64,000 nucleotides of DNA. Origin: Strigamia acuminata (taxonomy: Eukaryota). The notes under the pieces are model-generated. The model had not been told where the DNA came from, did not search any database, and saw only the letters and a list, made by a program, of their open reading frames with translations. The stretch is taken from contig OX442314.1 of the NCBI GenBank assembly GCA_949358305.1, positions 23,684,001-23,748,000 of the forward strand, given 5' to 3'. How positions within the stretch are numbered: the stretch's first letter is position 1; the number at the start of each line of letters is the position of its first letter. The translations under genes were made by a program, and so were the position numbers. Positions 1-64,000 of this stretch are shown here, piece after piece.

Positions 1-490
1 GCAACCAAGCAGTAGTCAAAAGCAAGCGAGTGCACGAAAAAATCATTCAAAGTTCAGTCATAAAAAGCTTGTTTCGATTTCTTTGTTTTTATGCAAATGG
101 AATTTGCACGTAAGGTCACAATAAGAGTGAAAGAATCACACTATTTCATAGTTCTTTTACTGTTGCTCTGCATGTTATGCTTTTTGCATCCTTTTGGGTA
201 CAATAATATACTTTTTGGCTTTGGTTGCAACACTGTGCAAGGAATTGGATTGTACTTGCAGTGGCGGATCACCGCACAGGCGCAGGAAGATGCACGCTGG
301 GGGCTTGGAGTCTTGTATCGCAGGGGTCTCAAAAAACCCAATAAGAAAACTACCGTATTTCTTCGATTCGAAGATAACATCGGTTGTAAGACATACACTA
401 ATTTAAAAAAAAACATCTGTTTCAGAGATGTTTTTGTGGGGAAAAAAGTGCATCTTAGGATCAAAGAAATTTTTATTTTTGACATTTTAT

Positions 491-664
491 TACAGTCGAA
501 TCGCAAGGGACCCAAAAAGATCGATTCGTTATAACGAAAGTTCGATATATCGAAAATTTTACCATGGCGTTCTATAGCCAGCCAACCAAACCAGCCATAT
601 TTAGGTATTCGTTATAACGAGAAATTCGTTATATCGCGATTCGTTATAACGAGGTTAGACTGTA
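491..664. mobile_element. Tc1/mariner-pogo-like non-autonomous element (MITE)
   Basis: TA-CAGTCGAA ... TTAGACTG-TA termini with TA flanks; repeated internal TTCGTTATAACGA motifs. A second degenerate TIR pair (ccgtatttcttcgattcgaagat / atcttaggatcaaagaaat) lies just upstream at about 351-472. Confidence 0.6.
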
Positions 665-2824
665 ATTGATAAAAAATATAAAAGATCAAATTAGTGACAC
701 CCCCAAATTAATTGAAAAATCCTCCAAATCTATTTAATTGCACACCAATTATTCACACACTATTTTTATTTATTTGACCCCCCATTTTTAATTATCCACC
801 CCCCAAAATAATAAAGACAAATTCTGTGTTCTATGATGTTATTTTCATATTGGACAACAGTTCCAAGCAAATTATTTATAAAAATCATATATTTGCTGCA
901 TTTGTGCGCGCAGACAGGAATTTTTCAGTTTGATTTAGGCATCATGATACCGCGCGCAGACAACAATAAATGGGAAAACATTAGCCGCATTCAACATTAA
1001 AGACTATAGAGTGACGTTAATGTCTTGCGTCTCTTTTACGGATCCTTCCGCGTCACGATAAAAGCGCCCAAAGTTAGTAAACTCACTTTAGTCTTCAATA
1101 TTCAACGAACTTAACTTTTCTACTCAACTCCCACATTTACAAGAATGCCGTTCATTGTAGTACTAAGCCGATTCACTATTGAGCTACATACTCATGCTCG
1201 TTTTATACAATTTTAAATACTTAATGACTAACAGGTAGAGAAACCCACAACTGGAATTAAAATTATAGTGCTTTTCTGTGTTACATCATATAAGTATATA
1301 GTCTGAGTGCATTTCATAAAGGAAACAAACTGGTGGGTGCAAGACCGCCATTAAACAGATTGCAGATAAAATTTTTCAAATTTCTCAACCATTACTTGCT
1401 ATAAATAAATAACAATTACCAATTTACAAAAAAAAAAAAAAAAAAAAAAATTATCCAAAATCTTTTTCTCTTGCACCCTTTTTTATCATTTTCCCCCCTC
1501 CACTTATTAAAAATAAAAACACAAACAAGACGGAACAGCTTGAGGCCATCTATTTATCACCCCATTACAACAACACATCACCAATTAGACCTTCAGAGCA
1601 AACAAGGTGTCAGATAAAAACACGGAGGTCCGGAGGACATTCCTCGTGCCTCCCAATTTCTGACCGGTCTCCTGGGCTTTCCCTGGGTTACTATGTTTCG
1701 ACCGACCTCCAAGACAATCCAGTTTCTCCGCTTAATAAAAAAAAGATCTTTTTTTAAAAACTTGTCTGCTTCTTTTTCTTGGCTGTCTGACAGCGGAAAA
1801 GCTTCTATTTTTACCACCTTCGAATATTAACGCCGTACTTGCGTCATCAAGTTGCGAAGATTAAAAAAGGAAGAGGAAAAAAAAAAACGGTCAGACAATT
1901 TTTATCTCGTCTGCCTTGCGCTTGTCACTACTGCATAATAAAATGCAACTGTTTAAAACGTGCTTAAAATGAGAAAATAGTGAGGCCAATGAGCACAAAT
2001 TACAAGCTTCTCTAGGGGCCTGCATTTCTATGACCTAAATAGCTCATGTACGGATGTCTGGTGGCGACATCAAAGAGCAATATTGTTGTCATGTTGTAAT
2101 GGAAACACGGTTGTTTTTAGCAGTTTGTAAATATTGTTGTTGTTCGTGCGTCCTCTTATTTTGGCAATCCGAATGCTCTTTAATAAAAATGGACCTTTAA
2201 AAAGGATTTCGGGTGGGCCTCTAGTGATTTATGAATGAAAAGGTTGTTGCCTCACCGACTTTTGCTTGTTGATGTGGTAATGTCGAATATTTCTGCATAC
2301 TTTATGCTTCTTAGATCATATCCGAGTGATTGCATCTTCGCATTTCAAGAATTCCACTAATTATGCAAATTAGGAGGTAATTTGCAATTACTTTTTTTTC
2401 TTTTATTTTTTAATAGTTTAATTGTAATGTGGTTATTCAAGTTTAAATGAAAGGGTTTTTATGGAAGAATTCGCTTAAAGTTGCTCGTTATTTCCTTCAA
2501 TTTACTAAAGAGCAAAGTCGAGTCCTGTTTGTATAAACCGGTCGAATTGAAGGCGCAGAAATCCAATTCCAAACTGATATAATCAATTTATACGTAAATA
2601 TTGATGACAAAAGACAAAACCTTGTGATTTTTCCCGAAAATTCGCTTCCATCAATCATCGCGGAGTAATATTTATCTATTTTTTATATAAAATTTCAAAA
2701 ATTCCAACTTTCATCTGCATTTTTTCCAATTTTGCTTTATCGGTTTACTAACAGTCGAATATGGTTTTCAAATGCGCCCAGTCCGAGACAGATTTAGGCC
2801 CCTAAGCTAGGTCATAGGCTAGAA

Positions 2825-3021
2825 CAGGAGTCGGCAAATAATTTTAAGTGGGGTCTGGATACTATTGAAAATTTTTATCGAGGTCCAGAAAAAAAACACT
2901 TAAAAACCAAATAAATCCCCCAATAAACATACACAACCCAAAAAATACCAATAAAACCTAAAAACATGAAAAAAAAAAACAGAAAAAACAAGAAAAAAAC
3001 ACCGCCTATTGCCGACCGCTG
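2825..3021. mobile_element. hAT-like MITE, copy 1
   Basis: Termini CAGGAGTCGGCAA ... TTGCCGACCGCTG; body closely matches 27065-27276; no TSD discernible here. Confidence 0.7.
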
Positions 3022-4433
3022 GGACAACTATCGCAAACAATGTGCGCAGAACTTTGCCCCTTCCTTCTTCGCGGGGCCCAACGCTGCATCTTCAGCCTAA
3101 TGGTAAATCTGGCCCTGAGCCCAGTGGCAGCTAATGGCAACCCACCAATCTAATAATTTGACTTTGGTTTCTTTCTGCCCATCATCCAGTATCAAAATCT
3201 CACAAATTTTTTATTTTATTTTATTTCCCAGTAAACTGATCCAGTGAAACGGGGCCCCTACAAACCTAGGACCCAATTACAATGAATAACTCGATTCACA
3301 GTTAAAATTCGACTCGGCTGCAACCCGAACTCCACCCACAAAAAGTGCACATTTCAACCCAAATAACTGATGTGTCCTCAATTGATTTATACAATTCCAG
3401 CCTTTTCTATTACACAGTTCCGTATGCAATAAACAATGTCCATAAAACGTTTCTGCGGACATTCTCGTCTCGGAACACTTCCACCAAACCCAAACCACAA
3501 GTAACACACCAAGCTGCTTTAAAATACCGCCTTTAAAACTATTTCACTTCTTTGCACACGCAAATGGAATTTTAAGATCATGGTTGCCTTTAAATTTCCT
3601 GTCCAGTTAAATTATATTATTTTCTAGGCAAACTCCGAATTTCTCCACGATATTAAGCTTAATTCTTTCCCAACAATTTTTTTTGGCTCCGATCCAGCAT
3701 TTTCTTTTTTTATATTTCAATAGCTCGCCGTAGGAATAAAATGAATCTTTCTAATGCGTCCCCATCGTTGATTTCTTTAGCGCCTTATTAGTTGAACATA
3801 ACTAGATTTCTTAACGAGCTCGAGAAAAAGAAAATCGAGTTGGAATGAAAAATAAGGAAAAACGTGCACTGATTGGGGTAGAGAATATCTGCAATTCATC
3901 CTCCAAACTCGCACGCTCTCATGGAGATTAACCTTCTTGTCAGATATGTTGAAATGTTGGGCAAAAAATAAAAATAAAATTTAAAAAAAAATTTTCTCCC
4001 AATGTTATTTATTTATTTTAGTTTTCCGACATAAATTCACTATAATAAAATTTTAAATTAGACATTTTGCATACACATAATAAATAATTTGTTTTATGTC
4101 TTGTAAGCCTCCAGAAAGCTTCACCGTACTAAATTAATGTCAAAATGTTTGAAAGCTGATCAAATACATTCCTACAACCATAAAGATGATGACAGGGAAT
4201 GTTTGGGGCTTCTGCCAAAACTAGCTTTAACTCAATTTTTAATTTCTCGGAGGAAAAGTTAAAATGAGTTACGAAGACGATGATGGTGGAACGCTGCACG
4301 TGATAATTAACGACAATCTTTTTATTTTTATGCCCAAACTAAGACTTAAAATAAATTCACATTCAAAGTGTCTGTTTGTACCGTTTATGCGGTTTATATA
4401 AACGGCCAAAATAGTACGCAAATACGCACCTAA

Positions 4434-4579
4434 CACTAGCTGCATTCAAAAACTAAAATATTTTGTGTTTTACTTCAATTTTAAACCAAAAATGACATCA
4501 TTTCCTGTTTAAACCCGTGTTAAAACTTAAAATACACTTAAAATAAAATTGTTATTTTAATTTTTGAATGCAGCTAGTG
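4434..4579. mobile_element. Short inverted-repeat element (MITE), related to 5976-6292
   Basis: cactagctgcattcaaaaa...tttttgaatgcagctagtg terminal inverted repeats. Confidence 0.6.
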
Positions 4580-4693
4580 AATGTGTTCCATTTTAGGCCC
4601 GTTTTTTACGCCTTTTTTGCCTCACGATCGCTCCAGTATGTGGTACATAAAAATTCCTTTCTTCCATTCAACAGTCGAATTGTGGTTGTGGCG

Positions 4694-4737
4694 TTTGAAC
4701 AAAATTTGAACAAAATTTGAACAAAATTTGAACAAAA
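4694..4737. repeat. 11-bp tandem repeat x4
   Basis: (tttgaacaaaa)4. Confidence 0.9.
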
Positions 4738-5975
4738 TGTTAAAAAAAAAATTAGCATTTACTGACATCCGCGGTATACTATTCCCCGATCTAACTTAAG
4801 TGGCAGCCATTTTGAATTTAGTTGTAAAAATCAAAACCAGATTGCACAAAGCACTTAAAAAGCCCACTAGTTTTGGTTTCTGTGTTTTCAACTTTTTAAT
4901 GTGCATTCTTTATTACACAGAAACACGAAAAACAACAAAAACAGAAGCGTTGAACGCCCCTACTCCGAGCTTGTAATTGGTCGCTTGTGAATCAAACTTA
5001 ATAGTTATAGCATTCCACAACTTTCCATAGTAAGACGAAACTTACGGCAGATATTATTGCCCAATGTAAAAGCTTTCTCTTTACATTAAGCCACATTTCC
5101 AACTGACATCAATTTATTCGTTTCTTCATCTCACATTCTTTCCTCTTCCCCATCTATTTTTTTTCGTCTTTTTATTAAAATCGATCAACACTGCAGCCGC
5201 AGGAATTTAAAGATTTTTGCATGTAATAGTATAAGCCAGTCACAAGGAAAATAACAGTTGAAAACATATCGGTTGAAAGAAAAGTTGAAAAGCATAAAGA
5301 TTCATATCAAGAAATACAACATGGCGGTCGCCCCCTCCACCCATTCCCATCACTCGACGCTGCCTTGAGCAATATTTGCCTTTGCCAGCGAAAATGGAAG
5401 AGAAAACAGAAAAAAAAGTCCTTCATGTTCATCTTTGTAAAATGAAAGTGAGAGGATTATTAGAAGATTCCCTATTGAGTTGGAAGCAAAAGTTCTCTTC
5501 CGCTTCGGCTGCCCAACGGCAACAATTTAAGCTTAAATATTTGATTTTCCTTCAATGGAGTTTCGAAAGCATAACACGAGTGTTCCGCAGACCAATGTTT
5601 CACAATTCAATAAAAATAAAAAATAAAGAGTCAAAAAAATAACATGGAAGACGACAGTTTGAATTATTCGACGTATAAAAAATATTGTTGATCAGTTTCT
5701 CAAATCTACCCATAAATTTGTTCGCTATTTATTCATTTAATGGTTTAGATTTATGCAGCACATGCTATTTCGAAAACTTGTGTGTAAAGCCATTCAAAGC
5801 CAAAAGATTTTTATCCCCATAGGTTTAACACGAAGATAAGGTTTCAGGCCCACATTATTAGGCATCGGATGATTAAATATTGATCTATTAATAAATAATT
5901 CACATAAAAACTTCAGAATTTAAATTAGTCCACAATCGGTTATCCCAAAATTAATACGATTATTTGGAAACGGAT

Positions 5976-6292
5976 CAATAGGTGCATTCAAAGTTAAAAT
6001 CCAAATTTGACTTATCATAACGTGAATAATTAATAATTTATATAAGTAATTTGATAAGTAGTCAATAGCAATTGAAATGATAACTTATTCCGAATAAAAA
6101 AAATATTTGGATTAACTTATCATTTCTATGATGCAAATTAGATCACATATTTCTGACTTACACAACACTATAACCAAATCAGTCAAATTTCTTTTGAATC
6201 TATACGCAACTTATCAAATTACTTACAGGAATTATTAATAAATCAGATTATGATAAGTCAAAGTTGGATTTTAACTTTGAATGCACCTATTG
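5976..6292. mobile_element. MITE with long (about 85 bp) terminal inverted repeats
   Basis: caataggtgcattcaaagttaaaatccaaatttgacttatcataa... is mirrored by ...ttatgataagtcaaagttggattttaactttgaatgcacctattg. Confidence 0.75.
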
Positions 6293-9200
6293 GAATCATT
6301 TCTTCAAGATATCCCAAATAATTTGTATATTCGACTGAAACATCGATCAAACTCGTTTGGTTTTGCTGTCCCCAAAACTAACACATTTTATCAAAAACAT
6401 TTCATTAAAAATTTATCAAATTACATCATTAAGCAATAAAAATTGCTGTAAAAACCAAACACGACATCAATAAAACTTTACAGATAACTCGAAATGCGGC
6501 CGACAACTGTTGCTGAGCAAATCTCCCAGTTCCCCCACCTCTTTCTAAGCACAGACCAATGCACAAATGTCTCAAAATCTATCGATCCAAATGGTTTCCA
6601 AAGTCTGTTTTTTTCTTTTTCTTTTAAAAACCACATCACAAAAAATCGAATTATTCAATAACAAACAAAGTTAACATAATTAAGCAACTTTGTATCTATT
6701 ACACAATCGCAATGTACAGTACTACTGTACTAGCACTATGCAGTCTGCATCAGATAAGCTTCAGCACATGCGAAACAAATCCCACTCCAATTAATAATTA
6801 GAAACAAAACATGCAACTTGATTAGATTTTCATAGAATCGAAATAAAGAAAAAGAAAAAAGCAACAAAAAACAACTTACATAACCCGTGAAGTAATTCTA
6901 CCCGATTCGGTGCACATCAAAATCTCACATCTCATCAAATTTCCTTTGTTTATTCCCAATTAAAATTATACCAATAAAAAAAATAATAATCAATTAATCA
7001 ATTTTCTTCTTCGACACAGCGAAACCAAGCCGGTAAACATCAGGAAGTCCAACTTCTCCGAGACAATAAATAATTTATCTCAATTTCCAAGACGTTGCTG
7101 TCCCTGCGTCCACTCAAATTGAAAACGCAATCATTAAAATTGCGCGCGCACAATGCGACCTTTGACCGACACCTCAAAACCAAGAACAAACAAACAAACA
7201 TTATTGTTTAATATGTGCAAAGATAAGTGATGACGTAATAGGAACCTTTGGGATCCCTTGTGGCGCGAATGCCGGCCTGTACTGGCCTCTTTATGGTGAC
7301 ATTAAATGTCACTCCCCATTACTACTCCCCGGACGCCGCCATATGCGTCATCAGCGTTCGACCATGAGTTGACCCTCCGAACGAACACTAAGGGTCGTCA
7401 AAAGTCGTTATAGCGGAGATGAGGCTCGGAAATGAATCCCCTCGCTAATAAGAATGTGTATTAAAACGATAGGGAGATTGCGCTTTTTTATAACGAGGTC
7501 GGCCCGCAATGAGATAGAACTTGCATCAGCGTTCCTTATACTCGTAAAAATGCGTTTCAACAACCTCATTAAAACAAGTTTGTAGCTCCAAAGTCTCCTA
7601 TATACTAATCAATGCGTGGAATAGGTGACATCAGGCGTTTCGCTCAAATCTCGAATATCGCAATTTTCATCAAAACAAGATTGTTTTTTTATCCTACATT
7701 AAAAAAATATCGATTTTTCCCACTTTTTGCCTAAAAATCAAACTTTTTCGTCTAAATTTTGCATTTTTCCTGCAAATAACTGCATTTGAGCACCTAAAAA
7801 GTCTCACCGGTTCAACAGAATTCATTAATCCACTACAGGACTTCGAGACATGACCAGGAATAAAATTCATCACGTTTACACGAACTGTTTCTCGGGTTCC
7901 TTATTCCCCAGCATTTTGGATTTCTCAGTTCTAGGGACACTAGAGACACTCCCGGCACTAAAATAATTGTTTTTGAATATCAACAAATAAATGATGTTAT
8001 TTATGGCTCGTCCAATACATGTACCAAAAAACAGTACTTTAATACTCACTTTAACGATTTTCGCATAAATTTCCCGTACCCATGTTAATCTAATGAGAGG
8101 TTGGCAATACATTTTACGACGTATAAAATTTTGCGGAAATTTTGCACAAAATTTTCTAACACCACGATTTCTTGCACAGTGTATGTAGCAACAGCAGTAA
8201 CTACTCTGCAGAGCGGCCCCACTTGGGGATACAACAAATGTGCGTGGAAGTGGAATGAGTTTTCTTAATTTTCCATGTTGAAATCCCAACTCTATATACC
8301 GTGAAACTTCTTGCGCCCACCCAATCCTCTCCTCCGCCCACAAAATTACATCCACGTTGATGCAGTCGCGCACACAATTGATTTGGAATATCAGAAATAC
8401 GGATAGGAAGTAATAAAAAAAATTGGAGAACTTCTCATAAGGATATTTCCGCGTATTTTATTGTTATTCTTCTTCTGGACTGTTATATAAAATATTATGA
8501 TGATCATTTTGCAACTATCCGTTCGTCGTTGTCTGCACTTATACGGCAGAAGCATGCGAATCGTTTTATTACTCGCTATATTACAACATGGGATCATTTT
8601 AAACTACAGCAAAAATGATCATCAAAAACTTTCTTCATCAATATTTCATATTGAGAAAAGCTCGTGTAATAAAGGAATATAAAAAAAAAATATTTTTTTT
8701 TCTCCCGTATAATTATTTTTTATTTATTTATTTCTTAAATAAAAATAAAATTAAAAAATTCCATAAAGGGTTAAAAGGCTTGAATCATAAATCTAACTTA
8801 ACCTGCCTGTTAAGTATTTTTTTATTACAAATTTTTCTTCATTAGACCATACTTTATATACAAATTGCTCCTCTATATTTGGATAATGTAAGTCGGGGTC
8901 AAGATTTTCATCTAATTTTAATTATATACAGGCACTAGTTAAAATGTATTTATTTACATCCAAAGCGATTGATTCGGGAATCAGATATGTTCCAAATTTG
9001 GGACGTAAGCGGATATCAGCAGTGCATTTTATTAAAACGGGGTGTTTAATCAACAGCCGGAAATGAGTTTGCAAATGATGTTCCAAACTCGCCGTTACAA
9101 AATGACAACTTTTTTTCTTTCTTTTCCTTTTTCAAAATTCAAAACCACAACGGAAAAAAAAAATAAAAATAAAAATAAAAATATAATTCATTTATTTGAC

Positions 9201-10375
9201 TTATTCATTTTCAGAATTAGGCTTATTTCTTCAAATTTTTTTTTTCACCGATTAATTTACCAATTTAAACCAAAATGAATAAATAATTTCATTTCCAAAA
9301 TTTTTAAAAAACAAAAAAAAAAAAAAAATATTTCATTTTGTTGGGAATTTGACTTTTGCACACCTTACTTAGAAACGCTAGTCAGGTAGCAGGTGTCAGC
9401 TTGAATGGGAAGAAAGAGAAACGAGTCTGGCAAAACCAACGCGTTCATTTGTTCATTTCAACGCTTGTTGTTATTCGTTTTCATACATATCATTCCCTTT
9501 TGCAACTTTCCCACCTGATCTCACTTTCGTAACGAGTTCAAAACATACTCAATTAAAATAAAACCCTTCACCCCGCTACAACGAACCGCCCATCAACCAA
9601 CCAAAAAAAAAAAAAAAAAAAAAAAAAAAGATTAATTTTCATCCATCCGTCCGCACAGGAATGTGTAGGTGGCACAAACAGACAGAAGATGATAGCGGCC
9701 CTCCTATCACACCGGTGTGTAATTAGAGCGTAGGTGGCCAGCATTCATGAATGAAAACTTCAAACCCGAGTAAAAGTATAGAACGTCATTTTGTTACACA
9801 CGCGCGCCACTAAGTTCACGTTCACGCATGATTTTCGCTGCCCAATTAACCCTATTTATAGTCCCGAGTTTGTTTTCCAGATATAAATAGATACAGAAAA
9901 TTAATGCGACAGTATCACAAAATTAAAAAAATTAAAAATCGAAAATAAAAATAATTCGATTTAAAAAAAAATAAAAATCTATGTAATGAAATCCTTCGCA
10001 CAAGTAAACAAAAAATTTCCCAACTCCACAAACCAAAAACCAAAACGAGATAAACACAAATCAACAAAAAAAAATAAATAAATAAAAATAAAAATAAAAA
10101 TAAAACTCGGTTAAATTCTTTACCCGAGTTTATTTTTTATTCCTTTGTGTGCAATTGGCACCTGTGTGATGTTACTGTAACGAGGTCTCTGATAAATAAT
10201 CAGAAATCCGATCAACGTTTCTTGATAAATTCAAGAAGAAAAAAAAAATCAAACTTGAAAAATAAAATAAAATAAAAAATAAAATAAAATTTAAAATTTA
10301 AAAAAAATTTCTTTCCCCTCCTTTAAAATATGTTGGCACAAGTTAATGTTACTATAACGAGGTGGAAATTCTTAC

Positions 10376-10529
10376 CTGCCGGTCGCTTCACTTTCCGCAG
10401 GTAACCGTTGTTCTCTTCCTTAAGCGGCGGGGGTGGCCGGTTGCGTCTCGAGGCTCCCATCTGTACGAGCGTGCAGATGCACAGCAGCATGAGGAACAGG
10501 CGTCCGCTCACCCTGGCCTGTTCCTCCAT
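10376..10529 (-). CDS. First coding exon (signal peptide) of an unidentified secreted or membrane protein; downstream exons not located
   Basis: ATG in a locally GC-rich segment; MEEQARVSGRLFLMLLCICTLVQMGA-SRRNRPPPPLKEENNGYLRKVKRPA has a hydrophobic core; ends at a strong phase-1 donor GCAG|GTAAGA. Confidence 0.6.
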
Positions 10530-11069
10530 TTCTGTATTTTAAAGGGTTTCGAGCTAAGAATGCGACACGAGCGTCTGCTGTGCAGGCGAGTGTCTCTGTA
10601 TGTGTGTCTGTCAGCTCGGTCGAGCTAATTAAAGGTCGGGGCAGGATGGGTGGAGCGATTGCTGGTGCCATACTCAGCCACGGACGCATTCGTATCGACC
10701 TATCAGCGAATTTCTTGTAACGAGGGTTTGTGACTCTTGTTGGGATTGGTTGCTACACGACCTTGATGCTGCGGCCCTCTACGGCGGGAAATGAAATTGT
10801 ACTAACTCGAAATCAAAGTGGAGAAGGAAGAAACACATGGATCTGGAATAGATAAAAAATAACAAAAAAATTATAATAAATAATAAATAAAAAAGTAATA
10901 AATCAATAAAAAAGTTTTTTTAAGAAAAAAAAATTGAATTATATTTATAAAAAATAAAAAATGTATGTAACAATGTATTTCTACGGGGATCAGTCAAGTT
11001 TTAAATTGATTGTGTTAGAGATTTTATTGAAACTCAATTGTAAATTATTTGAACCGATTAGATTTCGTG

Positions 11070-11592
11070 CAAATCCAATAAAGTCCTTGTAAATCTAATA
11101 AAAAATCATCTAAATCTAATAAAAATATCATCCAAATCCAATACAAATTCATCTAAATCTAATAAAAATATCATCCAAATCCAATACAAATTCATCTAAA
11201 TCCAATAAAGAATCATGTAACTCCAATAAAGAATCATGTAAATCCAATCAAGAATCATGTAAATCCAATAAAGAATCATGTAAATCCAATAAAGAATCAT
11301 GAAAATATAATACAAATCATGTAAATTCACATAACAATTCGTCAAAATCAAAAAAATGTCAAAAAATGTAAATCTCAAAAAAAGTGGAAACTGTAAATCT
11401 AATAAAAATCGTGTAAATCTAATAAAAAATCGTGTAAATCTAATAAAAAATCGTGTAAATCTAATAAAAAACGTGTAAATCTAATAAAAAACGTGTAAAT
11501 CTAATAAAAATCGTGTAAATCTTATAAAACAACATGTAAATAAAATAAAAAATCGTGTAAATCTCATTAAACAACGTCTAAATCTAATAATA
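11070..11592. repeat. Degenerate minisatellite, about 20-21 bp unit
   Basis: Repeated (gtaaatcyaataaaraatcrt)-like units in two blocks; the source of spurious ORF 11196-11378. Confidence 0.85.
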
Positions 11593-14500
11593 AACATGGA
11601 AATCATAACAACAACTCCTACAAATTTTTTTCATAACAACATCCTCTTCAACCACCAACGCACACAATTCAATTCCTTCCCCCGCCCCCGAACATCTTTG
11701 TTTACTTGGCAGAAAATTTCGAAATTTCTCGGTCCGAAGGAAATTCCCCCGACCATGTATACACCCAACTTTCACAAACTTCCCTACATGTTCGCTCGCA
11801 CTGCAACATCCTCGAGAGCATCGATTTTCTGTATTCCTCATTTGCAGGAATTACATATACCAGCAGACCTCGATTTTAAAATCCCTATCAGCACAACCGG
11901 AAGTTACATTTCAATTTTAAATTTACTTCCACACAAACGCCAATTACCAGCGCAATTTTTTTTTTCGCACAATACAAAATCTTCCGGCATGTAAACTTCA
12001 ATTTTTCAATTCGCACTTAAAGAAAAAAATATTCGCAACCGAAAAAAAAAATAAAATAAAAAAAATAAAAATAAAAAAAAATAAAATTGCACGAATTATC
12101 TTCAATACCATTTTACCTTCCACCATTTCCACGTTGTGAACGTAAAAGAAAAAAAAAATACTGCAAGTCCCCTTTGGGTTAGGCTTCCGGACCTACACTT
12201 GATGCAATGCGGACGAGTCCAACGTCGAATGTCTCCAACACTTGAATTATGTAAAAAAAAAAAAAATAAGGAAACGCAGCATCCCTAAAGTGTAACCTAT
12301 GATGAAAACAAAAAAGCCAATCAGTTAATGCAACTCCAAACATAAAATTCCGAAATAAAAATATAAAAATAAAACCATCGAGGGGCCTTTGGGAGATGAA
12401 ATGGGGCCCCACAAAATCAAATATGGGCCCTGTGTGAATAAAATCATCAAAAAGCATAGATTTTCAAACATTATGCTAATTATCCGAAGGGCCCCATGCG
12501 TTGGGGCCCCCCAAACTCCAAAAAAAAATTTTTTTCAATAAAAATTTTCAAAAAAAAAATATTTTTTGACATTTTTTCCAATCAGAGCCCCAGATAAAGG
12601 GGCCACAGACAGAAACTCGCCTCCTTCCATTGTTTTGCTTCTAACTCGAGAACCCCTGGACTTTGGTAGCCCGTTTGGACTCTGTGCGCTGGCCACGAGG
12701 CGAAACGTAGGGGATTTCTACTTTAAGCGGGAATTAAAACACAAGTTGTGGAAAAATCAACAAGATAATTAAGCGTCAACAGACCGGTTTAAGAAGCTTA
12801 ACAAGGTCAATTGTGAAGCGCCATTTCTCAGTTTCGATTTCGAGCAATAGAACTTGGGAGTTTGAATTCATACGTATCGTTAACGTTAATTTCCCATGCG
12901 AAATTAAGGAATTATGATAGAATTGCGACACCTGGAAGGCGTTTTAACCCTATTCGGTGTCATAAAAATAATAAAAATCCTCGACGACGCTTTTGTTTAT
13001 GACAGGAATAAGTACCCCGTTAAAAGCTCACCAAATTGCTTTTTGCCGATTAAGATGTGAAAGGGGTTAAACTTCTTCATTTCCCTTTCATTTTTGTCAT
13101 TTTTTTCGGGTAATTTCATCGCGTATTAATGTATTATATCATCAAGTTTCTTTTTCCTTGTAGTTTGCTTCGTTTTTGTTTAGGCCTTACCGGATGAGAA
13201 TTTCCATTGTTTTTTCATTTCATTTACATAATCGATCTAATCCCGCATGAAACAAATAAGTAATCAATAACGGCCCTCTTCACTCTAGATAAACAATTTG
13301 TCTGAAGAGGATCCGTAGAGATAATTTAAAAAATGCAAGGAAAGGGAAACACGACGAGGCATGTCGCGACTCGTCTATAGCTCGCCATTGGGAAGTTGCC
13401 CTCTAGTGACAAATTGATGTAAAATTTTTAAAGTTGGCTGCTAATAAAATGTGATTTGGCTTCGATGGTTCCGATTTGTCCTTCTATGACAAATATTGAT
13501 GTTTTCGTTGAGATTGAAGGTCTTCAGATGAAAAAGACAAAATTAATTTGAAAGTCAATCATCCTCATGTTTTTTAACGGAAATAAAAAATCATAAATGA
13601 CAAATCCGGCAGTTACCGCCGTATTTAAATCGTAATAAATAAATTTCGAAAAATGGAAGGAAAATATAGACACATGTTGAATTTATTGTCACAATTTTTA
13701 ATGAAATGTACGTTATTACGGGAGATGATATTTTCATTAAGTGCTGTCGAGATTTTCATAAAGAAGCGCTTGTTCATTTGATGCACTTTATTGAAGAGGG
13801 AAATGTAGCGTGTGTCAAGAACAAATCATTCCCAAGCCTAATTGGGCTTAATCTCAACGTGCTGTGCTTAATTTGCTATGCAAATTATACCCACTGCTTT
13901 CTACCAACTGATAGCAAACAAGAATACTGAATTACAACATCCTAAAAAGACACGTTTTTAAAAAAATTTGCTGAAAAATAAATAAAAATAAACGAAAAAA
14001 TTAAAATTCCGTTTTTTTTCATGTTTTATCTTTTCCAAAAACCCAACATCCACAACCACCAGGTCATGAAGCGAAAATATACCTAAACTATATAGCAAAT
14101 ATTATCTTTCTCAAAAACTAAACTTTATGAAAATTAAAACTGCAAAATAAATGTGACGTAGAAAGAATTTAAATTTAGATTTAAATATGGGATGGGAAAT
14201 TGCCCGTGCAATTTTAAAAGCGTGCAATTTATGACTATTTTAAAACAAATCAAATTTGATACATGTGGTCTCTTCTAACTCTGTATTTATACACATGTCT
14301 AACAAATTTTCCTTTTCGATGTCTCACCTTTCGTATTTTGCATTAAAAAGTAAAATAATATCTCATAATGTATGCAATCTATCTACACAACACCGTTAAA
14401 AACCAAATTTACAATTCAACAACTTTTCGAACTGTACATTAACCTTTAAATGCATTACCGGTATTCAAATTGATCAAGAAATGTTCAATTCCTTTGTGCT

Positions 14501-17500
14501 AAGGTGAAATGCCAGTGACAGTTCTCAAGTAAACATAAAGCTGCCTTTCCACAAGTGATGAATGTATTATTTGAACACAAGTATAAACAAATGAGCTAAA
14601 AGTAAAATCAAACTTGTTTTTGGGTTAGATATTTCCATCTTTCTAGATAAGGTTATTTTATTTGCATATTTATTTTATTTGCACAAGAGCTTAAAGAAAA
14701 TCAATACTCTGTACTTTAATGCACATCAAATCTTCAAGCAAAATGTAAATAAACAGATGTGGAGATATTTAAGCGTCAACACTACTAGTACATTTCTATA
14801 AATCGATATTCCACACATTAAAATAAATACGTCTAACTTATTTTTCTTTGTTCAATTCAATTTTGCCCAAGCAACATTTCTTCTTCATATGTTTTCGTTA
14901 CGTCGCTGATGGAGATAGGAAAACCCGCTAAACGGCGCCATTGGCACGGTGGTTGGCGGTTGTTGACCCTGCTTCCCATTTCAATGTCTTCCGTCTTATT
15001 CAGCGCTACCACAACACGCATTTTATTCGTTTTTCAACCGCTTGCTACACACACTAACACAACAAATTCACCCATTTAATAAACATGAGTTTAATTTATA
15101 CGTATTAAACTAAAACAACAATTCGGAACCCCCTTTAAAACTTTAATACATTATAAACATTTGGCTCGCGTGTAAAAAAATAACGTTGTTTCTGTCTACA
15201 ACACCGCAACAAGTTATTGAAAAGAAAGTTGGCTCGATCTAATCCATCATGACGATGAATGATTTATAAGACACACCGTCATATGCCTCGTGACAAAGTA
15301 TTCGCTCTAATAACATTTGTTTTGAGGAATAAGATTTCTATCGATTGGTAGTTGTCTGCAAGTGAAGCATCTCATCCCACGCAACAATGAGCTGCTGTGG
15401 TTGCTAAGATACACCCTAGTGGTGAGAAAATGGATTTGTGTGGCGCGCATCAAGGGGAAAATGATGTGACCCTGATCCGAAATGATTGGTTGATGGATGA
15501 GGACGCTGAATCATGGTGAAGACCAACATGAGCTGAATAACAAACATCACTTTTCATTTATAATCATAGTTTGCAAAACGCGAGACTCGCCGGTCTTCTT
15601 TAACCCTTTAAAGCCCAGGTGTAGTTGCTGCACACCTGTGTCTTTAACATACGCCGCCTGAAAGCTTCACTGTTTCCACCCCTCTTTTAAAAGACAAACA
15701 ATAATGGAGTCAATCACTTACACCTTGTAATTAAGGTGATTAGTCTGGCCCAGGTGTTGCTTTGATCTCCACCTTTAAAAGTTACCTAAAAACAGGTGTC
15801 GTGCCACAGCTGTATACTGAATAAATGCTAACTTTTACACTTATTTTCATATTTTTTAGATGAAATTTTAGTTTTTCTTTTATAAATAAATGTAGAAACG
15901 TTTTTAATGTGGGTTTGCTTGCCAATTATTCATGGATTTATTCATAAGCCATTTAGTTAGACTGAAAATGTGCGGAAAGGGACAAATTGTTAGTTTGCGA
16001 CGTCATGTAATGGCAACCTCCGCCCTTTCATACGCAGAAAATTGGAAATTAATAATGCATAGAGGAGGACTTTGTTTAACGAAGCTAAGGAGGAGAAAAA
16101 TGCACCGTTTCCAATTTAAATCGTCATTACCAAAGCTGTAAGAGACTATATTTGTTTTTAATCTTAGCAAGCAACACTGTACTAACCTTTGCTTGTATAT
16201 TCTTCGCGTTATTCAACAGTGTGCAAAAGGGATTTTAAAGTGTTGTGTTAGTGCAACACGCAGTACACGAAATTAGATTGCTTTTAATTAGCATCTCCCC
16301 CAACTTCCATTTTTTCTTATTGATAACTTTTTCTTAAAACGAATTTCATCTTTAATTCCAATTTTGATAATTGCTCTCCTTTGAAGCCTAATTTAAAAAT
16401 ATTCCTTATTTAATCTGCTTTTTAATGGAAACGGAAACTGGAAATTAACTTTCAAATTTTTTCCAAACAACTTTGCTTCTGGAGTTCTTCAAACATTTTA
16501 ATTTCCAACTCACGAGCCCTTTTGAAAAAATATAAAATAAATAAATAAATAATAGATAAAGGAGACATTTTCTTCTTCTTCGCTCGCAATGACCTCATTG
16601 CTGCAACGTGCTCACCAAGCGCCATCATTCTTTCTACGGTGACAGGTGTTCGAGATGAGTGGGGGTGGGGCACGGGAGCCCACCTCGGGTGAGTGACAAG
16701 AGTCCCTAAGGAGGGTGCGGCCTGCTTTACGGCCAGCGTATCTTCTTGCACGTGCGTTTGCATCGGATGAGCGTCTTAACCTCTTCCTAAATCCTCCCCT
16801 TGAACGACCATCGGCCTCTGGCGACGGAAAACTCAAACGTTTTCATACACAATGGGATCGGCCCCTCACCACCAACAACCAAGTTTATTTTTATACGATT
16901 CTTTTATTTTTTTTAAATAAATTTTGACAGCAAAAAGCTAAAAAATCGTCACAAAAATCTTATTTTTTTCATTTTTTATTTTAAAATTTAAAAACTGGAC
17001 ATTTTATTGCAAAATTAGTCAAAAATTGCTTAAAAATCGATTTAAAAAATATATTTAATTTAATCCTGACTCGGCAACTGATCAAATTTTTGAATCGAGA
17101 AGTTTAATATGTGTAATATTACGCTGAGTAAAGCAAGTACTAAATATTTGATGAAAGTGGACCCTCTTGACAAGAGTGGCACTGAAGCCATCAAGCGAGG
17201 AATGTGGCAATCAAAGAAAAACCCCAATGAGGACCCTCCATTGACCATTTACCTGGAGGGAAATCCTAAAAGACACTAAATCCTTTTCACATTCGACACA
17301 AAAGAAGTCTACTCCAAAAGGTTTCTCAGTATCTACAGAAAATTCATCGACAAAATCCCCCGCCATTTGTCTTCGAAGGTTGATGCTGACATCTGTCGGG
17401 AGAACTCCATATTTAATATTTTATTGATGGCCGTTCAAAGATTCGCGGCATTTTCTTCTTAGTGCCGTTCATCCTCTGGTGAGAACACCGAAAAGTGCTA

Positions 17501-18860
17501 GAATTTTTAGTAAAGTAAATGGAAAAATAGACAAACATTCGTTTTATTTATATTTACAACGAGCAGCAGAAAAATAATGATGAGATTTCGGACGTTTTAA
17601 GCGATTTTTGCACGAAAGTGCACATCCTTAGAGGCGAAAGATTACCGACACGAGAAATTGCGCCGTCTGGTGTGGAATCTGGTGCGAGAATTTCCAAGAT
17701 TGGCTTAATTCAATTTGGCGTGAAATTGAAAAATATTTGCCTCGACCCGAACCCCGAGGAATCCCAAGATATCAGCTAACGTAAGTAAATAAATTAATTT
17801 AAAACCAGAAAAGCTGTGAAGCCAGGTCAAGAAAGCTAGCGCCTTTTTAAAGCACAGCAGATCACACCACTGGTCAAGCAAGGTGAACTCACATCTTACG
17901 AAAGTGCCAACCCTTTCCTTTATTTCTGAACGGAGTTTCAGTTTTTGTCACAGAGTTGTTGGTATTCTGTTGTTGTTTGTTGTTCTTTTATTGCGAGATT
18001 GTTTGGGTTGGTTGTGGAGGATTTTCTTGTTTTGTTTTTGGTTTGGGCCTTGAGCGTATTGGTGTTGCGGTCGGATGGTTGATCGTATCGGACAAGTGAC
18101 CAACCTCTTGAGCTATCAATTCGATTAAGGACTGCACTGCCATCTTGCTGCAGCATTCTATGGAGAATTGTTGAGACTGTTTAATAGCACCGCGTCACAA
18201 TCAGAACACAAACACAGAAATATTTATGACAATCGTAGTTAAAATGAAAGCACATTTTGATTAGACTATTCTAAATTAAACCGAGTCCAATCGTGATGAG
18301 TGGTTAAACTTTTTATGATGATTATCATGTCAGATTGGATCTCCGGTGCCAATTTTCGTGAAGAAAACATGGGGAAACTTACAGAATGGTTGCAAACGCT
18401 TCCGCTCAAGAACTAATCTACTAGTGATACTAATCAACTTGCTTGTTGCTCAGTTTCCACCTCTCAGCCAAGGCTTGGGCAGTGCCCAGCTGCAGTCAAT
18501 GAAAGAATAATTTAAGTTTAGGTTTTAGATGTTGTCTTTTAAAGTAGTTTGTGTTTATTTCCGAAATTTCGGGCCATGCATAGTGAGATTTATGACCGGC
18601 ATTGGAATGGCCTGAGTCGACTAAAAACCTTAGACATTGTTTGCTACCAGTATACCACATCATTATATTTATATAAAACAACTATTGTGATTACGCTGAA
18701 TGGATTATCTCTGTTCCATTGATGTTAACCCATTTGTGTCATTGAATTATCAATTTATCATTGATTAACATACGGTCAGTGCATTTCAAACTTTTCACTG
18801 ATTCCGCGATTTAACACTATCTAGATTGATCTAACATTTATTGGCTTATTGACAGTATTC

Positions 18861-18995
18861 AATAACTCAGTAATCATCGCAGTTTACATAGACGATCTGA
18901 TTATAATAACCGAAAACCCGGAAACAACGAAGAAGATCGAATCCGACTTAAACAACAAATTCAAAATGAAGGACATTGGGCTACTAAAAGACTAC
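18861..18995 (+). mobile_element. Ty1/copia reverse-transcriptase relic
   Basis: Translates as NNSVIIAVYIDDLIIITENPETTKKIESDLNNKFKMKDIGLLKDY: Y(V/I)DD followed by FxMKDxG is the copia RT signature. No flanking ORF. Confidence 0.75.
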
Positions 18996-21900
18996 CGGTA
19001 GTATTAAATAATTTTATCGACTACATTTTATACTACGTACAAATTTGCTTTAGTAAGAATATCTTCACTGACTTGAAAATTAATTAAATATTTTAAACTG
19101 CTTGCAGAAGAAAAAGGTTGGAGACCTCGACTCGTGCGAGATCAGCAGGTTAATAAGAGCCAAATGAAGGTCTGTGAGAAGTATCTCGCCAACCGTTTTC
19201 CTTTGAAACCAAAGATTTGCATTCCAGCATTTGCCTGTCTAAGGTATTTGCGCGACAAGAAGGTGCTGAGTCTTTTTATTTTCTAAATTGCTGAGTGCAG
19301 TAAAATGGAAAGCGAAACCATGTACACGTAATTTGCAGCCCGTTTCTTGCGATATAAACAAGAGTAATTCGTTATTAACTTTAAAACTTGGAACTCGCCT
19401 GACATTTGACTTTATACCCATAATGCTCTGTAGTGCTATCGATTATCTCAAGCCGTGAATCACGTGACCATCCTTTTCGCGTGCACACGAAAGCGTGTTT
19501 CATTCACCATTAGAACATGCGACGAGCAGCTGTTTCACTTTCACCTGGATAACCTTGGCTCAGGTACAGCCATCAACATGGCTTCTTACAACTCAGGAAT
19601 TACTTCTGCAGGTAAAAACTAATCACGTAAAGCTACACTTGTGTTGCAATATGTCTGAAACAAATGTTGGGAGGTTATTAGAAAAGTTTTGACGCTATAG
19701 GTAGACAATTTTAAAATTGATTTAAACTTTTTTTCGGGAAGGATTGTCATTCTTTGTGGCAAATTATTAATTTTTTGAGGACTATGCCGTCACGGGGGAA
19801 GAGATAACTGTCAATAATTGAGCATATTTTATATTTTATATATATTTTTTTTACCCGTTTTCCTTTTTCAACCAAAATTTCGTTTTAAAATGAGGTTTGA
19901 CTGACAGTTATTGCATCAAATTTATATGACCTCAACTACTTTCGCCCGTTTCCATGCACTTTTTGCGAGTCTTGTCGCTTGACATATTTAATTTGCTCTC
20001 AAAATTTTGGAAATTAAGTTTGGAAATGCAAGCAGAAATTTTTTTAAAGCAAAATTTAATCCATGAATTAAAAAAAATTATTTTTTTTTTTGCTTTTAAA
20101 GTAGTTATTTTTGGAAGGAAAAAATAATATTTTCTAAAGCCTTTTAAGTGTAGCTTACATTAAAACCACTTGTGCAATCATTTTTCAGTCAGATGTTTAT
20201 GATGAAAAAAAAAAAAAAAAGATTTCACCACCCACCATTTGTAAATTAGATCCCAATTCACTTGAAAAGCCAGAAAAAATGACAACTTGTTGTCATATTT
20301 GTACCCAATCTCATCTATTTATGTATGGTTTCTATGGAAACTTGTATACACTGCATCTTATGTTACTGACCCATTTGTATTTATGTAGCTTTGACGTCAT
20401 CAATCACTCGTGTATCACACAGATCAAGATACGTTTTGTTGAAAGAAAACCCATTTGTCTTCTTACAACGGGCGTTACTGCGTTTTTTTTTACTTCGTAT
20501 TGAGGAAAAAATTAGATTTCTATGCAGGACGAATCATCTTTTATCTCTGCATTTTGCATCTGAAGTGAAAGCATTTGAATTTCTTTTTTTTGAAAAAAAA
20601 ATCTAACCATTTCCGTGACAGATTTCCATTTTAGTAGAGAAAACGTGCTTTTTCAATAATTCAATAGATTTTCGGTAAGTGAAGTGGGATTTTAAAACAA
20701 AAATGCAAAAGTTTGTTGAATTTCGTGATTTTGTTTATGGTCAACATTTGCTATTTGCACAATGGAGACGAAGCGCACGCAGTGAATTAAAGTTTATGTC
20801 TGTGGTATACATTAGTTAAAAACGGAATGTACTTGATAAAAATGGCTGCAATTATAACCAACATTCTTCGTGTTCATTTCATTCTGCTTCAGTCGAGGTC
20901 ATGAGCTTACCCAGTCAACAACGTTTTTTTTTATTATTTTAATTTTGAGTATGGACTAAACTTTTTAATAGTCTCATTTCACGTGATAGTTTTGGTGTAA
21001 AACGTTAACTGCGCTTTATTTTATTTGCTAGTTTATACAAGTTCTTGGTAATTTAAATGGGCCCATCAAACGCTTCTACTGCATTCGGATGGATCACGCT
21101 GTAATGTGAAAATAGCTACATCTGGTGATCCTGTTATAAGTATTTTACGATTGTCATGAAAGACTTAGAGGAGTAGTTTATAAGTCATACATGCGCTCGT
21201 AATAAAATAACTAAACGCATGTACGAAAAATAAGGTCTGTACTTGTAGACAGTCCATTTACAGAATTAGAATTATTTTATCTTTGCTCGTTAAAATACAG
21301 CCAAAGTTTGTTGTGATTTAGGAATTCCTAACGGGAGTTTGAACGCAGATAGTGCAAATTGCATTGACGATTGACACGAAGCACTGCCGTTAGCAACCAG
21401 GGAAAACTTACATCTGGGACTATTTTTGTCTAATCGACGAACAAAGATAACTTTAATTTTCTGTTATCTAGACAAAATGTCAACAACAAACATTATTTTG
21501 TATAATGGTCACTTATTAGCGACCGTAATTAGTAAAGATGCTGCTCAAATGTAAATCTAAAATGGTAGTAAACGCAAAAGATAAACAATTACTTCTCAAA
21601 TTACAGTTAACAACAAAATGTGTTTCTCGTGTTTCGTTTTATTTAATTGAGTTCTCTTCCGTAGACAAAACAAAAACAAAACAAAAAACAAGTTTAATTT
21701 TTGTACTTTTAAGTGCTGTGTATTTCAGCTGACACGAGAAACGAAACAAGGTTAAAACGCGTTTTGATGTGTTTCTTTCCCCATCTCCATCACCAGCTTG
21801 CTTAATTATTTGCAACCTCCTTTTAAACTCAAAATTCCTAATTTACCTCCAAAACAATTTATTTTGGCAATTAAAAACAGATACAGAGCTCGTTAATTTC

Positions 21901-22011
21901 AATCGTAAACTTTTACCGGATGAGACGAGAGTGTAGAAATTTATTTTTGAACACACCTTGAAACGATGTAAAGATTTTTTTTCTTTTCTATTCCTTAACG
22001 CATGCGCATAG

Positions 22012-25000
22012 GTTCACCTCCAGGCCGACCAGAGAACGTGACAGTAAAGCGCATTTCGCCATCGACTGTGGTTCTCACGTGGCTGGCGAACGCGGATGAA
22101 AACGCTCGTTACGAAATCTCGTACAAACCTGTGAAGGCCAGGTAAGATCGCATATCTTTGAATTGAATTTGCAAATCACTGTTTGCCATCAAAAGTGCGT
22201 GATGCGTTTGGTGCTTGATAGTGCGTGGAACCCGTCCCAATTGGACTGTTTTACATTTATCTCATTTGCATCTGATCGGAAAGCAGTTTTTGTTTCTACT
22301 TCGAGGGTCTTTATAGAGCTTTGTAAATTTACCACATTCTTTTTGGAATCACGATAGACAAAATAAAAAATTATTTGGAAGTACAACTTTGCAGTTTTTA
22401 TAAAGAAAACTAACAGTGGTGTTATAAATAATTAAGTTATTAGCAAAACAAGAAAAATAATCAATGTGTACGCTATTTACCGCGAGGTTTGTTTTGTTTT
22501 GCTGAGGTATTGAGCCGAGCTGAGCGGAATGTTTTGTTTTGGACTAAATCGAAAATGTTCATAAATAATTTAGCTAGTAGTTCCTGCATGATACGAATGA
22601 TAAGTTTAATGGAGTTTGAATTACGTATCATTTATTCAATGGCATATATATGAATTTATATCGCAATTATATACTTGTGGTACAGTATTATTTATTATAA
22701 GTGTAAAAAACGAGACATCTAATATTAATAAGCCGTTATTGGTTGAATTTAGGGGAATGGAAGTAGATAAATATCTGTGAAGTTTAAAAATTTAAAGCTA
22801 GAAAGAAATAAAAATCAAACGACTACGGTAAGAAAATTTAAATTTCTTTATTCTATCCGACATTTCATATTCTTGAAATAAAAAACCAATAAACTAGATA
22901 AGATTTCGCAGAACAAAATTGAATTTTTTTTAATTTGATTTCATTTTTCATTTTAATTCCAAAAAAGTTTTTATATATTTTTGTTTGTTTTGTGTAAAAC
23001 CAAAATCAAATCGTTTTGCCCACGTGAAAAATCCATACATGGTTGAAAGTGAATAAATTACTTCGCTTTGTCACAATTAAAAGAAAGGAAAAGAAAAAAA
23101 AAGTGAATAAATGAAGAAATGTGATTTGATTCACGTTGAACTAAACAAAGATCAATGATCCATTCCACTGGTCAACCAGAATGAAATGATAGCAGCAGAC
23201 AATCCATTTGTCTCACTAAATTCTTCTTGAGATGATTATTGATGACACATGCTGTAAACTTCATTTCAAGACATTTCAGCATGTGCTTTGGACACGTGAT
23301 TAATTAACTTTTAAGGGCGTCATTAGCCCCAGGTACCTCTGGGAAGCAAATCCAATTATTACTTTATAAGGTAAAGCAAAGAAGTAAAAGAAGAAAAAAA
23401 ACCCGATGGATGAGACAGCCGATATTCCGTTATCATTTATTAAAAGCAAAATCCTCAATTATTTACGTGTTTTTTTTTATATGGCCGAATTGAATTCCAA
23501 TTTCTGGGTAAAACTATGAAATAATATAAAATAAAAGAACAAAACTTTCCCGTTTTATTAACCAACATTAAAAATTAAAGATGGTGGCGTTATTAATAGA
23601 GAGCAGGCTAAATTGAGTTATATATATCTCACGTTTCTGCACCATATTTGCTTTTGTTATTCTTTGTTTATGGTTTCCCACATTTACAATGAGACTTTTA
23701 TAGTTTTATGTTACATCCCGGTGGGAAAATTGCAATAACTCACCTGATTACATTCAAATTTATATTTCTATAGTTGAATTTTTAGCCTTTTCTCTATCAT
23801 GACATTGATTTAGTGTAGGCTGTGGTGAATAGAACAATTCAGCCGAGTTTATATCAAAATATTTAGCAATTTTTTTGGTGTTAAGAACAAAACAAACACA
23901 GCACTAGGCACATGTCAAACTTTAATGGCAACGATCCACTCGTTCTTTGATGCTTATTTCCGGTTTCTCCTTAAAGCATTATTCTGCTCGTACTCTTGCA
24001 ACCGCCGTCAAAACAAACCGTGGGTGTTTTTCCTGAGTGCAATCAGCACGGGCCATAAAAAAAAGCCAAATGTCTCAGTGTTATATGCCTATTTTTTTTC
24101 ATGGCTATTTCTAACATTCAGGTTTTATCCTCGCAGTCAGAAACCTGACGTAGTAAAATAAATAACTAAAAGAAATAATACCAGATTTAATAAAAATCTT
24201 TATTTGTCCATAAAACTTCTTTATTCCTTGAAACTTCGTGTTATGACATCTCGAAACGTGGATTGAAACTAAATATCACAGTTTGTAGAAATAGGCTGCA
24301 TCGATTATAGGAGGGTACTGACTTTCTCGACCTTTCCTGAGGTACACTAATCAGCGGCTACTGATCAATATTTTGTATGTTAGGCTTATATTTCAGAGTA
24401 TCGGAGGTTGCAAGGTTGCGGAAAATAATTTCTTTGGAGGAGTTTATTATTTTGGAAAAAGTTATTCACATTTTATTCTTCGTGGTTGTGCTACTGTATC
24501 TTCACGCTTGTTCTGTTAATAAGAACAAATATAGAGAATTGTATTGCGGGCTTATGACCTAAGAACAGCGGAGTAATTTAGCAGAAGGCAAAAGCGCAGC
24601 TTGTAATTCATTGAGGCGTAATGGCAGGCGGAGATTACTTTCACAAGCTTCTTGGAGAGCACGAGCTCTCTAATTAAGTACCTTAGAAATAGTACACAGT
24701 CAAATTCAAAATAAGAAGAGTAAATATTTAACTTTTATTCTATTTATATTTCATGATGTTATGCTGCAACTCGCAAATTATTTAATGAACATTTAGTATC
24801 ATTAAATTAAAATGCGATTCAGGATCAATAGGACTAACTTGTTCATTGACCGCATCTTTCATCATGCTGCAATTTTTTTTATTAAAGATTTATTGCTAAG
24901 AATTTGTTAAAATTTCCAGAGGGAAAAACATGAGAAACATTTTTAAGCTTTTGACAAATTGTAAAATTCTGAAATCAATTTTCTCGTTTCCAGTTACGGA

Positions 25001-28000
25001 TAAAGTGATGAAAATGGAATGAAAATTGGCCAACATTTACGCACATTTTCTTTGCTTTCAGTGGAGTGAAAGGAGAGGAAATTGTTTGTTTATTATTGTC
25101 AGAAAAATCAGATGTTGACTGCTAACTGCTAATTAATATTTTTATGTAATTTCATTTGCACATGACCATAGATATAATCCCGTCGAGTAAAACCCTTTGC
25201 AATTTAGCCAAAATATTACGGAGCTTTGTAGCAAAGCTCTTCACTCTAAAGGTTCGCTGCACTGCTCCAAATTTGCAACAACTTCCTGACTTTGCAACTT
25301 AAAATCCTAAAATATAAATTTGCAAAAAATTTAATTATCTATCCAGAAACTTAACAATACCTAATATCCGAACTACAATTCTCAATTAGTCTCAAACCAC
25401 AGGCAATCAAGCGAATCAACCTTTCATGATAATTACTAAAACTTTAATTGCAGTTTTGTAAAGAATTCTATCAACTCATTTTGTTTTATTAAGCTTGAAT
25501 AAAATTTATCATAAAAATATCACAAATTTTTTATTGCAATTTCTTATCAGTAGGTGGAAAATTCTCTTTTCACCAACTGCTGCTTCATTTAAATTTTAAA
25601 TTTCCTGCGAGTTGCTGTAAGAGTTGATTTTTAAACCTTTTAATAATTTGAAATATAGACTACGATTTTTCGATAATTTATTTATTTACATAATTATATT
25701 TCATTTTGGAAGTGTATAGAGATTTGAAAAAGAAACCCAGTTTAAAATTTCTGCTTACGAGCGAGTTTTTTCATGCACAAAAAGTCTATTGGCACATTTA
25801 GGACGGTTTAGGACATAAAAGTTGGGTTAGATTAGGGAAGGCTGCCATTTTATTCTCCCCTGGCAGCACACATTGCCATATTTTATTTGTAATCTGATTA
25901 ATGCAGTAGCCACAACACTAAAGTTATAAAGCACGATAATGCAACATTAAATGGGGTCCTTTATTGACACTTTTTATAGTTATTCCGCCTGGATTGCACA
26001 TAAAGTTCATAAAAAGTCTAATATACAGATACGGTATTAGGCTTTTTGTGAACATAATTTCACTCTAGATACAAAATCGTTATCTTTAGAAGGTATAAGT
26101 ACCGGTTACCGCATAGAAACGTAAAACATTCGAAATAACATTCCTTAGTCTCACATCTATTAATTGAATTTTTATTTTATCGCCAGGCTTTGCATTAATC
26201 TTAAATGTGCTGTAGCTTATATCTAAAATTGCTTTCTTTATGAATCATCTAACGTCCAAAAATCTTTTGAAACGAAAACCTTGAACACGATGATAAAAAC
26301 TTTTCAAAATCACAACATTATTGAACAATCATCAAAGCCTTTCCTTTAATGTTCTGGATTTATTCTCCAAGTCGTTTGACTTTGATTCTAATTTGAATTG
26401 CGCGTATCAAATGAAAAATCCGTCTAATCTTCAAGAAAGTCAAGTCTTGCACTGAAATAAAATCCAGTAGTAAAAAAAAAAAGCTCAGTACTGTGCACTA
26501 AATTAAATTGGATGGCTCGCTTTAAAACATTATATCTTGATTAATTAGATCGCAATTAACTGTGTTTATATTCTAAATTTAGCTACAAAATTGTGACCGA
26601 AGTGGATGCTCGTCAGAAATCGTTCGTACTGGAGAGGTTACTGCCGACAGCTTTGTACCAAGTTCACATAACAACTATTAATGATGATGGAAGAAGTAAC
26701 CAGAGTCAAACTATTATTTTTGATACGTCACAGGGTTCAAGTAAGTGGTGTTGTTCTTTTGCTTATGTGATGATTAGGCAAATGTTGGAATGAATCGCCC
26801 TTTTTCGAGTTGTTCATGCATGCGAAGCAGCGCTCGTGATTTGTATACTCATGCTCTCGAGTCCAGTGGGCAATTGTCCAAGTTCATTCCCCAAGAGATT
26901 ATAGAATTACGCTACCTGAATTTCTATTTGCCTGTAATCTTTTTTAAAACCACGTAAATCATTGATTATTCAAGCGAAAAGGCAAAAGAAATACAGATAT
27001 GAAATTGTCTCGTTATTTCACCAGGCTGAAGTTGGCACAACATTACATTCGCGATAGTCTACAGCAGGGATCGGCAAATAATTTTAAGTGGGGTCCGAAT
27101 ACTATTGAAAATTTTTATCGAGGTCCAGAAAAAAACACTTAAAAACGAAATAAACCCCCCAATAAACACACACAACCCAAAAAATACCAGGAAAATACAG
27201 GAAAAACAAGAAAAAACACCGAAAACCAAAGAAACCGCGGTCCAAGTTTCGACCTTCCGCCTATTTCCGACGGCTGGTCTACAGCCTGCAAGAGTTACGT
27301 GTCTGTGCTTTTAAACAAAGCAAAGGGACCCTCTTGACAACATGCTGACCAATTTTTAGAAAATTCCAAGGTATAGATTTTGAGAAACTTAGATATTGGT
27401 CTGTTTGTAGACTATCGCGAATGTAATGTTGTGCCAACTTCAGCCTGGTTGTTACTTCGTACAAATGCTGGTTGAAATATTAAAGAGATTAAGATAAAAA
27501 TTCTTTCTCAATATATTCAGTGATAAACATGCTGAATAAAATAAAAGTGTGTCCACAATTTTTGCTTTCATTGCTGTTTGGAAAACAAAAAATAAATAAA
27601 TAAATAAATGATTGTACTTCACAAACTGGGAAATGGGATTTTTTTCTAAAGGATTTTTCGAATGTATTATTAAATTTTGGTTGACATATTTAGTTTCCCA
27701 CATGGCACAACAACAACTATATATAGGTGTGAACTTTATTTTTTTGTTATTTATTTAAGTCTGCGGCACGCAATATTAGTTGATAGAACTTTATGAGTGT
27801 ATATTGCCCCATAGATTGACTCAACCTTCTGAACGTGTTTATCTTATTCCACCTGCAGTATATTCTGCTATCATCAAATATTTGTGCCAAGTTTTTATTT
27901 GGAACAACAGTTTGCTACAATCTAAATTTAAATTTGTTTAGGCATTTCTGCATTGTACGACCGGAATTGTTTTCCCCTTTAATTATTTCGACTCGTCAGC

Positions 28001-31000
28001 GACTAAACGACAAATTATTTTATCAACGGCGTAATCGCGGTAGATATTTTAAGAAAATGAGATTTCTCGTCATATAATCCACGGCTGCTTTTACGACTCT
28101 CATTTTCTTTCGTCACTGCATTATTGATCAGCAATTACCGAAAGGAAGTTGAATACATTGATTTAGTTTCCCGCCCAACTCAATCACGCTCTCCATTATT
28201 GAATAGACACAGACCAAACCAAGTTATATATTTAATAATAACTTTTCTAAACAAAATCAATTCAGAAAACAACAAATTTTAAACTTGGCTTTGCGCCAAT
28301 TTCAAGAAAAAAAATCAAAAAAAAAAAACACAACCATCACACTTCAGTGTCATCATTCACTTAATTGAAAATGTTGCATTTTCGGAAGCAATTAAACCTG
28401 ATTAAACGACATCTTAATGGGGTAATTAACTGTAAAATTCCCCATTACATCGTCAATATCCTCAAGGACGTATCAACTCATTGATAAATATAAAACAACT
28501 TGTTAAACTATCAAGTTTTCTATCAGTTTTTTTAACGTTTCCACAAAATAAAAATAAAAAAACACTTCTGGGTCACCTTATTTATCGTCTACGGATTAAG
28601 TAAAACTTTGCGACGTGTTGACATTTCCACGTGATTATCTTGGAACCCTACTGCGCCTTACACGAGTTTCCGTTTAGGAACTTGACACATATATATTGAC
28701 ACCAACAGATAATTAAAGTTTATGTTTGGGTTCTCGAACAAGTATCCAAAGATTAGTTTGCGTCTTGAAAAAAAAAGTTTTTTAATCTTTTGCGATTCAT
28801 AATCATTAGTGCACATTTATTCCTTTGTGGGAATTGAGAGTTATGTTTGACATTTTTCACAGCATATCTTATCTCTTATAAATAAGTGCCACGAGATCTT
28901 GTGGGAATTATGAGACAGATAGAGGCGAGGTTATGGCTACTGTTGATGCGCGTAAGTGAGTTCACGTTAATCAACTTTTATTACGGAAATGAAGTGATGC
29001 TGTGCAGGAAAGTTTGTGTTGGCGGTCAATTTGAGGTTTGCTTCTAAATACAACTAGAAATTTTAGGTTTAAACGATTTTATTGATCATCGTTTCCTTTC
29101 CAGTGTCATATAATATGCTTTAGATGATTAATTTTTAATATGAACGTTTTAGGCTGATTGAATTTTTTTCTTCTTTTTCTTTTGTTAATTTTTTAAGACA
29201 GAAAATTGAAAAACGCTGAATGATGATCCCAAGTGAGAGCTTGAGAGTTAATAAAAAAGGAGGGATCAATTGAATAATAATCAATAAAATTTATCACTTG
29301 AAAGAACAAGTTCAGTGCCAAACGCTTTTTTCTTCCTCCTCTGCCATTTTACAGAATGTTGCAAACCAATATTTTTACAAGAAAGATGTGAATCGAATGA
29401 AGCCAGATAAGGAAACTCGAATCACACACATATAGGCCTATATATATTTTTTATTTTTTTTTCTTTTCTTGCGAGATAATTAAATGATTTCAATTGGATG
29501 AGTGAAAAGCCTAATGTAATTAGTTTCTAGCCTGATCAATCTTCTTTATTAAGGTTCGTGTGATCAATGATTGGGTTAGAACGAGGGTAGTGAAGTGGCC
29601 ATCTTGAGAACTCATTCAACTTGACACTTTTTCACACTTTGTTAGGTTGAAAAGGATTTATGAAGAATCAATGATTGAAATGGTTTTAGGTCAATTGTCC
29701 GAGAAAGTTTCAGTGTGAGTGTATAAAAGAGTTTGGACTTGAAAACCCGAGCAACAACTTAATTACATGTCGTGAATGGATTGTACATTATAAATGAATA
29801 ACTTATGAACTATAAATGTGTTTTCGGGTTCACTATTCAGTGACATTCACAAAACACAAGAATTATTTGTCAATCAAATTTCCCATGCTATTTTAATGGA
29901 TTTTTGTTCGCTTTATAAATTCATAGTTTTCACATACTGTTATTAGGGGGTTTCATTAATTAAGCAATTTTGTAATTTTGCAACTTTAGCAATTTTGCAC
30001 TTTTGGATTTGTCACATGGTATCAGTTCCACCAATCATGTGCATAATTGCAAAAACACAAAACAGAAAAAATACACAAAACACAAAATCAAAGGTAGTTT
30101 TGCTATTTTGACAAAATGACAGCAGCTAAGCTCAATCCAAGTGGCCATCACAAATTGTGATTAACAATTAGGTGCAAAAACAATTATTTAAATAGTCACA
30201 TGACTTCCTATCCACCATATTGGGTTTTAGTTATATCCAACCAATTTTAAAATGTGATGCAAAATAACTAGTTCTATTTGTGTGATGGAACAAAATTTTT
30301 TTTAATAAGGTGCATTTTAATAAATATAAGTTTCACAGATTGCACCAGAGCCATTAATTGAGTTTCCTAGCTGTTATACAGTCATGGATGCATCAGCATA
30401 TTGATGATATACAAGGATACAAGTTGGCCACTTAGATAGAGCTTGGATGCCTCCATTTTGTTTTGACTTTCACAAGCCTCAAAATCACTTCTTATCAAAA
30501 TCACAAAAACTACCTTTTAGATGATTTTGGGATTTTGTGTTTTAGCTCTCTTGTACTTTAGTGAATGTGAATGTGATTGGTAGAACAGATATCACATGGT
30601 AATACTCAAAAATCACAAAATTGTCCAGATCACACAATTGCAAAATTGACTGGGTTAATTCAATGTAATCCCATTTTTGGAGGCATCAAAAAATAATGAT
30701 TTTGTGATTAATGCAAAATCATAAAATTACAAAATCATTCATATAATGAAACCCCCTATTATAATTTACTATTAAAGAGGAAATTGTTGTTGGTTTTCTT
30801 CATCAGAAAGCATTTTAATTCAAAAACTTTTAAATTACTTTTTGTTTTTTTTTTGGTTTCTGTTGTTGGCACTGTTAGGACTTCATTATGTTATTGATTC
30901 ACACTGCAAATTTCATTTCAACGCTTAATTATTATTTTTTCCTCGAAAAGTGTGTAATAATAACTATCACATATCCAGCAAATTTAATTTTATAGAATTT

Positions 31001-32854
31001 CCCATATAGTCATTTTTTTATCTTGATAACCATCTCCATTTTACGACTTCTCGTCAAACCAAAGTGGTATTAAAAGTTTTCTCATTAAATAAAGCGTTCG
31101 CTATTCACCAGTAAAAAAAAAAAACAATTTGTTTATCACTGAATTAGGATCCAATTCCTTTTTTCTCTGGGAACTGGATACTAATTGCTAAATTGGCTTA
31201 AAATCAATCCCTCGACAATAAACACGAGTTTCACCAATCAGCAAGTAAATAATCATCGCGCAGAAAACTTAATCAAAGCAAAAGCAGCCATTTTGGTGTT
31301 TACAAGCGCGTTACTCAATCACCTTTGATGTATATTGATGAGCCGAGCAGCGACATTAAATTTGCGAATATGCTGATTTATGGAAAGCTTTCTCTTTTAA
31401 ACTAAAATGTGATATGTTTATGAACTCTGCTCGAGATAAGGATTAAGAGCATTCTCAAGGATGTTCTAATGACCCCATCTGTTCGTTACGACACCATTAA
31501 AACAGATTATGAATCACTTCTTTCGATTCAATAAAGAGAAATGACGAAAACTTATCCTAATAAATTTCCTTTCATCTTTCAAATAGTTTTTAAAAAATCC
31601 CATGTCTAAATGATTCAGCAGAAAACATTACAACCGCACAAAATCTTGTTGCATTTTTATATAAAATTCGCACTTATCGATCAACCTTCGTATGTATTAG
31701 TAACACCAGACTCCATGGAGTTTGATAGAAGAATCTTTTTACAGACAATAGAGATAAAAATGATTTAATGGCGTCGACCGTTGAGAAGGAGCAGATAACC
31801 GTTAAAAGTAACGCGGGTGCCGTTCTTTTTTATCCTCTGGGATACACTGTAATGGCCAGTTTTAAGCGAGGATTTACCTCGTATCAAATGGGATTGCTAA
31901 TTGGGTTTGGATAGCTATCAAGCTCCAACAGGAAAGACACTTTGGGATTGAAACAATCGCTTTCAATCTCGTTTCGTACCGTTAATAGCGAAAGAATAGT
32001 GTGCTTTCATTCTTTGTTATATTAATTTTTTTCTTTCTATTATAGTCAATGGGACCGGAACAACAAAATCATCTCACGGTTTGAATGGCACGTTGTACGC
32101 ACGAGGCGAAGAAATAGGCATCGTCGTGGTGGTTCTACTTTTATGGGTTTTTGTCATTTTGCTTTTTTTTAATAAATGGGGCAAAATACGCATGCTCGAG
32201 CCGTATCATCCCGAGTACAAACAATCACATGTACCCACTTGTCAACTAAAAGGGTCAAGACTGACACTCGATCAGGTGAGAACGAACTCGATTCATTTTG
32301 TTGCCAATCATTTCGCGCTTCAAAATAGTTAATGCACACACAAATGAGCATTTCATGGGCGAAAAATGGCGAAAAAATGATAGGTGACAAAATAAAGAGA
32401 TCTGCGTAAGAAATGTACCACAAAACTTCAAATTGGCGCCGGAGCCTGTTTAAACGCCGAGGTGTCAGCAGCAATTTAGAGAATTGGTGATTTTTACAAC
32501 AACAAAAAATCAGCGATTTTTTGAATAAGCACCGGGGGTGTCGGGTCCGAAAAATAAATAAACGCCCGGGCTGCAATTTGAAGCTTTAGGGTGTTTGTCA
32601 ATCAATTTGATTGAATTATTTGTTGTTTCATTTAGATGCACGTATCAATGAATGCTCTGTTTGAACGCGAACGTCTCCTAAGCGTTGCCCATGTCCACAG
32701 ACCTGCAAGACTTCGCCAAAACTCTGTATTTGTCCACGGTTCAATCAATGCCTCCACATCAGCTCAGAATTTCTCGCGCAAAGTGAAGAGTGCGGAGGAC
32801 ATTCAGTCAATGGTTTTCAAGTCGGCCGAAAACGTGGCATCAACTGAAATGTAG
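22012..32854 (+). CDS. Fibronectin type III + single-TM protein, FNDC4/FNDC5 (irisin)-like with DUF4808-type C-terminus
   Basis: Phase-consistent exons 22012-22141 (SPPGRPENVTV..VVLTW..YEISY), 26583-26740 (LERLLPTALYQVHITT..GRS), 32046-32275 (EEIGIVVVVLLLWVFVILLFFNKWGKIRMLEPY) and 32636-32854. The 5' coding exon is uncertain; 19578-19611 (MASYNSGITSA, phase 1) is a candidate. Confidence 0.85.
27020..27449. mobile_element. MITE with 44-bp perfect TIRs, hosting a nested hAT MITE
   Basis: accaggctgaagttggcacaacattacattcgcgatagtctaca (27020-27063) is the reverse complement of 27406-27449; flanks cgttatttc/tgttacttc may be a diverged 9-bp TSD. Confidence 0.8.
27065..27276. mobile_element. hAT-like MITE, copy 2, nested
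   Basis: CAGGGATCGGCAA...TTTCCGACGGCTG termini and a perfect 8-bp TSD GTCTACAG (27057-27064 and 27277-27284). Confidence 0.85.
29946..30756. mobile_element. Non-autonomous DNA transposon (about 810 bp)
   Basis: GGGGGTTTCATTA ... TAATGAAACCCCC termini flanked by TA; subterminal ttttg/caaaa inverted repeats. Confidence 0.65.
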
Positions 32855-33696
32855 TCAAAAACTGGGTGAATTAAGTGCTATCACACAATACACAGTATAC
32901 ACTGGAATTTGTTCATTATACTAGATGCCTGTAATGGCATTCTTTATCATTTTAAACTTTACCATAACAGTAGTTGAAATGCTTGGGTAAACAAGCCAAG
33001 GGCGTCTGCTTGACTGTTGTCATGACAACCTTGATAAATCAATGGCCAGTTTATTTACTTTTTATAATAACTATATTCTCTATTAATAACGACGATGATA
33101 AGAAAAAGACCAAAAAGCACATGCAGCTTTGCTTACAAGCAGATGAGACCAGATTTTTAAACATAAAAATTATTCCTATGCATTTATTGTAAAAAGTAGT
33201 AAATGGGTTCCTATAGTAGGAAGATCGGAGTTTGCAACAACCAGAATTTAAGATTGGTATTAGTTTGAGATGATTTTGTAAAAAGATATATATATATCAA
33301 ACATTCATATAACATAATAATAAAAAAAATAATAATTCTTATTTGGAAGCCATCAAGTCTTTTTATCATCCTTATTTATGTGGCACCAAGTGATTATAAT
33401 CCGTCTTAATGTACATTAATTCGATCTGAACAGACTTAAGAGTAGTATTAAAAAAATAATGAAAAGTGAAAATAAAAATAATGGCAAATCAATATCTAGT
33501 AAGAAAACATTGGCAATGGCAAATATTAAACAATTTCCTGATTTATTACAAATATTTACCATTTAATCATGAGTCAAATCCGACAGTTGAGATAAATATT
33601 GATCTTAATATTTAAAATATTTAATTTTGTTTTCTATCCCATAAACCCTGAAAATTATATAAAAATATATATATGTATATATATTTATTTTTAAAT

Positions 33697-34635
33697 TTAT
33701 GTTTGTGTCTTTTGAGTAACTGTAATTCCAGCTAGACTTTGATCTCGCTGCCACAAATGGTTACAAACAACATTCAGAGCTAAACCTATCTCGCTTAATT
33801 CGGCAGCTTGAAGTGATTTACTACTTTGCGAATCCACAACGTTATTTTTCAATTTAATGATCGGAATTTTCCACCGTTGCTCAAAGTCTCGAACATCGCG
33901 TAAGGTCACTTCGCTCATGGAATGTTGGTCAAATCTGTACAAACAAAACACGCCGCTGTATAATTTATGCATGAAAATGTCGAGCTACACATCATTCTAA
34001 CCTCGTTCCAAAAATTATGGGACAGGGTCTTTCAGTTGGCTGGAAAATCTTCGACAGCTGCTGAGGAATTTCTTCGAAACTCGAACGATCGGTGAATGAA
34101 AAAACAAATATTAGCGCGTCCAAATCTTCTTTACACGCCTTTTAAAACGGAGAAATAAGTTAAATGATTTTCAAAATTATTTTGTTTTTTCACTGACGGG
34201 TAAAATGTGATCAAATTTCTTCAACGCTCCTTCTCCGGCATCCCAAAATTCCAACCGAAACATCACAATCCGCGACGTGTTGAGCAGCTTGACGGGCCAA
34301 TACACCATCGATATTTGAATTCCAGGTGTTTCGCAGTACGAAGTTGACGTTTCATTACCCGACAAACGTGCAATTAAACTCGTTTTTCCAATCCCACCTT
34401 TGCCGCACACAAACAGCTTGTAATTAACTTCATCCAACTCCAATTGAGGACGTTCCAACAATCCTAAAAATTAAATACTTTCATTTCATTTCATAAAAAA
34501 AAAAAAACGTGTGGATAAAAATAATTTACCAAACTGTCTCAATTTAAACGAATTGGGTTGATACAATGTTTGAAGAATTTCACTCGCTTCCTTGGTCGTG
34601 TGCCAATCAAGTTGCAATAAGCTTACGGGTTTCAT
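33697..34635 (-). CDS. CPLANE2: REM2- and Rab-like small GTPase 1 / ciliogenesis and planar polarity effector 2 (about 248 aa)
   Basis: Exons 34635-34530, 34463-34198, 34138-34002 and 33934-33697 join in frame. Motifs FGLLERP, YKLFVCGKGGIGKT (P-loop), ETPGIQ..VYWP, FWDAGEGALKKFDHILPAC, FSFTDRSSF and NVVCNHLW are characteristic of RSG1/CPLANE2. Confidence 0.9.
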
Positions 34636-34840
34636 TTTGATAAATCTGAAAAATGAGAAAAAAACAAATTTTCTGTCATTTTAAATGATTTTTTAATTTT
34701 TTTAATTTAGAAAACAAAAAAAAATTGTTGTTTTCAAATACACGTTTATCTGGAATACAATATTGCATATTTCCACCACAAAAATAATGAATCTCTCAAT
34801 CTCAATCTAATCTAGTTTACAACAAAGCGTTACAATTGGC

Positions 34841-35365
34841 TTAGAAATTTCCATTCTCTCTCAAATTCCTAAGTTCAGAGCACACACTTTTTAATTCGTT
34901 TTGTTTCGTGGCAATTTTACACAGAATTTCGAGGCTGTTTTGAAATCCAGTCTGACTTTGTCTCAAAGTACTTGGAACTAAAATTCCGAACCAGTTGAGT
35001 GGATTTTTCTCTTTTCTGGCTTCGGTTTCTTTCGCGCCACTTTTCCCTCTCCGTCTCACACCGGTCAGCTCGTCTTCCTTTTCATTTTTTGTCAGCGAAA
35101 TTAAATTAAATTCTTTGATATTTCCGGCTTCCTCTTTCGCGGATACTTTGAACAACGGTTCAATTCCCTTTTCCTCGTTCGGTAATTGGCTGATACCGAC
35201 AAATTTATTTCCAATATTGTATCGTGACTTGGCCATGTTAATAAACGCTTCTTTTAGAAGTTTATCGAGTAAACTTCGTTCTTTTATAATTTCTTCCATC
35301 AATTCTAAGCTTCTAATGGACAACGAATCCATTTTTTCTCCGATAATAGCTCGGTTAGTAGTCAT
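34841..35365 (-). CDS. CCDC115: Coiled-coil domain-containing protein 115 (Vma22 family V-ATPase assembly factor), 174 aa
   Basis: AFINMAKSRY and PLNWFGILVPSTLRQSQTGF motifs; ATG at 35365 follows a 59-nt 5'UTR intron (35374-35432). Confidence 0.9.
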   Translation of the reverse strand: MTTNRAIIGEKMDSLSIRSLELMEEIIKERSLLDKLLKEAFINMAKSRYNIGNKFVGISQLPNEEKGIEPLFKVSAKEEAGNIKEFNLISLTKNEKEDELTGVRRRGKSGAKETEARKEKNPLNWFGILVPSTLRQSQTGFQNSLEILCKIATKQNELKSVCSELRNLRENGNF

Positions 35366-35779
35366 TTTTAACCCTGAAATATTAAACAACCAATGGAAAT
35401 TAGTGCTTATCACAATGCAACACTTTACTCACCAATTAAATCGCAAAATATAGAGGCAAATTGAGTTAATTTCAGTCGTTGCTATTGGAGTTCCGCCATT
35501 TTGTGTTAGCAACGACACGAATGACCGTCAGATGTCGGGTAAAGGAAAAATGTATGTGGCTCCATCTAGTTGCAATAAATTCAACTCATTTAACAAATTA
35601 CGCGCCAAATTTAACCTCGTGCATAGAATAAAAAACGTTAACAATTATTACCGCGTACATAGCAATACTGTATTGTTTACCGATTTGTCTCAAATTTGAG
35701 TTTTCGAAATATACTCCACTTTTTAAGACAGTTATAATGTCATTTATACTTTTGTTTGTTATTTCAGTATTAACATCAA

Positions 35780-36829
35780 GTGAGATTTGCAATATGTGTA
35801 GCGATAATAATAATACCATCATGTGTATATTACCTAGCTGTTTCAACGTATCAGTTGCCAAGCGAGTCCAAGACTTGTTTATTAGAAAAAGGAATTGACT
35901 ATGGTTCAGTACAGTATGACTTGGAGAACTGTGTCAACAACCACACAAACGACCACGAATTGTACACGGAATAGAAACAGATACATCTACATCTCTCTTT
36001 AATTTTTTTAAAAAATCGTTACTGTAGGCAAAATAACATTATGCATTGTGTGAATGCTTTCGAAGATCAAGTCCAAGATTGTTTGTTTAATGAACCTTCC
36101 AACGAGTTAATGAACGTTCAAATACAAGCCGTGAAAAAAGGCCTGCACCAGCACCACCGCCAGCGCATGATGAAAAACGACACTGAAAAATCAAACGTTA
36201 CTTCTGATATTAAATGTGTATTTGATCTAAGTAAGACTAAAAACGTAACTTGTAAAACCCAAAAACACCAAAAACATAAAAACAGACACTTTGAAAGTAG
36301 CTGTTATTGTGTTCTTTTTTTTTTTTTAATTTGTCTTTTTAATACAGAAAGCGTGAATGCAAAGGCAAGGAACTGTACAGTGAAATTGAAAGAAGAATTA
36401 ATGAAAGATTGTAAATTATCGGAAAAAGGCGAGGGAAAACTAGATTTCCACTGGAAACCAATTGGATCGGAGAGTGTGAACGACTATTGCAAGTAAGTTG
36501 ATCAAAATTAAAGTTGGTAACGTTTACCTGATTAAAATTATTTTTTAAGGGCAGAAAATGAGAAAAGTCTTTGTATCGCTATTACTTTCAACGAGGGATG
36601 TCCAGATAGAAAATTGTTGAGTAAATACCGGCAATACTTTCTCTGTGTTTACAAAACAGGAACTTGCAAAAAAATGATCGATTCGAATTACATTCAATTA
36701 CTCCCGCTGAAATCGCAGCCAAAACGACCGTGGATGACCCACAAGTCATCAGTTCCGGCAGTATTGCCACAACTCTCTTTATATTTGCTGACTTTAGTTT
36801 TCTACGTTCAATTTCTGTTGTATACGTAA
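35780..36829 (+). CDS. Cys-rich secreted protein, probably GPI-anchored, unknown family (about 269 aa)
   Basis: Exons 35780-35961, 36028-36230, 36348-36492 and 36550-36829 join in frame. N-terminal hydrophobic signal-like segment, spaced cysteines and a hydrophobic C-terminal tail (VLPQLSLYLLTLVFYVQFLLYT). The frame opens at GTG, not ATG. Confidence 0.7.
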
Positions 36830-36942
36830 CTGGAAACTCAAGATTTTATTGTTCTAGTGTTGTTATAAATAAAAGTTTTAATTTGTTTTATTAATTATTA
36901 TAATTATTATTATTCAATTTAAAAAAAAAATTTAAATGAAAA

Positions 36943-39900
36943 TTATTTATCCTCAAAAAAGGCGCTTTCATCGGATGATGTGTCATAATGTGCAGGATGA
37001 GTTTTTCTTTGGTGTTTACCGCTAATAAAATAAAAATAAGTAAAAACGTACAATTTGATTATCATATTCTCACCTTGACTTTTTATGACGAATTTCCAAA
37101 TTAGCCTTAATATAAGTTATAAAATCTAAAGGAGATATGTGATGAGGAATTTCTGCCGTCTTCGAGTGTTTACGCGGTCTGTATACGTATTGCTCTTTAC
37201 GAACGGGATGCACTTTGAGAGCAGAATGTCCTTTGTGGTCTCCATGTTCTCTACCGTGTGGTGTGTGTGTTCCGCTGTGGGTTCGTTTAACATGCGAGTT
37301 ATGTTTTTCTTCAGTTCCGCTTGATTCTGAATCTGAATCTGAATACTCCACTACACGTTTGTAATCTGGACGGTGATCTTTGCTTTTTTTAACATTGTGT
37401 TGTTTTTTGTGCTCAATAGCTTCACCAAAATCCATTGAGGAATCAGGATCCGTTTTAATATTTATACTTCTTCCTAATACATTCTCGGTTTTAAGCTTAG
37501 CTCCTCGCGCTTTAATAGCACTTTGCAGCAAAGCAGCCGGATCTAGAAAAATAATATAAATATAAATATAAATAGATTCAATACAAAATAATATTTTATG
37601 GTTCTTTTTTTTTCTATTTTTCATGGATTATCCAAGTGTTATCTATACCTGAGACGCCTTTCAACAAGTCAGAATCCGCTTTTAAACTTTTTCCAAGAAC
37701 ACTATCGGTACCACCTACTTTCGTTTTTATAGCAGTTGTCAGCATATTTATCGGATCTAGAAAAATAATAAACATTTATTAAGAGAGTTTATTAAAAAGT
37801 GAATAATTTTTAATTTGTAGATTTAAAAAAAAAAATTACCCCCTCGCGCTTTAATAGCACCTTGCAGCATAGCCAACGGATCTAGAAAAACAATAAACTT
37901 TTATTACAAAAAAATATTTAAAAATGTATAATTTTTAGTTTGAGGATTATAAAATAAAACAATTATGTACACTAAATCTCTACTAGCAAAATTAATTAAA
38001 TAAATGGTGAAATTTGGGGACAGCATCACACTGTCAATATAAATAAATTCAATACAAAATAATATTCCATGCGTTTTTTATACTCTACATGAATTATCTA
38101 AGAATTATCTAAACCTGAAACACCTTTCGACTCGGAATCAGTTAAACCTCTTGCAAATACATTCTCGGATCTAGCTTCTCGCGCTTGTATAGCACTTGAC
38201 AGCAAACCCACCGGATCTAGAAAAATAAGAAACATTAATTAAAAGAGTTTACTAAAAATGTATAATTTTTAATTTGTAGATTTTTAAATAAAATTATTAG
38301 GTGCACACAATCTTTACTAGTAAAATTAATTAAATTCATGGTAAAATTTGACTGACAGCATCGCGCCGTCAATATTCAGTACAAAATAATGTTTAATAAT
38401 TTATTTCTACTTTTCATGGATTATCCAAATTTTATCTATACCTGAAACACCTTTCAACAAGTTACTCGATAATCCAATGGCTTCAGAAACAGAATCTGAA
38501 TTAGGTATTAAACTTCTTGCAAATATATTCTCGGATTTAGCTTCTCGCGCTTGAAGAGCGCTTGTCAGCAAAGCCACCGGGTCTAGAAAAATAATAAACA
38601 TTTATTAAAAGAGTTTATTAAAAAACGTATTATTTTTAATTTGTAGATTTAAAAATAAAACTATTCGGTATGCACACAATCTCTACTACCGGGAGTAAAA
38701 TTAATTAAATTCAAGGTAAAATTTGGTTGACAGCATCGCGCCGTCAATATAAATAGATTCAATACAAAATAAAATTTTATGGTTTCTTTCTACTTTTCAT
38801 GGATTATCCAAGTATTATCTATACCTGAGACACCGTTCAACAGGATAGACGATGCATCCGCATTTAAACCTCTTCCAAGTACATCGGTACCAGCTACTCG
38901 CGCTTGTATAACACTTTGAAGCAAAGTCACCGGATCTAAAAAAATAATAAACATTTATTAAAAGTGTTTATTAAAAAATAAATAATTTTTAATTTGTAGA
39001 TTTAAAAAAAAATAATTACCCGCATTTCTGGCTGCTCGCGCTTGAATAGCACTATTCAGCAAAGCCGACGGATCTAGAAAAATAATAAACTTTTATTAAA
39101 AGAGTTTACTAAAAAATGTATAATTTTTAATTTGAGGGTTTTAAAATAAAATAATTATGTACACCAAATCTCTACTAGCAAAATTAATTAAATTCATGGC
39201 GAAATTTGGGGACAGCATCGCACTGTCAATAGAAATAATTTCACTATAAAATAAAATTTTATGCGTTCTTTCTACACTACATGGATTATCCAAGGATTAT
39301 CTATACCTGAGACACCTTTCAACAGATTTGTCGATTTTGCAACGGACTCGGAATCAGCTTTTAAACTTCTTGCAAATATATTATCGGGACCAGTTACTTG
39401 CGTTTGTATAGCACTTTTCAGCATAGCTATCGGACCTAGAAAAATAATAAACATTTATTAAGAGTTTATTAAAAAATGAATAATTTTTAATTTGTAGATT
39501 TAAAATAAAAATAATTACCCGAGGTTTTAGCTCGCACTTGAATAGCATTTTGCAGCATACTCAACGGATCTAGAAAAAACAATAAACTTTTATTACAAGA
39601 GAATAATAAAAATGTATAATTTTTAGTTTGAGGATTTTAAAATAAAATAATTAGCTATGCAAAATCTCTACGAGCAAAATTAATTAAATTCATGGTAAAA
39701 TTTGGGGACAGCGTCGCACTGTCAATATAAATAAATTCAATACAAAATAATATTTTATGCGTTCTTTCTACTCTACATGAATTATTCAAGAATTATCTAA
39801 ACCTGAAACACCTTTCGAATCGGTATCAGTTAAACCTCTTGCAAGTACATTCTCGGGTGCATTCTCGGGTTTAGCGTCTTCCGCTTGAATAGCGCTTGTC

Positions 39901-42900
39901 AGCAAACCCACGGGATCTAGAAAAATAATAAACATTTATTAAAAGAGTTAACTAAAAAATGTATAATTTTTTTGTAAATTTTAAAATAAAATTATTAGGT
40001 GCACACAATCTCTACTAGTAAAATTAATTAAATTCATGGTAAAATTTGACTGACAGCATCGCACCGTCAATATACATAGATTCAATACTGTGACTCTGGG
40101 GCACCGGACTTTGACCCCTGCTCTAAGTCCACTTCCCTACCATAAGGGGGGACCCCATTAATGTAATGGATTTACGGATTGGCTCTCGTAAATCTACATT
40201 GTTCGCCATCTTGTTTGACCTGTAATAAATTAGTATTTTGCTGTTTTCTAACATGCACATACGTAACTGACTCACAAGAACAAAATAATGTTTGATAATT
40301 TATTTCTACTTTTCATGTATTATCCAAGTATTATCTATACCTGCAACATCTTTCAACAGGTTATTCGATGATGCTATTGATGCAGCGGATGCAGCGGATT
40401 CAGCGGGTGCAGCGGGTGCAGCGGGTGCAGCGGATGCAGCGGAATTGAAAGCAGGATCGATTTTAGCCGATGTTGCTATTGATGCTATTCCAACGGATTT
40501 GGAATCAGAACCAATTTTAATATTTATACCTCTTCCAAGTACATTATTGGTACTAGCTTCTCGCGCTTGAATAGCACTTGTCAGCAAAGCCAGCGGATCT
40601 AGAAAAATAAGAAACATTTATTAAAAGAGTTTACTAAAAAAATGTATAATTTTTAATTTGTAGATTTTAAAATAAAATTATTAGGTGCACACAATCTCTA
40701 CTAGTAAAATTAATTAAAGTTATGATAAAATTTGGCTGACAGCATCGCGCCGTCAATATTCAGTACAAAATAATGTTTAATAATTTATTTCTACTTTTCG
40801 TGGATTATCCAAATATTATCTTTACCTGAAACACCTTTCAACAAGTTACTCGAATCAGAATCCGTTTTAATATTTATTCCTCTTCCAAGTATATCATCGG
40901 TACTACCTAGTTTCGCTTGTATAGCACTTGTCAGCAAAGTCACCGGAGCTAGAAAAATAATAAACATTCATTAAAAGAGTTTATTGAAAAATGAATAATT
41001 TGTAATTTTTAAATTTAAAAAAAAAAATAATTACTCTTGGCTTTAGCTTCTCGCGCTTCAATAGCACTAGTCAGCAAAGCCTCCGGATCTAGAAAAATAA
41101 TAAACTTTTATTACAAGAGAATAATAAAAAATGTATAATTTTTAATTTGAGGAGTTTAAATTAAAATAATTATGTACACCAAATCTCTACTAGCAAAATT
41201 AATTAAATTCATGGCGAAATTTGGGGACAGCATCGCACTGTCAATATAAATAACTTCAATACAAAATAAAATTTTATGCGTTCTTTCTACTCTACATGGA
41301 TTATCCAAAAATTATCTATACCTGAGACGCCTTTCAACAGGTTAGTCGATGTTGCTAGTGATGCTATTCCAACGGAATTGGGATCAGAACCCAATTTAAT
41401 ATTTATACCTCTTCCAAGTACATTATCGTTTCCAGCTGCTCGCGCTTGAATAGCATTTTGCAGCAAAGCCAACGGATCTAGAAAAACAATAAATTTTTAT
41501 TAAAAGAGAATATTAAAAAATGTATAATTTTTAATTTGAGGATTTTAAAATAAAATGATTATGTACCCAAAATCTCTACTAGTAAAATTAATTAAATATA
41601 TGGGAAAATTTGGACGACGGCATCGCATTGTCAATATAAATAAATTCAATACTAAAGGATATTTTATGCATTCTTTATACTCTACATGGATTATCCAAGT
41701 ATTATCTACCTGAGATGCCTTGCACATCGGTCTCTGGAATTTTCTTAAATAGTAGAAATATATTGATAATTACAAATAGGCAACTACAATACATTAAGTT
41801 AGTTACTTTTTGTGACTCGGAATTTGGATTCGATTTACTACTTCCTAACTCTGTATTGTATAAACATTTATTATGCGTTCTTCTATTTTTAGTTGATTAC
41901 TTAAGTGTTATCTATACCTGAGCCGCCTTTGTTCGTGTTCATCCGTAATGAATTTCCACCCCCGTCTCCATGATGACTTTTCTTAAACATTAGAAATAAA
42001 TTTATTAAGAAATTAGCAACTACAACATACTCGTATATAATTAATTAGGTACTTTTTTTGATCTACCGCCTAATCCTAAAAGCAAAAAAAATTGTTAAAA
42101 ACATTATTAATATCTTTGTGTTGTACTGCCAATACTCACCATCACCAAACTTTTTTTTAATTCGATCTTTTGCACTGGCCAACTAGTTAAACAAATATAC
42201 AAATGTATATAAATATAAAAAAAATTAAAATTATATTTTATACTTACCGCGCCTTTAATTCCTGCTAGTGGTGAGAATTTGCCACCTGCACCAAAAATGT
42301 ATTACTCGATTTACTTTTATTAAAATGTTTATTTGTATTGTACAATACATACCTTTCGGTTTATCCTGCTTAAAAAAAAGTTACAAAATAAATTAAAGTC
42401 ATATATTAATACTGTCCATGTTGTATTATATTTACGCCTTTATCTACAGCAGCAACATCTGGTGTGCCAGTTGGTACTACGGGTGTTTCTGGTGCACTTG
42501 CCTTAGCACCGAGTGGCCCTGCCAGACCATAATCTTGTCGTTAAAGTTATATACGCTACTTACTTTCATACCACATTCGAGAGAAAAAAACCATTTAGCT
42601 ATTTCCACTCAAATTTGGTTGATCCCCTTGAATCTCACAATTGAACATAATGGAGCCATTCGGCCCCGCATTAAAGACCCAATATTTTGCAAAGGGGGCC
42701 CCAAACAAAAATAAAAATCAACATGTCCAAACTAACTGGGCCCTGCAATTGCTAATGCCGGTCCTATTTTTAGCTTACCAAAATTTTCTTTGTCACCGGG
42801 TTGGGGGTCAGCTCCTACAGCCTGTCGATTAATTTTCAGAATATATTCACCGTATTATTTCAATTTACGTATTTACCTGCAATAGAAGAATCGTTGGAAT

Positions 42901-42933
42901 TACTGAGGAGAGAAGCCATGATATTTTAAACAT
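36943..42933 (-). CDS. Secreted repeat protein, 25 exons, about 816 aa, with 14 tandem DPxxLLxSAIQAR modules and a His/Lys-rich C-terminus
   Basis: Signal peptide MFKISWLLSSVIPTILLLQ|AVGA-DP (42933-42877, 42821-42779), then eight further small exons. Repeat exons: 41477-41322, 41088-41035, 40948-40826, 40598-40341, 39916-39803, 39569-39519, 39435-39307, 39073-39020, 38935-38825, 38582-38442, 38216-38115, 37881-37840, 37756-37649, 37542-37074; last exon 37021-36943. All introns are GT-AG and the frame is uninterrupted. Confidence 0.85.
37542..41720. repeat. Tandem exon-intron duplication array
   Basis: Recurrent intron text (ggattatccaa..tatctatacctga; gacagcatcgc.c.gtcaatat; tctagaaaaataataaacatttatt) around each repeat exon. 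Confidence 0.9.
40089..40276 (+). mobile_element. Probable solo LTR (188 bp) inserted in one intron of the repeat gene
   Basis: TGTGA...TCACA termini and an internal AATAAA; interrupts the conserved intron text ttcaatac|aaaataat and is absent from sister introns; TSD imperfect (aatac/agaac). Confidence 0.65.
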
Positions 42934-45495
42934 TGCTTGTATGATTTATCGAAAACGAAAGAATTAAATATTGCTTTGGAGTTTGGTATGTGCGCAATAA
43001 TTTACAAAAATTGATTCTATTACATCAATTAATTTATTGCTTTCAGGATATTATTAAATTAATTACAATACAAGTCCATTGTTCGGTATGAATAAGTTCT
43101 GGTTGCTAGTAATTAAAATGTAAACATATGAAAAGCTCAAAGTACATTTATTGCTTTATTATGTTACTGTAACAAAACAAATTGCTAACATAGCAAACCA
43201 AGTTTACGTATACGTTAGTAGATGGAGACATATCATCAATAAGTTTAGGCTAAATTTGTCTTATTTGACTTATAAAATTAATAAAGACCTTTTGAAAAAA
43301 TTAATCGGATGTGATGTAATTTAGGGAGTTCGACGTCTTTTGAAAAAGCCGCTTTATCGACGCAAAAATTAGCGTTGACAATAAAAACAATTTATTATAT
43401 CTTGCCAACAACACGGATTGTCGACGCATTTTGAGGCAAAATATTGATGTTATGCTTGTACATTGATATCAGGGGGACACGTTCTTTCTAAGCTCCACAG
43501 TCAATGTGTGAATGGCGGTAGGTCGCCTCATGGCCAGGGGAGAACTATGGGACGTTTTGACACCAATCACAATTAAAAACAACACAGAGAACACACAGTT
43601 TGAATTGATTATATCTTTATTGTAGTTGTCTAGGGGTCTAGGGGTCTAGGGGTCTAGGGGAGCGTTCACCATGTTATCGCTTAGGTCGCTGGGTTGCCTT
43701 TCAGCAACCAAGCCCAGTCCTGACCACGTGGCCGGATTACTTGCCTGCTGTGCATTGCAGCACGGCCCAACGGGTCGCTTCAAGTCTTTGCGGACTTGAC
43801 AGCAAGCTCGCCTCTTATTGCGTATCGTCACCTTATCTCCAAGCACGACCAGTCTCTCGTAACCATGATTGTGCTGGGTCTCTTGTGGCGGTCTTGAAAC
43901 AGATTGACCCCTTGCAGAATCCTCTGTTTCCATTGGCTGCCATGGGAAATCAGCTTCGACGTTATGTCATAGAAGCTGCAGAGAATCATCTAGATTATGT
44001 TGCCAGTGCCAACTGGCGGCCAGTTGATCACAAATGTGGGCCTGCCATCAGTGGTATGATTACTGATTATTAATAGGATAGTTATGTTTTCTTTAAACCA
44101 AATCAACTGCCAACCTGTTTTCAGTGGCAGAAAGTTGCTAAGGGAAATTGAAAATTGATGCCATGATGTCACAGCCCAGCCGATCCACATCTTTCCTGCT
44201 TTTGTACGATCTGTGTGGTTTTTTGGTTAAATTTTGCCATTTTAATAATTTTAATATTCAATATTGAATATTTTTTTTCCCATTGGGCCTGTATCAATTT
44301 TTTGTGCACTCTTCTGACGTACTGGTGATGGCTGAGTTAACGTTTCCTTTTTCTTTGTTCTAAATTTTATTAAATTTATTTTAAGAATTATAACAGGATT
44401 TGCCTTTATATTTTATTTCAGTTTATTGCCTTGTTTAAAGGCTACTTTCTGACGACAAAAAAGTATAACATCAAAATCTACCACAATTTTAACAATAAAA
44501 TATTAACAATAAATATTTAACAACAAATAGAACAAACGTATTGTCAGCTTACAAGTTAGTGCTAAATAAAACAATTTACACTATCCCACTTGGACAAGCT
44601 TAAAAAGGAATAAAAAAAAAATTAAAACTGATGTATACTGTAAGTATACGGTATGCTTTATACTTACGCCTTTTTAATACTATTTCATCTAGCTTTCCTG
44701 CTGTACTTTCAATTGCTGTCTCACGGTTTAACGTTATACAGGCACTTACCAGGTCCTTGTTATTCCCACGCAAAATAGAATGCCGGATAAATTACTTTGC
44801 ATCAATTTTTTGGTAGGAATAACAAAATATAGAAACTTGACCTTAAACCATATCTGCACATGAGCCAATCATTGCTGGATAATCTGTACAACTCCACAAT
44901 TGGAATTAAAGTCTCAAAACAAAAGGCATCAATTAGAATTTGCATCAGCTAGCCATTGAGGGCAGCACTTTATGCTCTGTATGTAGATATCATGCATGCA
45001 CACGCATGATGACTATTTATGTATGCCCATACTACAATCAGACGCTAGTCGTTAACCGAGAACATGCGTCTGACAATTTTGGCACTAGATGAACTGAATA
45101 TTTTACTGTACTGCTTTCCTTTTTTGATAAAATTCCGCAAGATTTTCGGTAAGAAATTGTGAAATTTTACTATAGTTGCAAGAAAATTTGCAGAGATTTC
45201 GCTTTTTTGCAGTCAAAATTGCGACCAGAATTCGCAGCGTGATCACACAAGACGTTCTCTAAGATCAGACGAGATCTTTATAAATCTTGTTTTAGGAATA
45301 CGCGAGGCCTAATGTGCAATTGACCAATTGTGCAAGATTTTGTTCAAAGTTATGCCCTGAGATCGAGTGAGATATTTTTCAAGTGTTGAGCAAATACCAG
45401 GCAAGATTTGACTGAATATTTGTTTGCAACATTGTGAGAGATTTGCATGAGGAGGCCAAGGGGAATGGCATGAAATTTGCCTCAAGATCAAGAAA

Positions 45496-45631
45496 GCATG
45501 AGATTTGACTCACGATTGCACGAGATTTGACTCACGATTGCACGAGATTTGACTCACGATTGCATGAGATTTGACTCAGGATTGCATGAGATTTGACTCA
45601 CGATTGCATGAGATTTGACTCAAGATTGCAC
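45496..45631. repeat. 22-bp minisatellite x6
   Basis: (gagatttgactcacgattgcay)6 within a larger repeat-like region at about 45050-46250. Confidence 0.9.
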
Positions 45632-47197
45632 GTGCGTGACAATTTTGGCTCAAGATTCCGTTCAATGACTTTAATACACTTAGTAATATTTTACTGTAAC
45701 GCTTTCACAGCTGAGCTGACATTTCGCATGATTTTAAACAAAATTTTATGAAAATTTGCAGATTTCCGTGAATTTGCAGAAAATTTTGCAACGAGATTTC
45801 ACTTCATTTGTGACAAGAATTAGCAAATTTGCAGGAAAAATTGCAACGAATTTATGCGAGATTTCGCGAAACTTGCAACAGAATTGCACAAGACTTTCTC
45901 AAAAATCAGATGAGATTTGACTAGAGACTTGTCAGTGACGAGCGGAGATTTTTTTGACAGATCTGTTCAAAGTTCCTCACAGAAGCATTCTGAGGCTGAC
46001 CCCCAACCGCTATGCCACAGGAAAATTTCCTTGGAGAAATCCCAAAACTGCTACAGCCAGCTCTGCAAACCCCTAGGGTCGCTATTGAGATTTACTGCAA
46101 AAATATACGACACGATTGTGCGAGATTTACCACGAGATATAAAATGTCTCAAGAATTGAACTAAAAACCAAACACGATTAGACATGAAATTTGTTGCAAG
46201 ATATTGGAAGATATTTTGCTTGAAGATCGCATTAAAATTGCCACTCGCGAGTAGATGAGACTTGCCATGTTTGGAAGATTCGCCAATTTATTGGGAAGTT
46301 GATTTACACACCTGAGTTTTTACTGCTTAAATAACAGTGAATTTAAAATTGAATTTTTTAATAATTGGATAAGACTATGATCATTATCCCATTTCTGACA
46401 CGACATAAAGAAATGCATTTAGGTCGAGCATGTGGTATAAGACCGATCTTTATTCTCTACTCAACAGAACAGGTGCCATTAGCTGTCAATCACATGATCT
46501 CCATGTTCTGATTTTACAAATCAATGAAATTTCTTGGTAAGTTTTATAACCAGAGTTTAAACTACCGGTATTCATCAAAATGACATCACAACCTGCTATA
46601 AAAAGCAGTAAATGATGGAAAACAGGAAAGCAAAATAATATTGGACGCACTCATTGTTATTTTGTGTAAAGTGATAATGTATATACGTGTATATAAATTA
46701 TCACTTCAATTTTATACCAGTAAACTAAAGTGTACTGGTAAATAAAAGTGGATAAATTATCCAAACTGGTCTCTATTTTATTGGCAAACCCATTGAAATT
46801 AAGCGACCAGCAACAAAAAAACCACCACTTTACAAATTATATATTACTTTGCATGCAAAGGTGTATAACATTCGTAATGAAGTGGTTTGAAATCACAAAA
46901 AGTGATAAATTAGAATTTCTAGCTTTGAGGCCGAAATATAAGGTTCTGTGGTTTGTTAGTCAAAAACCCAACCTAGTTTTACTGCCTTTAACTGTATAAA
47001 CCACAGAAAACCCAGTTAAAGGTATGTAGCATATGTTTTTATTATAAAAACATATTTAATTAGACAAAGATGAGAGCCCAACTGGGTTGGGCACTTATCA
47101 AAGTATCACTTATCGAATCCCAATGTTTCTTAAATTAAGTGTTGAAAAACCGCAAATCGTGGAAAGCAGCAAAGTGAAAACACGACTGCAAAGTACT

Positions 47198-47505
47198 TCA
47201 CGTTACTGCACAGATTTGCCGCTTTCCAAAATTTTTATTACACTTCAAGAACAAACGATTAAATAGTACTTTTCCAGATAAAACTGCGATAAAAGCCACT
47301 CGAGAACATTACTCTATACCAAATACCATACCAGCGTTAGGGCCGAGGAGCGATCGGAGGTCAAATTTTATTTCGTCAGCCTGCCGATTTATTTTTAAAA
47401 TATATTCACCGTATTATTATTTCTTTTTACATAAATTACCTTCACAAGAAGAATAACTGAAGTTGTTAGCAACAAAAGCGCGAACATTTTCAAAAATGTA
47501 TGCAT
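47198..47505 (-). CDS. Short secreted peptide gene or truncated paralog of the repeat-protein gene
   Basis: Exon 1, 47487 (or 47505)-47440, MFALLLLTTSVILLVK; exon 2, 47380-47332, ADEIKFDLRSLLGPNA; candidate exon 3, 47283-47198. Intron 1 (atatattcaccgtattatt) and an upstream motif (ctggttgctagtaattaaaat) are shared with 42841-43120. Confidence 0.55.
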
Positions 47506-48567
47506 CGTGAATCGATATCACACAAGTTATAAATTTTGCTAGTGAATCCGCAATTATATATAACCTGCTGCTCGTTAAAAAATTTTACCGTCTTGTTTAA
47601 CGGTTATTATAAATTTTATTGAAATAAAACTTCATTGTTCTCTAATTGTAATGGCTATGTGCAGTCCTGAAGTAAATCCTGGTTGCTAGTAATTAAAATT
47701 TTAAGTCTAATTTTTAAAATAATAAACCTATGGTAGTTGAAGATGAAGTTGTAATTAAACTAAATTTAGACATGTTTTATGAAGGAACTTTATGATGTGA
47801 ATGAATAATTAAGCTTTAATTTAATTTGCTTGAAATAATATGTCTGCTATATTTATTTATTTTTTGTTGAAAAAAATAAAGTTGGTTTAAAATTTATAAA
47901 TTTTCTATTGACAGCTCGTGCTAAAAAAGCAAATCTAGTTGAGGCCTGTGGAACAACGTATGTTTCCAACAGAACACGAAAGGTTATGATTTTGAAATAT
48001 TTGGTATTTTCTAGTTTAAAATTTACCAAATTAATTATTAGCAGAGCGTACTCACACTACAACATCGCAAAATAACTTTCTAATCTCATCATTGCTGAAA
48101 TGTCCGTGTTTAGAGATCTGTTCCCACCTAACCCTAATTTATTCATATGTATTATAACTGATCAATGTTCTATTGTTTCAGAGAAGTTGTCTGTCTACAG
48201 ACAAAGAATTGTTGTAATATACTGCTGAACTGCACATGGAAGTTAAATTCTGTACTATACAGAGGTATTGTAATAACTCATACTCATTGAATTCCTTTTT
48301 TTTCTTTTGATGGAAATGTTTTCATTTCACTTTTTTTGCAAACAAATAAAAAAAGAGCAATAAATTAGAGTCAACATTGACAGTTTGTAATGAATTTGAT
48401 TGTTATTGACACCTATGTCTACAAGTTTTCATGTCAAGTACACGTGTAAACAAATTTATTCCATACTCAATATCTCAAATTATTGCAATTGTGAGTAATG
48501 GTGACTATTCATGAAAATGTCATTATAAAAAAGCTGAAGTTCCTGTCCACTTTCTCACAAATTCATC

Positions 48568-51500
48568 ATGATTCATATCTATTTTATGGTTTTTCTTCTC
48601 GGCTTTATAGCATATCAATCGGAAGTAAGTAACTTATAATTTTTACTTTTAAAGATCATTTCATTGATATTTTAATGTTTCTGAATTTAATAGTCACAAG
48701 CGGAAAAGTTACAATTGCCAGTAAGTATATATAATTAATTAATTTACACAGAAATTGAATGGTTACAATAGATACATTATAAATATTTTTTAGCTATGGG
48801 CAATTTTGAAGAGAAATAGCAAGTTTGATGAGGATGGCTTTCGAATCTGGGAACAAGACATTGTCTTGCATGGAAAGAATAAAGAGAACGTTGCTTTCTC
48901 CGAAAGAACTGCGCGGAAAAACCTGAATTCCAGATGGCCTCAAGGAATAATTCCTTACAAGATAGATCCATCGTGTAAGATTTAAAACCCCTATTCATAG
49001 TATTTGCAAATGGTAATAAATTCAAACATTATAATAACAAATAGAGTTCTATATTATTATACGAGATAAAAACCTATTAGTAAGCAAATTGGCACGCTCA
49101 AGGTTTTCCATCCGTATACGATGTCACAACTTGAATTTGTTACCATACTCAACAATCAACTGAAATTGAGAATATTACCTCACAGTTAATTTCTTTATGT
49201 TTATCAAGTTTTTATTGATTTTTAGTAAACCAAAAAGAAAGTAGAAGTGCAATCAGTCAAGCCATGCAATTATGGATGGATAACACTTGTGTCGTATTTT
49301 CCAATTCACCAAATATACGTGATAAACCACACTTAGTGTTAAAGCATACGGGGACGGGGTAAACTTTACCTCAATTTTACTCTAGAATTTACATTTATAT
49401 TTTTATCATTTCTTATTCTAGATGCAATTCTTGGGTTGGTATCTACGATGAACATACTACCGATCAGACTGTATCACTTGATCAACCTGGTTGTTCAACA
49501 TCTGTAAGTAATATTAATATCAAGAAGTAATATTAATGATCAAATACAGTGAGCAACGTGTGGTAGTATTGAATCAGAATCAGAAAATACAGTACTTCAT
49601 CGCATTCACAGGTACCAGTTGTCGCCCACGAATTAGCTCACGCCATTGGATTATGGCATGAACAAGATCGTTTAGACCGTGACACTTACTTGAATGTTTA
49701 CAAGAACAACATGGGTGAAAACATTGTTTATTTCGAAACTGCCAATGACGATGTAATGAATTATGACGTACCATACGAATATTCATCACTTATGCAATAT
49801 TCACCAGATGTAGGTTAAGTATAAACCAATCGACTTAAATTTTACTTTCTCAAAATTTGATACTCCGTATTATTGATATTTTGAAATAGGCTTACACCGG
49901 TAATGGTAAGCTTACTCTTGTTCCAAAAGATCCATTGGCTTTCCCATTAATGGGAGGTGCAACAAAGATTACGTATCTGGACTATAAATTGGTTAATCGA
50001 ATGTATAACTGCTCAAGTACAAATTCTACAACATTTCATAAATAATCATGACTGTATATAAATATTTTTTTCTTGGATTAACAGATAAATGCCAAAATCC
50101 CCCTACTTGTCAAAATGGTGGTTATGCCGCATGGAATAATCTAAAAGGCTGTCGATGTGAATGTCCTCCTGGATTTTCTGGTTCCAACTGCCAAACCAAA
50201 GTGCCTGTTGGTATGATTGAGCCCCCCCTCATCATTCCTCCTCTAAATTAGAGCAAAAAATTATGTTTTCAGAACCTCCTTGCGGTGGAAGAATTACAGC
50301 TCCAACTCGGATTCAAAGTCCTAATTACCCCAATAATCATCCTGCAGGTCTGCGATGTGCTTGGCTCATTGAGGTACCGTAATTACGCAACATATGCGAA
50401 TAAATTTTACGAGTGTGGTGACCCAGTTGGATAAGTGTCCCCCCAGGGCGGATACTTGTCCTATGAGTCACTATGATTAAAGAGTCGTTCCCCCCCGAGT
50501 TGGCTCCACCTCCCCATGGCAGGTGTGTGCCCCGAGGGGGAGGAAGCGGCTGGTGGTCAGCCCCCATTGGTTGATCGCCGGCCCTTCACCCCACTGCATA
50601 AAAGGCTGTGTTTCCCGCCTAAAGACAGAACTTACACAAACGACACCAAGAACACAGCAACTACCTCACCGTCAGGCCAACTTCAACTACAAGTTAGGAT
50701 TGATCGAGGATCGCTGAGTAAAGTGCAAACTGTAACTCTCACGAAGTCACTTGCGAGCTATTCCTGCGAAAGCACGAGAATAGCCCTTGTGAAATCACCC
50801 AGAATAATCGCCCAGACGATTATTCGCCGAAGTAAGTGTCCGAGTGCTTTGTAGGGAACCCCAAAGTTCCTAGACGAGGCCTCTGCGACGCTAAACAAAC
50901 CCTAGACAACAGGCACGGATAGAAGACTCGAAAGAGCATTCCACCGCGTCCGTGAAGACGAATCCGTGACGAATTAACGACAACTCGAGACGCCGCCTTT
51001 GTTCCGCCGACCACGCGGAATCGACGACGCCATCTTGAGAAATCCTTTGTTCGACGCTGACCACGTCGACTCTAGAATTATTACTGAGTGTATTTTAAAG
51101 GCATAAAGCCTGGTGAATAAATTACCTGTTTATTTACATACATTTGGTATTCATTTGGGTATTTACATAATTGATCACAGGTAAAGTATTACACGTTAGC
51201 GCTATTTAAACCTATACCAAGTAGGACGCGACACGTGGGGGCCTGTCCGGGATTTAGAAATAAATCTCAAATCTGAACTTGTGATCTCTCAATAAGATAA
51301 CCCAAACCGTAGAATTACCGAAAGAAAATGTCAGACAAAGATGAGCAATCCACGTCTGACACCGAGCAGAGAATGCCCGAGAAGGGAAAAAGGACCTCCG
51401 ACTACCACCTAAGGTCGGATGGTCCCGTCCCTGAAATGTCCGCAAAGGCGAAAGCCCGAGCGAATAAAAGGAGAGCGAAGGCGCAGAAAGAGGAGCAAGC

Positions 51501-54500
51501 TGCATCGCTCGCGGCCCTAGACGGGCCAGAGCGAGAGCGGGTTCCCTTGAATATGCAACCCTTCGAGGATACCGATCCGGAAGCCATAGAAAATCGAGAA
51601 GAAATTCGCGACGTATCGCCAGGACGAGTATCGATATTGATGACCGAGGAGACGAACGAAGCTCCGAAAATAACGGTCACGGTCGGCACGAACCCATCGC
51701 CACCCACGGCTCAGACGTCCGTGGAGCAAACCCCACGAAAAAACGACGGCGGGACCCCGATAACCCCCCGAGTTACGGCGAGTCCTGCGGTTGTTTCCTT
51801 CGAGGTATCTCACCTAATTCGGTTGACACGGCAAGCTGCCCAACTGAAAGCGATGATAGACATTCCAGTAGGAACGTCAGTCTGGGAATCGATTACTCTA
51901 CTCACTGACGCTATCTGCGCGGCACAAGCCCCGACGCCGGTCGCAAGACCAGCAGCGGAGACGCCCATGCCCCAGGTAACGCCCAGTGACACCGGAGGTT
52001 TCGCGCCAGACCCCAACCGAACACTTCACGAATCCAGAGAGAAGGCCCGCGAGGAAGCCAGACAAGAAGCGACTAGTCGCCAACGAAGGCTGAGCGCAGA
52101 GCGGCGAGAACTCTGGAAGGAAGAGGAAGAAAGGGAGCAACGCGAGAGAAGAACCACCGAGAGAACAGAGAAACTGGTCCAAAAAATGAGGGAAGAACGA
52201 GAAGCTAAAATTCGAAAAGAATGGAACGCAACAGTAGAAGGGCGACATCGAGAAGCTCAAGAGTACGAGGACCAATTTCAAGCGCTAATAGCTCAAAGAA
52301 AAACAGAAAAACTACAAATGTTGCGAAAAGAGGCCATTCTACAACATCAGAAATGGGAAGAACAACATCGCGAGAGGTTGAGAGAAGAGGAAGCCAGAAA
52401 AGAAAAAGAACAGTTTCTGAAAGAGAAAGAAGAGTGGGATCGAGTCAGATGGACCGAAGAGTACAAAGCGAAGAAACAAGCTATAATAGATGAGCAAAAA
52501 AGATGGGAAGCCGAAAACTGGGAGAAGGAGACAGAAAAGTTCCAGAAAGAGTACGCACAAGACGTCTCGGACAGGAAGAAAAATGAAGAAAACCTGAAAC
52601 GGAAACCAGAACCCCCCAGCGGCTCTGATACCGACACAGGAGAAGGTGCAACAAAGCCGGCAAAAACGGCGAAAAGGGGGAAATCTCAAAAGAGAGACGA
52701 GTCGGTCCCAAAAACAAAGGACCGTCACCCCTCAAAAAGATCCGAGACGGGAGCAGCCATCGACGCGTTACTCGAAAAGAAAAACGCAAATAAAAATCGG
52801 GAACGCCCCGAAAGCGAGGAAAACAGATGGCATTCTTTTTACGAGAACAACGACGGAGGGGAGCCGCCGCCATCCGGAGGCTCGAAACAGAAGAAGGCTG
52901 GCGGAGAGACCCCACCGAGAGGGCCGAGGTTTCACCCCCAAGGAGATCCCTCCGAGCCCTCCGATTCGTCGGACGACGACCATCCGAGTCGACCGTCTAC
53001 AGGGAGGAGTCAAGAAGACAGCGATGGGCACCGGTCGAACCGGCCGAATGCTTCAGACCGCTCCTCCCGGAGCTCCAACCCTCGTTCGGAGGAAGGGAAC
53101 TTTCAGGACTCATCTGGCCGACATTACACGATGTCTGAGCTAGGCCGAGCCCTGCTGAACTCTTTCAGAAGAGAAGGAATCGATCTAGGCCATCCAGGCG
53201 ACGAACATAATCGCGCTGGAGAGAGGGTTAAGCGTAAATATGGCGTACGAAACGAACCAAGCAGCGAAGCCACGGGTAACATCCGTTGGCAACACTACAT
53301 ACAAACACGATTCGACGGTTCGTGGAAGGCCGGAGACCGCTTCCTAGACGAAGTAATGCGTATCAAGAAAGCGACAAAAGCCACCGTCGCCGACATGCTA
53401 ACCCACGGTCTAGTGGAGCTAACCACGGGGTCAGCTCGAGAATGGTATCAGGGACTGAAAAACCCAACCTGGGACGATTTTCTCGTCCGTTTCGATCTCC
53501 GATACGGCGAGACTCCAGACGAGATCAGTAACAAATTACGTGGTCTACGGCAAGCCCCAGGAGAAACATTAGCCGACTACGACGCCCGAGCGAAACTCCT
53601 GTTTGCAAGAGCGCCGTACGAAATAAACCCCGCTGGTTTTACGATGATCTTTTACGGAGGATTATCGGCCCACTCGCAAAGAATTCTGCTAGACATGCGT
53701 GCACCCCGCACTGGCGATTACCAAGATGTCAGTAACTATCTTCTAACAAACACGTTAGAAATAGAACAGCGGTATTACGCCACTCTGCCCCCGGAAGAAG
53801 CTGACGCGCACGAGAAGCGGTTGCAGACGAGCGCCGAACGCCACAAGACCTCAGAAAAATTAATGAGGCCAAGTGAATATTTGAGCGGCATAATGAGTCT
53901 CACCGAAGCATCCTTCGGACGAATGCTGACGCCTAAAGCAGGCAGTATTCTTCCAGCCAACCCGATAGCTGCCCCAAAGAAAGCACCGGCAGCAACGGCG
54001 ATGCAGGTGACCTCGACGGACTCCACCCAGATGGAGAAAGTCGAAGAGACAACACCTCTCGCCACGGCTAAAGAAGAGGAGCCAGCATCAAGCGACGAGG
54101 AAGCCCTAAATGAGCACCTCGAAAACTTGTCGACGGGATGCGACGATCAAGGTCCCTATTTGCACCATGCACACCGGGCCTTGGCAATCGCACAATTCAG
54201 GGCACACGTGCAGGCAACAAAAGCGAGAGGGGCATTGGGAGGAAAAAGACGATTCCCGACGCCCTTCGTCCCGAAAAAACCGGGATTCACTCCCACAGGG
54301 GATAAAAGTAACATCAAATGTTACAGCTGTGGAGAATACGGCCACTACTCAGATAAATGTGAGAAAACCGTCAAAGAAAAGGACATCATGCAAACCATGA
54401 TGAAAATGATGATGGAGTTAAGAACTGATCTGGCAAAAAACTTCCAAGCGCAGGCGTCGCCGAAATAAATTCAGCTTCGTCTGCGCCAGCCGCGGAAATT

Positions 54501-57500
54501 AAAAAGAAGAAATATCACACTGGACCCGCAGGTCATGCCTTGGCAGAGGCACAGATCAAAGACCGCATACAGATCGTTCCGAAGAAGGAGGAAAAAGTGA
54601 CGTTAACGAGTATGCAAGTGAGAACGAAACCGGAGGTCGACATGGATTGGACGGACCTTCCGTTCAATCTGGAGGTTGAGCCCCAGACATTACGCGTATT
54701 TCACTGCAATGTCACGAAAGCACATTGCGAAACTCTGTGTATGCTGCCAGTGGAGATAGAAAACCAAAAATTGTTCGGTCTACTGGATTCAGGAGCGGAT
54801 CGTTCATTCATATCCGAAGATATAGTAAAAGACTTGGATATTGGAAAGAAGGTGGCACAAGTGAACGCGAACGTAGAATTGCTCACCGCCAACGGCTACG
54901 TCAAGCCGAAGGGCGTAGTTCGCATCATGATCGACTGGACGGGGGGGAACCTGTCCCACCCCTTCATAGTCTTGCCATCCCACGACAAAGTATTCCTCCT
55001 AGGGATGGACATCATGGCGAAACTGAAAATTCAGCCAAACCCGATAACCCGTTCATGGAACTGGATAAGTCCCGAGGGAGAACGGTCAGTCCCCGTAGTT
55101 CCCCAAAAATTACTGGACGAAGCCAAGGACAAAGAGGAATACGGAAGAGGATTGCGAAAATTCGTCCAAGATTACGATTTCGCAGCCTTCACTCTGGAAT
55201 TACAGAGGAGTAACGTCGTGGACACCCTGGTCGAGGAGGCAGCACTGCGTGTTAACGAGGCATCGCTACTAAGGCGAGTGCTTCGAAAGCATGAAAGAAT
55301 TCTGACCAAGACACCTGGTCGAACGACGGAAGCAACACACGAAATAGTCTTAACCACAGACAAGCCGATTCGAGTGCCTTACAAGGGGATGAACCCCCAG
55401 AAAAGAGACATCGTGACGCAAATGTGCCAAGACATGCTCGACAAGGGCATAGTAACGCAAGCCCTGGGCGAATACGCCATGCGGATCGTCCTGGTGATGC
55501 GTCCAGGCTCGGAACCTCGACTATGCATTGATTATCGCCCCCTGAACGCGATAACGGTTATAGACCCGATTCAGATGCCGTCTATAGACTCGATCCTCCG
55601 GGAACTGAGCCCGTTCAAGTGGGTAACCACCATGGACCTGTCAAAGGGGTATTGGCAAGTGGAGCTAAAACCCGAAGACAAACTAAAAACGGCTTTCTAC
55701 TCCCCGATAGGAAGACTAATGTTCAACGTGATGCCGTTCGGGCTTGTAAACGCCCCGAGCACGTTCCAGAAACTGATCGAAAGCGTGTTGGGAGATATGC
55801 TGCACGACTTCGTGTGGGCGTATCTCGACGACATAATAATAACGTCGGACACATTCGAAGAGCATATAGACCACATCGACAGAGTGGTCTCCCGCCTAGC
55901 CAAGGCAGGACTCCACATCCATCCAGGGAAGAGCAAGTTTTGCAGGAAAGAGCTTGCCTTCCTAGGATATCGAATAGGAGTCGAGGGAATCGCGATTGAC
56001 CCCGAAAAAGTCAAAGCAATAAACGGATTCCCCGCCCCCGAAGATATAAAAGGTGTCCAGAGATTCATGGGCATGGTCAATTTCTTCGGCCGACTACTCT
56101 CTGGTCTGGCTGAAGTGGCCGCGCCTATAACGGATCTCTTACGAACGGATAAAGAGTTTGAGTGGACGGTCCAGTGCGAGGCCGCATTTAGCACTATCAA
56201 GCAAATGCTGGCTGACGTCGAAAAGATGCCATTGCCGGACCTAAACCGACCGTTCGTGTTGCACACCGACGCGAGTAAAATCGGACTGGGTGCAGCCCTT
56301 CTGCAGACCCACGTGTACAACGGAATCTCGCAAGAAGTACCCTGTATGTTTATAAGCAGAAAAATACAGGGCGCGGAGAAAAATTATACGGCAACGGAAC
56401 TAGAATGCCTAGCCGTAATTTGGGCAGTTCGAAAATTTCGCGACTATCTGGAGTACACGAACTTCGAGGTTCAGACAGATCACCAGGCACTAAGCTGGTT
56501 GATGAAGCTCAAGGAACCTTCCGGCCGACTCGCAAGATGGCAACTGGAGTTAATGGCGTGCGATATAACAATTACGTACCGCCCCGGGAAGTACAATCAT
56601 GTGGCCGACGCCCTCTCAAGAGCCCCAGCCTCTGACCCCCAGGGACCAGACGACGACGGCGAGGACGACACCCACCTCTTGTACTGCCCAACTCCACGCA
56701 GAATATGGCGCTTACGAAAAGCAAACGAACTGCCGGTGATGGAGCCTGAAGATAGAACGTTTTGCGGTTTTTGGACTCGAACATACCAGCCAGCTGGGAC
56801 AAACAATTCAACATCCGAAATTCAATCTCCGCCCCCCGGAGAAACCCACAAAACACTACTACGCGCCTTCACAGCAAAAATTGAAGAAAAAACGCAATAT
56901 GCTCCACCCACGAGACGTGAGTTCGTCGAACACCAGGCAGCAGACACAAAATGTCAAATTATAACACAATATTTGCTGAACGGCGAATTTCCGGAAGGGA
57001 TGACAAACCCACACCGCCGGAAACAGTTCGTCAAAGAAGCAACAAGCTACCTCATAGATGATGAACTCCTGGTAAAATACCACCCGACATTTCAAGATGA
57101 CCTCAGTGGAGCGGGAAACTCGGTGAAAGTGGTCGTACCGGCATCACTGCACAACCGACTGTTGTGGCTGATGCACGGACACCCGCTCGCCAGCCATTCT
57201 GGCGTGGCGAGGACCCTTTATCGAGTAAAACAACTTTTCTTCTGGCCGGGCGCGCGGCAAAAGATAACGAAATTTATCCGACACTGCCCCCGGTGCCAAG
57301 CATGCAGACCGCGAGATAAAGTAGCCAGAAACGCCATGTCTCTCGGACCCTACGCACCGTTTGACTGCTTAAGCATAGACTTGATGGGCCCCAAGCCCAC
57401 AACGGGAAACAAGAACATGTATATTCTCGTAATTATGGACGTGGCCACCCGATGGCCGGAGCTGTACGCCCTCGCGAAGCCCTCGGCTGAAAACATAGTC

Positions 57501-60500
57501 GAGTGCCTTTACGACGTGGCAATGCGATTTGGGTTTCCCAGAAAACTCATTTCGGATAACGGCCCCCAATTCCGATCGAGAATATATAAGGACTTCTGTA
57601 GAAAATTTAAAATGGATGCATCAAACACCTCCACGTATAATCCTCAGACAAACCCAGTCGAGAGATTAAATAAAGACATAAAATATGCGCTGACAGTATT
57701 CACCGATATTCACAATCGATGGGACGAATACCTGCGAGAAATCGCTTTCAGCATTCGCTCAACCGTGTCAAGAACACGCGAATTCTCACCGGCGTACCTC
57801 AACTTCGCCCGCGAATTAAGGATGCCATGGGACCCACGCGTTGCCGAAGCTGTTAACGTATTAGACCCGTCGAGCCCACATGAGTACGTGTGCCGGTTGG
57901 AACAGACTATATCCGACACGTACCAGCATATGATGGCGCATATTTTCAACATGAGAGAGAGAATCGCAGATAAAGAAGGCGATCTCGCTTTCGCGAACTT
58001 TAAAGTGAATGATCTAGTGTGGAAGGAGGCACACACGTTGTCCAATGCAGCGAGGGGCATCGCCGCCGGTTTAGCCGACAAGAGGGACGGTCCCTACGTA
58101 ATTGTGGCCGAACACGGAGGCAACGCATACCAACTACGCCGCCTAGAGGACAACAAAAATTTTCAGTCGATACATGGCCGAGATCTAAGGCCATATCTGC
58201 CAGAATTTCCACAGGAAATTTGGCTGGAAGGTCAGACACACAGCGGCCAAGGGGGCACCGTGGTCGACACGTTCCAAAAAACAAATGAAGCTGAAAATAT
58301 AGCGGAGAGCGAGGATGAATTCTTCGACGCCGAATCCCCAGCCGACGAGGCTCCAGCTCAGCCGGAGCAAGCAATTTCGGAGAGGGAGGAAGCAGAAGAA
58401 TGTACTTCTGAAATGGAAAATAAAAAAATTAATAATGAGAAAAATGCCAACACATCGGAGATGAACGAGCAAGTAGAGTCACGATCTACGAGCACGTCGA
58501 AAATCAACCTTCGACCACGACGAAGCAATAATCCGTTCATTCGGGACGGCAAAGTCGTGGGGAAGAACTAAAAATAAAAGAAAATGTGATAACATGGAGC
58601 GGAGGCCTTGTAAAATAAAAAGATTTACTTACGAGAGCTGCTGCACATGTTGAGACGCGAAAATTTGGCTAAGTCCAAACTTCGCAACGAATTGTCGCAG
58701 TCACCACTAACAGACGAGAAGTTATGACGTATCGGGCGACCACGTGACAATGAAACCACGCGGTCGACCCCGTAGCGTCATTGCCAGCACGGCGGATCTC
58801 GCAAAATACGAGACGCGTTCGAGACCCACAATTCTCAGCGTCGATGGGCCCAGTTTCCGACTGTTTTTAACACGACGAGACGTGTTTTTTGCTTCTCCCC
58901 AAAGAGAAAACAAAGACCTCTCAAAAAACTTCACTTTCCTAAATTGAAATGGCCGATCGACGCAACCCACGATTAGAGCCGAGCGCATCGTCGAGAGACG
59001 AGAGCGACGGCCTAATCGTAAATGCAGAAGAAGATGAGAATTGGGACGAACAACCGCCGCTGCAGGTAAATTAGTGTGATTTCCCCAGAGAAATCACATA
59101 ATTCTTTGAATCTGTTGCATCCAACCCAGATTGGAGCGTGACTTGTGACTGATATATTTCTTTCTGTTTTATTGTTGATTTAAGGCTGGCTAAAAACCCG
59201 AGAGTGGACCCAGATTCACCTCGGAGTCAAGGCCGCCAAAAAACTAGAACAAAGGAAGTGTTCGCGGAATGGCGTCGTGGCAAACCAAAACCAAAACTAA
59301 AGGTTTTCTTTCTTTTAAATTTAAACATCGTAATAAATTAAAATACGATTAGAGTTAAAATAAAAAAGTTTAACGTAAGAAATTAAAATTTAACGATCGG
59401 TTTTGCCTGCGACCCCTTCCAAAAAAGCGGATCACCTGAGTTCAAAAGTAGTGTTGGATCAGCGCTACGACGGCGGAGATCATCGCAGAACTGCGAAACA
59501 AGAAAATAAGACCGACGGCCGCAACAAAAGAAAGGAGTTGCTGCCACCGTCGATCTTGAGCATATTTCTGATCCCCATCGTTAACTGGGATTTATTATAT
59601 TAATCTTGTGATCTAAAATTATTCAGGTCGACCCGCTAGAATCGTGGGACGCCCTGCCTCCGACGGCGTCAACCGCCAACAACATCTTTCGCGGAGCCCT
59701 GCCGATTTACCTGCGGCAGGCCTATCCTGCAGAGACCAGCGCCTGGAAAATCCGATTGATGTATTCCAGGACCCTCGAGGAAAAATTCGAGCGATCAAAA
59801 ACGCTGGTCGAGTGCATGACGAAGGAGATGAGGGAGCGAGTGGGGCCGCGGATCCCACCCGATGCGGATCCGCCGAGCCCCGTTTACTCCGGGTACCTGG
59901 AAGAGGCTTACCCAGGCACGGTGGCCGAGCTGCACACCTCCCATAGGTGGAGCGAGGCCCCGACCTTGGCAGCCCGCCAGAGAATAGTGGACGACGAGAT
60001 CAAACGCTTAAAGCGCACCGAGACTCACGGAGTAACCCGAGTTCTCGAGAGAAACGGTTTCTCCCCCGAAGAAATCCGTAGATGGCTTCGCGACATCGAA
60101 GAAAATCATCTGACACCCAGATGGATACCGCCGGCGAATTTTACGGCCACGCAGTCTGAGATGTGGCAGTTATACCACGCTGGTATCCTGGGAAGTCGCC
60201 GCCATCACAGAAGATCGAAGCGTCCGGCGGAGTCCGCCCCACGCGGACCCGCACGAAGAAGACAGGCCGTCTCCCCAACAGAGGCCGGCCCGTCAACGAG
60301 TCGCGACTACCGCAGCCGCTCGAGCAGCTCCAGTTCCCGAACTCGAGTTGTCGTGCGCTCGGAGTGTCGCCGAGTAGTAACGCTCGAGCCTGCCTCGCCA
60401 GACGACGCGCGGGCTGAGCGAACAGTCGAATCTTCCGCCCACTGGGCTGCGAGGACCGAGACACACCAAGATCGAGGAAAGAAAAGATCCTCGTTGTTCA

Positions 60501-63500
60501 TGGCGATTACCACACAGTCGTCAGATCAATCCTCGTCGCGACGAACCGTCTCATCACACCAGAGACCGAATTCTCCGACGGACGTCCCCCAGAGGACGGC
60601 CCAACGAAGATCCGTCGCAGCCAGCACCCGGAGGAATCGAAAGCGCAAAGTACGTCAGAAGTTGCGAGCACAATCCCTGATAGCTAAGGGATTAGAGAAG
60701 GAGCGAGAGATGGCCGCCGCGAAACGGTCCGAACCCCAGAGTCTCGGACCCACGGCTGGACCGTCCAGGCGCCAAGCAGAGATTGATTTGGGAGAGTTGA
60801 CGGAAGAGCAAATGTCCCCAGATGAGTCGGACAAAGATGGGCCGGTTACAAAACAGGATCTGGCCGTAGCATTGAAGAACGCCTTCCGAGGATACGCGGC
60901 CAACCGGCCGTCGGGCTCAACACCGGCTGTGCCCACCGCGCTTGTGCCCCCACAAGTGCAATCGCGATGGCCGCCACTCCTCGAGGGTACAAACCCAGCC
61001 GTGACCGCTTGGACCCCTCCCCGGATGATTCCGGTGGGGGATCCAGCTCCGAAGCGGGTCAGATACGATAATCTACCCGGGCTGGGCCGTCCACCGTCAC
61101 CCCCAACGCCACGAGTGTGTCGACCTTATCGCAACGCCGAATGGTACGCCCAGCGAGAGATGGACGCTCGATGCCGGCGTGAAGCGGCCTATCCCCCACT
61201 CAGCGAGTTACAAGAATATCTGGCCGAATACGAGAACCCCGCGATTGCCGAGTTGGCCATACGACAGGCCGACGCCGCCCAAACTCACCACATCAACTGG
61301 GCGATCGAACAGATGCGGACGTTGTCACAGCAATTCAGTGACAATCCGGACCGCGCTCACCCCTGCCATCGGAGCAGTTTGAATTTGGCTGTGACGAACG
61401 TACTGGCCCAGCTGCTATCCCTGGGCGTCTTCTTGGACAGTCGGCAAGCTATGGCGGCCTGGACAATCGTCGACCGTGAGGGAGTTCACCTTCCTCGGGC
61501 GTTGTACCAGGTATGGGCCGGATGGACTCCTGAGCCCGCCTCGCTGCGCTTCGACCTGGCCAGAAATACGGAAAACCCAGGCCTACAGTTTTCAAAGATG
61601 CGTTCGTTGGCATTCCGCTACCGGAACCCCGGAGTCCACCCTTCCTTGTTGCGAACAATTCGGGAGGTTCCGGAGATACCGGGAACGGCGGCGAGCCTTC
61701 CACAGGCCATCGAGACCGCCCCCCCAGAGGCGGCGGTCCAACCATACATACCGACCCCAAAGCCGGTATTCCCGAAGGAGAAGCGACACGCGAATCGACC
61801 CATATTGATTCCGAAGCGTTCCAAGCGAGGACCCCGAACTCCTCCGCTGCCCTCTCCTTCACCACCAGCGGCAGGGCTGGCCGCTCTCTCTGCAGAGCCG
61901 GCTACGCCACCGTTGGAGAGCCCAATGGAGATTCCGCTCCCACCATCGCCTCCGCCGCCCCCAGCAGCGCAGCTTTATTTGAGGCTGGGAGTGGAATACC
62001 CCTTCCTTCAGATGTCGGAGTTCACGCGACAACGCATCATTGACTCCGACGATCACGGCGAATCAATCCTCAAATGGCTAAACAGAGAAGCCCGATCCAC
62101 CATGGACGCCGTCTTCCATCGCCGTATCCTACGGGCCCACAGGAAACCCGGATCGAGCGCCGAGTCGCGAAGGATCCGACTCGTCCCCGATCGATTCCCC
62201 GCGTCTACCCGGATTTGGATCCATGAGCGTACGGGGTTGGTTGGCGAGCCAGCCGGCAGTCACCCGCAGTACTTCATCAACGAGCGACAAAATCCTGCGG
62301 ATCTGACAACCTCTCTGCCCCCGGATTTACCACCGCCGCCACCGGCAGTGCCACCCGTGATCCTCCGCCCATGCAGAGGAGTGCTGCCGGCTCTTCGCAG
62401 AGGAGAGCGATGAGAAAATTGAGATCGCTCCGATCCGAGATCGAAGCTGGAGGAGGGACGTGTGGTGACCCAGTTGGATAAGTGTCCCCCCAGGGCGGAT
62501 ACTTGTCCTATGAGTCACTATGATTAAAGAGTCGTTCCCCCCCGAGTTGGCTCCACCTCCCCATGGCAGGTGTGTGCCCCGAGGGGGAGGAAGCGGCTGG
62601 TGGTCAGCCCCCATTGGTTGATCGCCGGCCCTTCACCCCACTGCATAAAAGGCTGTGTTTCCCGCCTAAAGACAGAACTTACACAAACGACACCAAGAAC
62701 ACAGCAACTACCTCACCGTCAGGCCAACTTCAACTACAAGTTAGGATTGATCGAGGATCGCTGAGTAAAGTGCAAACTGTAACTCTCACGAAGTCACTTG
62801 CGAGCTATTCCTGCGAAAGCACGAGAATAGCCCTTGTGAAATCACCCAGAATAATCGCCCAGACGATTATTCGCCGAAGTAAGTGTCCGAGTGCTTTGTA
62901 GGGAACCCCAAAGTTCCTAGACGAGGCCTCTGCGACGCTAAACAAACCCTAGACAACAGGCACGGATAGAAGACTCGAAAGAGCATTCCACCGCGTCCGT
63001 GAAGACGAATCCGTGACGAATTAACGACAACTCGAGACGCCGCCTTTGTTCCGCCGACCACGCGGAATCGACGACGCCATCTTGAGAAATCCTTTGTTCG
63101 ACGCTGACCACGTCGACTCTAGAATTATTACTGAGTGTATTTTAAAGGCATAAAGCCTGGTGAATAAATTACCTGTTTATTTACATACATTTGGTATTCA
63201 TTTGGGTATTTACATAATTGATCACAGGTAAAGTATTACACGTTAGCGCTATTTAAACCTATACCAAGTAGGACGCGACACGAGAAACTAGGATACCATA
63301 TAAAATCTTATTTGTGTTGTACCAGGCTCCTCGTGGCAAAGTCCCTTCACTCTCCTTTCATGATTTTAATCTCATGGTACGTGCAGGAGATGACAACCAG
63401 TGTTACTGGAGTTCCTTACGCATAAGAAATGGAGATCCATTGAATGATGATCCTGGTGAAATGTATGAATTAATACCGAATTCAATGGATATGAATTTGT

Positions 63501-63663
63501 TATTGAACTAATACCGGTACCTTACTATTTTTTTTTTACTAGTCATTGCGCTGATGAACTTCACCACAATGCAGTTTTAGGTAAAAGTAATCAGATGCTT
63601 CTTGTTCTCAGCTCAATGTATGACTCAGCAAGAGGTTTTGATGTATCAATTAAGTTTGTATAA
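48568..63663 (+). CDS. Astacin-family (M12A) zinc metalloprotease with EGF and CUB domains (BP10/SpAN/NAS-like architecture), about 429 aa
   Basis: Exons 48568-48624, 48694-48720, 48794-48974, 49226-49358, 49422-49503, 49612-49809, 49890-50016, 50085-50210, 50273-50373, 63326-63462 and 63543-63663 total 1290 nt in frame. Signal peptide, WEQDIV prodomain motif, RWPQGIIPY, HELAHAIGLWHEQDRLDRD zinc motif, SLMQY Met-turn, EGF (CQNGG..CECPPGFSGSNC), CUB (CGG..SPNYPNN..CAWLIEAP..RGF). Confidence 0.93.
50414..51233 (+). repeat. 5' LTR
   Basis: TGTGGTG...CGCGACA; same text as 62461-63280; TGAGTCA at 50464, CATAAAA at 50597, AATAAA at 51116. Confidence 0.97.
51236..51253 (+). promoter_or_regulatory. 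Primer-binding site, tRNA-Pro-like
   Basis: TGGGGGCCTGTCCGGGAT 2 nt after the LTR; 16/18 identical to the canonical tRNA-Pro PBS TGGGGGCTCGTCCGGGAT. Confidence 0.85.
51328..54468 (+). CDS. gag: Gag (1046 aa) with a long N-terminal extension, capsid-like domain and CCHC knuckle
   Basis: FDGS..AREWY..TWDDFLVRFDLRY..LRQAPGETLADY retrotransposon gag region; CYSCGEYGHYSDKC zinc knuckle; first ORF after the PBS. Confidence 0.93.
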   Translation: MSDKDEQSTSDTEQRMPEKGKRTSDYHLRSDGPVPEMSAKAKARANKRRAKAQKEEQAASLAALDGPERERVPLNMQPFEDTDPEAIENREEIRDVSPGRVSILMTEETNEAPKITVTVGTNPSPPTAQTSVEQTPRKNDGGTPITPRVTASPAVVSFEVSHLIRLTRQAAQLKAMIDIPVGTSVWESITLLTDAICAAQAPTPVARPAAETPMPQVTPSDTGGFAPDPNRTLHESREKAREEARQEATSRQRRLSAERRELWKEEEEREQRERRTTERTEKLVQKMREEREAKIRKEWNATVEGRHREAQEYEDQFQALIAQRKTEKLQMLRKEAILQHQKWEEQHRERLREEEARKEKEQFLKEKEEWDRVRWTEEYKAKKQAIIDEQKRWEAENWEKETEKFQKEYAQDVSDRKKNEENLKRKPEPPSGSDTDTGEGATKPAKTAKRGKSQKRDESVPKTKDRHPSKRSETGAAIDALLEKKNANKNRERPESEENRWHSFYENNDGGEPPPSGGSKQKKAGGETPPRGPRFHPQGDPSEPSDSSDDDHPSRPSTGRSQEDSDGHRSNRPNASDRSSRSSNPRSEEGNFQDSSGRHYTMSELGRALLNSFRREGIDLGHPGDEHNRAGERVKRKYGVRNEPSSEATGNIRWQHYIQTRFDGSWKAGDRFLDEVMRIKKATKATVADMLTHGLVELTTGSAREWYQGLKNPTWDDFLVRFDLRYGETPDEISNKLRGLRQAPGETLADYDARAKLLFARAPYEINPAGFTMIFYGGLSAHSQRILLDMRAPRTGDYQDVSNYLLTNTLEIEQRYYATLPPEEADAHEKRLQTSAERHKTSEKLMRPSEYLSGIMSLTEASFGRMLTPKAGSILPANPIAAPKKAPAATAMQVTSTDSTQMEKVEETTPLATAKEEEPASSDEEALNEHLENLSTGCDDQGPYLHHAHRALAIAQFRAHVQATKARGALGGKRRFPTPFVPKKPGFTPTGDKSNIKCYSCGEYGHYSDKCEKTVKEKDIMQTMMKMMMELRTDLAKNFQAQASPK
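54435..54486 (+). promoter_or_regulatory. -1 programmed ribosomal frameshift signal (gag-pol)
   Basis: A_AAA_AAC heptamer in gag frame (54435-54441), 6-nt spacer, stem GCGCAGGCG (54448-54456) / CGTCTGCGC (54478-54486); the -1 frame is open straight into pol. Confidence 0.88.
54441..58571 (+). CDS. pol: Pol polyprotein (protease, reverse transcriptase, RNase H, integrase)
   Basis: LLDSGADRSF (PR); MDLSKGYWQ, MPFGLVNAPSTFQ, YLDDII (RT); LHTDAS, ELECLAV, TDHQAL, ADALSR (RH); HGHPLASHSG..CPRC, IDLMGP, SDNGPQF, VERLN, GPY (IN). Lies in the -1 frame relative to gag; the ORF track calls it from 54540. Confidence 0.97.
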   Translation, partial: LPSAGVAEINSASSAPAAEIKKKKYHTGPAGHALAEAQIKDRIQIVPKKEEKVTLTSMQVRTKPEVDMDWTDLPFNLEVEPQTLRVFHCNVTKAHCETLCMLPVEIENQKLFGLLDSGADRSFISEDIVKDLDIGKKVAQVNANVELLTANGYVKPKGVVRIMIDWTGGNLSHPFIVLPSHDKVFLLGMDIMAKLKIQPNPITRSWNWISPEGERSVPVVPQKLLDEAKDKEEYGRGLRKFVQDYDFAAFTLELQRSNVVDTLVEEAALRVNEASLLRRVLRKHERILTKTPGRTTEATHEIVLTTDKPIRVPYKGMNPQKRDIVTQMCQDMLDKGIVTQALGEYAMRIVLVMRPGSEPRLCIDYRPLNAITVIDPIQMPSIDSILRELSPFKWVTTMDLSKGYWQVELKPEDKLKTAFYSPIGRLMFNVMPFGLVNAPSTFQKLIESVLGDMLHDFVWAYLDDIIITSDTFEEHIDHIDRVVSRLAKAGLHIHPGKSKFCRKELAFLGYRIGVEGIAIDPEKVKAINGFPAPEDIKGVQRFMGMVNFFGRLLSGLAEVAAPITDLLRTDKEFEWTVQCEAAFSTIKQMLADVEKMPLPDLNRPFVLHTDASKIGLGAALLQTHVYNGISQEVPCMFISRKIQGAEKNYTATELECLAVIWAVRKFRDYLEYTNFEVQTDHQALSWLMKLKEPSGRLARWQLELMACDITITYRPGKYNHVADALSRAPASDPQGPDDDGEDDTHLLYCPTPRRIWRLRKANELPVMEPEDRTFCGFWTRTYQPAGTNNSTSEIQSPPPGETHKTLLRAFTAKIEEKTQYAPPTRREFVEHQAADTKCQIITQYLLNGEFPEGMTNPHRRKQFVKEATSYLIDDELLVKYHPTFQDDLSGAGNSVKVVVPASLHNRLLWLMHGHPLASHSGVARTLYRVKQLFFWPGARQKITKFIRHCPRCQACRPRDKVARNAMSLGPYAPFDCLSIDLMGPKPTTGNKNMYILVIMDVATRWPELYALAKPSAENIVECLYDVAMRFGFPRKLISDNGPQFRSRIYKDFCRKFKMDASNTSTYNPQTNPVERLNKDIKYALTVFTDIHNRWDEYLREIAFSIRSTVSRTREFSPAYLNFARELRMPWDPRVAEAVNVLDPSSPHEYVCRLEQTISDTYQHMMAHIFNMRERIADKEGDLAFANFKVNDLVWKEAHTLSNAARGIAAGLADKRDGPYVIVAEHGGNAYQLRRLEDNKNFQSIHGRDLRPYLPEFPQEIWLEGQTHSGQGGTVVDTFQKTNEAENIAESEDEFFDAESPADEAPAQPEQAISEREEAEECTSEMENKKINNEKNANTSEMNEQVESRSTSTSKINLRPRRSNNPFIRDGKVVGKN
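58949..62413 (+). CDS. Third retrotransposon gene (ORF3): non-Env, unknown function, probably spliced (simplest model 58949-59065 + 59627-62413, 967 aa)
   Basis: The 885-aa ORF is open back to 59612 and has an acceptor at attattcag|59627 in phase 0; an upstream ATG exon (MADRRNPRLEP...WDEQPPLQ) ends CAG|GTAAAT in phase 0. No signal peptide or TM helix seen; Arg/Ser- and Pro-rich tracts alternate with apparently folded segments. Confidence 0.75.
62447..62458 (+). promoter_or_regulatory. Polypurine tract
   Basis: Purine run GGAGGAGGGA followed by CG and then the 3' LTR. Confidence 0.75.
62461..63280 (+). repeat. 3' LTR
   Basis: Same length as the 5' LTR and no differences found by eye; followed by TSD CGAG. 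Confidence 0.97.
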
Positions 63664-64000
63664 ATTGAAAACCTTAAATAAAAAAAAAGGGTTTGATGTA
63701 TTTGTAAAATTTAGATAAATTCGGTAAATAAAATTTATTCAATATTCTGTCTGGATTAGTAGAAACTATACGGTACATTATTGTAAGTTATTTCAATGTT
63801 AGAATCACCAGCACTGAGCAAATGTTCATAAATCGCTAAGATTTATGTAATTACGTATTTGTTGATCTCATGAAAATAAAACATGCTTTGATGGTCAAGA
63901 ACAAGTTCGTTGTTACATTTCTTGGGGTTCACATACATAAAATCAGGGGGAGAAAGGGTTATCCAGGACAATTTGTGACTATTTCGGACACTTCCTATTT

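Follow-up and report, generated by a model that had tools for sequence, protein, structure and literature searches.

A large third gene of no recognized family occupies the env position of an intact Ty3/gypsy element in Strigamia acuminata

The element and its parts

The stretch of DNA analyzed here (the window) comprises 64,000 nucleotides of Strigamia acuminata (assembly GCA_949358305.1, contig OX442314.1, positions 23,684,001 to 23,748,000), and it holds an intact Ty3/gypsy element, in which long terminal repeats (LTRs), a primer binding site (PBS) and a polypurine tract (PPT) enclose an internal region with gag followed by pol. All features described below are on the forward strand, with positions given within the window. 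The 5′ LTR (50414..51233) is 820 bp long, begins with TG and ends with CA, and has the same sequence as the 3′ LTR (62461..63280), with 0 mismatches, in agreement with the identity claimed in the original prediction. The two copies of a 4 bp target site duplication, CGAG, lie at 50410..50413 and 63281..63284. The insertion is very young and belongs to a family with many related copies. In the 5′ LTR there are a TATA-like motif at 50597, an AATAAA at 51116, and donor-like sites at 50832 and 51181, while the PBS and the PPT were located from the sequence at 51236..51253 and 62443..62458, respectively.

The gag gene (51328..54468) encodes 1046 amino acids, with a long charged N-terminal half and a C-terminal CCHC knuckle that Pfam scores as zf-CCHC under its curated cut-off (E 0.002), and contains a donor-like site in phase 0 at 51976. 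Downstream of it, the pol frame (54429..58571) carries protease, reverse transcriptase (RT), RNase H, and integrase in the PR-RT-RH-IN order typical of Ty3/gypsy, as read from open frames and Pfam. At the junction, a putative −1 frameshift signal (54435..54488) consists of the heptamer A AAA AAC (54435-54441) and a predicted hairpin with a z of −2.55 in structure prediction; to judge from these motifs, −1 frameshifting is likely here.

The third open reading frame and its candidate exons

Between pol and the PPT, a stop-free frame of 933 codons, termed ORF3, extends from 59612 to 62413, with its first in-frame ATG at 59759. The original prediction had placed the gene at 58949..62413, and of this the end and the length of about 930 stop-free codons stand, but the start does not, because the frame opens only at 59612 and 58949 begins a separate ATG frame of 39 codons. 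This short frame (58949..59065) is a candidate first exon: it encodes an acidic peptide (28% D+E, pI 4.1), ends with CAG|GTAAAT in phase 0, and its ATG has a purine at −3 and a G at +4, neither of which is present around the ATG at 59759. It would be followed by an AT-rich GT-AG intron of 561 nt (59066..59626) and by the main exon (59627..62413), which comprises 928 codons and a stop and encodes a basic, Pro-rich protein. The GT donor after 59065 is in phase with the AG acceptor at 59626, both being phase 0, and for this reason ORF3 likely consists of two exons; we consider it probable that the 39-codon frame is spliced to 59627, with a product of about 967 amino acids. An ad hoc filter retains 2 T-rich YAG sites in the 12-kb element, this acceptor among them, and in a test devised post hoc 1.4% of 2000 shuffled spacers contain a frame like that of 58949-59065.

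Other ways of starting the protein are suggested by the sequence. The gag donor at 51976 is also in phase with the ORF3 acceptor and is an equally open splicing partner, with a phase match that is weak because a Gln-Val codon pair by itself yields CAG|GT. In addition, certain diverged contigs (X1 and X3) begin to match at 59622, five bases ahead of the main exon, and are unrelated upstream of this point, where in-frame ATGs are found, so that their lineage could start ORF3 without splicing. One further contig (X6) matches 35 nt of ORF3. None of the contigs compared with the element bridges 59065 and 59627, an outcome that has no bearing on splicing.

Concerning RNA structure, the candidate exon 1 lies within a predicted stem-loop (z −3.1), which could account for its low variation without any coding role. 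Taken together, the spacer and intron give z ≤ −3 in 2 of 8 windows versus 6 of 26 in gag; being no more strongly structured than gag, they contain no response element that stands out. We dropped an “RRE-like” interpretation of the hairpins predicted in the spacer because gag, as the control, is no less structured, and Rfam returned no match.

Selection among family copies

Variation among the family copies was evaluated from the variants listed, in tables that hold 473 and 159 rows beyond these. In ORF3, 28 of the 42 listed variants are synonymous, against an expected fraction of 0.30 (p 1.4e-6; pN/pS ~0.22), and none creates a stop, while the same 42 variants read in the other two forward frames give 8 and 5 synonymous changes. 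The value is close to that of gag, where 10 of 15 listed variants are synonymous (pN/pS 0.21). Within ORF3, all six variants listed in the central helical block are synonymous, the 44 codons ahead of the ATG at 59759 hold 2 synonymous changes and 1 missense change, and the single variant listed in exon 1 is synonymous. Twelve of 14 indels are listed, and they are distributed between the spacer or intron (10, with 6 of them in the candidate intron at 59066-59626) and the stop codon or the bases just past it (2), with none in exon 1 or in the body of ORF3. Some low-depth contigs carry deletions within ORF3, such as 61621-61751 and 62235-62399, and contigs from runs of two studies cover the whole of it. 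ORF3 is under purifying selection in the family copies, and the neutral ratio and frequent frameshifts that would speak for decay were not found among the listed variants. This selection, and the 14-25 stops that each of the other five frames holds in the same region, indicate that the frame did not arise by chance.

Properties of the protein

The ORF3 protein has a pI of 10.2, 6 scattered Cys in 928 residues (0.6%) and one N-glycosylation sequon, so that the Cys-rich ectodomain said to be missing is indeed missing. The three basic tracts quoted in the original prediction and the poly-Pro runs are present, and there are 9 basic runs, defined as four of five residues R or K, where shuffles give 1.9 (P 0.006), together with 3 K[KR]x[KR] motifs where 0.64 are expected (P 0.022). 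As sequence motifs, the Arg-rich tracts resemble nuclear localization signals (NLS) or RNA-binding segments. The claimed richness in Ser/Arg is not borne out, since RS/SR dipeptides number 22 versus the 18.6 expected from the composition of ORF3 itself. They are at chance level, as are PxVxL, GW/WG, S/T-P, PPxY and PTAP motifs and the leucine-rich nuclear export consensus, found 4 times versus 5.2 in shuffles, with three of the four overlapping a predicted buried helix (589-600).

The protein had also been described as lacking a signal peptide and a transmembrane anchor. A hydropathy scan of the three possible starts revealed no signal-peptide core (9-residue maxima of 0.29, 1.07 and 0.31), in line with the former claim. 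The latter is nearly true: residues 585-603, in the middle of the protein, form a mildly hydrophobic helix that reaches a Kyte-Doolittle value of 1.75, as do 7% of 120 Pol-like proteins, and on an insertion scale only 3% of these 120 match the favorability of this best segment. However, its insertion-energy sum is +3.7, whereas an env-like control ORF (L028) reaches a Kyte-Doolittle value of 2.86 and a sum of −3.2; by hydropathy and insertion scale, ORF3 has no convincing anchor when set against this control. Of the roughly three folded segments proposed, the AlphaFold model contains two helical blocks (residues 17-184 and 504-666) and a long helix (328-365), all-helical and of low confidence, but the region at about 790-890 is modeled without any confidence. 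The pLDDT is <50 over some three quarters of the model, and the models have mean pLDDT values of 42 and 54. The protein is basic and, as modeled, largely disordered.

Searches for related proteins yielded little. Pfam detects no family in the whole of ORF3 or in its three blocks, whereas the same scan finds PF01612 in another locus (L002). No match came from the PDB sequences, from 5.8 billion clustered proteins (two word-seeded searches, covering near lengths and, for residues 490-700, shorter lengths), from IMG/VR and metagenome contigs, or from tblastn against 85 fetched loci, and ORF3 has no similarity to the gag and pol of its own element or to the 120 Pol-like proteins. The ESM Atlas gave no usable match for the whole protein, and a bacterial DUF3471, its best hit for the central block (0.76), was discarded as under the chance level of 0.8. 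In PHROGs the sole hint is a sub-threshold helix-turn-helix (HTH) match (E 0.061). With regard to folds, the best PDB match of the whole model has an E of 0.87, and the central block resembles only generic helical bundles in the PDB (best Z 7.8) and nothing in BFVD. The best BFVD hit, a nimavirus Wsv161-like fold (E 4e-4), was rejected as an artefact of disorder (TM 0.08, rmsd 42). No F-type or gB-type fusogen fold was matched in the PDB or BFVD with these low-confidence models, nor was any homology or fold match found to Rev, Rex, or CERV, the last considered by its published description. The full-text literature covered by the searches gave no account of the element or of the protein. On this basis, the ORF3 protein looks new and falls in no family matched by the searches run.

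In sum, what had been observed is partly confirmed and its interpretation is partly supported: a functional, non-Env accessory gene of no recognized family stands, because sequence, profile, and fold searches found no match to an Env, a fusogen, or a described ORF3, and because the frame is under purifying selection with no listed frameshift. Position alone is therefore an insufficient ground for annotating a long third ORF as env.

What ORF3 may do

An element that has real splice sites needs a way to export its unspliced RNA, and our best guess, a tentative one, is that ORF3 encodes a nuclear factor for this task, similar to Rev or to CERV, given its probable spliced message and its basic, disordered protein; a transactivator or anti-silencing factor comes close behind. 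The mini-exon itself would be spliced to a donor in the leader (50832 or 51181) or transcribed from an internal promoter, and, in this role, the spliced ORF3 message would be exported and translated first. The protein would then enter the nucleus via its Arg/Lys tracts, the same tracts would bind the intron-containing RNA of the element, and the conserved helical block (residues 504-666) would serve as a scaffold. By promoting export, or by blocking default splicing, ORF3 would allow Gag and Gag-Pol to be made. In tax/rex or tat/rev messages, too, a large exon follows a short one that carries the ATG. Rev-type factors, however, are far smaller than 930-970 amino acids, and this size, which also far exceeds the 517 amino acids of CERV, counts against the export role.

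A basic, disordered protein suits transcription or chromatin roles equally well, and Tax, Tas, and VANC-type proteins are the model for a nuclear activator or anti-silencing factor that would bind the LTR or its chromatin and keep the family expressed. The NLS-like tracts, the Pro-rich disordered arms, the strongly acidic exon 1, as activation domains often are, and the many related copies with a very young insertion would fit such a factor, but Pfam, PDB sequences, and fold searches found no DNA-binding or chromatin-reader domain beyond the sub-threshold HTH, and PxVxL and GW/WG motifs are no commoner than chance; we rate this role as somewhat unlikely. Less likely still is a cofactor of the particle, either a scaffold packaged together with Gag or a fusion of Gag(1-216) to ORF3 via the donor at 51976, which would aid assembly, vesicle release, entry into the nucleus, or the targeting of integration. 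The phase of that donor recalls CERV, which shares its N-terminus with Gag in this way (PMC10309623), and two YPxL motifs occur in ORF3 where 0.18 are expected, with none in gag; yet the phase match is weak for the reason given above, the YPxL enrichment (P 0.014, one of 12 motifs) is weak because it fails correction for 12 tests, and Pfam found no chromodomain or other targeting domain.

It is rather improbable that ORF3 was captured from a host or virus, or is an enzyme like those of bdelloid rotifers, diverged past recognition and acting on host defense. Rotifer LTR elements do carry captured DEDDy and GDSL ORF3s (PMC5408684), L002, a locus of the same RT clade, carries a 3′-5′ exonuclease ORF after pol (PF01612, E 1e-31), and an intron might remain from such a capture, but no relative appeared among the clustered proteins, the blocks are predicted, at low confidence, to be all-helical with no alpha/beta enzyme core, and Pfam detects no catalytic family (DEDDy, GDSL). 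A highly diverged Env or small fusogen is very improbable: the env position, the likely spliced message, four furin-like RxK/RR sites, and the helix at 585-603 are outweighed by the absence of a signal-peptide core, the scarcity of Cys and sequons, the high pI, and the unfavorable insertion sum, and a model mostly below pLDDT 50 is unlike the structured, Cys-bridged errantivirus Env ectodomains (PMC13524379). Finally, the high GC content (~60%) lengthens chance frames, but that ORF3 is a non-functional frame, or a passenger in one copy, hardly deserves credence and was rejected on the synonymous excess among the listed variants, in accord with 933 codons free of the stops that crowd the other frames, the absence of listed frameshifts, and its full coverage by contigs of two studies.

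Relation to known elements

For the export role, the closest functional model is CERV of Cer1, a Ty3/gypsy element of C. elegans: this nuclear protein, translated from a spliced mRNA and composed of folded domains on flexible linkers, enables Cer1 to export its unspliced RNA (PMC10309623; PMC3315495). Like CERV, as described in PMC10309623, ORF3 is an orphan Ty3/gypsy accessory protein with a candidate NLS, structured blocks joined by linkers, and predicted splicing. CERV has exons and frame in common with gag, a Cys loop, a G-protein-like domain, and a demonstrated export role (PMC10309623), whereas ORF3 is larger and located entirely downstream of pol, its Cys are scattered, its blocks are predicted to be all-helical, and it contains no evident counterpart of the Cys loop in a comparison made by description.

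CERV thus sets a precedent for a “complex” Ty3/gypsy element equipped with a Rev-like protein (PMC10309623), so that this concept is not new, and non-Env third ORFs are already known in Cer1, in bdelloids, and, as accessory ORFs (aORFs), in plants (PMC10309623, PMC5408684, PMC7264820). The bdelloid Juno and Vesta ORF3s are, like ours, family-specific, non-Env, and downstream of pol, but they are recognizable DEDDy exonucleases, GDSL esterases, or small transmembrane or coiled-coil proteins (PMC5408684), and ours matches no family. Plant aORF-3S, placed between pol and the 3′ LTR, share position, orientation, conservation among copies, unclear origin and, in some cases, splicing, although the sense aORFs are described as mostly transmembrane and “env-like” (PMC7264820), unlike the basic, soluble protein encoded here. 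With the F-type and HSV/gB-type Envs of errantiviruses (PMC13524379; PMC7879559), ORF3 shares the third-ORF position and likely spliced expression; their ectodomains, however, are flanked by a signal peptide and a transmembrane segment (PMC13524379), and ORF3 has no signal peptide, convincing anchor, Cys-bridged ectodomain, or fold match.

The ways in which LTR retrotransposons get unspliced RNA exported, or escape silencing, have been worked out for few elements, and CERV alone came up in our literature searching as an export factor encoded by an element. ORF3 offers a test case for the repeated origin of Rev-like or anti-silencing genes in Ty3/gypsy elements, its value residing in a large, selected, orphan frame whose candidate exon structure is clear and which belongs to a very young insertion of its family. 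Five clade-mates in the RT tree have basic, Pro-rich ORFs after pol. A bolder and unlikely reading would make this a “complex” Ty3/gypsy element that, separately from retroviruses and nematode Cer1, evolved in its env slot a regulatory gene with multiple splicing, coding for a new protein family that switches RNA output from spliced to unspliced; the ORFs of the clade-mates would be its fast-evolving counterparts and the trait lineage-wide.

In its motifs the element presumably resembles the Osvaldo/Woot group, and its PBS looks tRNA-Pro-like. In this it would differ from the Osvaldo-like elements of Culex, which are described as all priming on tRNA-Lys (PMC3286476), while long LTRs, a 4-bp duplication, and a size of 10-13 kb are shared with the Osvaldo and Woot Ty3/gypsy elements of insects (PMC3286476). 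The PBS motif has no match in seven text supplements of PMC13524379, which may not carry sequences in such a form. In the RT tree, built without a named Osvaldo reference, the named neighbors, proteins from ant, wasp, and firefly, fall in a sister clade, and the RT-RNase H region is 46% or less identical to any match.

Architecture of the Element

The insertion spans 12,867 bp and is distinguished by base composition, its GC content being about 50-60% vs about 33% in the surrounding host sequence. It is bounded by two LTRs of 820 bp each (50414-51233 and 62461-63280), both with a TG start and a CA end, which had appeared identical in the original prediction and indeed have 0 mismatches, and CGAG flanks the insertion at both ends. 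The PBS, presumably tRNA-Pro-like, lies 2 nt 3' of the 5' LTR. The gag gene (51328-54468) encodes a CCHC knuckle. The pol frame (54429-58571) overlaps it in the -1 register at A AAA AAC, with a predicted hairpin just 3', and encodes protease, RT, RNase H, and integrase in the Ty3/gypsy order. By the ICTV criteria, the element belongs to the Metaviridae (PMC7879559). No second copy was found elsewhere within the 64-kb window.

Some minor features were also recorded. Gag has an exceptionally long N-terminal half (51328-53100) that combines an acidic region rich in Ser with a charged stretch resembling a coiled coil, and no capsid family was found in gag by Pfam. Use of the TATA-like site at 50597 together with the AATAAA at 51116 would give an R of about 500 nt (50626-51135).

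The Third Gene and Its Selection

The third gene, ORF3, is a real, selected, non-Env accessory gene. The predicted stop-free frame of about 930 codons between pol and the PPT is present as 933 codons from stop to stop (59612-62413), ending about 30 nt 5' of the PPT. The start proposed at 58949 had to be abandoned, as the ATG there opens a different frame of 39 codons, ending CAG|GTAAAT; the first ATG in the long frame, at 59759, has a poor context. A T-rich CAG|G occurs in the long frame at 59626, and residues are numbered here from 59627.

Selection was assessed with variants from three public sequencing runs of one organism, two from one study (X1 and X2) and one from another (X3), one of them perhaps the run from which the window derives. 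Both the element and ORF3 are covered in 30 of 30 bins by thousands of short variant contigs, as expected of a multi-copy family, the depth figure being no copy number. The variant tables comprise the best-supported 40 of 513 and the best-supported 40 of 199 rows, and the 42 distinct ORF3 variants listed are 28 synonymous, 14 missense, and 0 stops, against an expectation of 30% synonymous for these types of mutation (p 1.4e-6). The resulting pN/pS of about 0.22 among the variants listed departs from the dN/dS near 1, with frequent frameshifts, that had been named as the outcome speaking against the accessory-gene reading. Read in the other two forward frames, the same listed variants are synonymous in 8/42 and 5/42 cases; among those listed for the neighboring genes, gag has 10/15 synonymous (pN/pS 0.21) and pol 8/8. 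Along ORF3, synonymous changes among the listed variants make up 5/10 in the N-terminal block, 6/9 in the linker, 6/6 in the central block, 3/6 in the Pro-rich arm, 7/10 in the C-terminal block, and 1/1 in the tail.

For indels between 58800 and 62460, 12 of 14 are listed, with four in the spacer, six in the candidate intron, and two at or just past the stop, leaving exon 1 and the body of ORF3 free of listed indels, a contrast that is partly mutational because the non-coding parts are homopolymer-rich. Low-depth contigs also reveal a diverged subfamily, about 80-87% alike, in which ORF3 is present with some gaps of unseen frame, and a few such contigs omit parts of ORF3.

Candidate Splicing

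The donor of the 39-codon frame and the acceptor at 59626 are both in phase 0, so that a 561-nt intron (59066-59626) would join the first exon (58949-59065) to the long frame, and ORF3 is likely a two-exon gene of about 967 aa. An ad hoc filter finds two T-rich YAG sites in the element, of which the acceptor is one; the donor is among 10 donor-like sites listed, and an ATG frame of at least 30 codons ending at such a donor arose in 1.4% of 2000 spacer shuffles, a post hoc test. The single exon-1 variant among those listed is a first-position synonymous change, indels flank the mini-exon on both sides with none inside (12 of 14 indels listed), and in the diverged contigs the match begins at 59622, with unrelated sequence upstream. 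The leader is free of ATGs from 50517 up to the gag start and has two donor-like sites (50832 and 51181), which would allow a message to be spliced twice; the sole acceptor candidate seen 5' of 58949 is a weak pyrimidine tract ending AAG at 58904. Against splicing stand the location of the mini-exon within a predicted stem-loop (z -3.1), the in-frame ATGs immediately 5' of 59622 in the diverged contigs, and a gag donor at 51976 that is also in phase and would yield a Gag(216 aa)-ORF3 fusion.

Properties of the ORF3 Protein

Counted from 59627, the protein has 928 aa, with 12% Pro, 12% Arg, and a pI of 10.2. The basic tracts first noticed are present, with basic runs located at residues 126, 195, 283, 335-343, and 730, and the reported lack of a Cys-rich ectodomain and of a signal peptide agrees with the count of six Cys and one sequon and with the failure to find a signal-peptide core. 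The absence of a TM anchor is less clear-cut, since a helix at 585-603 reaches KD 1.75, but the env-like ORF of a distant gypsy element (locus L028), which served as control, is higher at KD 2.86. This control ORF (L028:5723-8569) has 948 codons, a hydrophobic N-terminus, furin-like sites, and TM segments, and its Pfam match, DUF7708, is only weak.

Single-sequence AlphaFold gave a mean pLDDT of 42, with predicted helices at 17-184, 328-365, and 504-666; modelled alone, the central block reached a mean of 54, and 51 of its residues make up a helical bundle scoring above 70. No relatives were found by sequence in word-seeded searches (Pfam, PDB, ESM Atlas, a 5.8-billion-protein set, IMG/VR, metagenome contigs, 85 fetched loci, and PHROGs) or by fold in PDB and BFVD with weak predicted models, and because of the nature of these searches and models ORF3 is only provisionally an orphan. 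Two YPxL motifs occur in ORF3 (61190-61201 and 61997-62008) vs 0.18 expected (uncorrected P 0.014), and none in gag.

Lineage and Described Third ORFs

Non-Env third ORFs are a known kind, described for rotifer elements (PMC5408684) and plant elements (PMC7264820). The portions of the full-text literature covered, including PMC2238898, PMC3286476, and PMC13269885, yielded no description of this element.

Its RT-RNase H shares at most 46% identity with any match, its named RT neighbors are mostly animals, and a first RT tree placed an insect clade among the nearest. In a FastTree of 188 sequences, the element is one of 19 members of a clade with local support of 0.96, and its branch is long (0.94). 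Among 12 fetched loci of this clade, five (L001, L002, L006, L012, and L047) extend more than 1200 nt past the integrase match, while the other seven end too early, with L007, L008, L009, and L041 leaving 310-660 nt after pol. All five carry a sense ORF of 263-439 codons after the integrase match, overlapping the pol end in L006, L012, and L047, with no TM segment (KD at most 1.08), no Pfam family, and no BLAST similarity to ORF3 or one another. Basic non-Env post-pol ORFs thus recur in the RT clade, with no match between them in BLAST.

The post-pol sense ORFs of L001, L006, L012, L047, and L010 run to about 260-440 codons, are basic and rich in Pro and Ser, and match no Pfam family; L010 has a CCHC-type ORF 3' of them. 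In L002 (6409-9406), a basic Pro-rich ORF after pol is followed by an Rrp6-like 3'-5' exonuclease ORF (PF01612, E 1e-31) that continues past one stop and is reminiscent of the DEDDy ORF3s in rotifer elements; no LTR pair was found at the locus, so it may or may not belong to the element.

Candidate Roles

An element with real splice sites is obliged to export unspliced RNA too. We tentatively favor, as a possible role for ORF3, a Rev/CERV-like one, in which it would help unspliced element RNA to leave the nucleus. In Cer1, the C. elegans Ty3/gypsy element, unspliced RNA is exported via CERV, a 517-aa nuclear orphan made from a spliced mRNA; when cerv carries a stop mutation, gRNA foci persist in the nucleus but cytoplasmic gRNA and Gag are absent (PMC10309623, PMC3315495). 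ORF3 resembles CERV in broad build, being likely spliced, with basic tracts, and folded blocks joined by flexible linkers. An export signal is not enriched in ORF3, and no RNA response element stands out in the spacer and intron windows, where 2/8 have z <= -3, vs 6/26 in gag, 5/34 in pol, and 2/35 in the host flank. Long hairpins predicted in the windows folded, at 58586-58655 just past the pol stop (z -4.0) and at 59150-59260 in the candidate intron (z -2.2), are not above the general level of the element.

That the basic protein acts as a transactivator or anti-silencing factor is only slightly less likely, and a particle cofactor or Gag fusion somewhat less likely again, the gag donor at 51976 being in phase with the main exon. 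Capture of a gene from elsewhere is quite improbable, and a diverged Env is the most remote reading, as ORF3 lacks the Env features tested for (PMC13524379).

Other Features of the Window

A host CCDC115/Vma22 gene lies on the minus strand at 34841-35428 (PF21730, E 1e-16); it is seemingly intronless and identifies the host as a eukaryote. A 185-codon open frame rich in His and Lys, which matches no Pfam family and is possibly a host-gene exon, occupies 37070-37627 on the same strand. Tandem arrays are found at 38544-41930 (period about 496 bp), 45496-45630 (about 22 bp), and 11088-11604 (about 21 bp).
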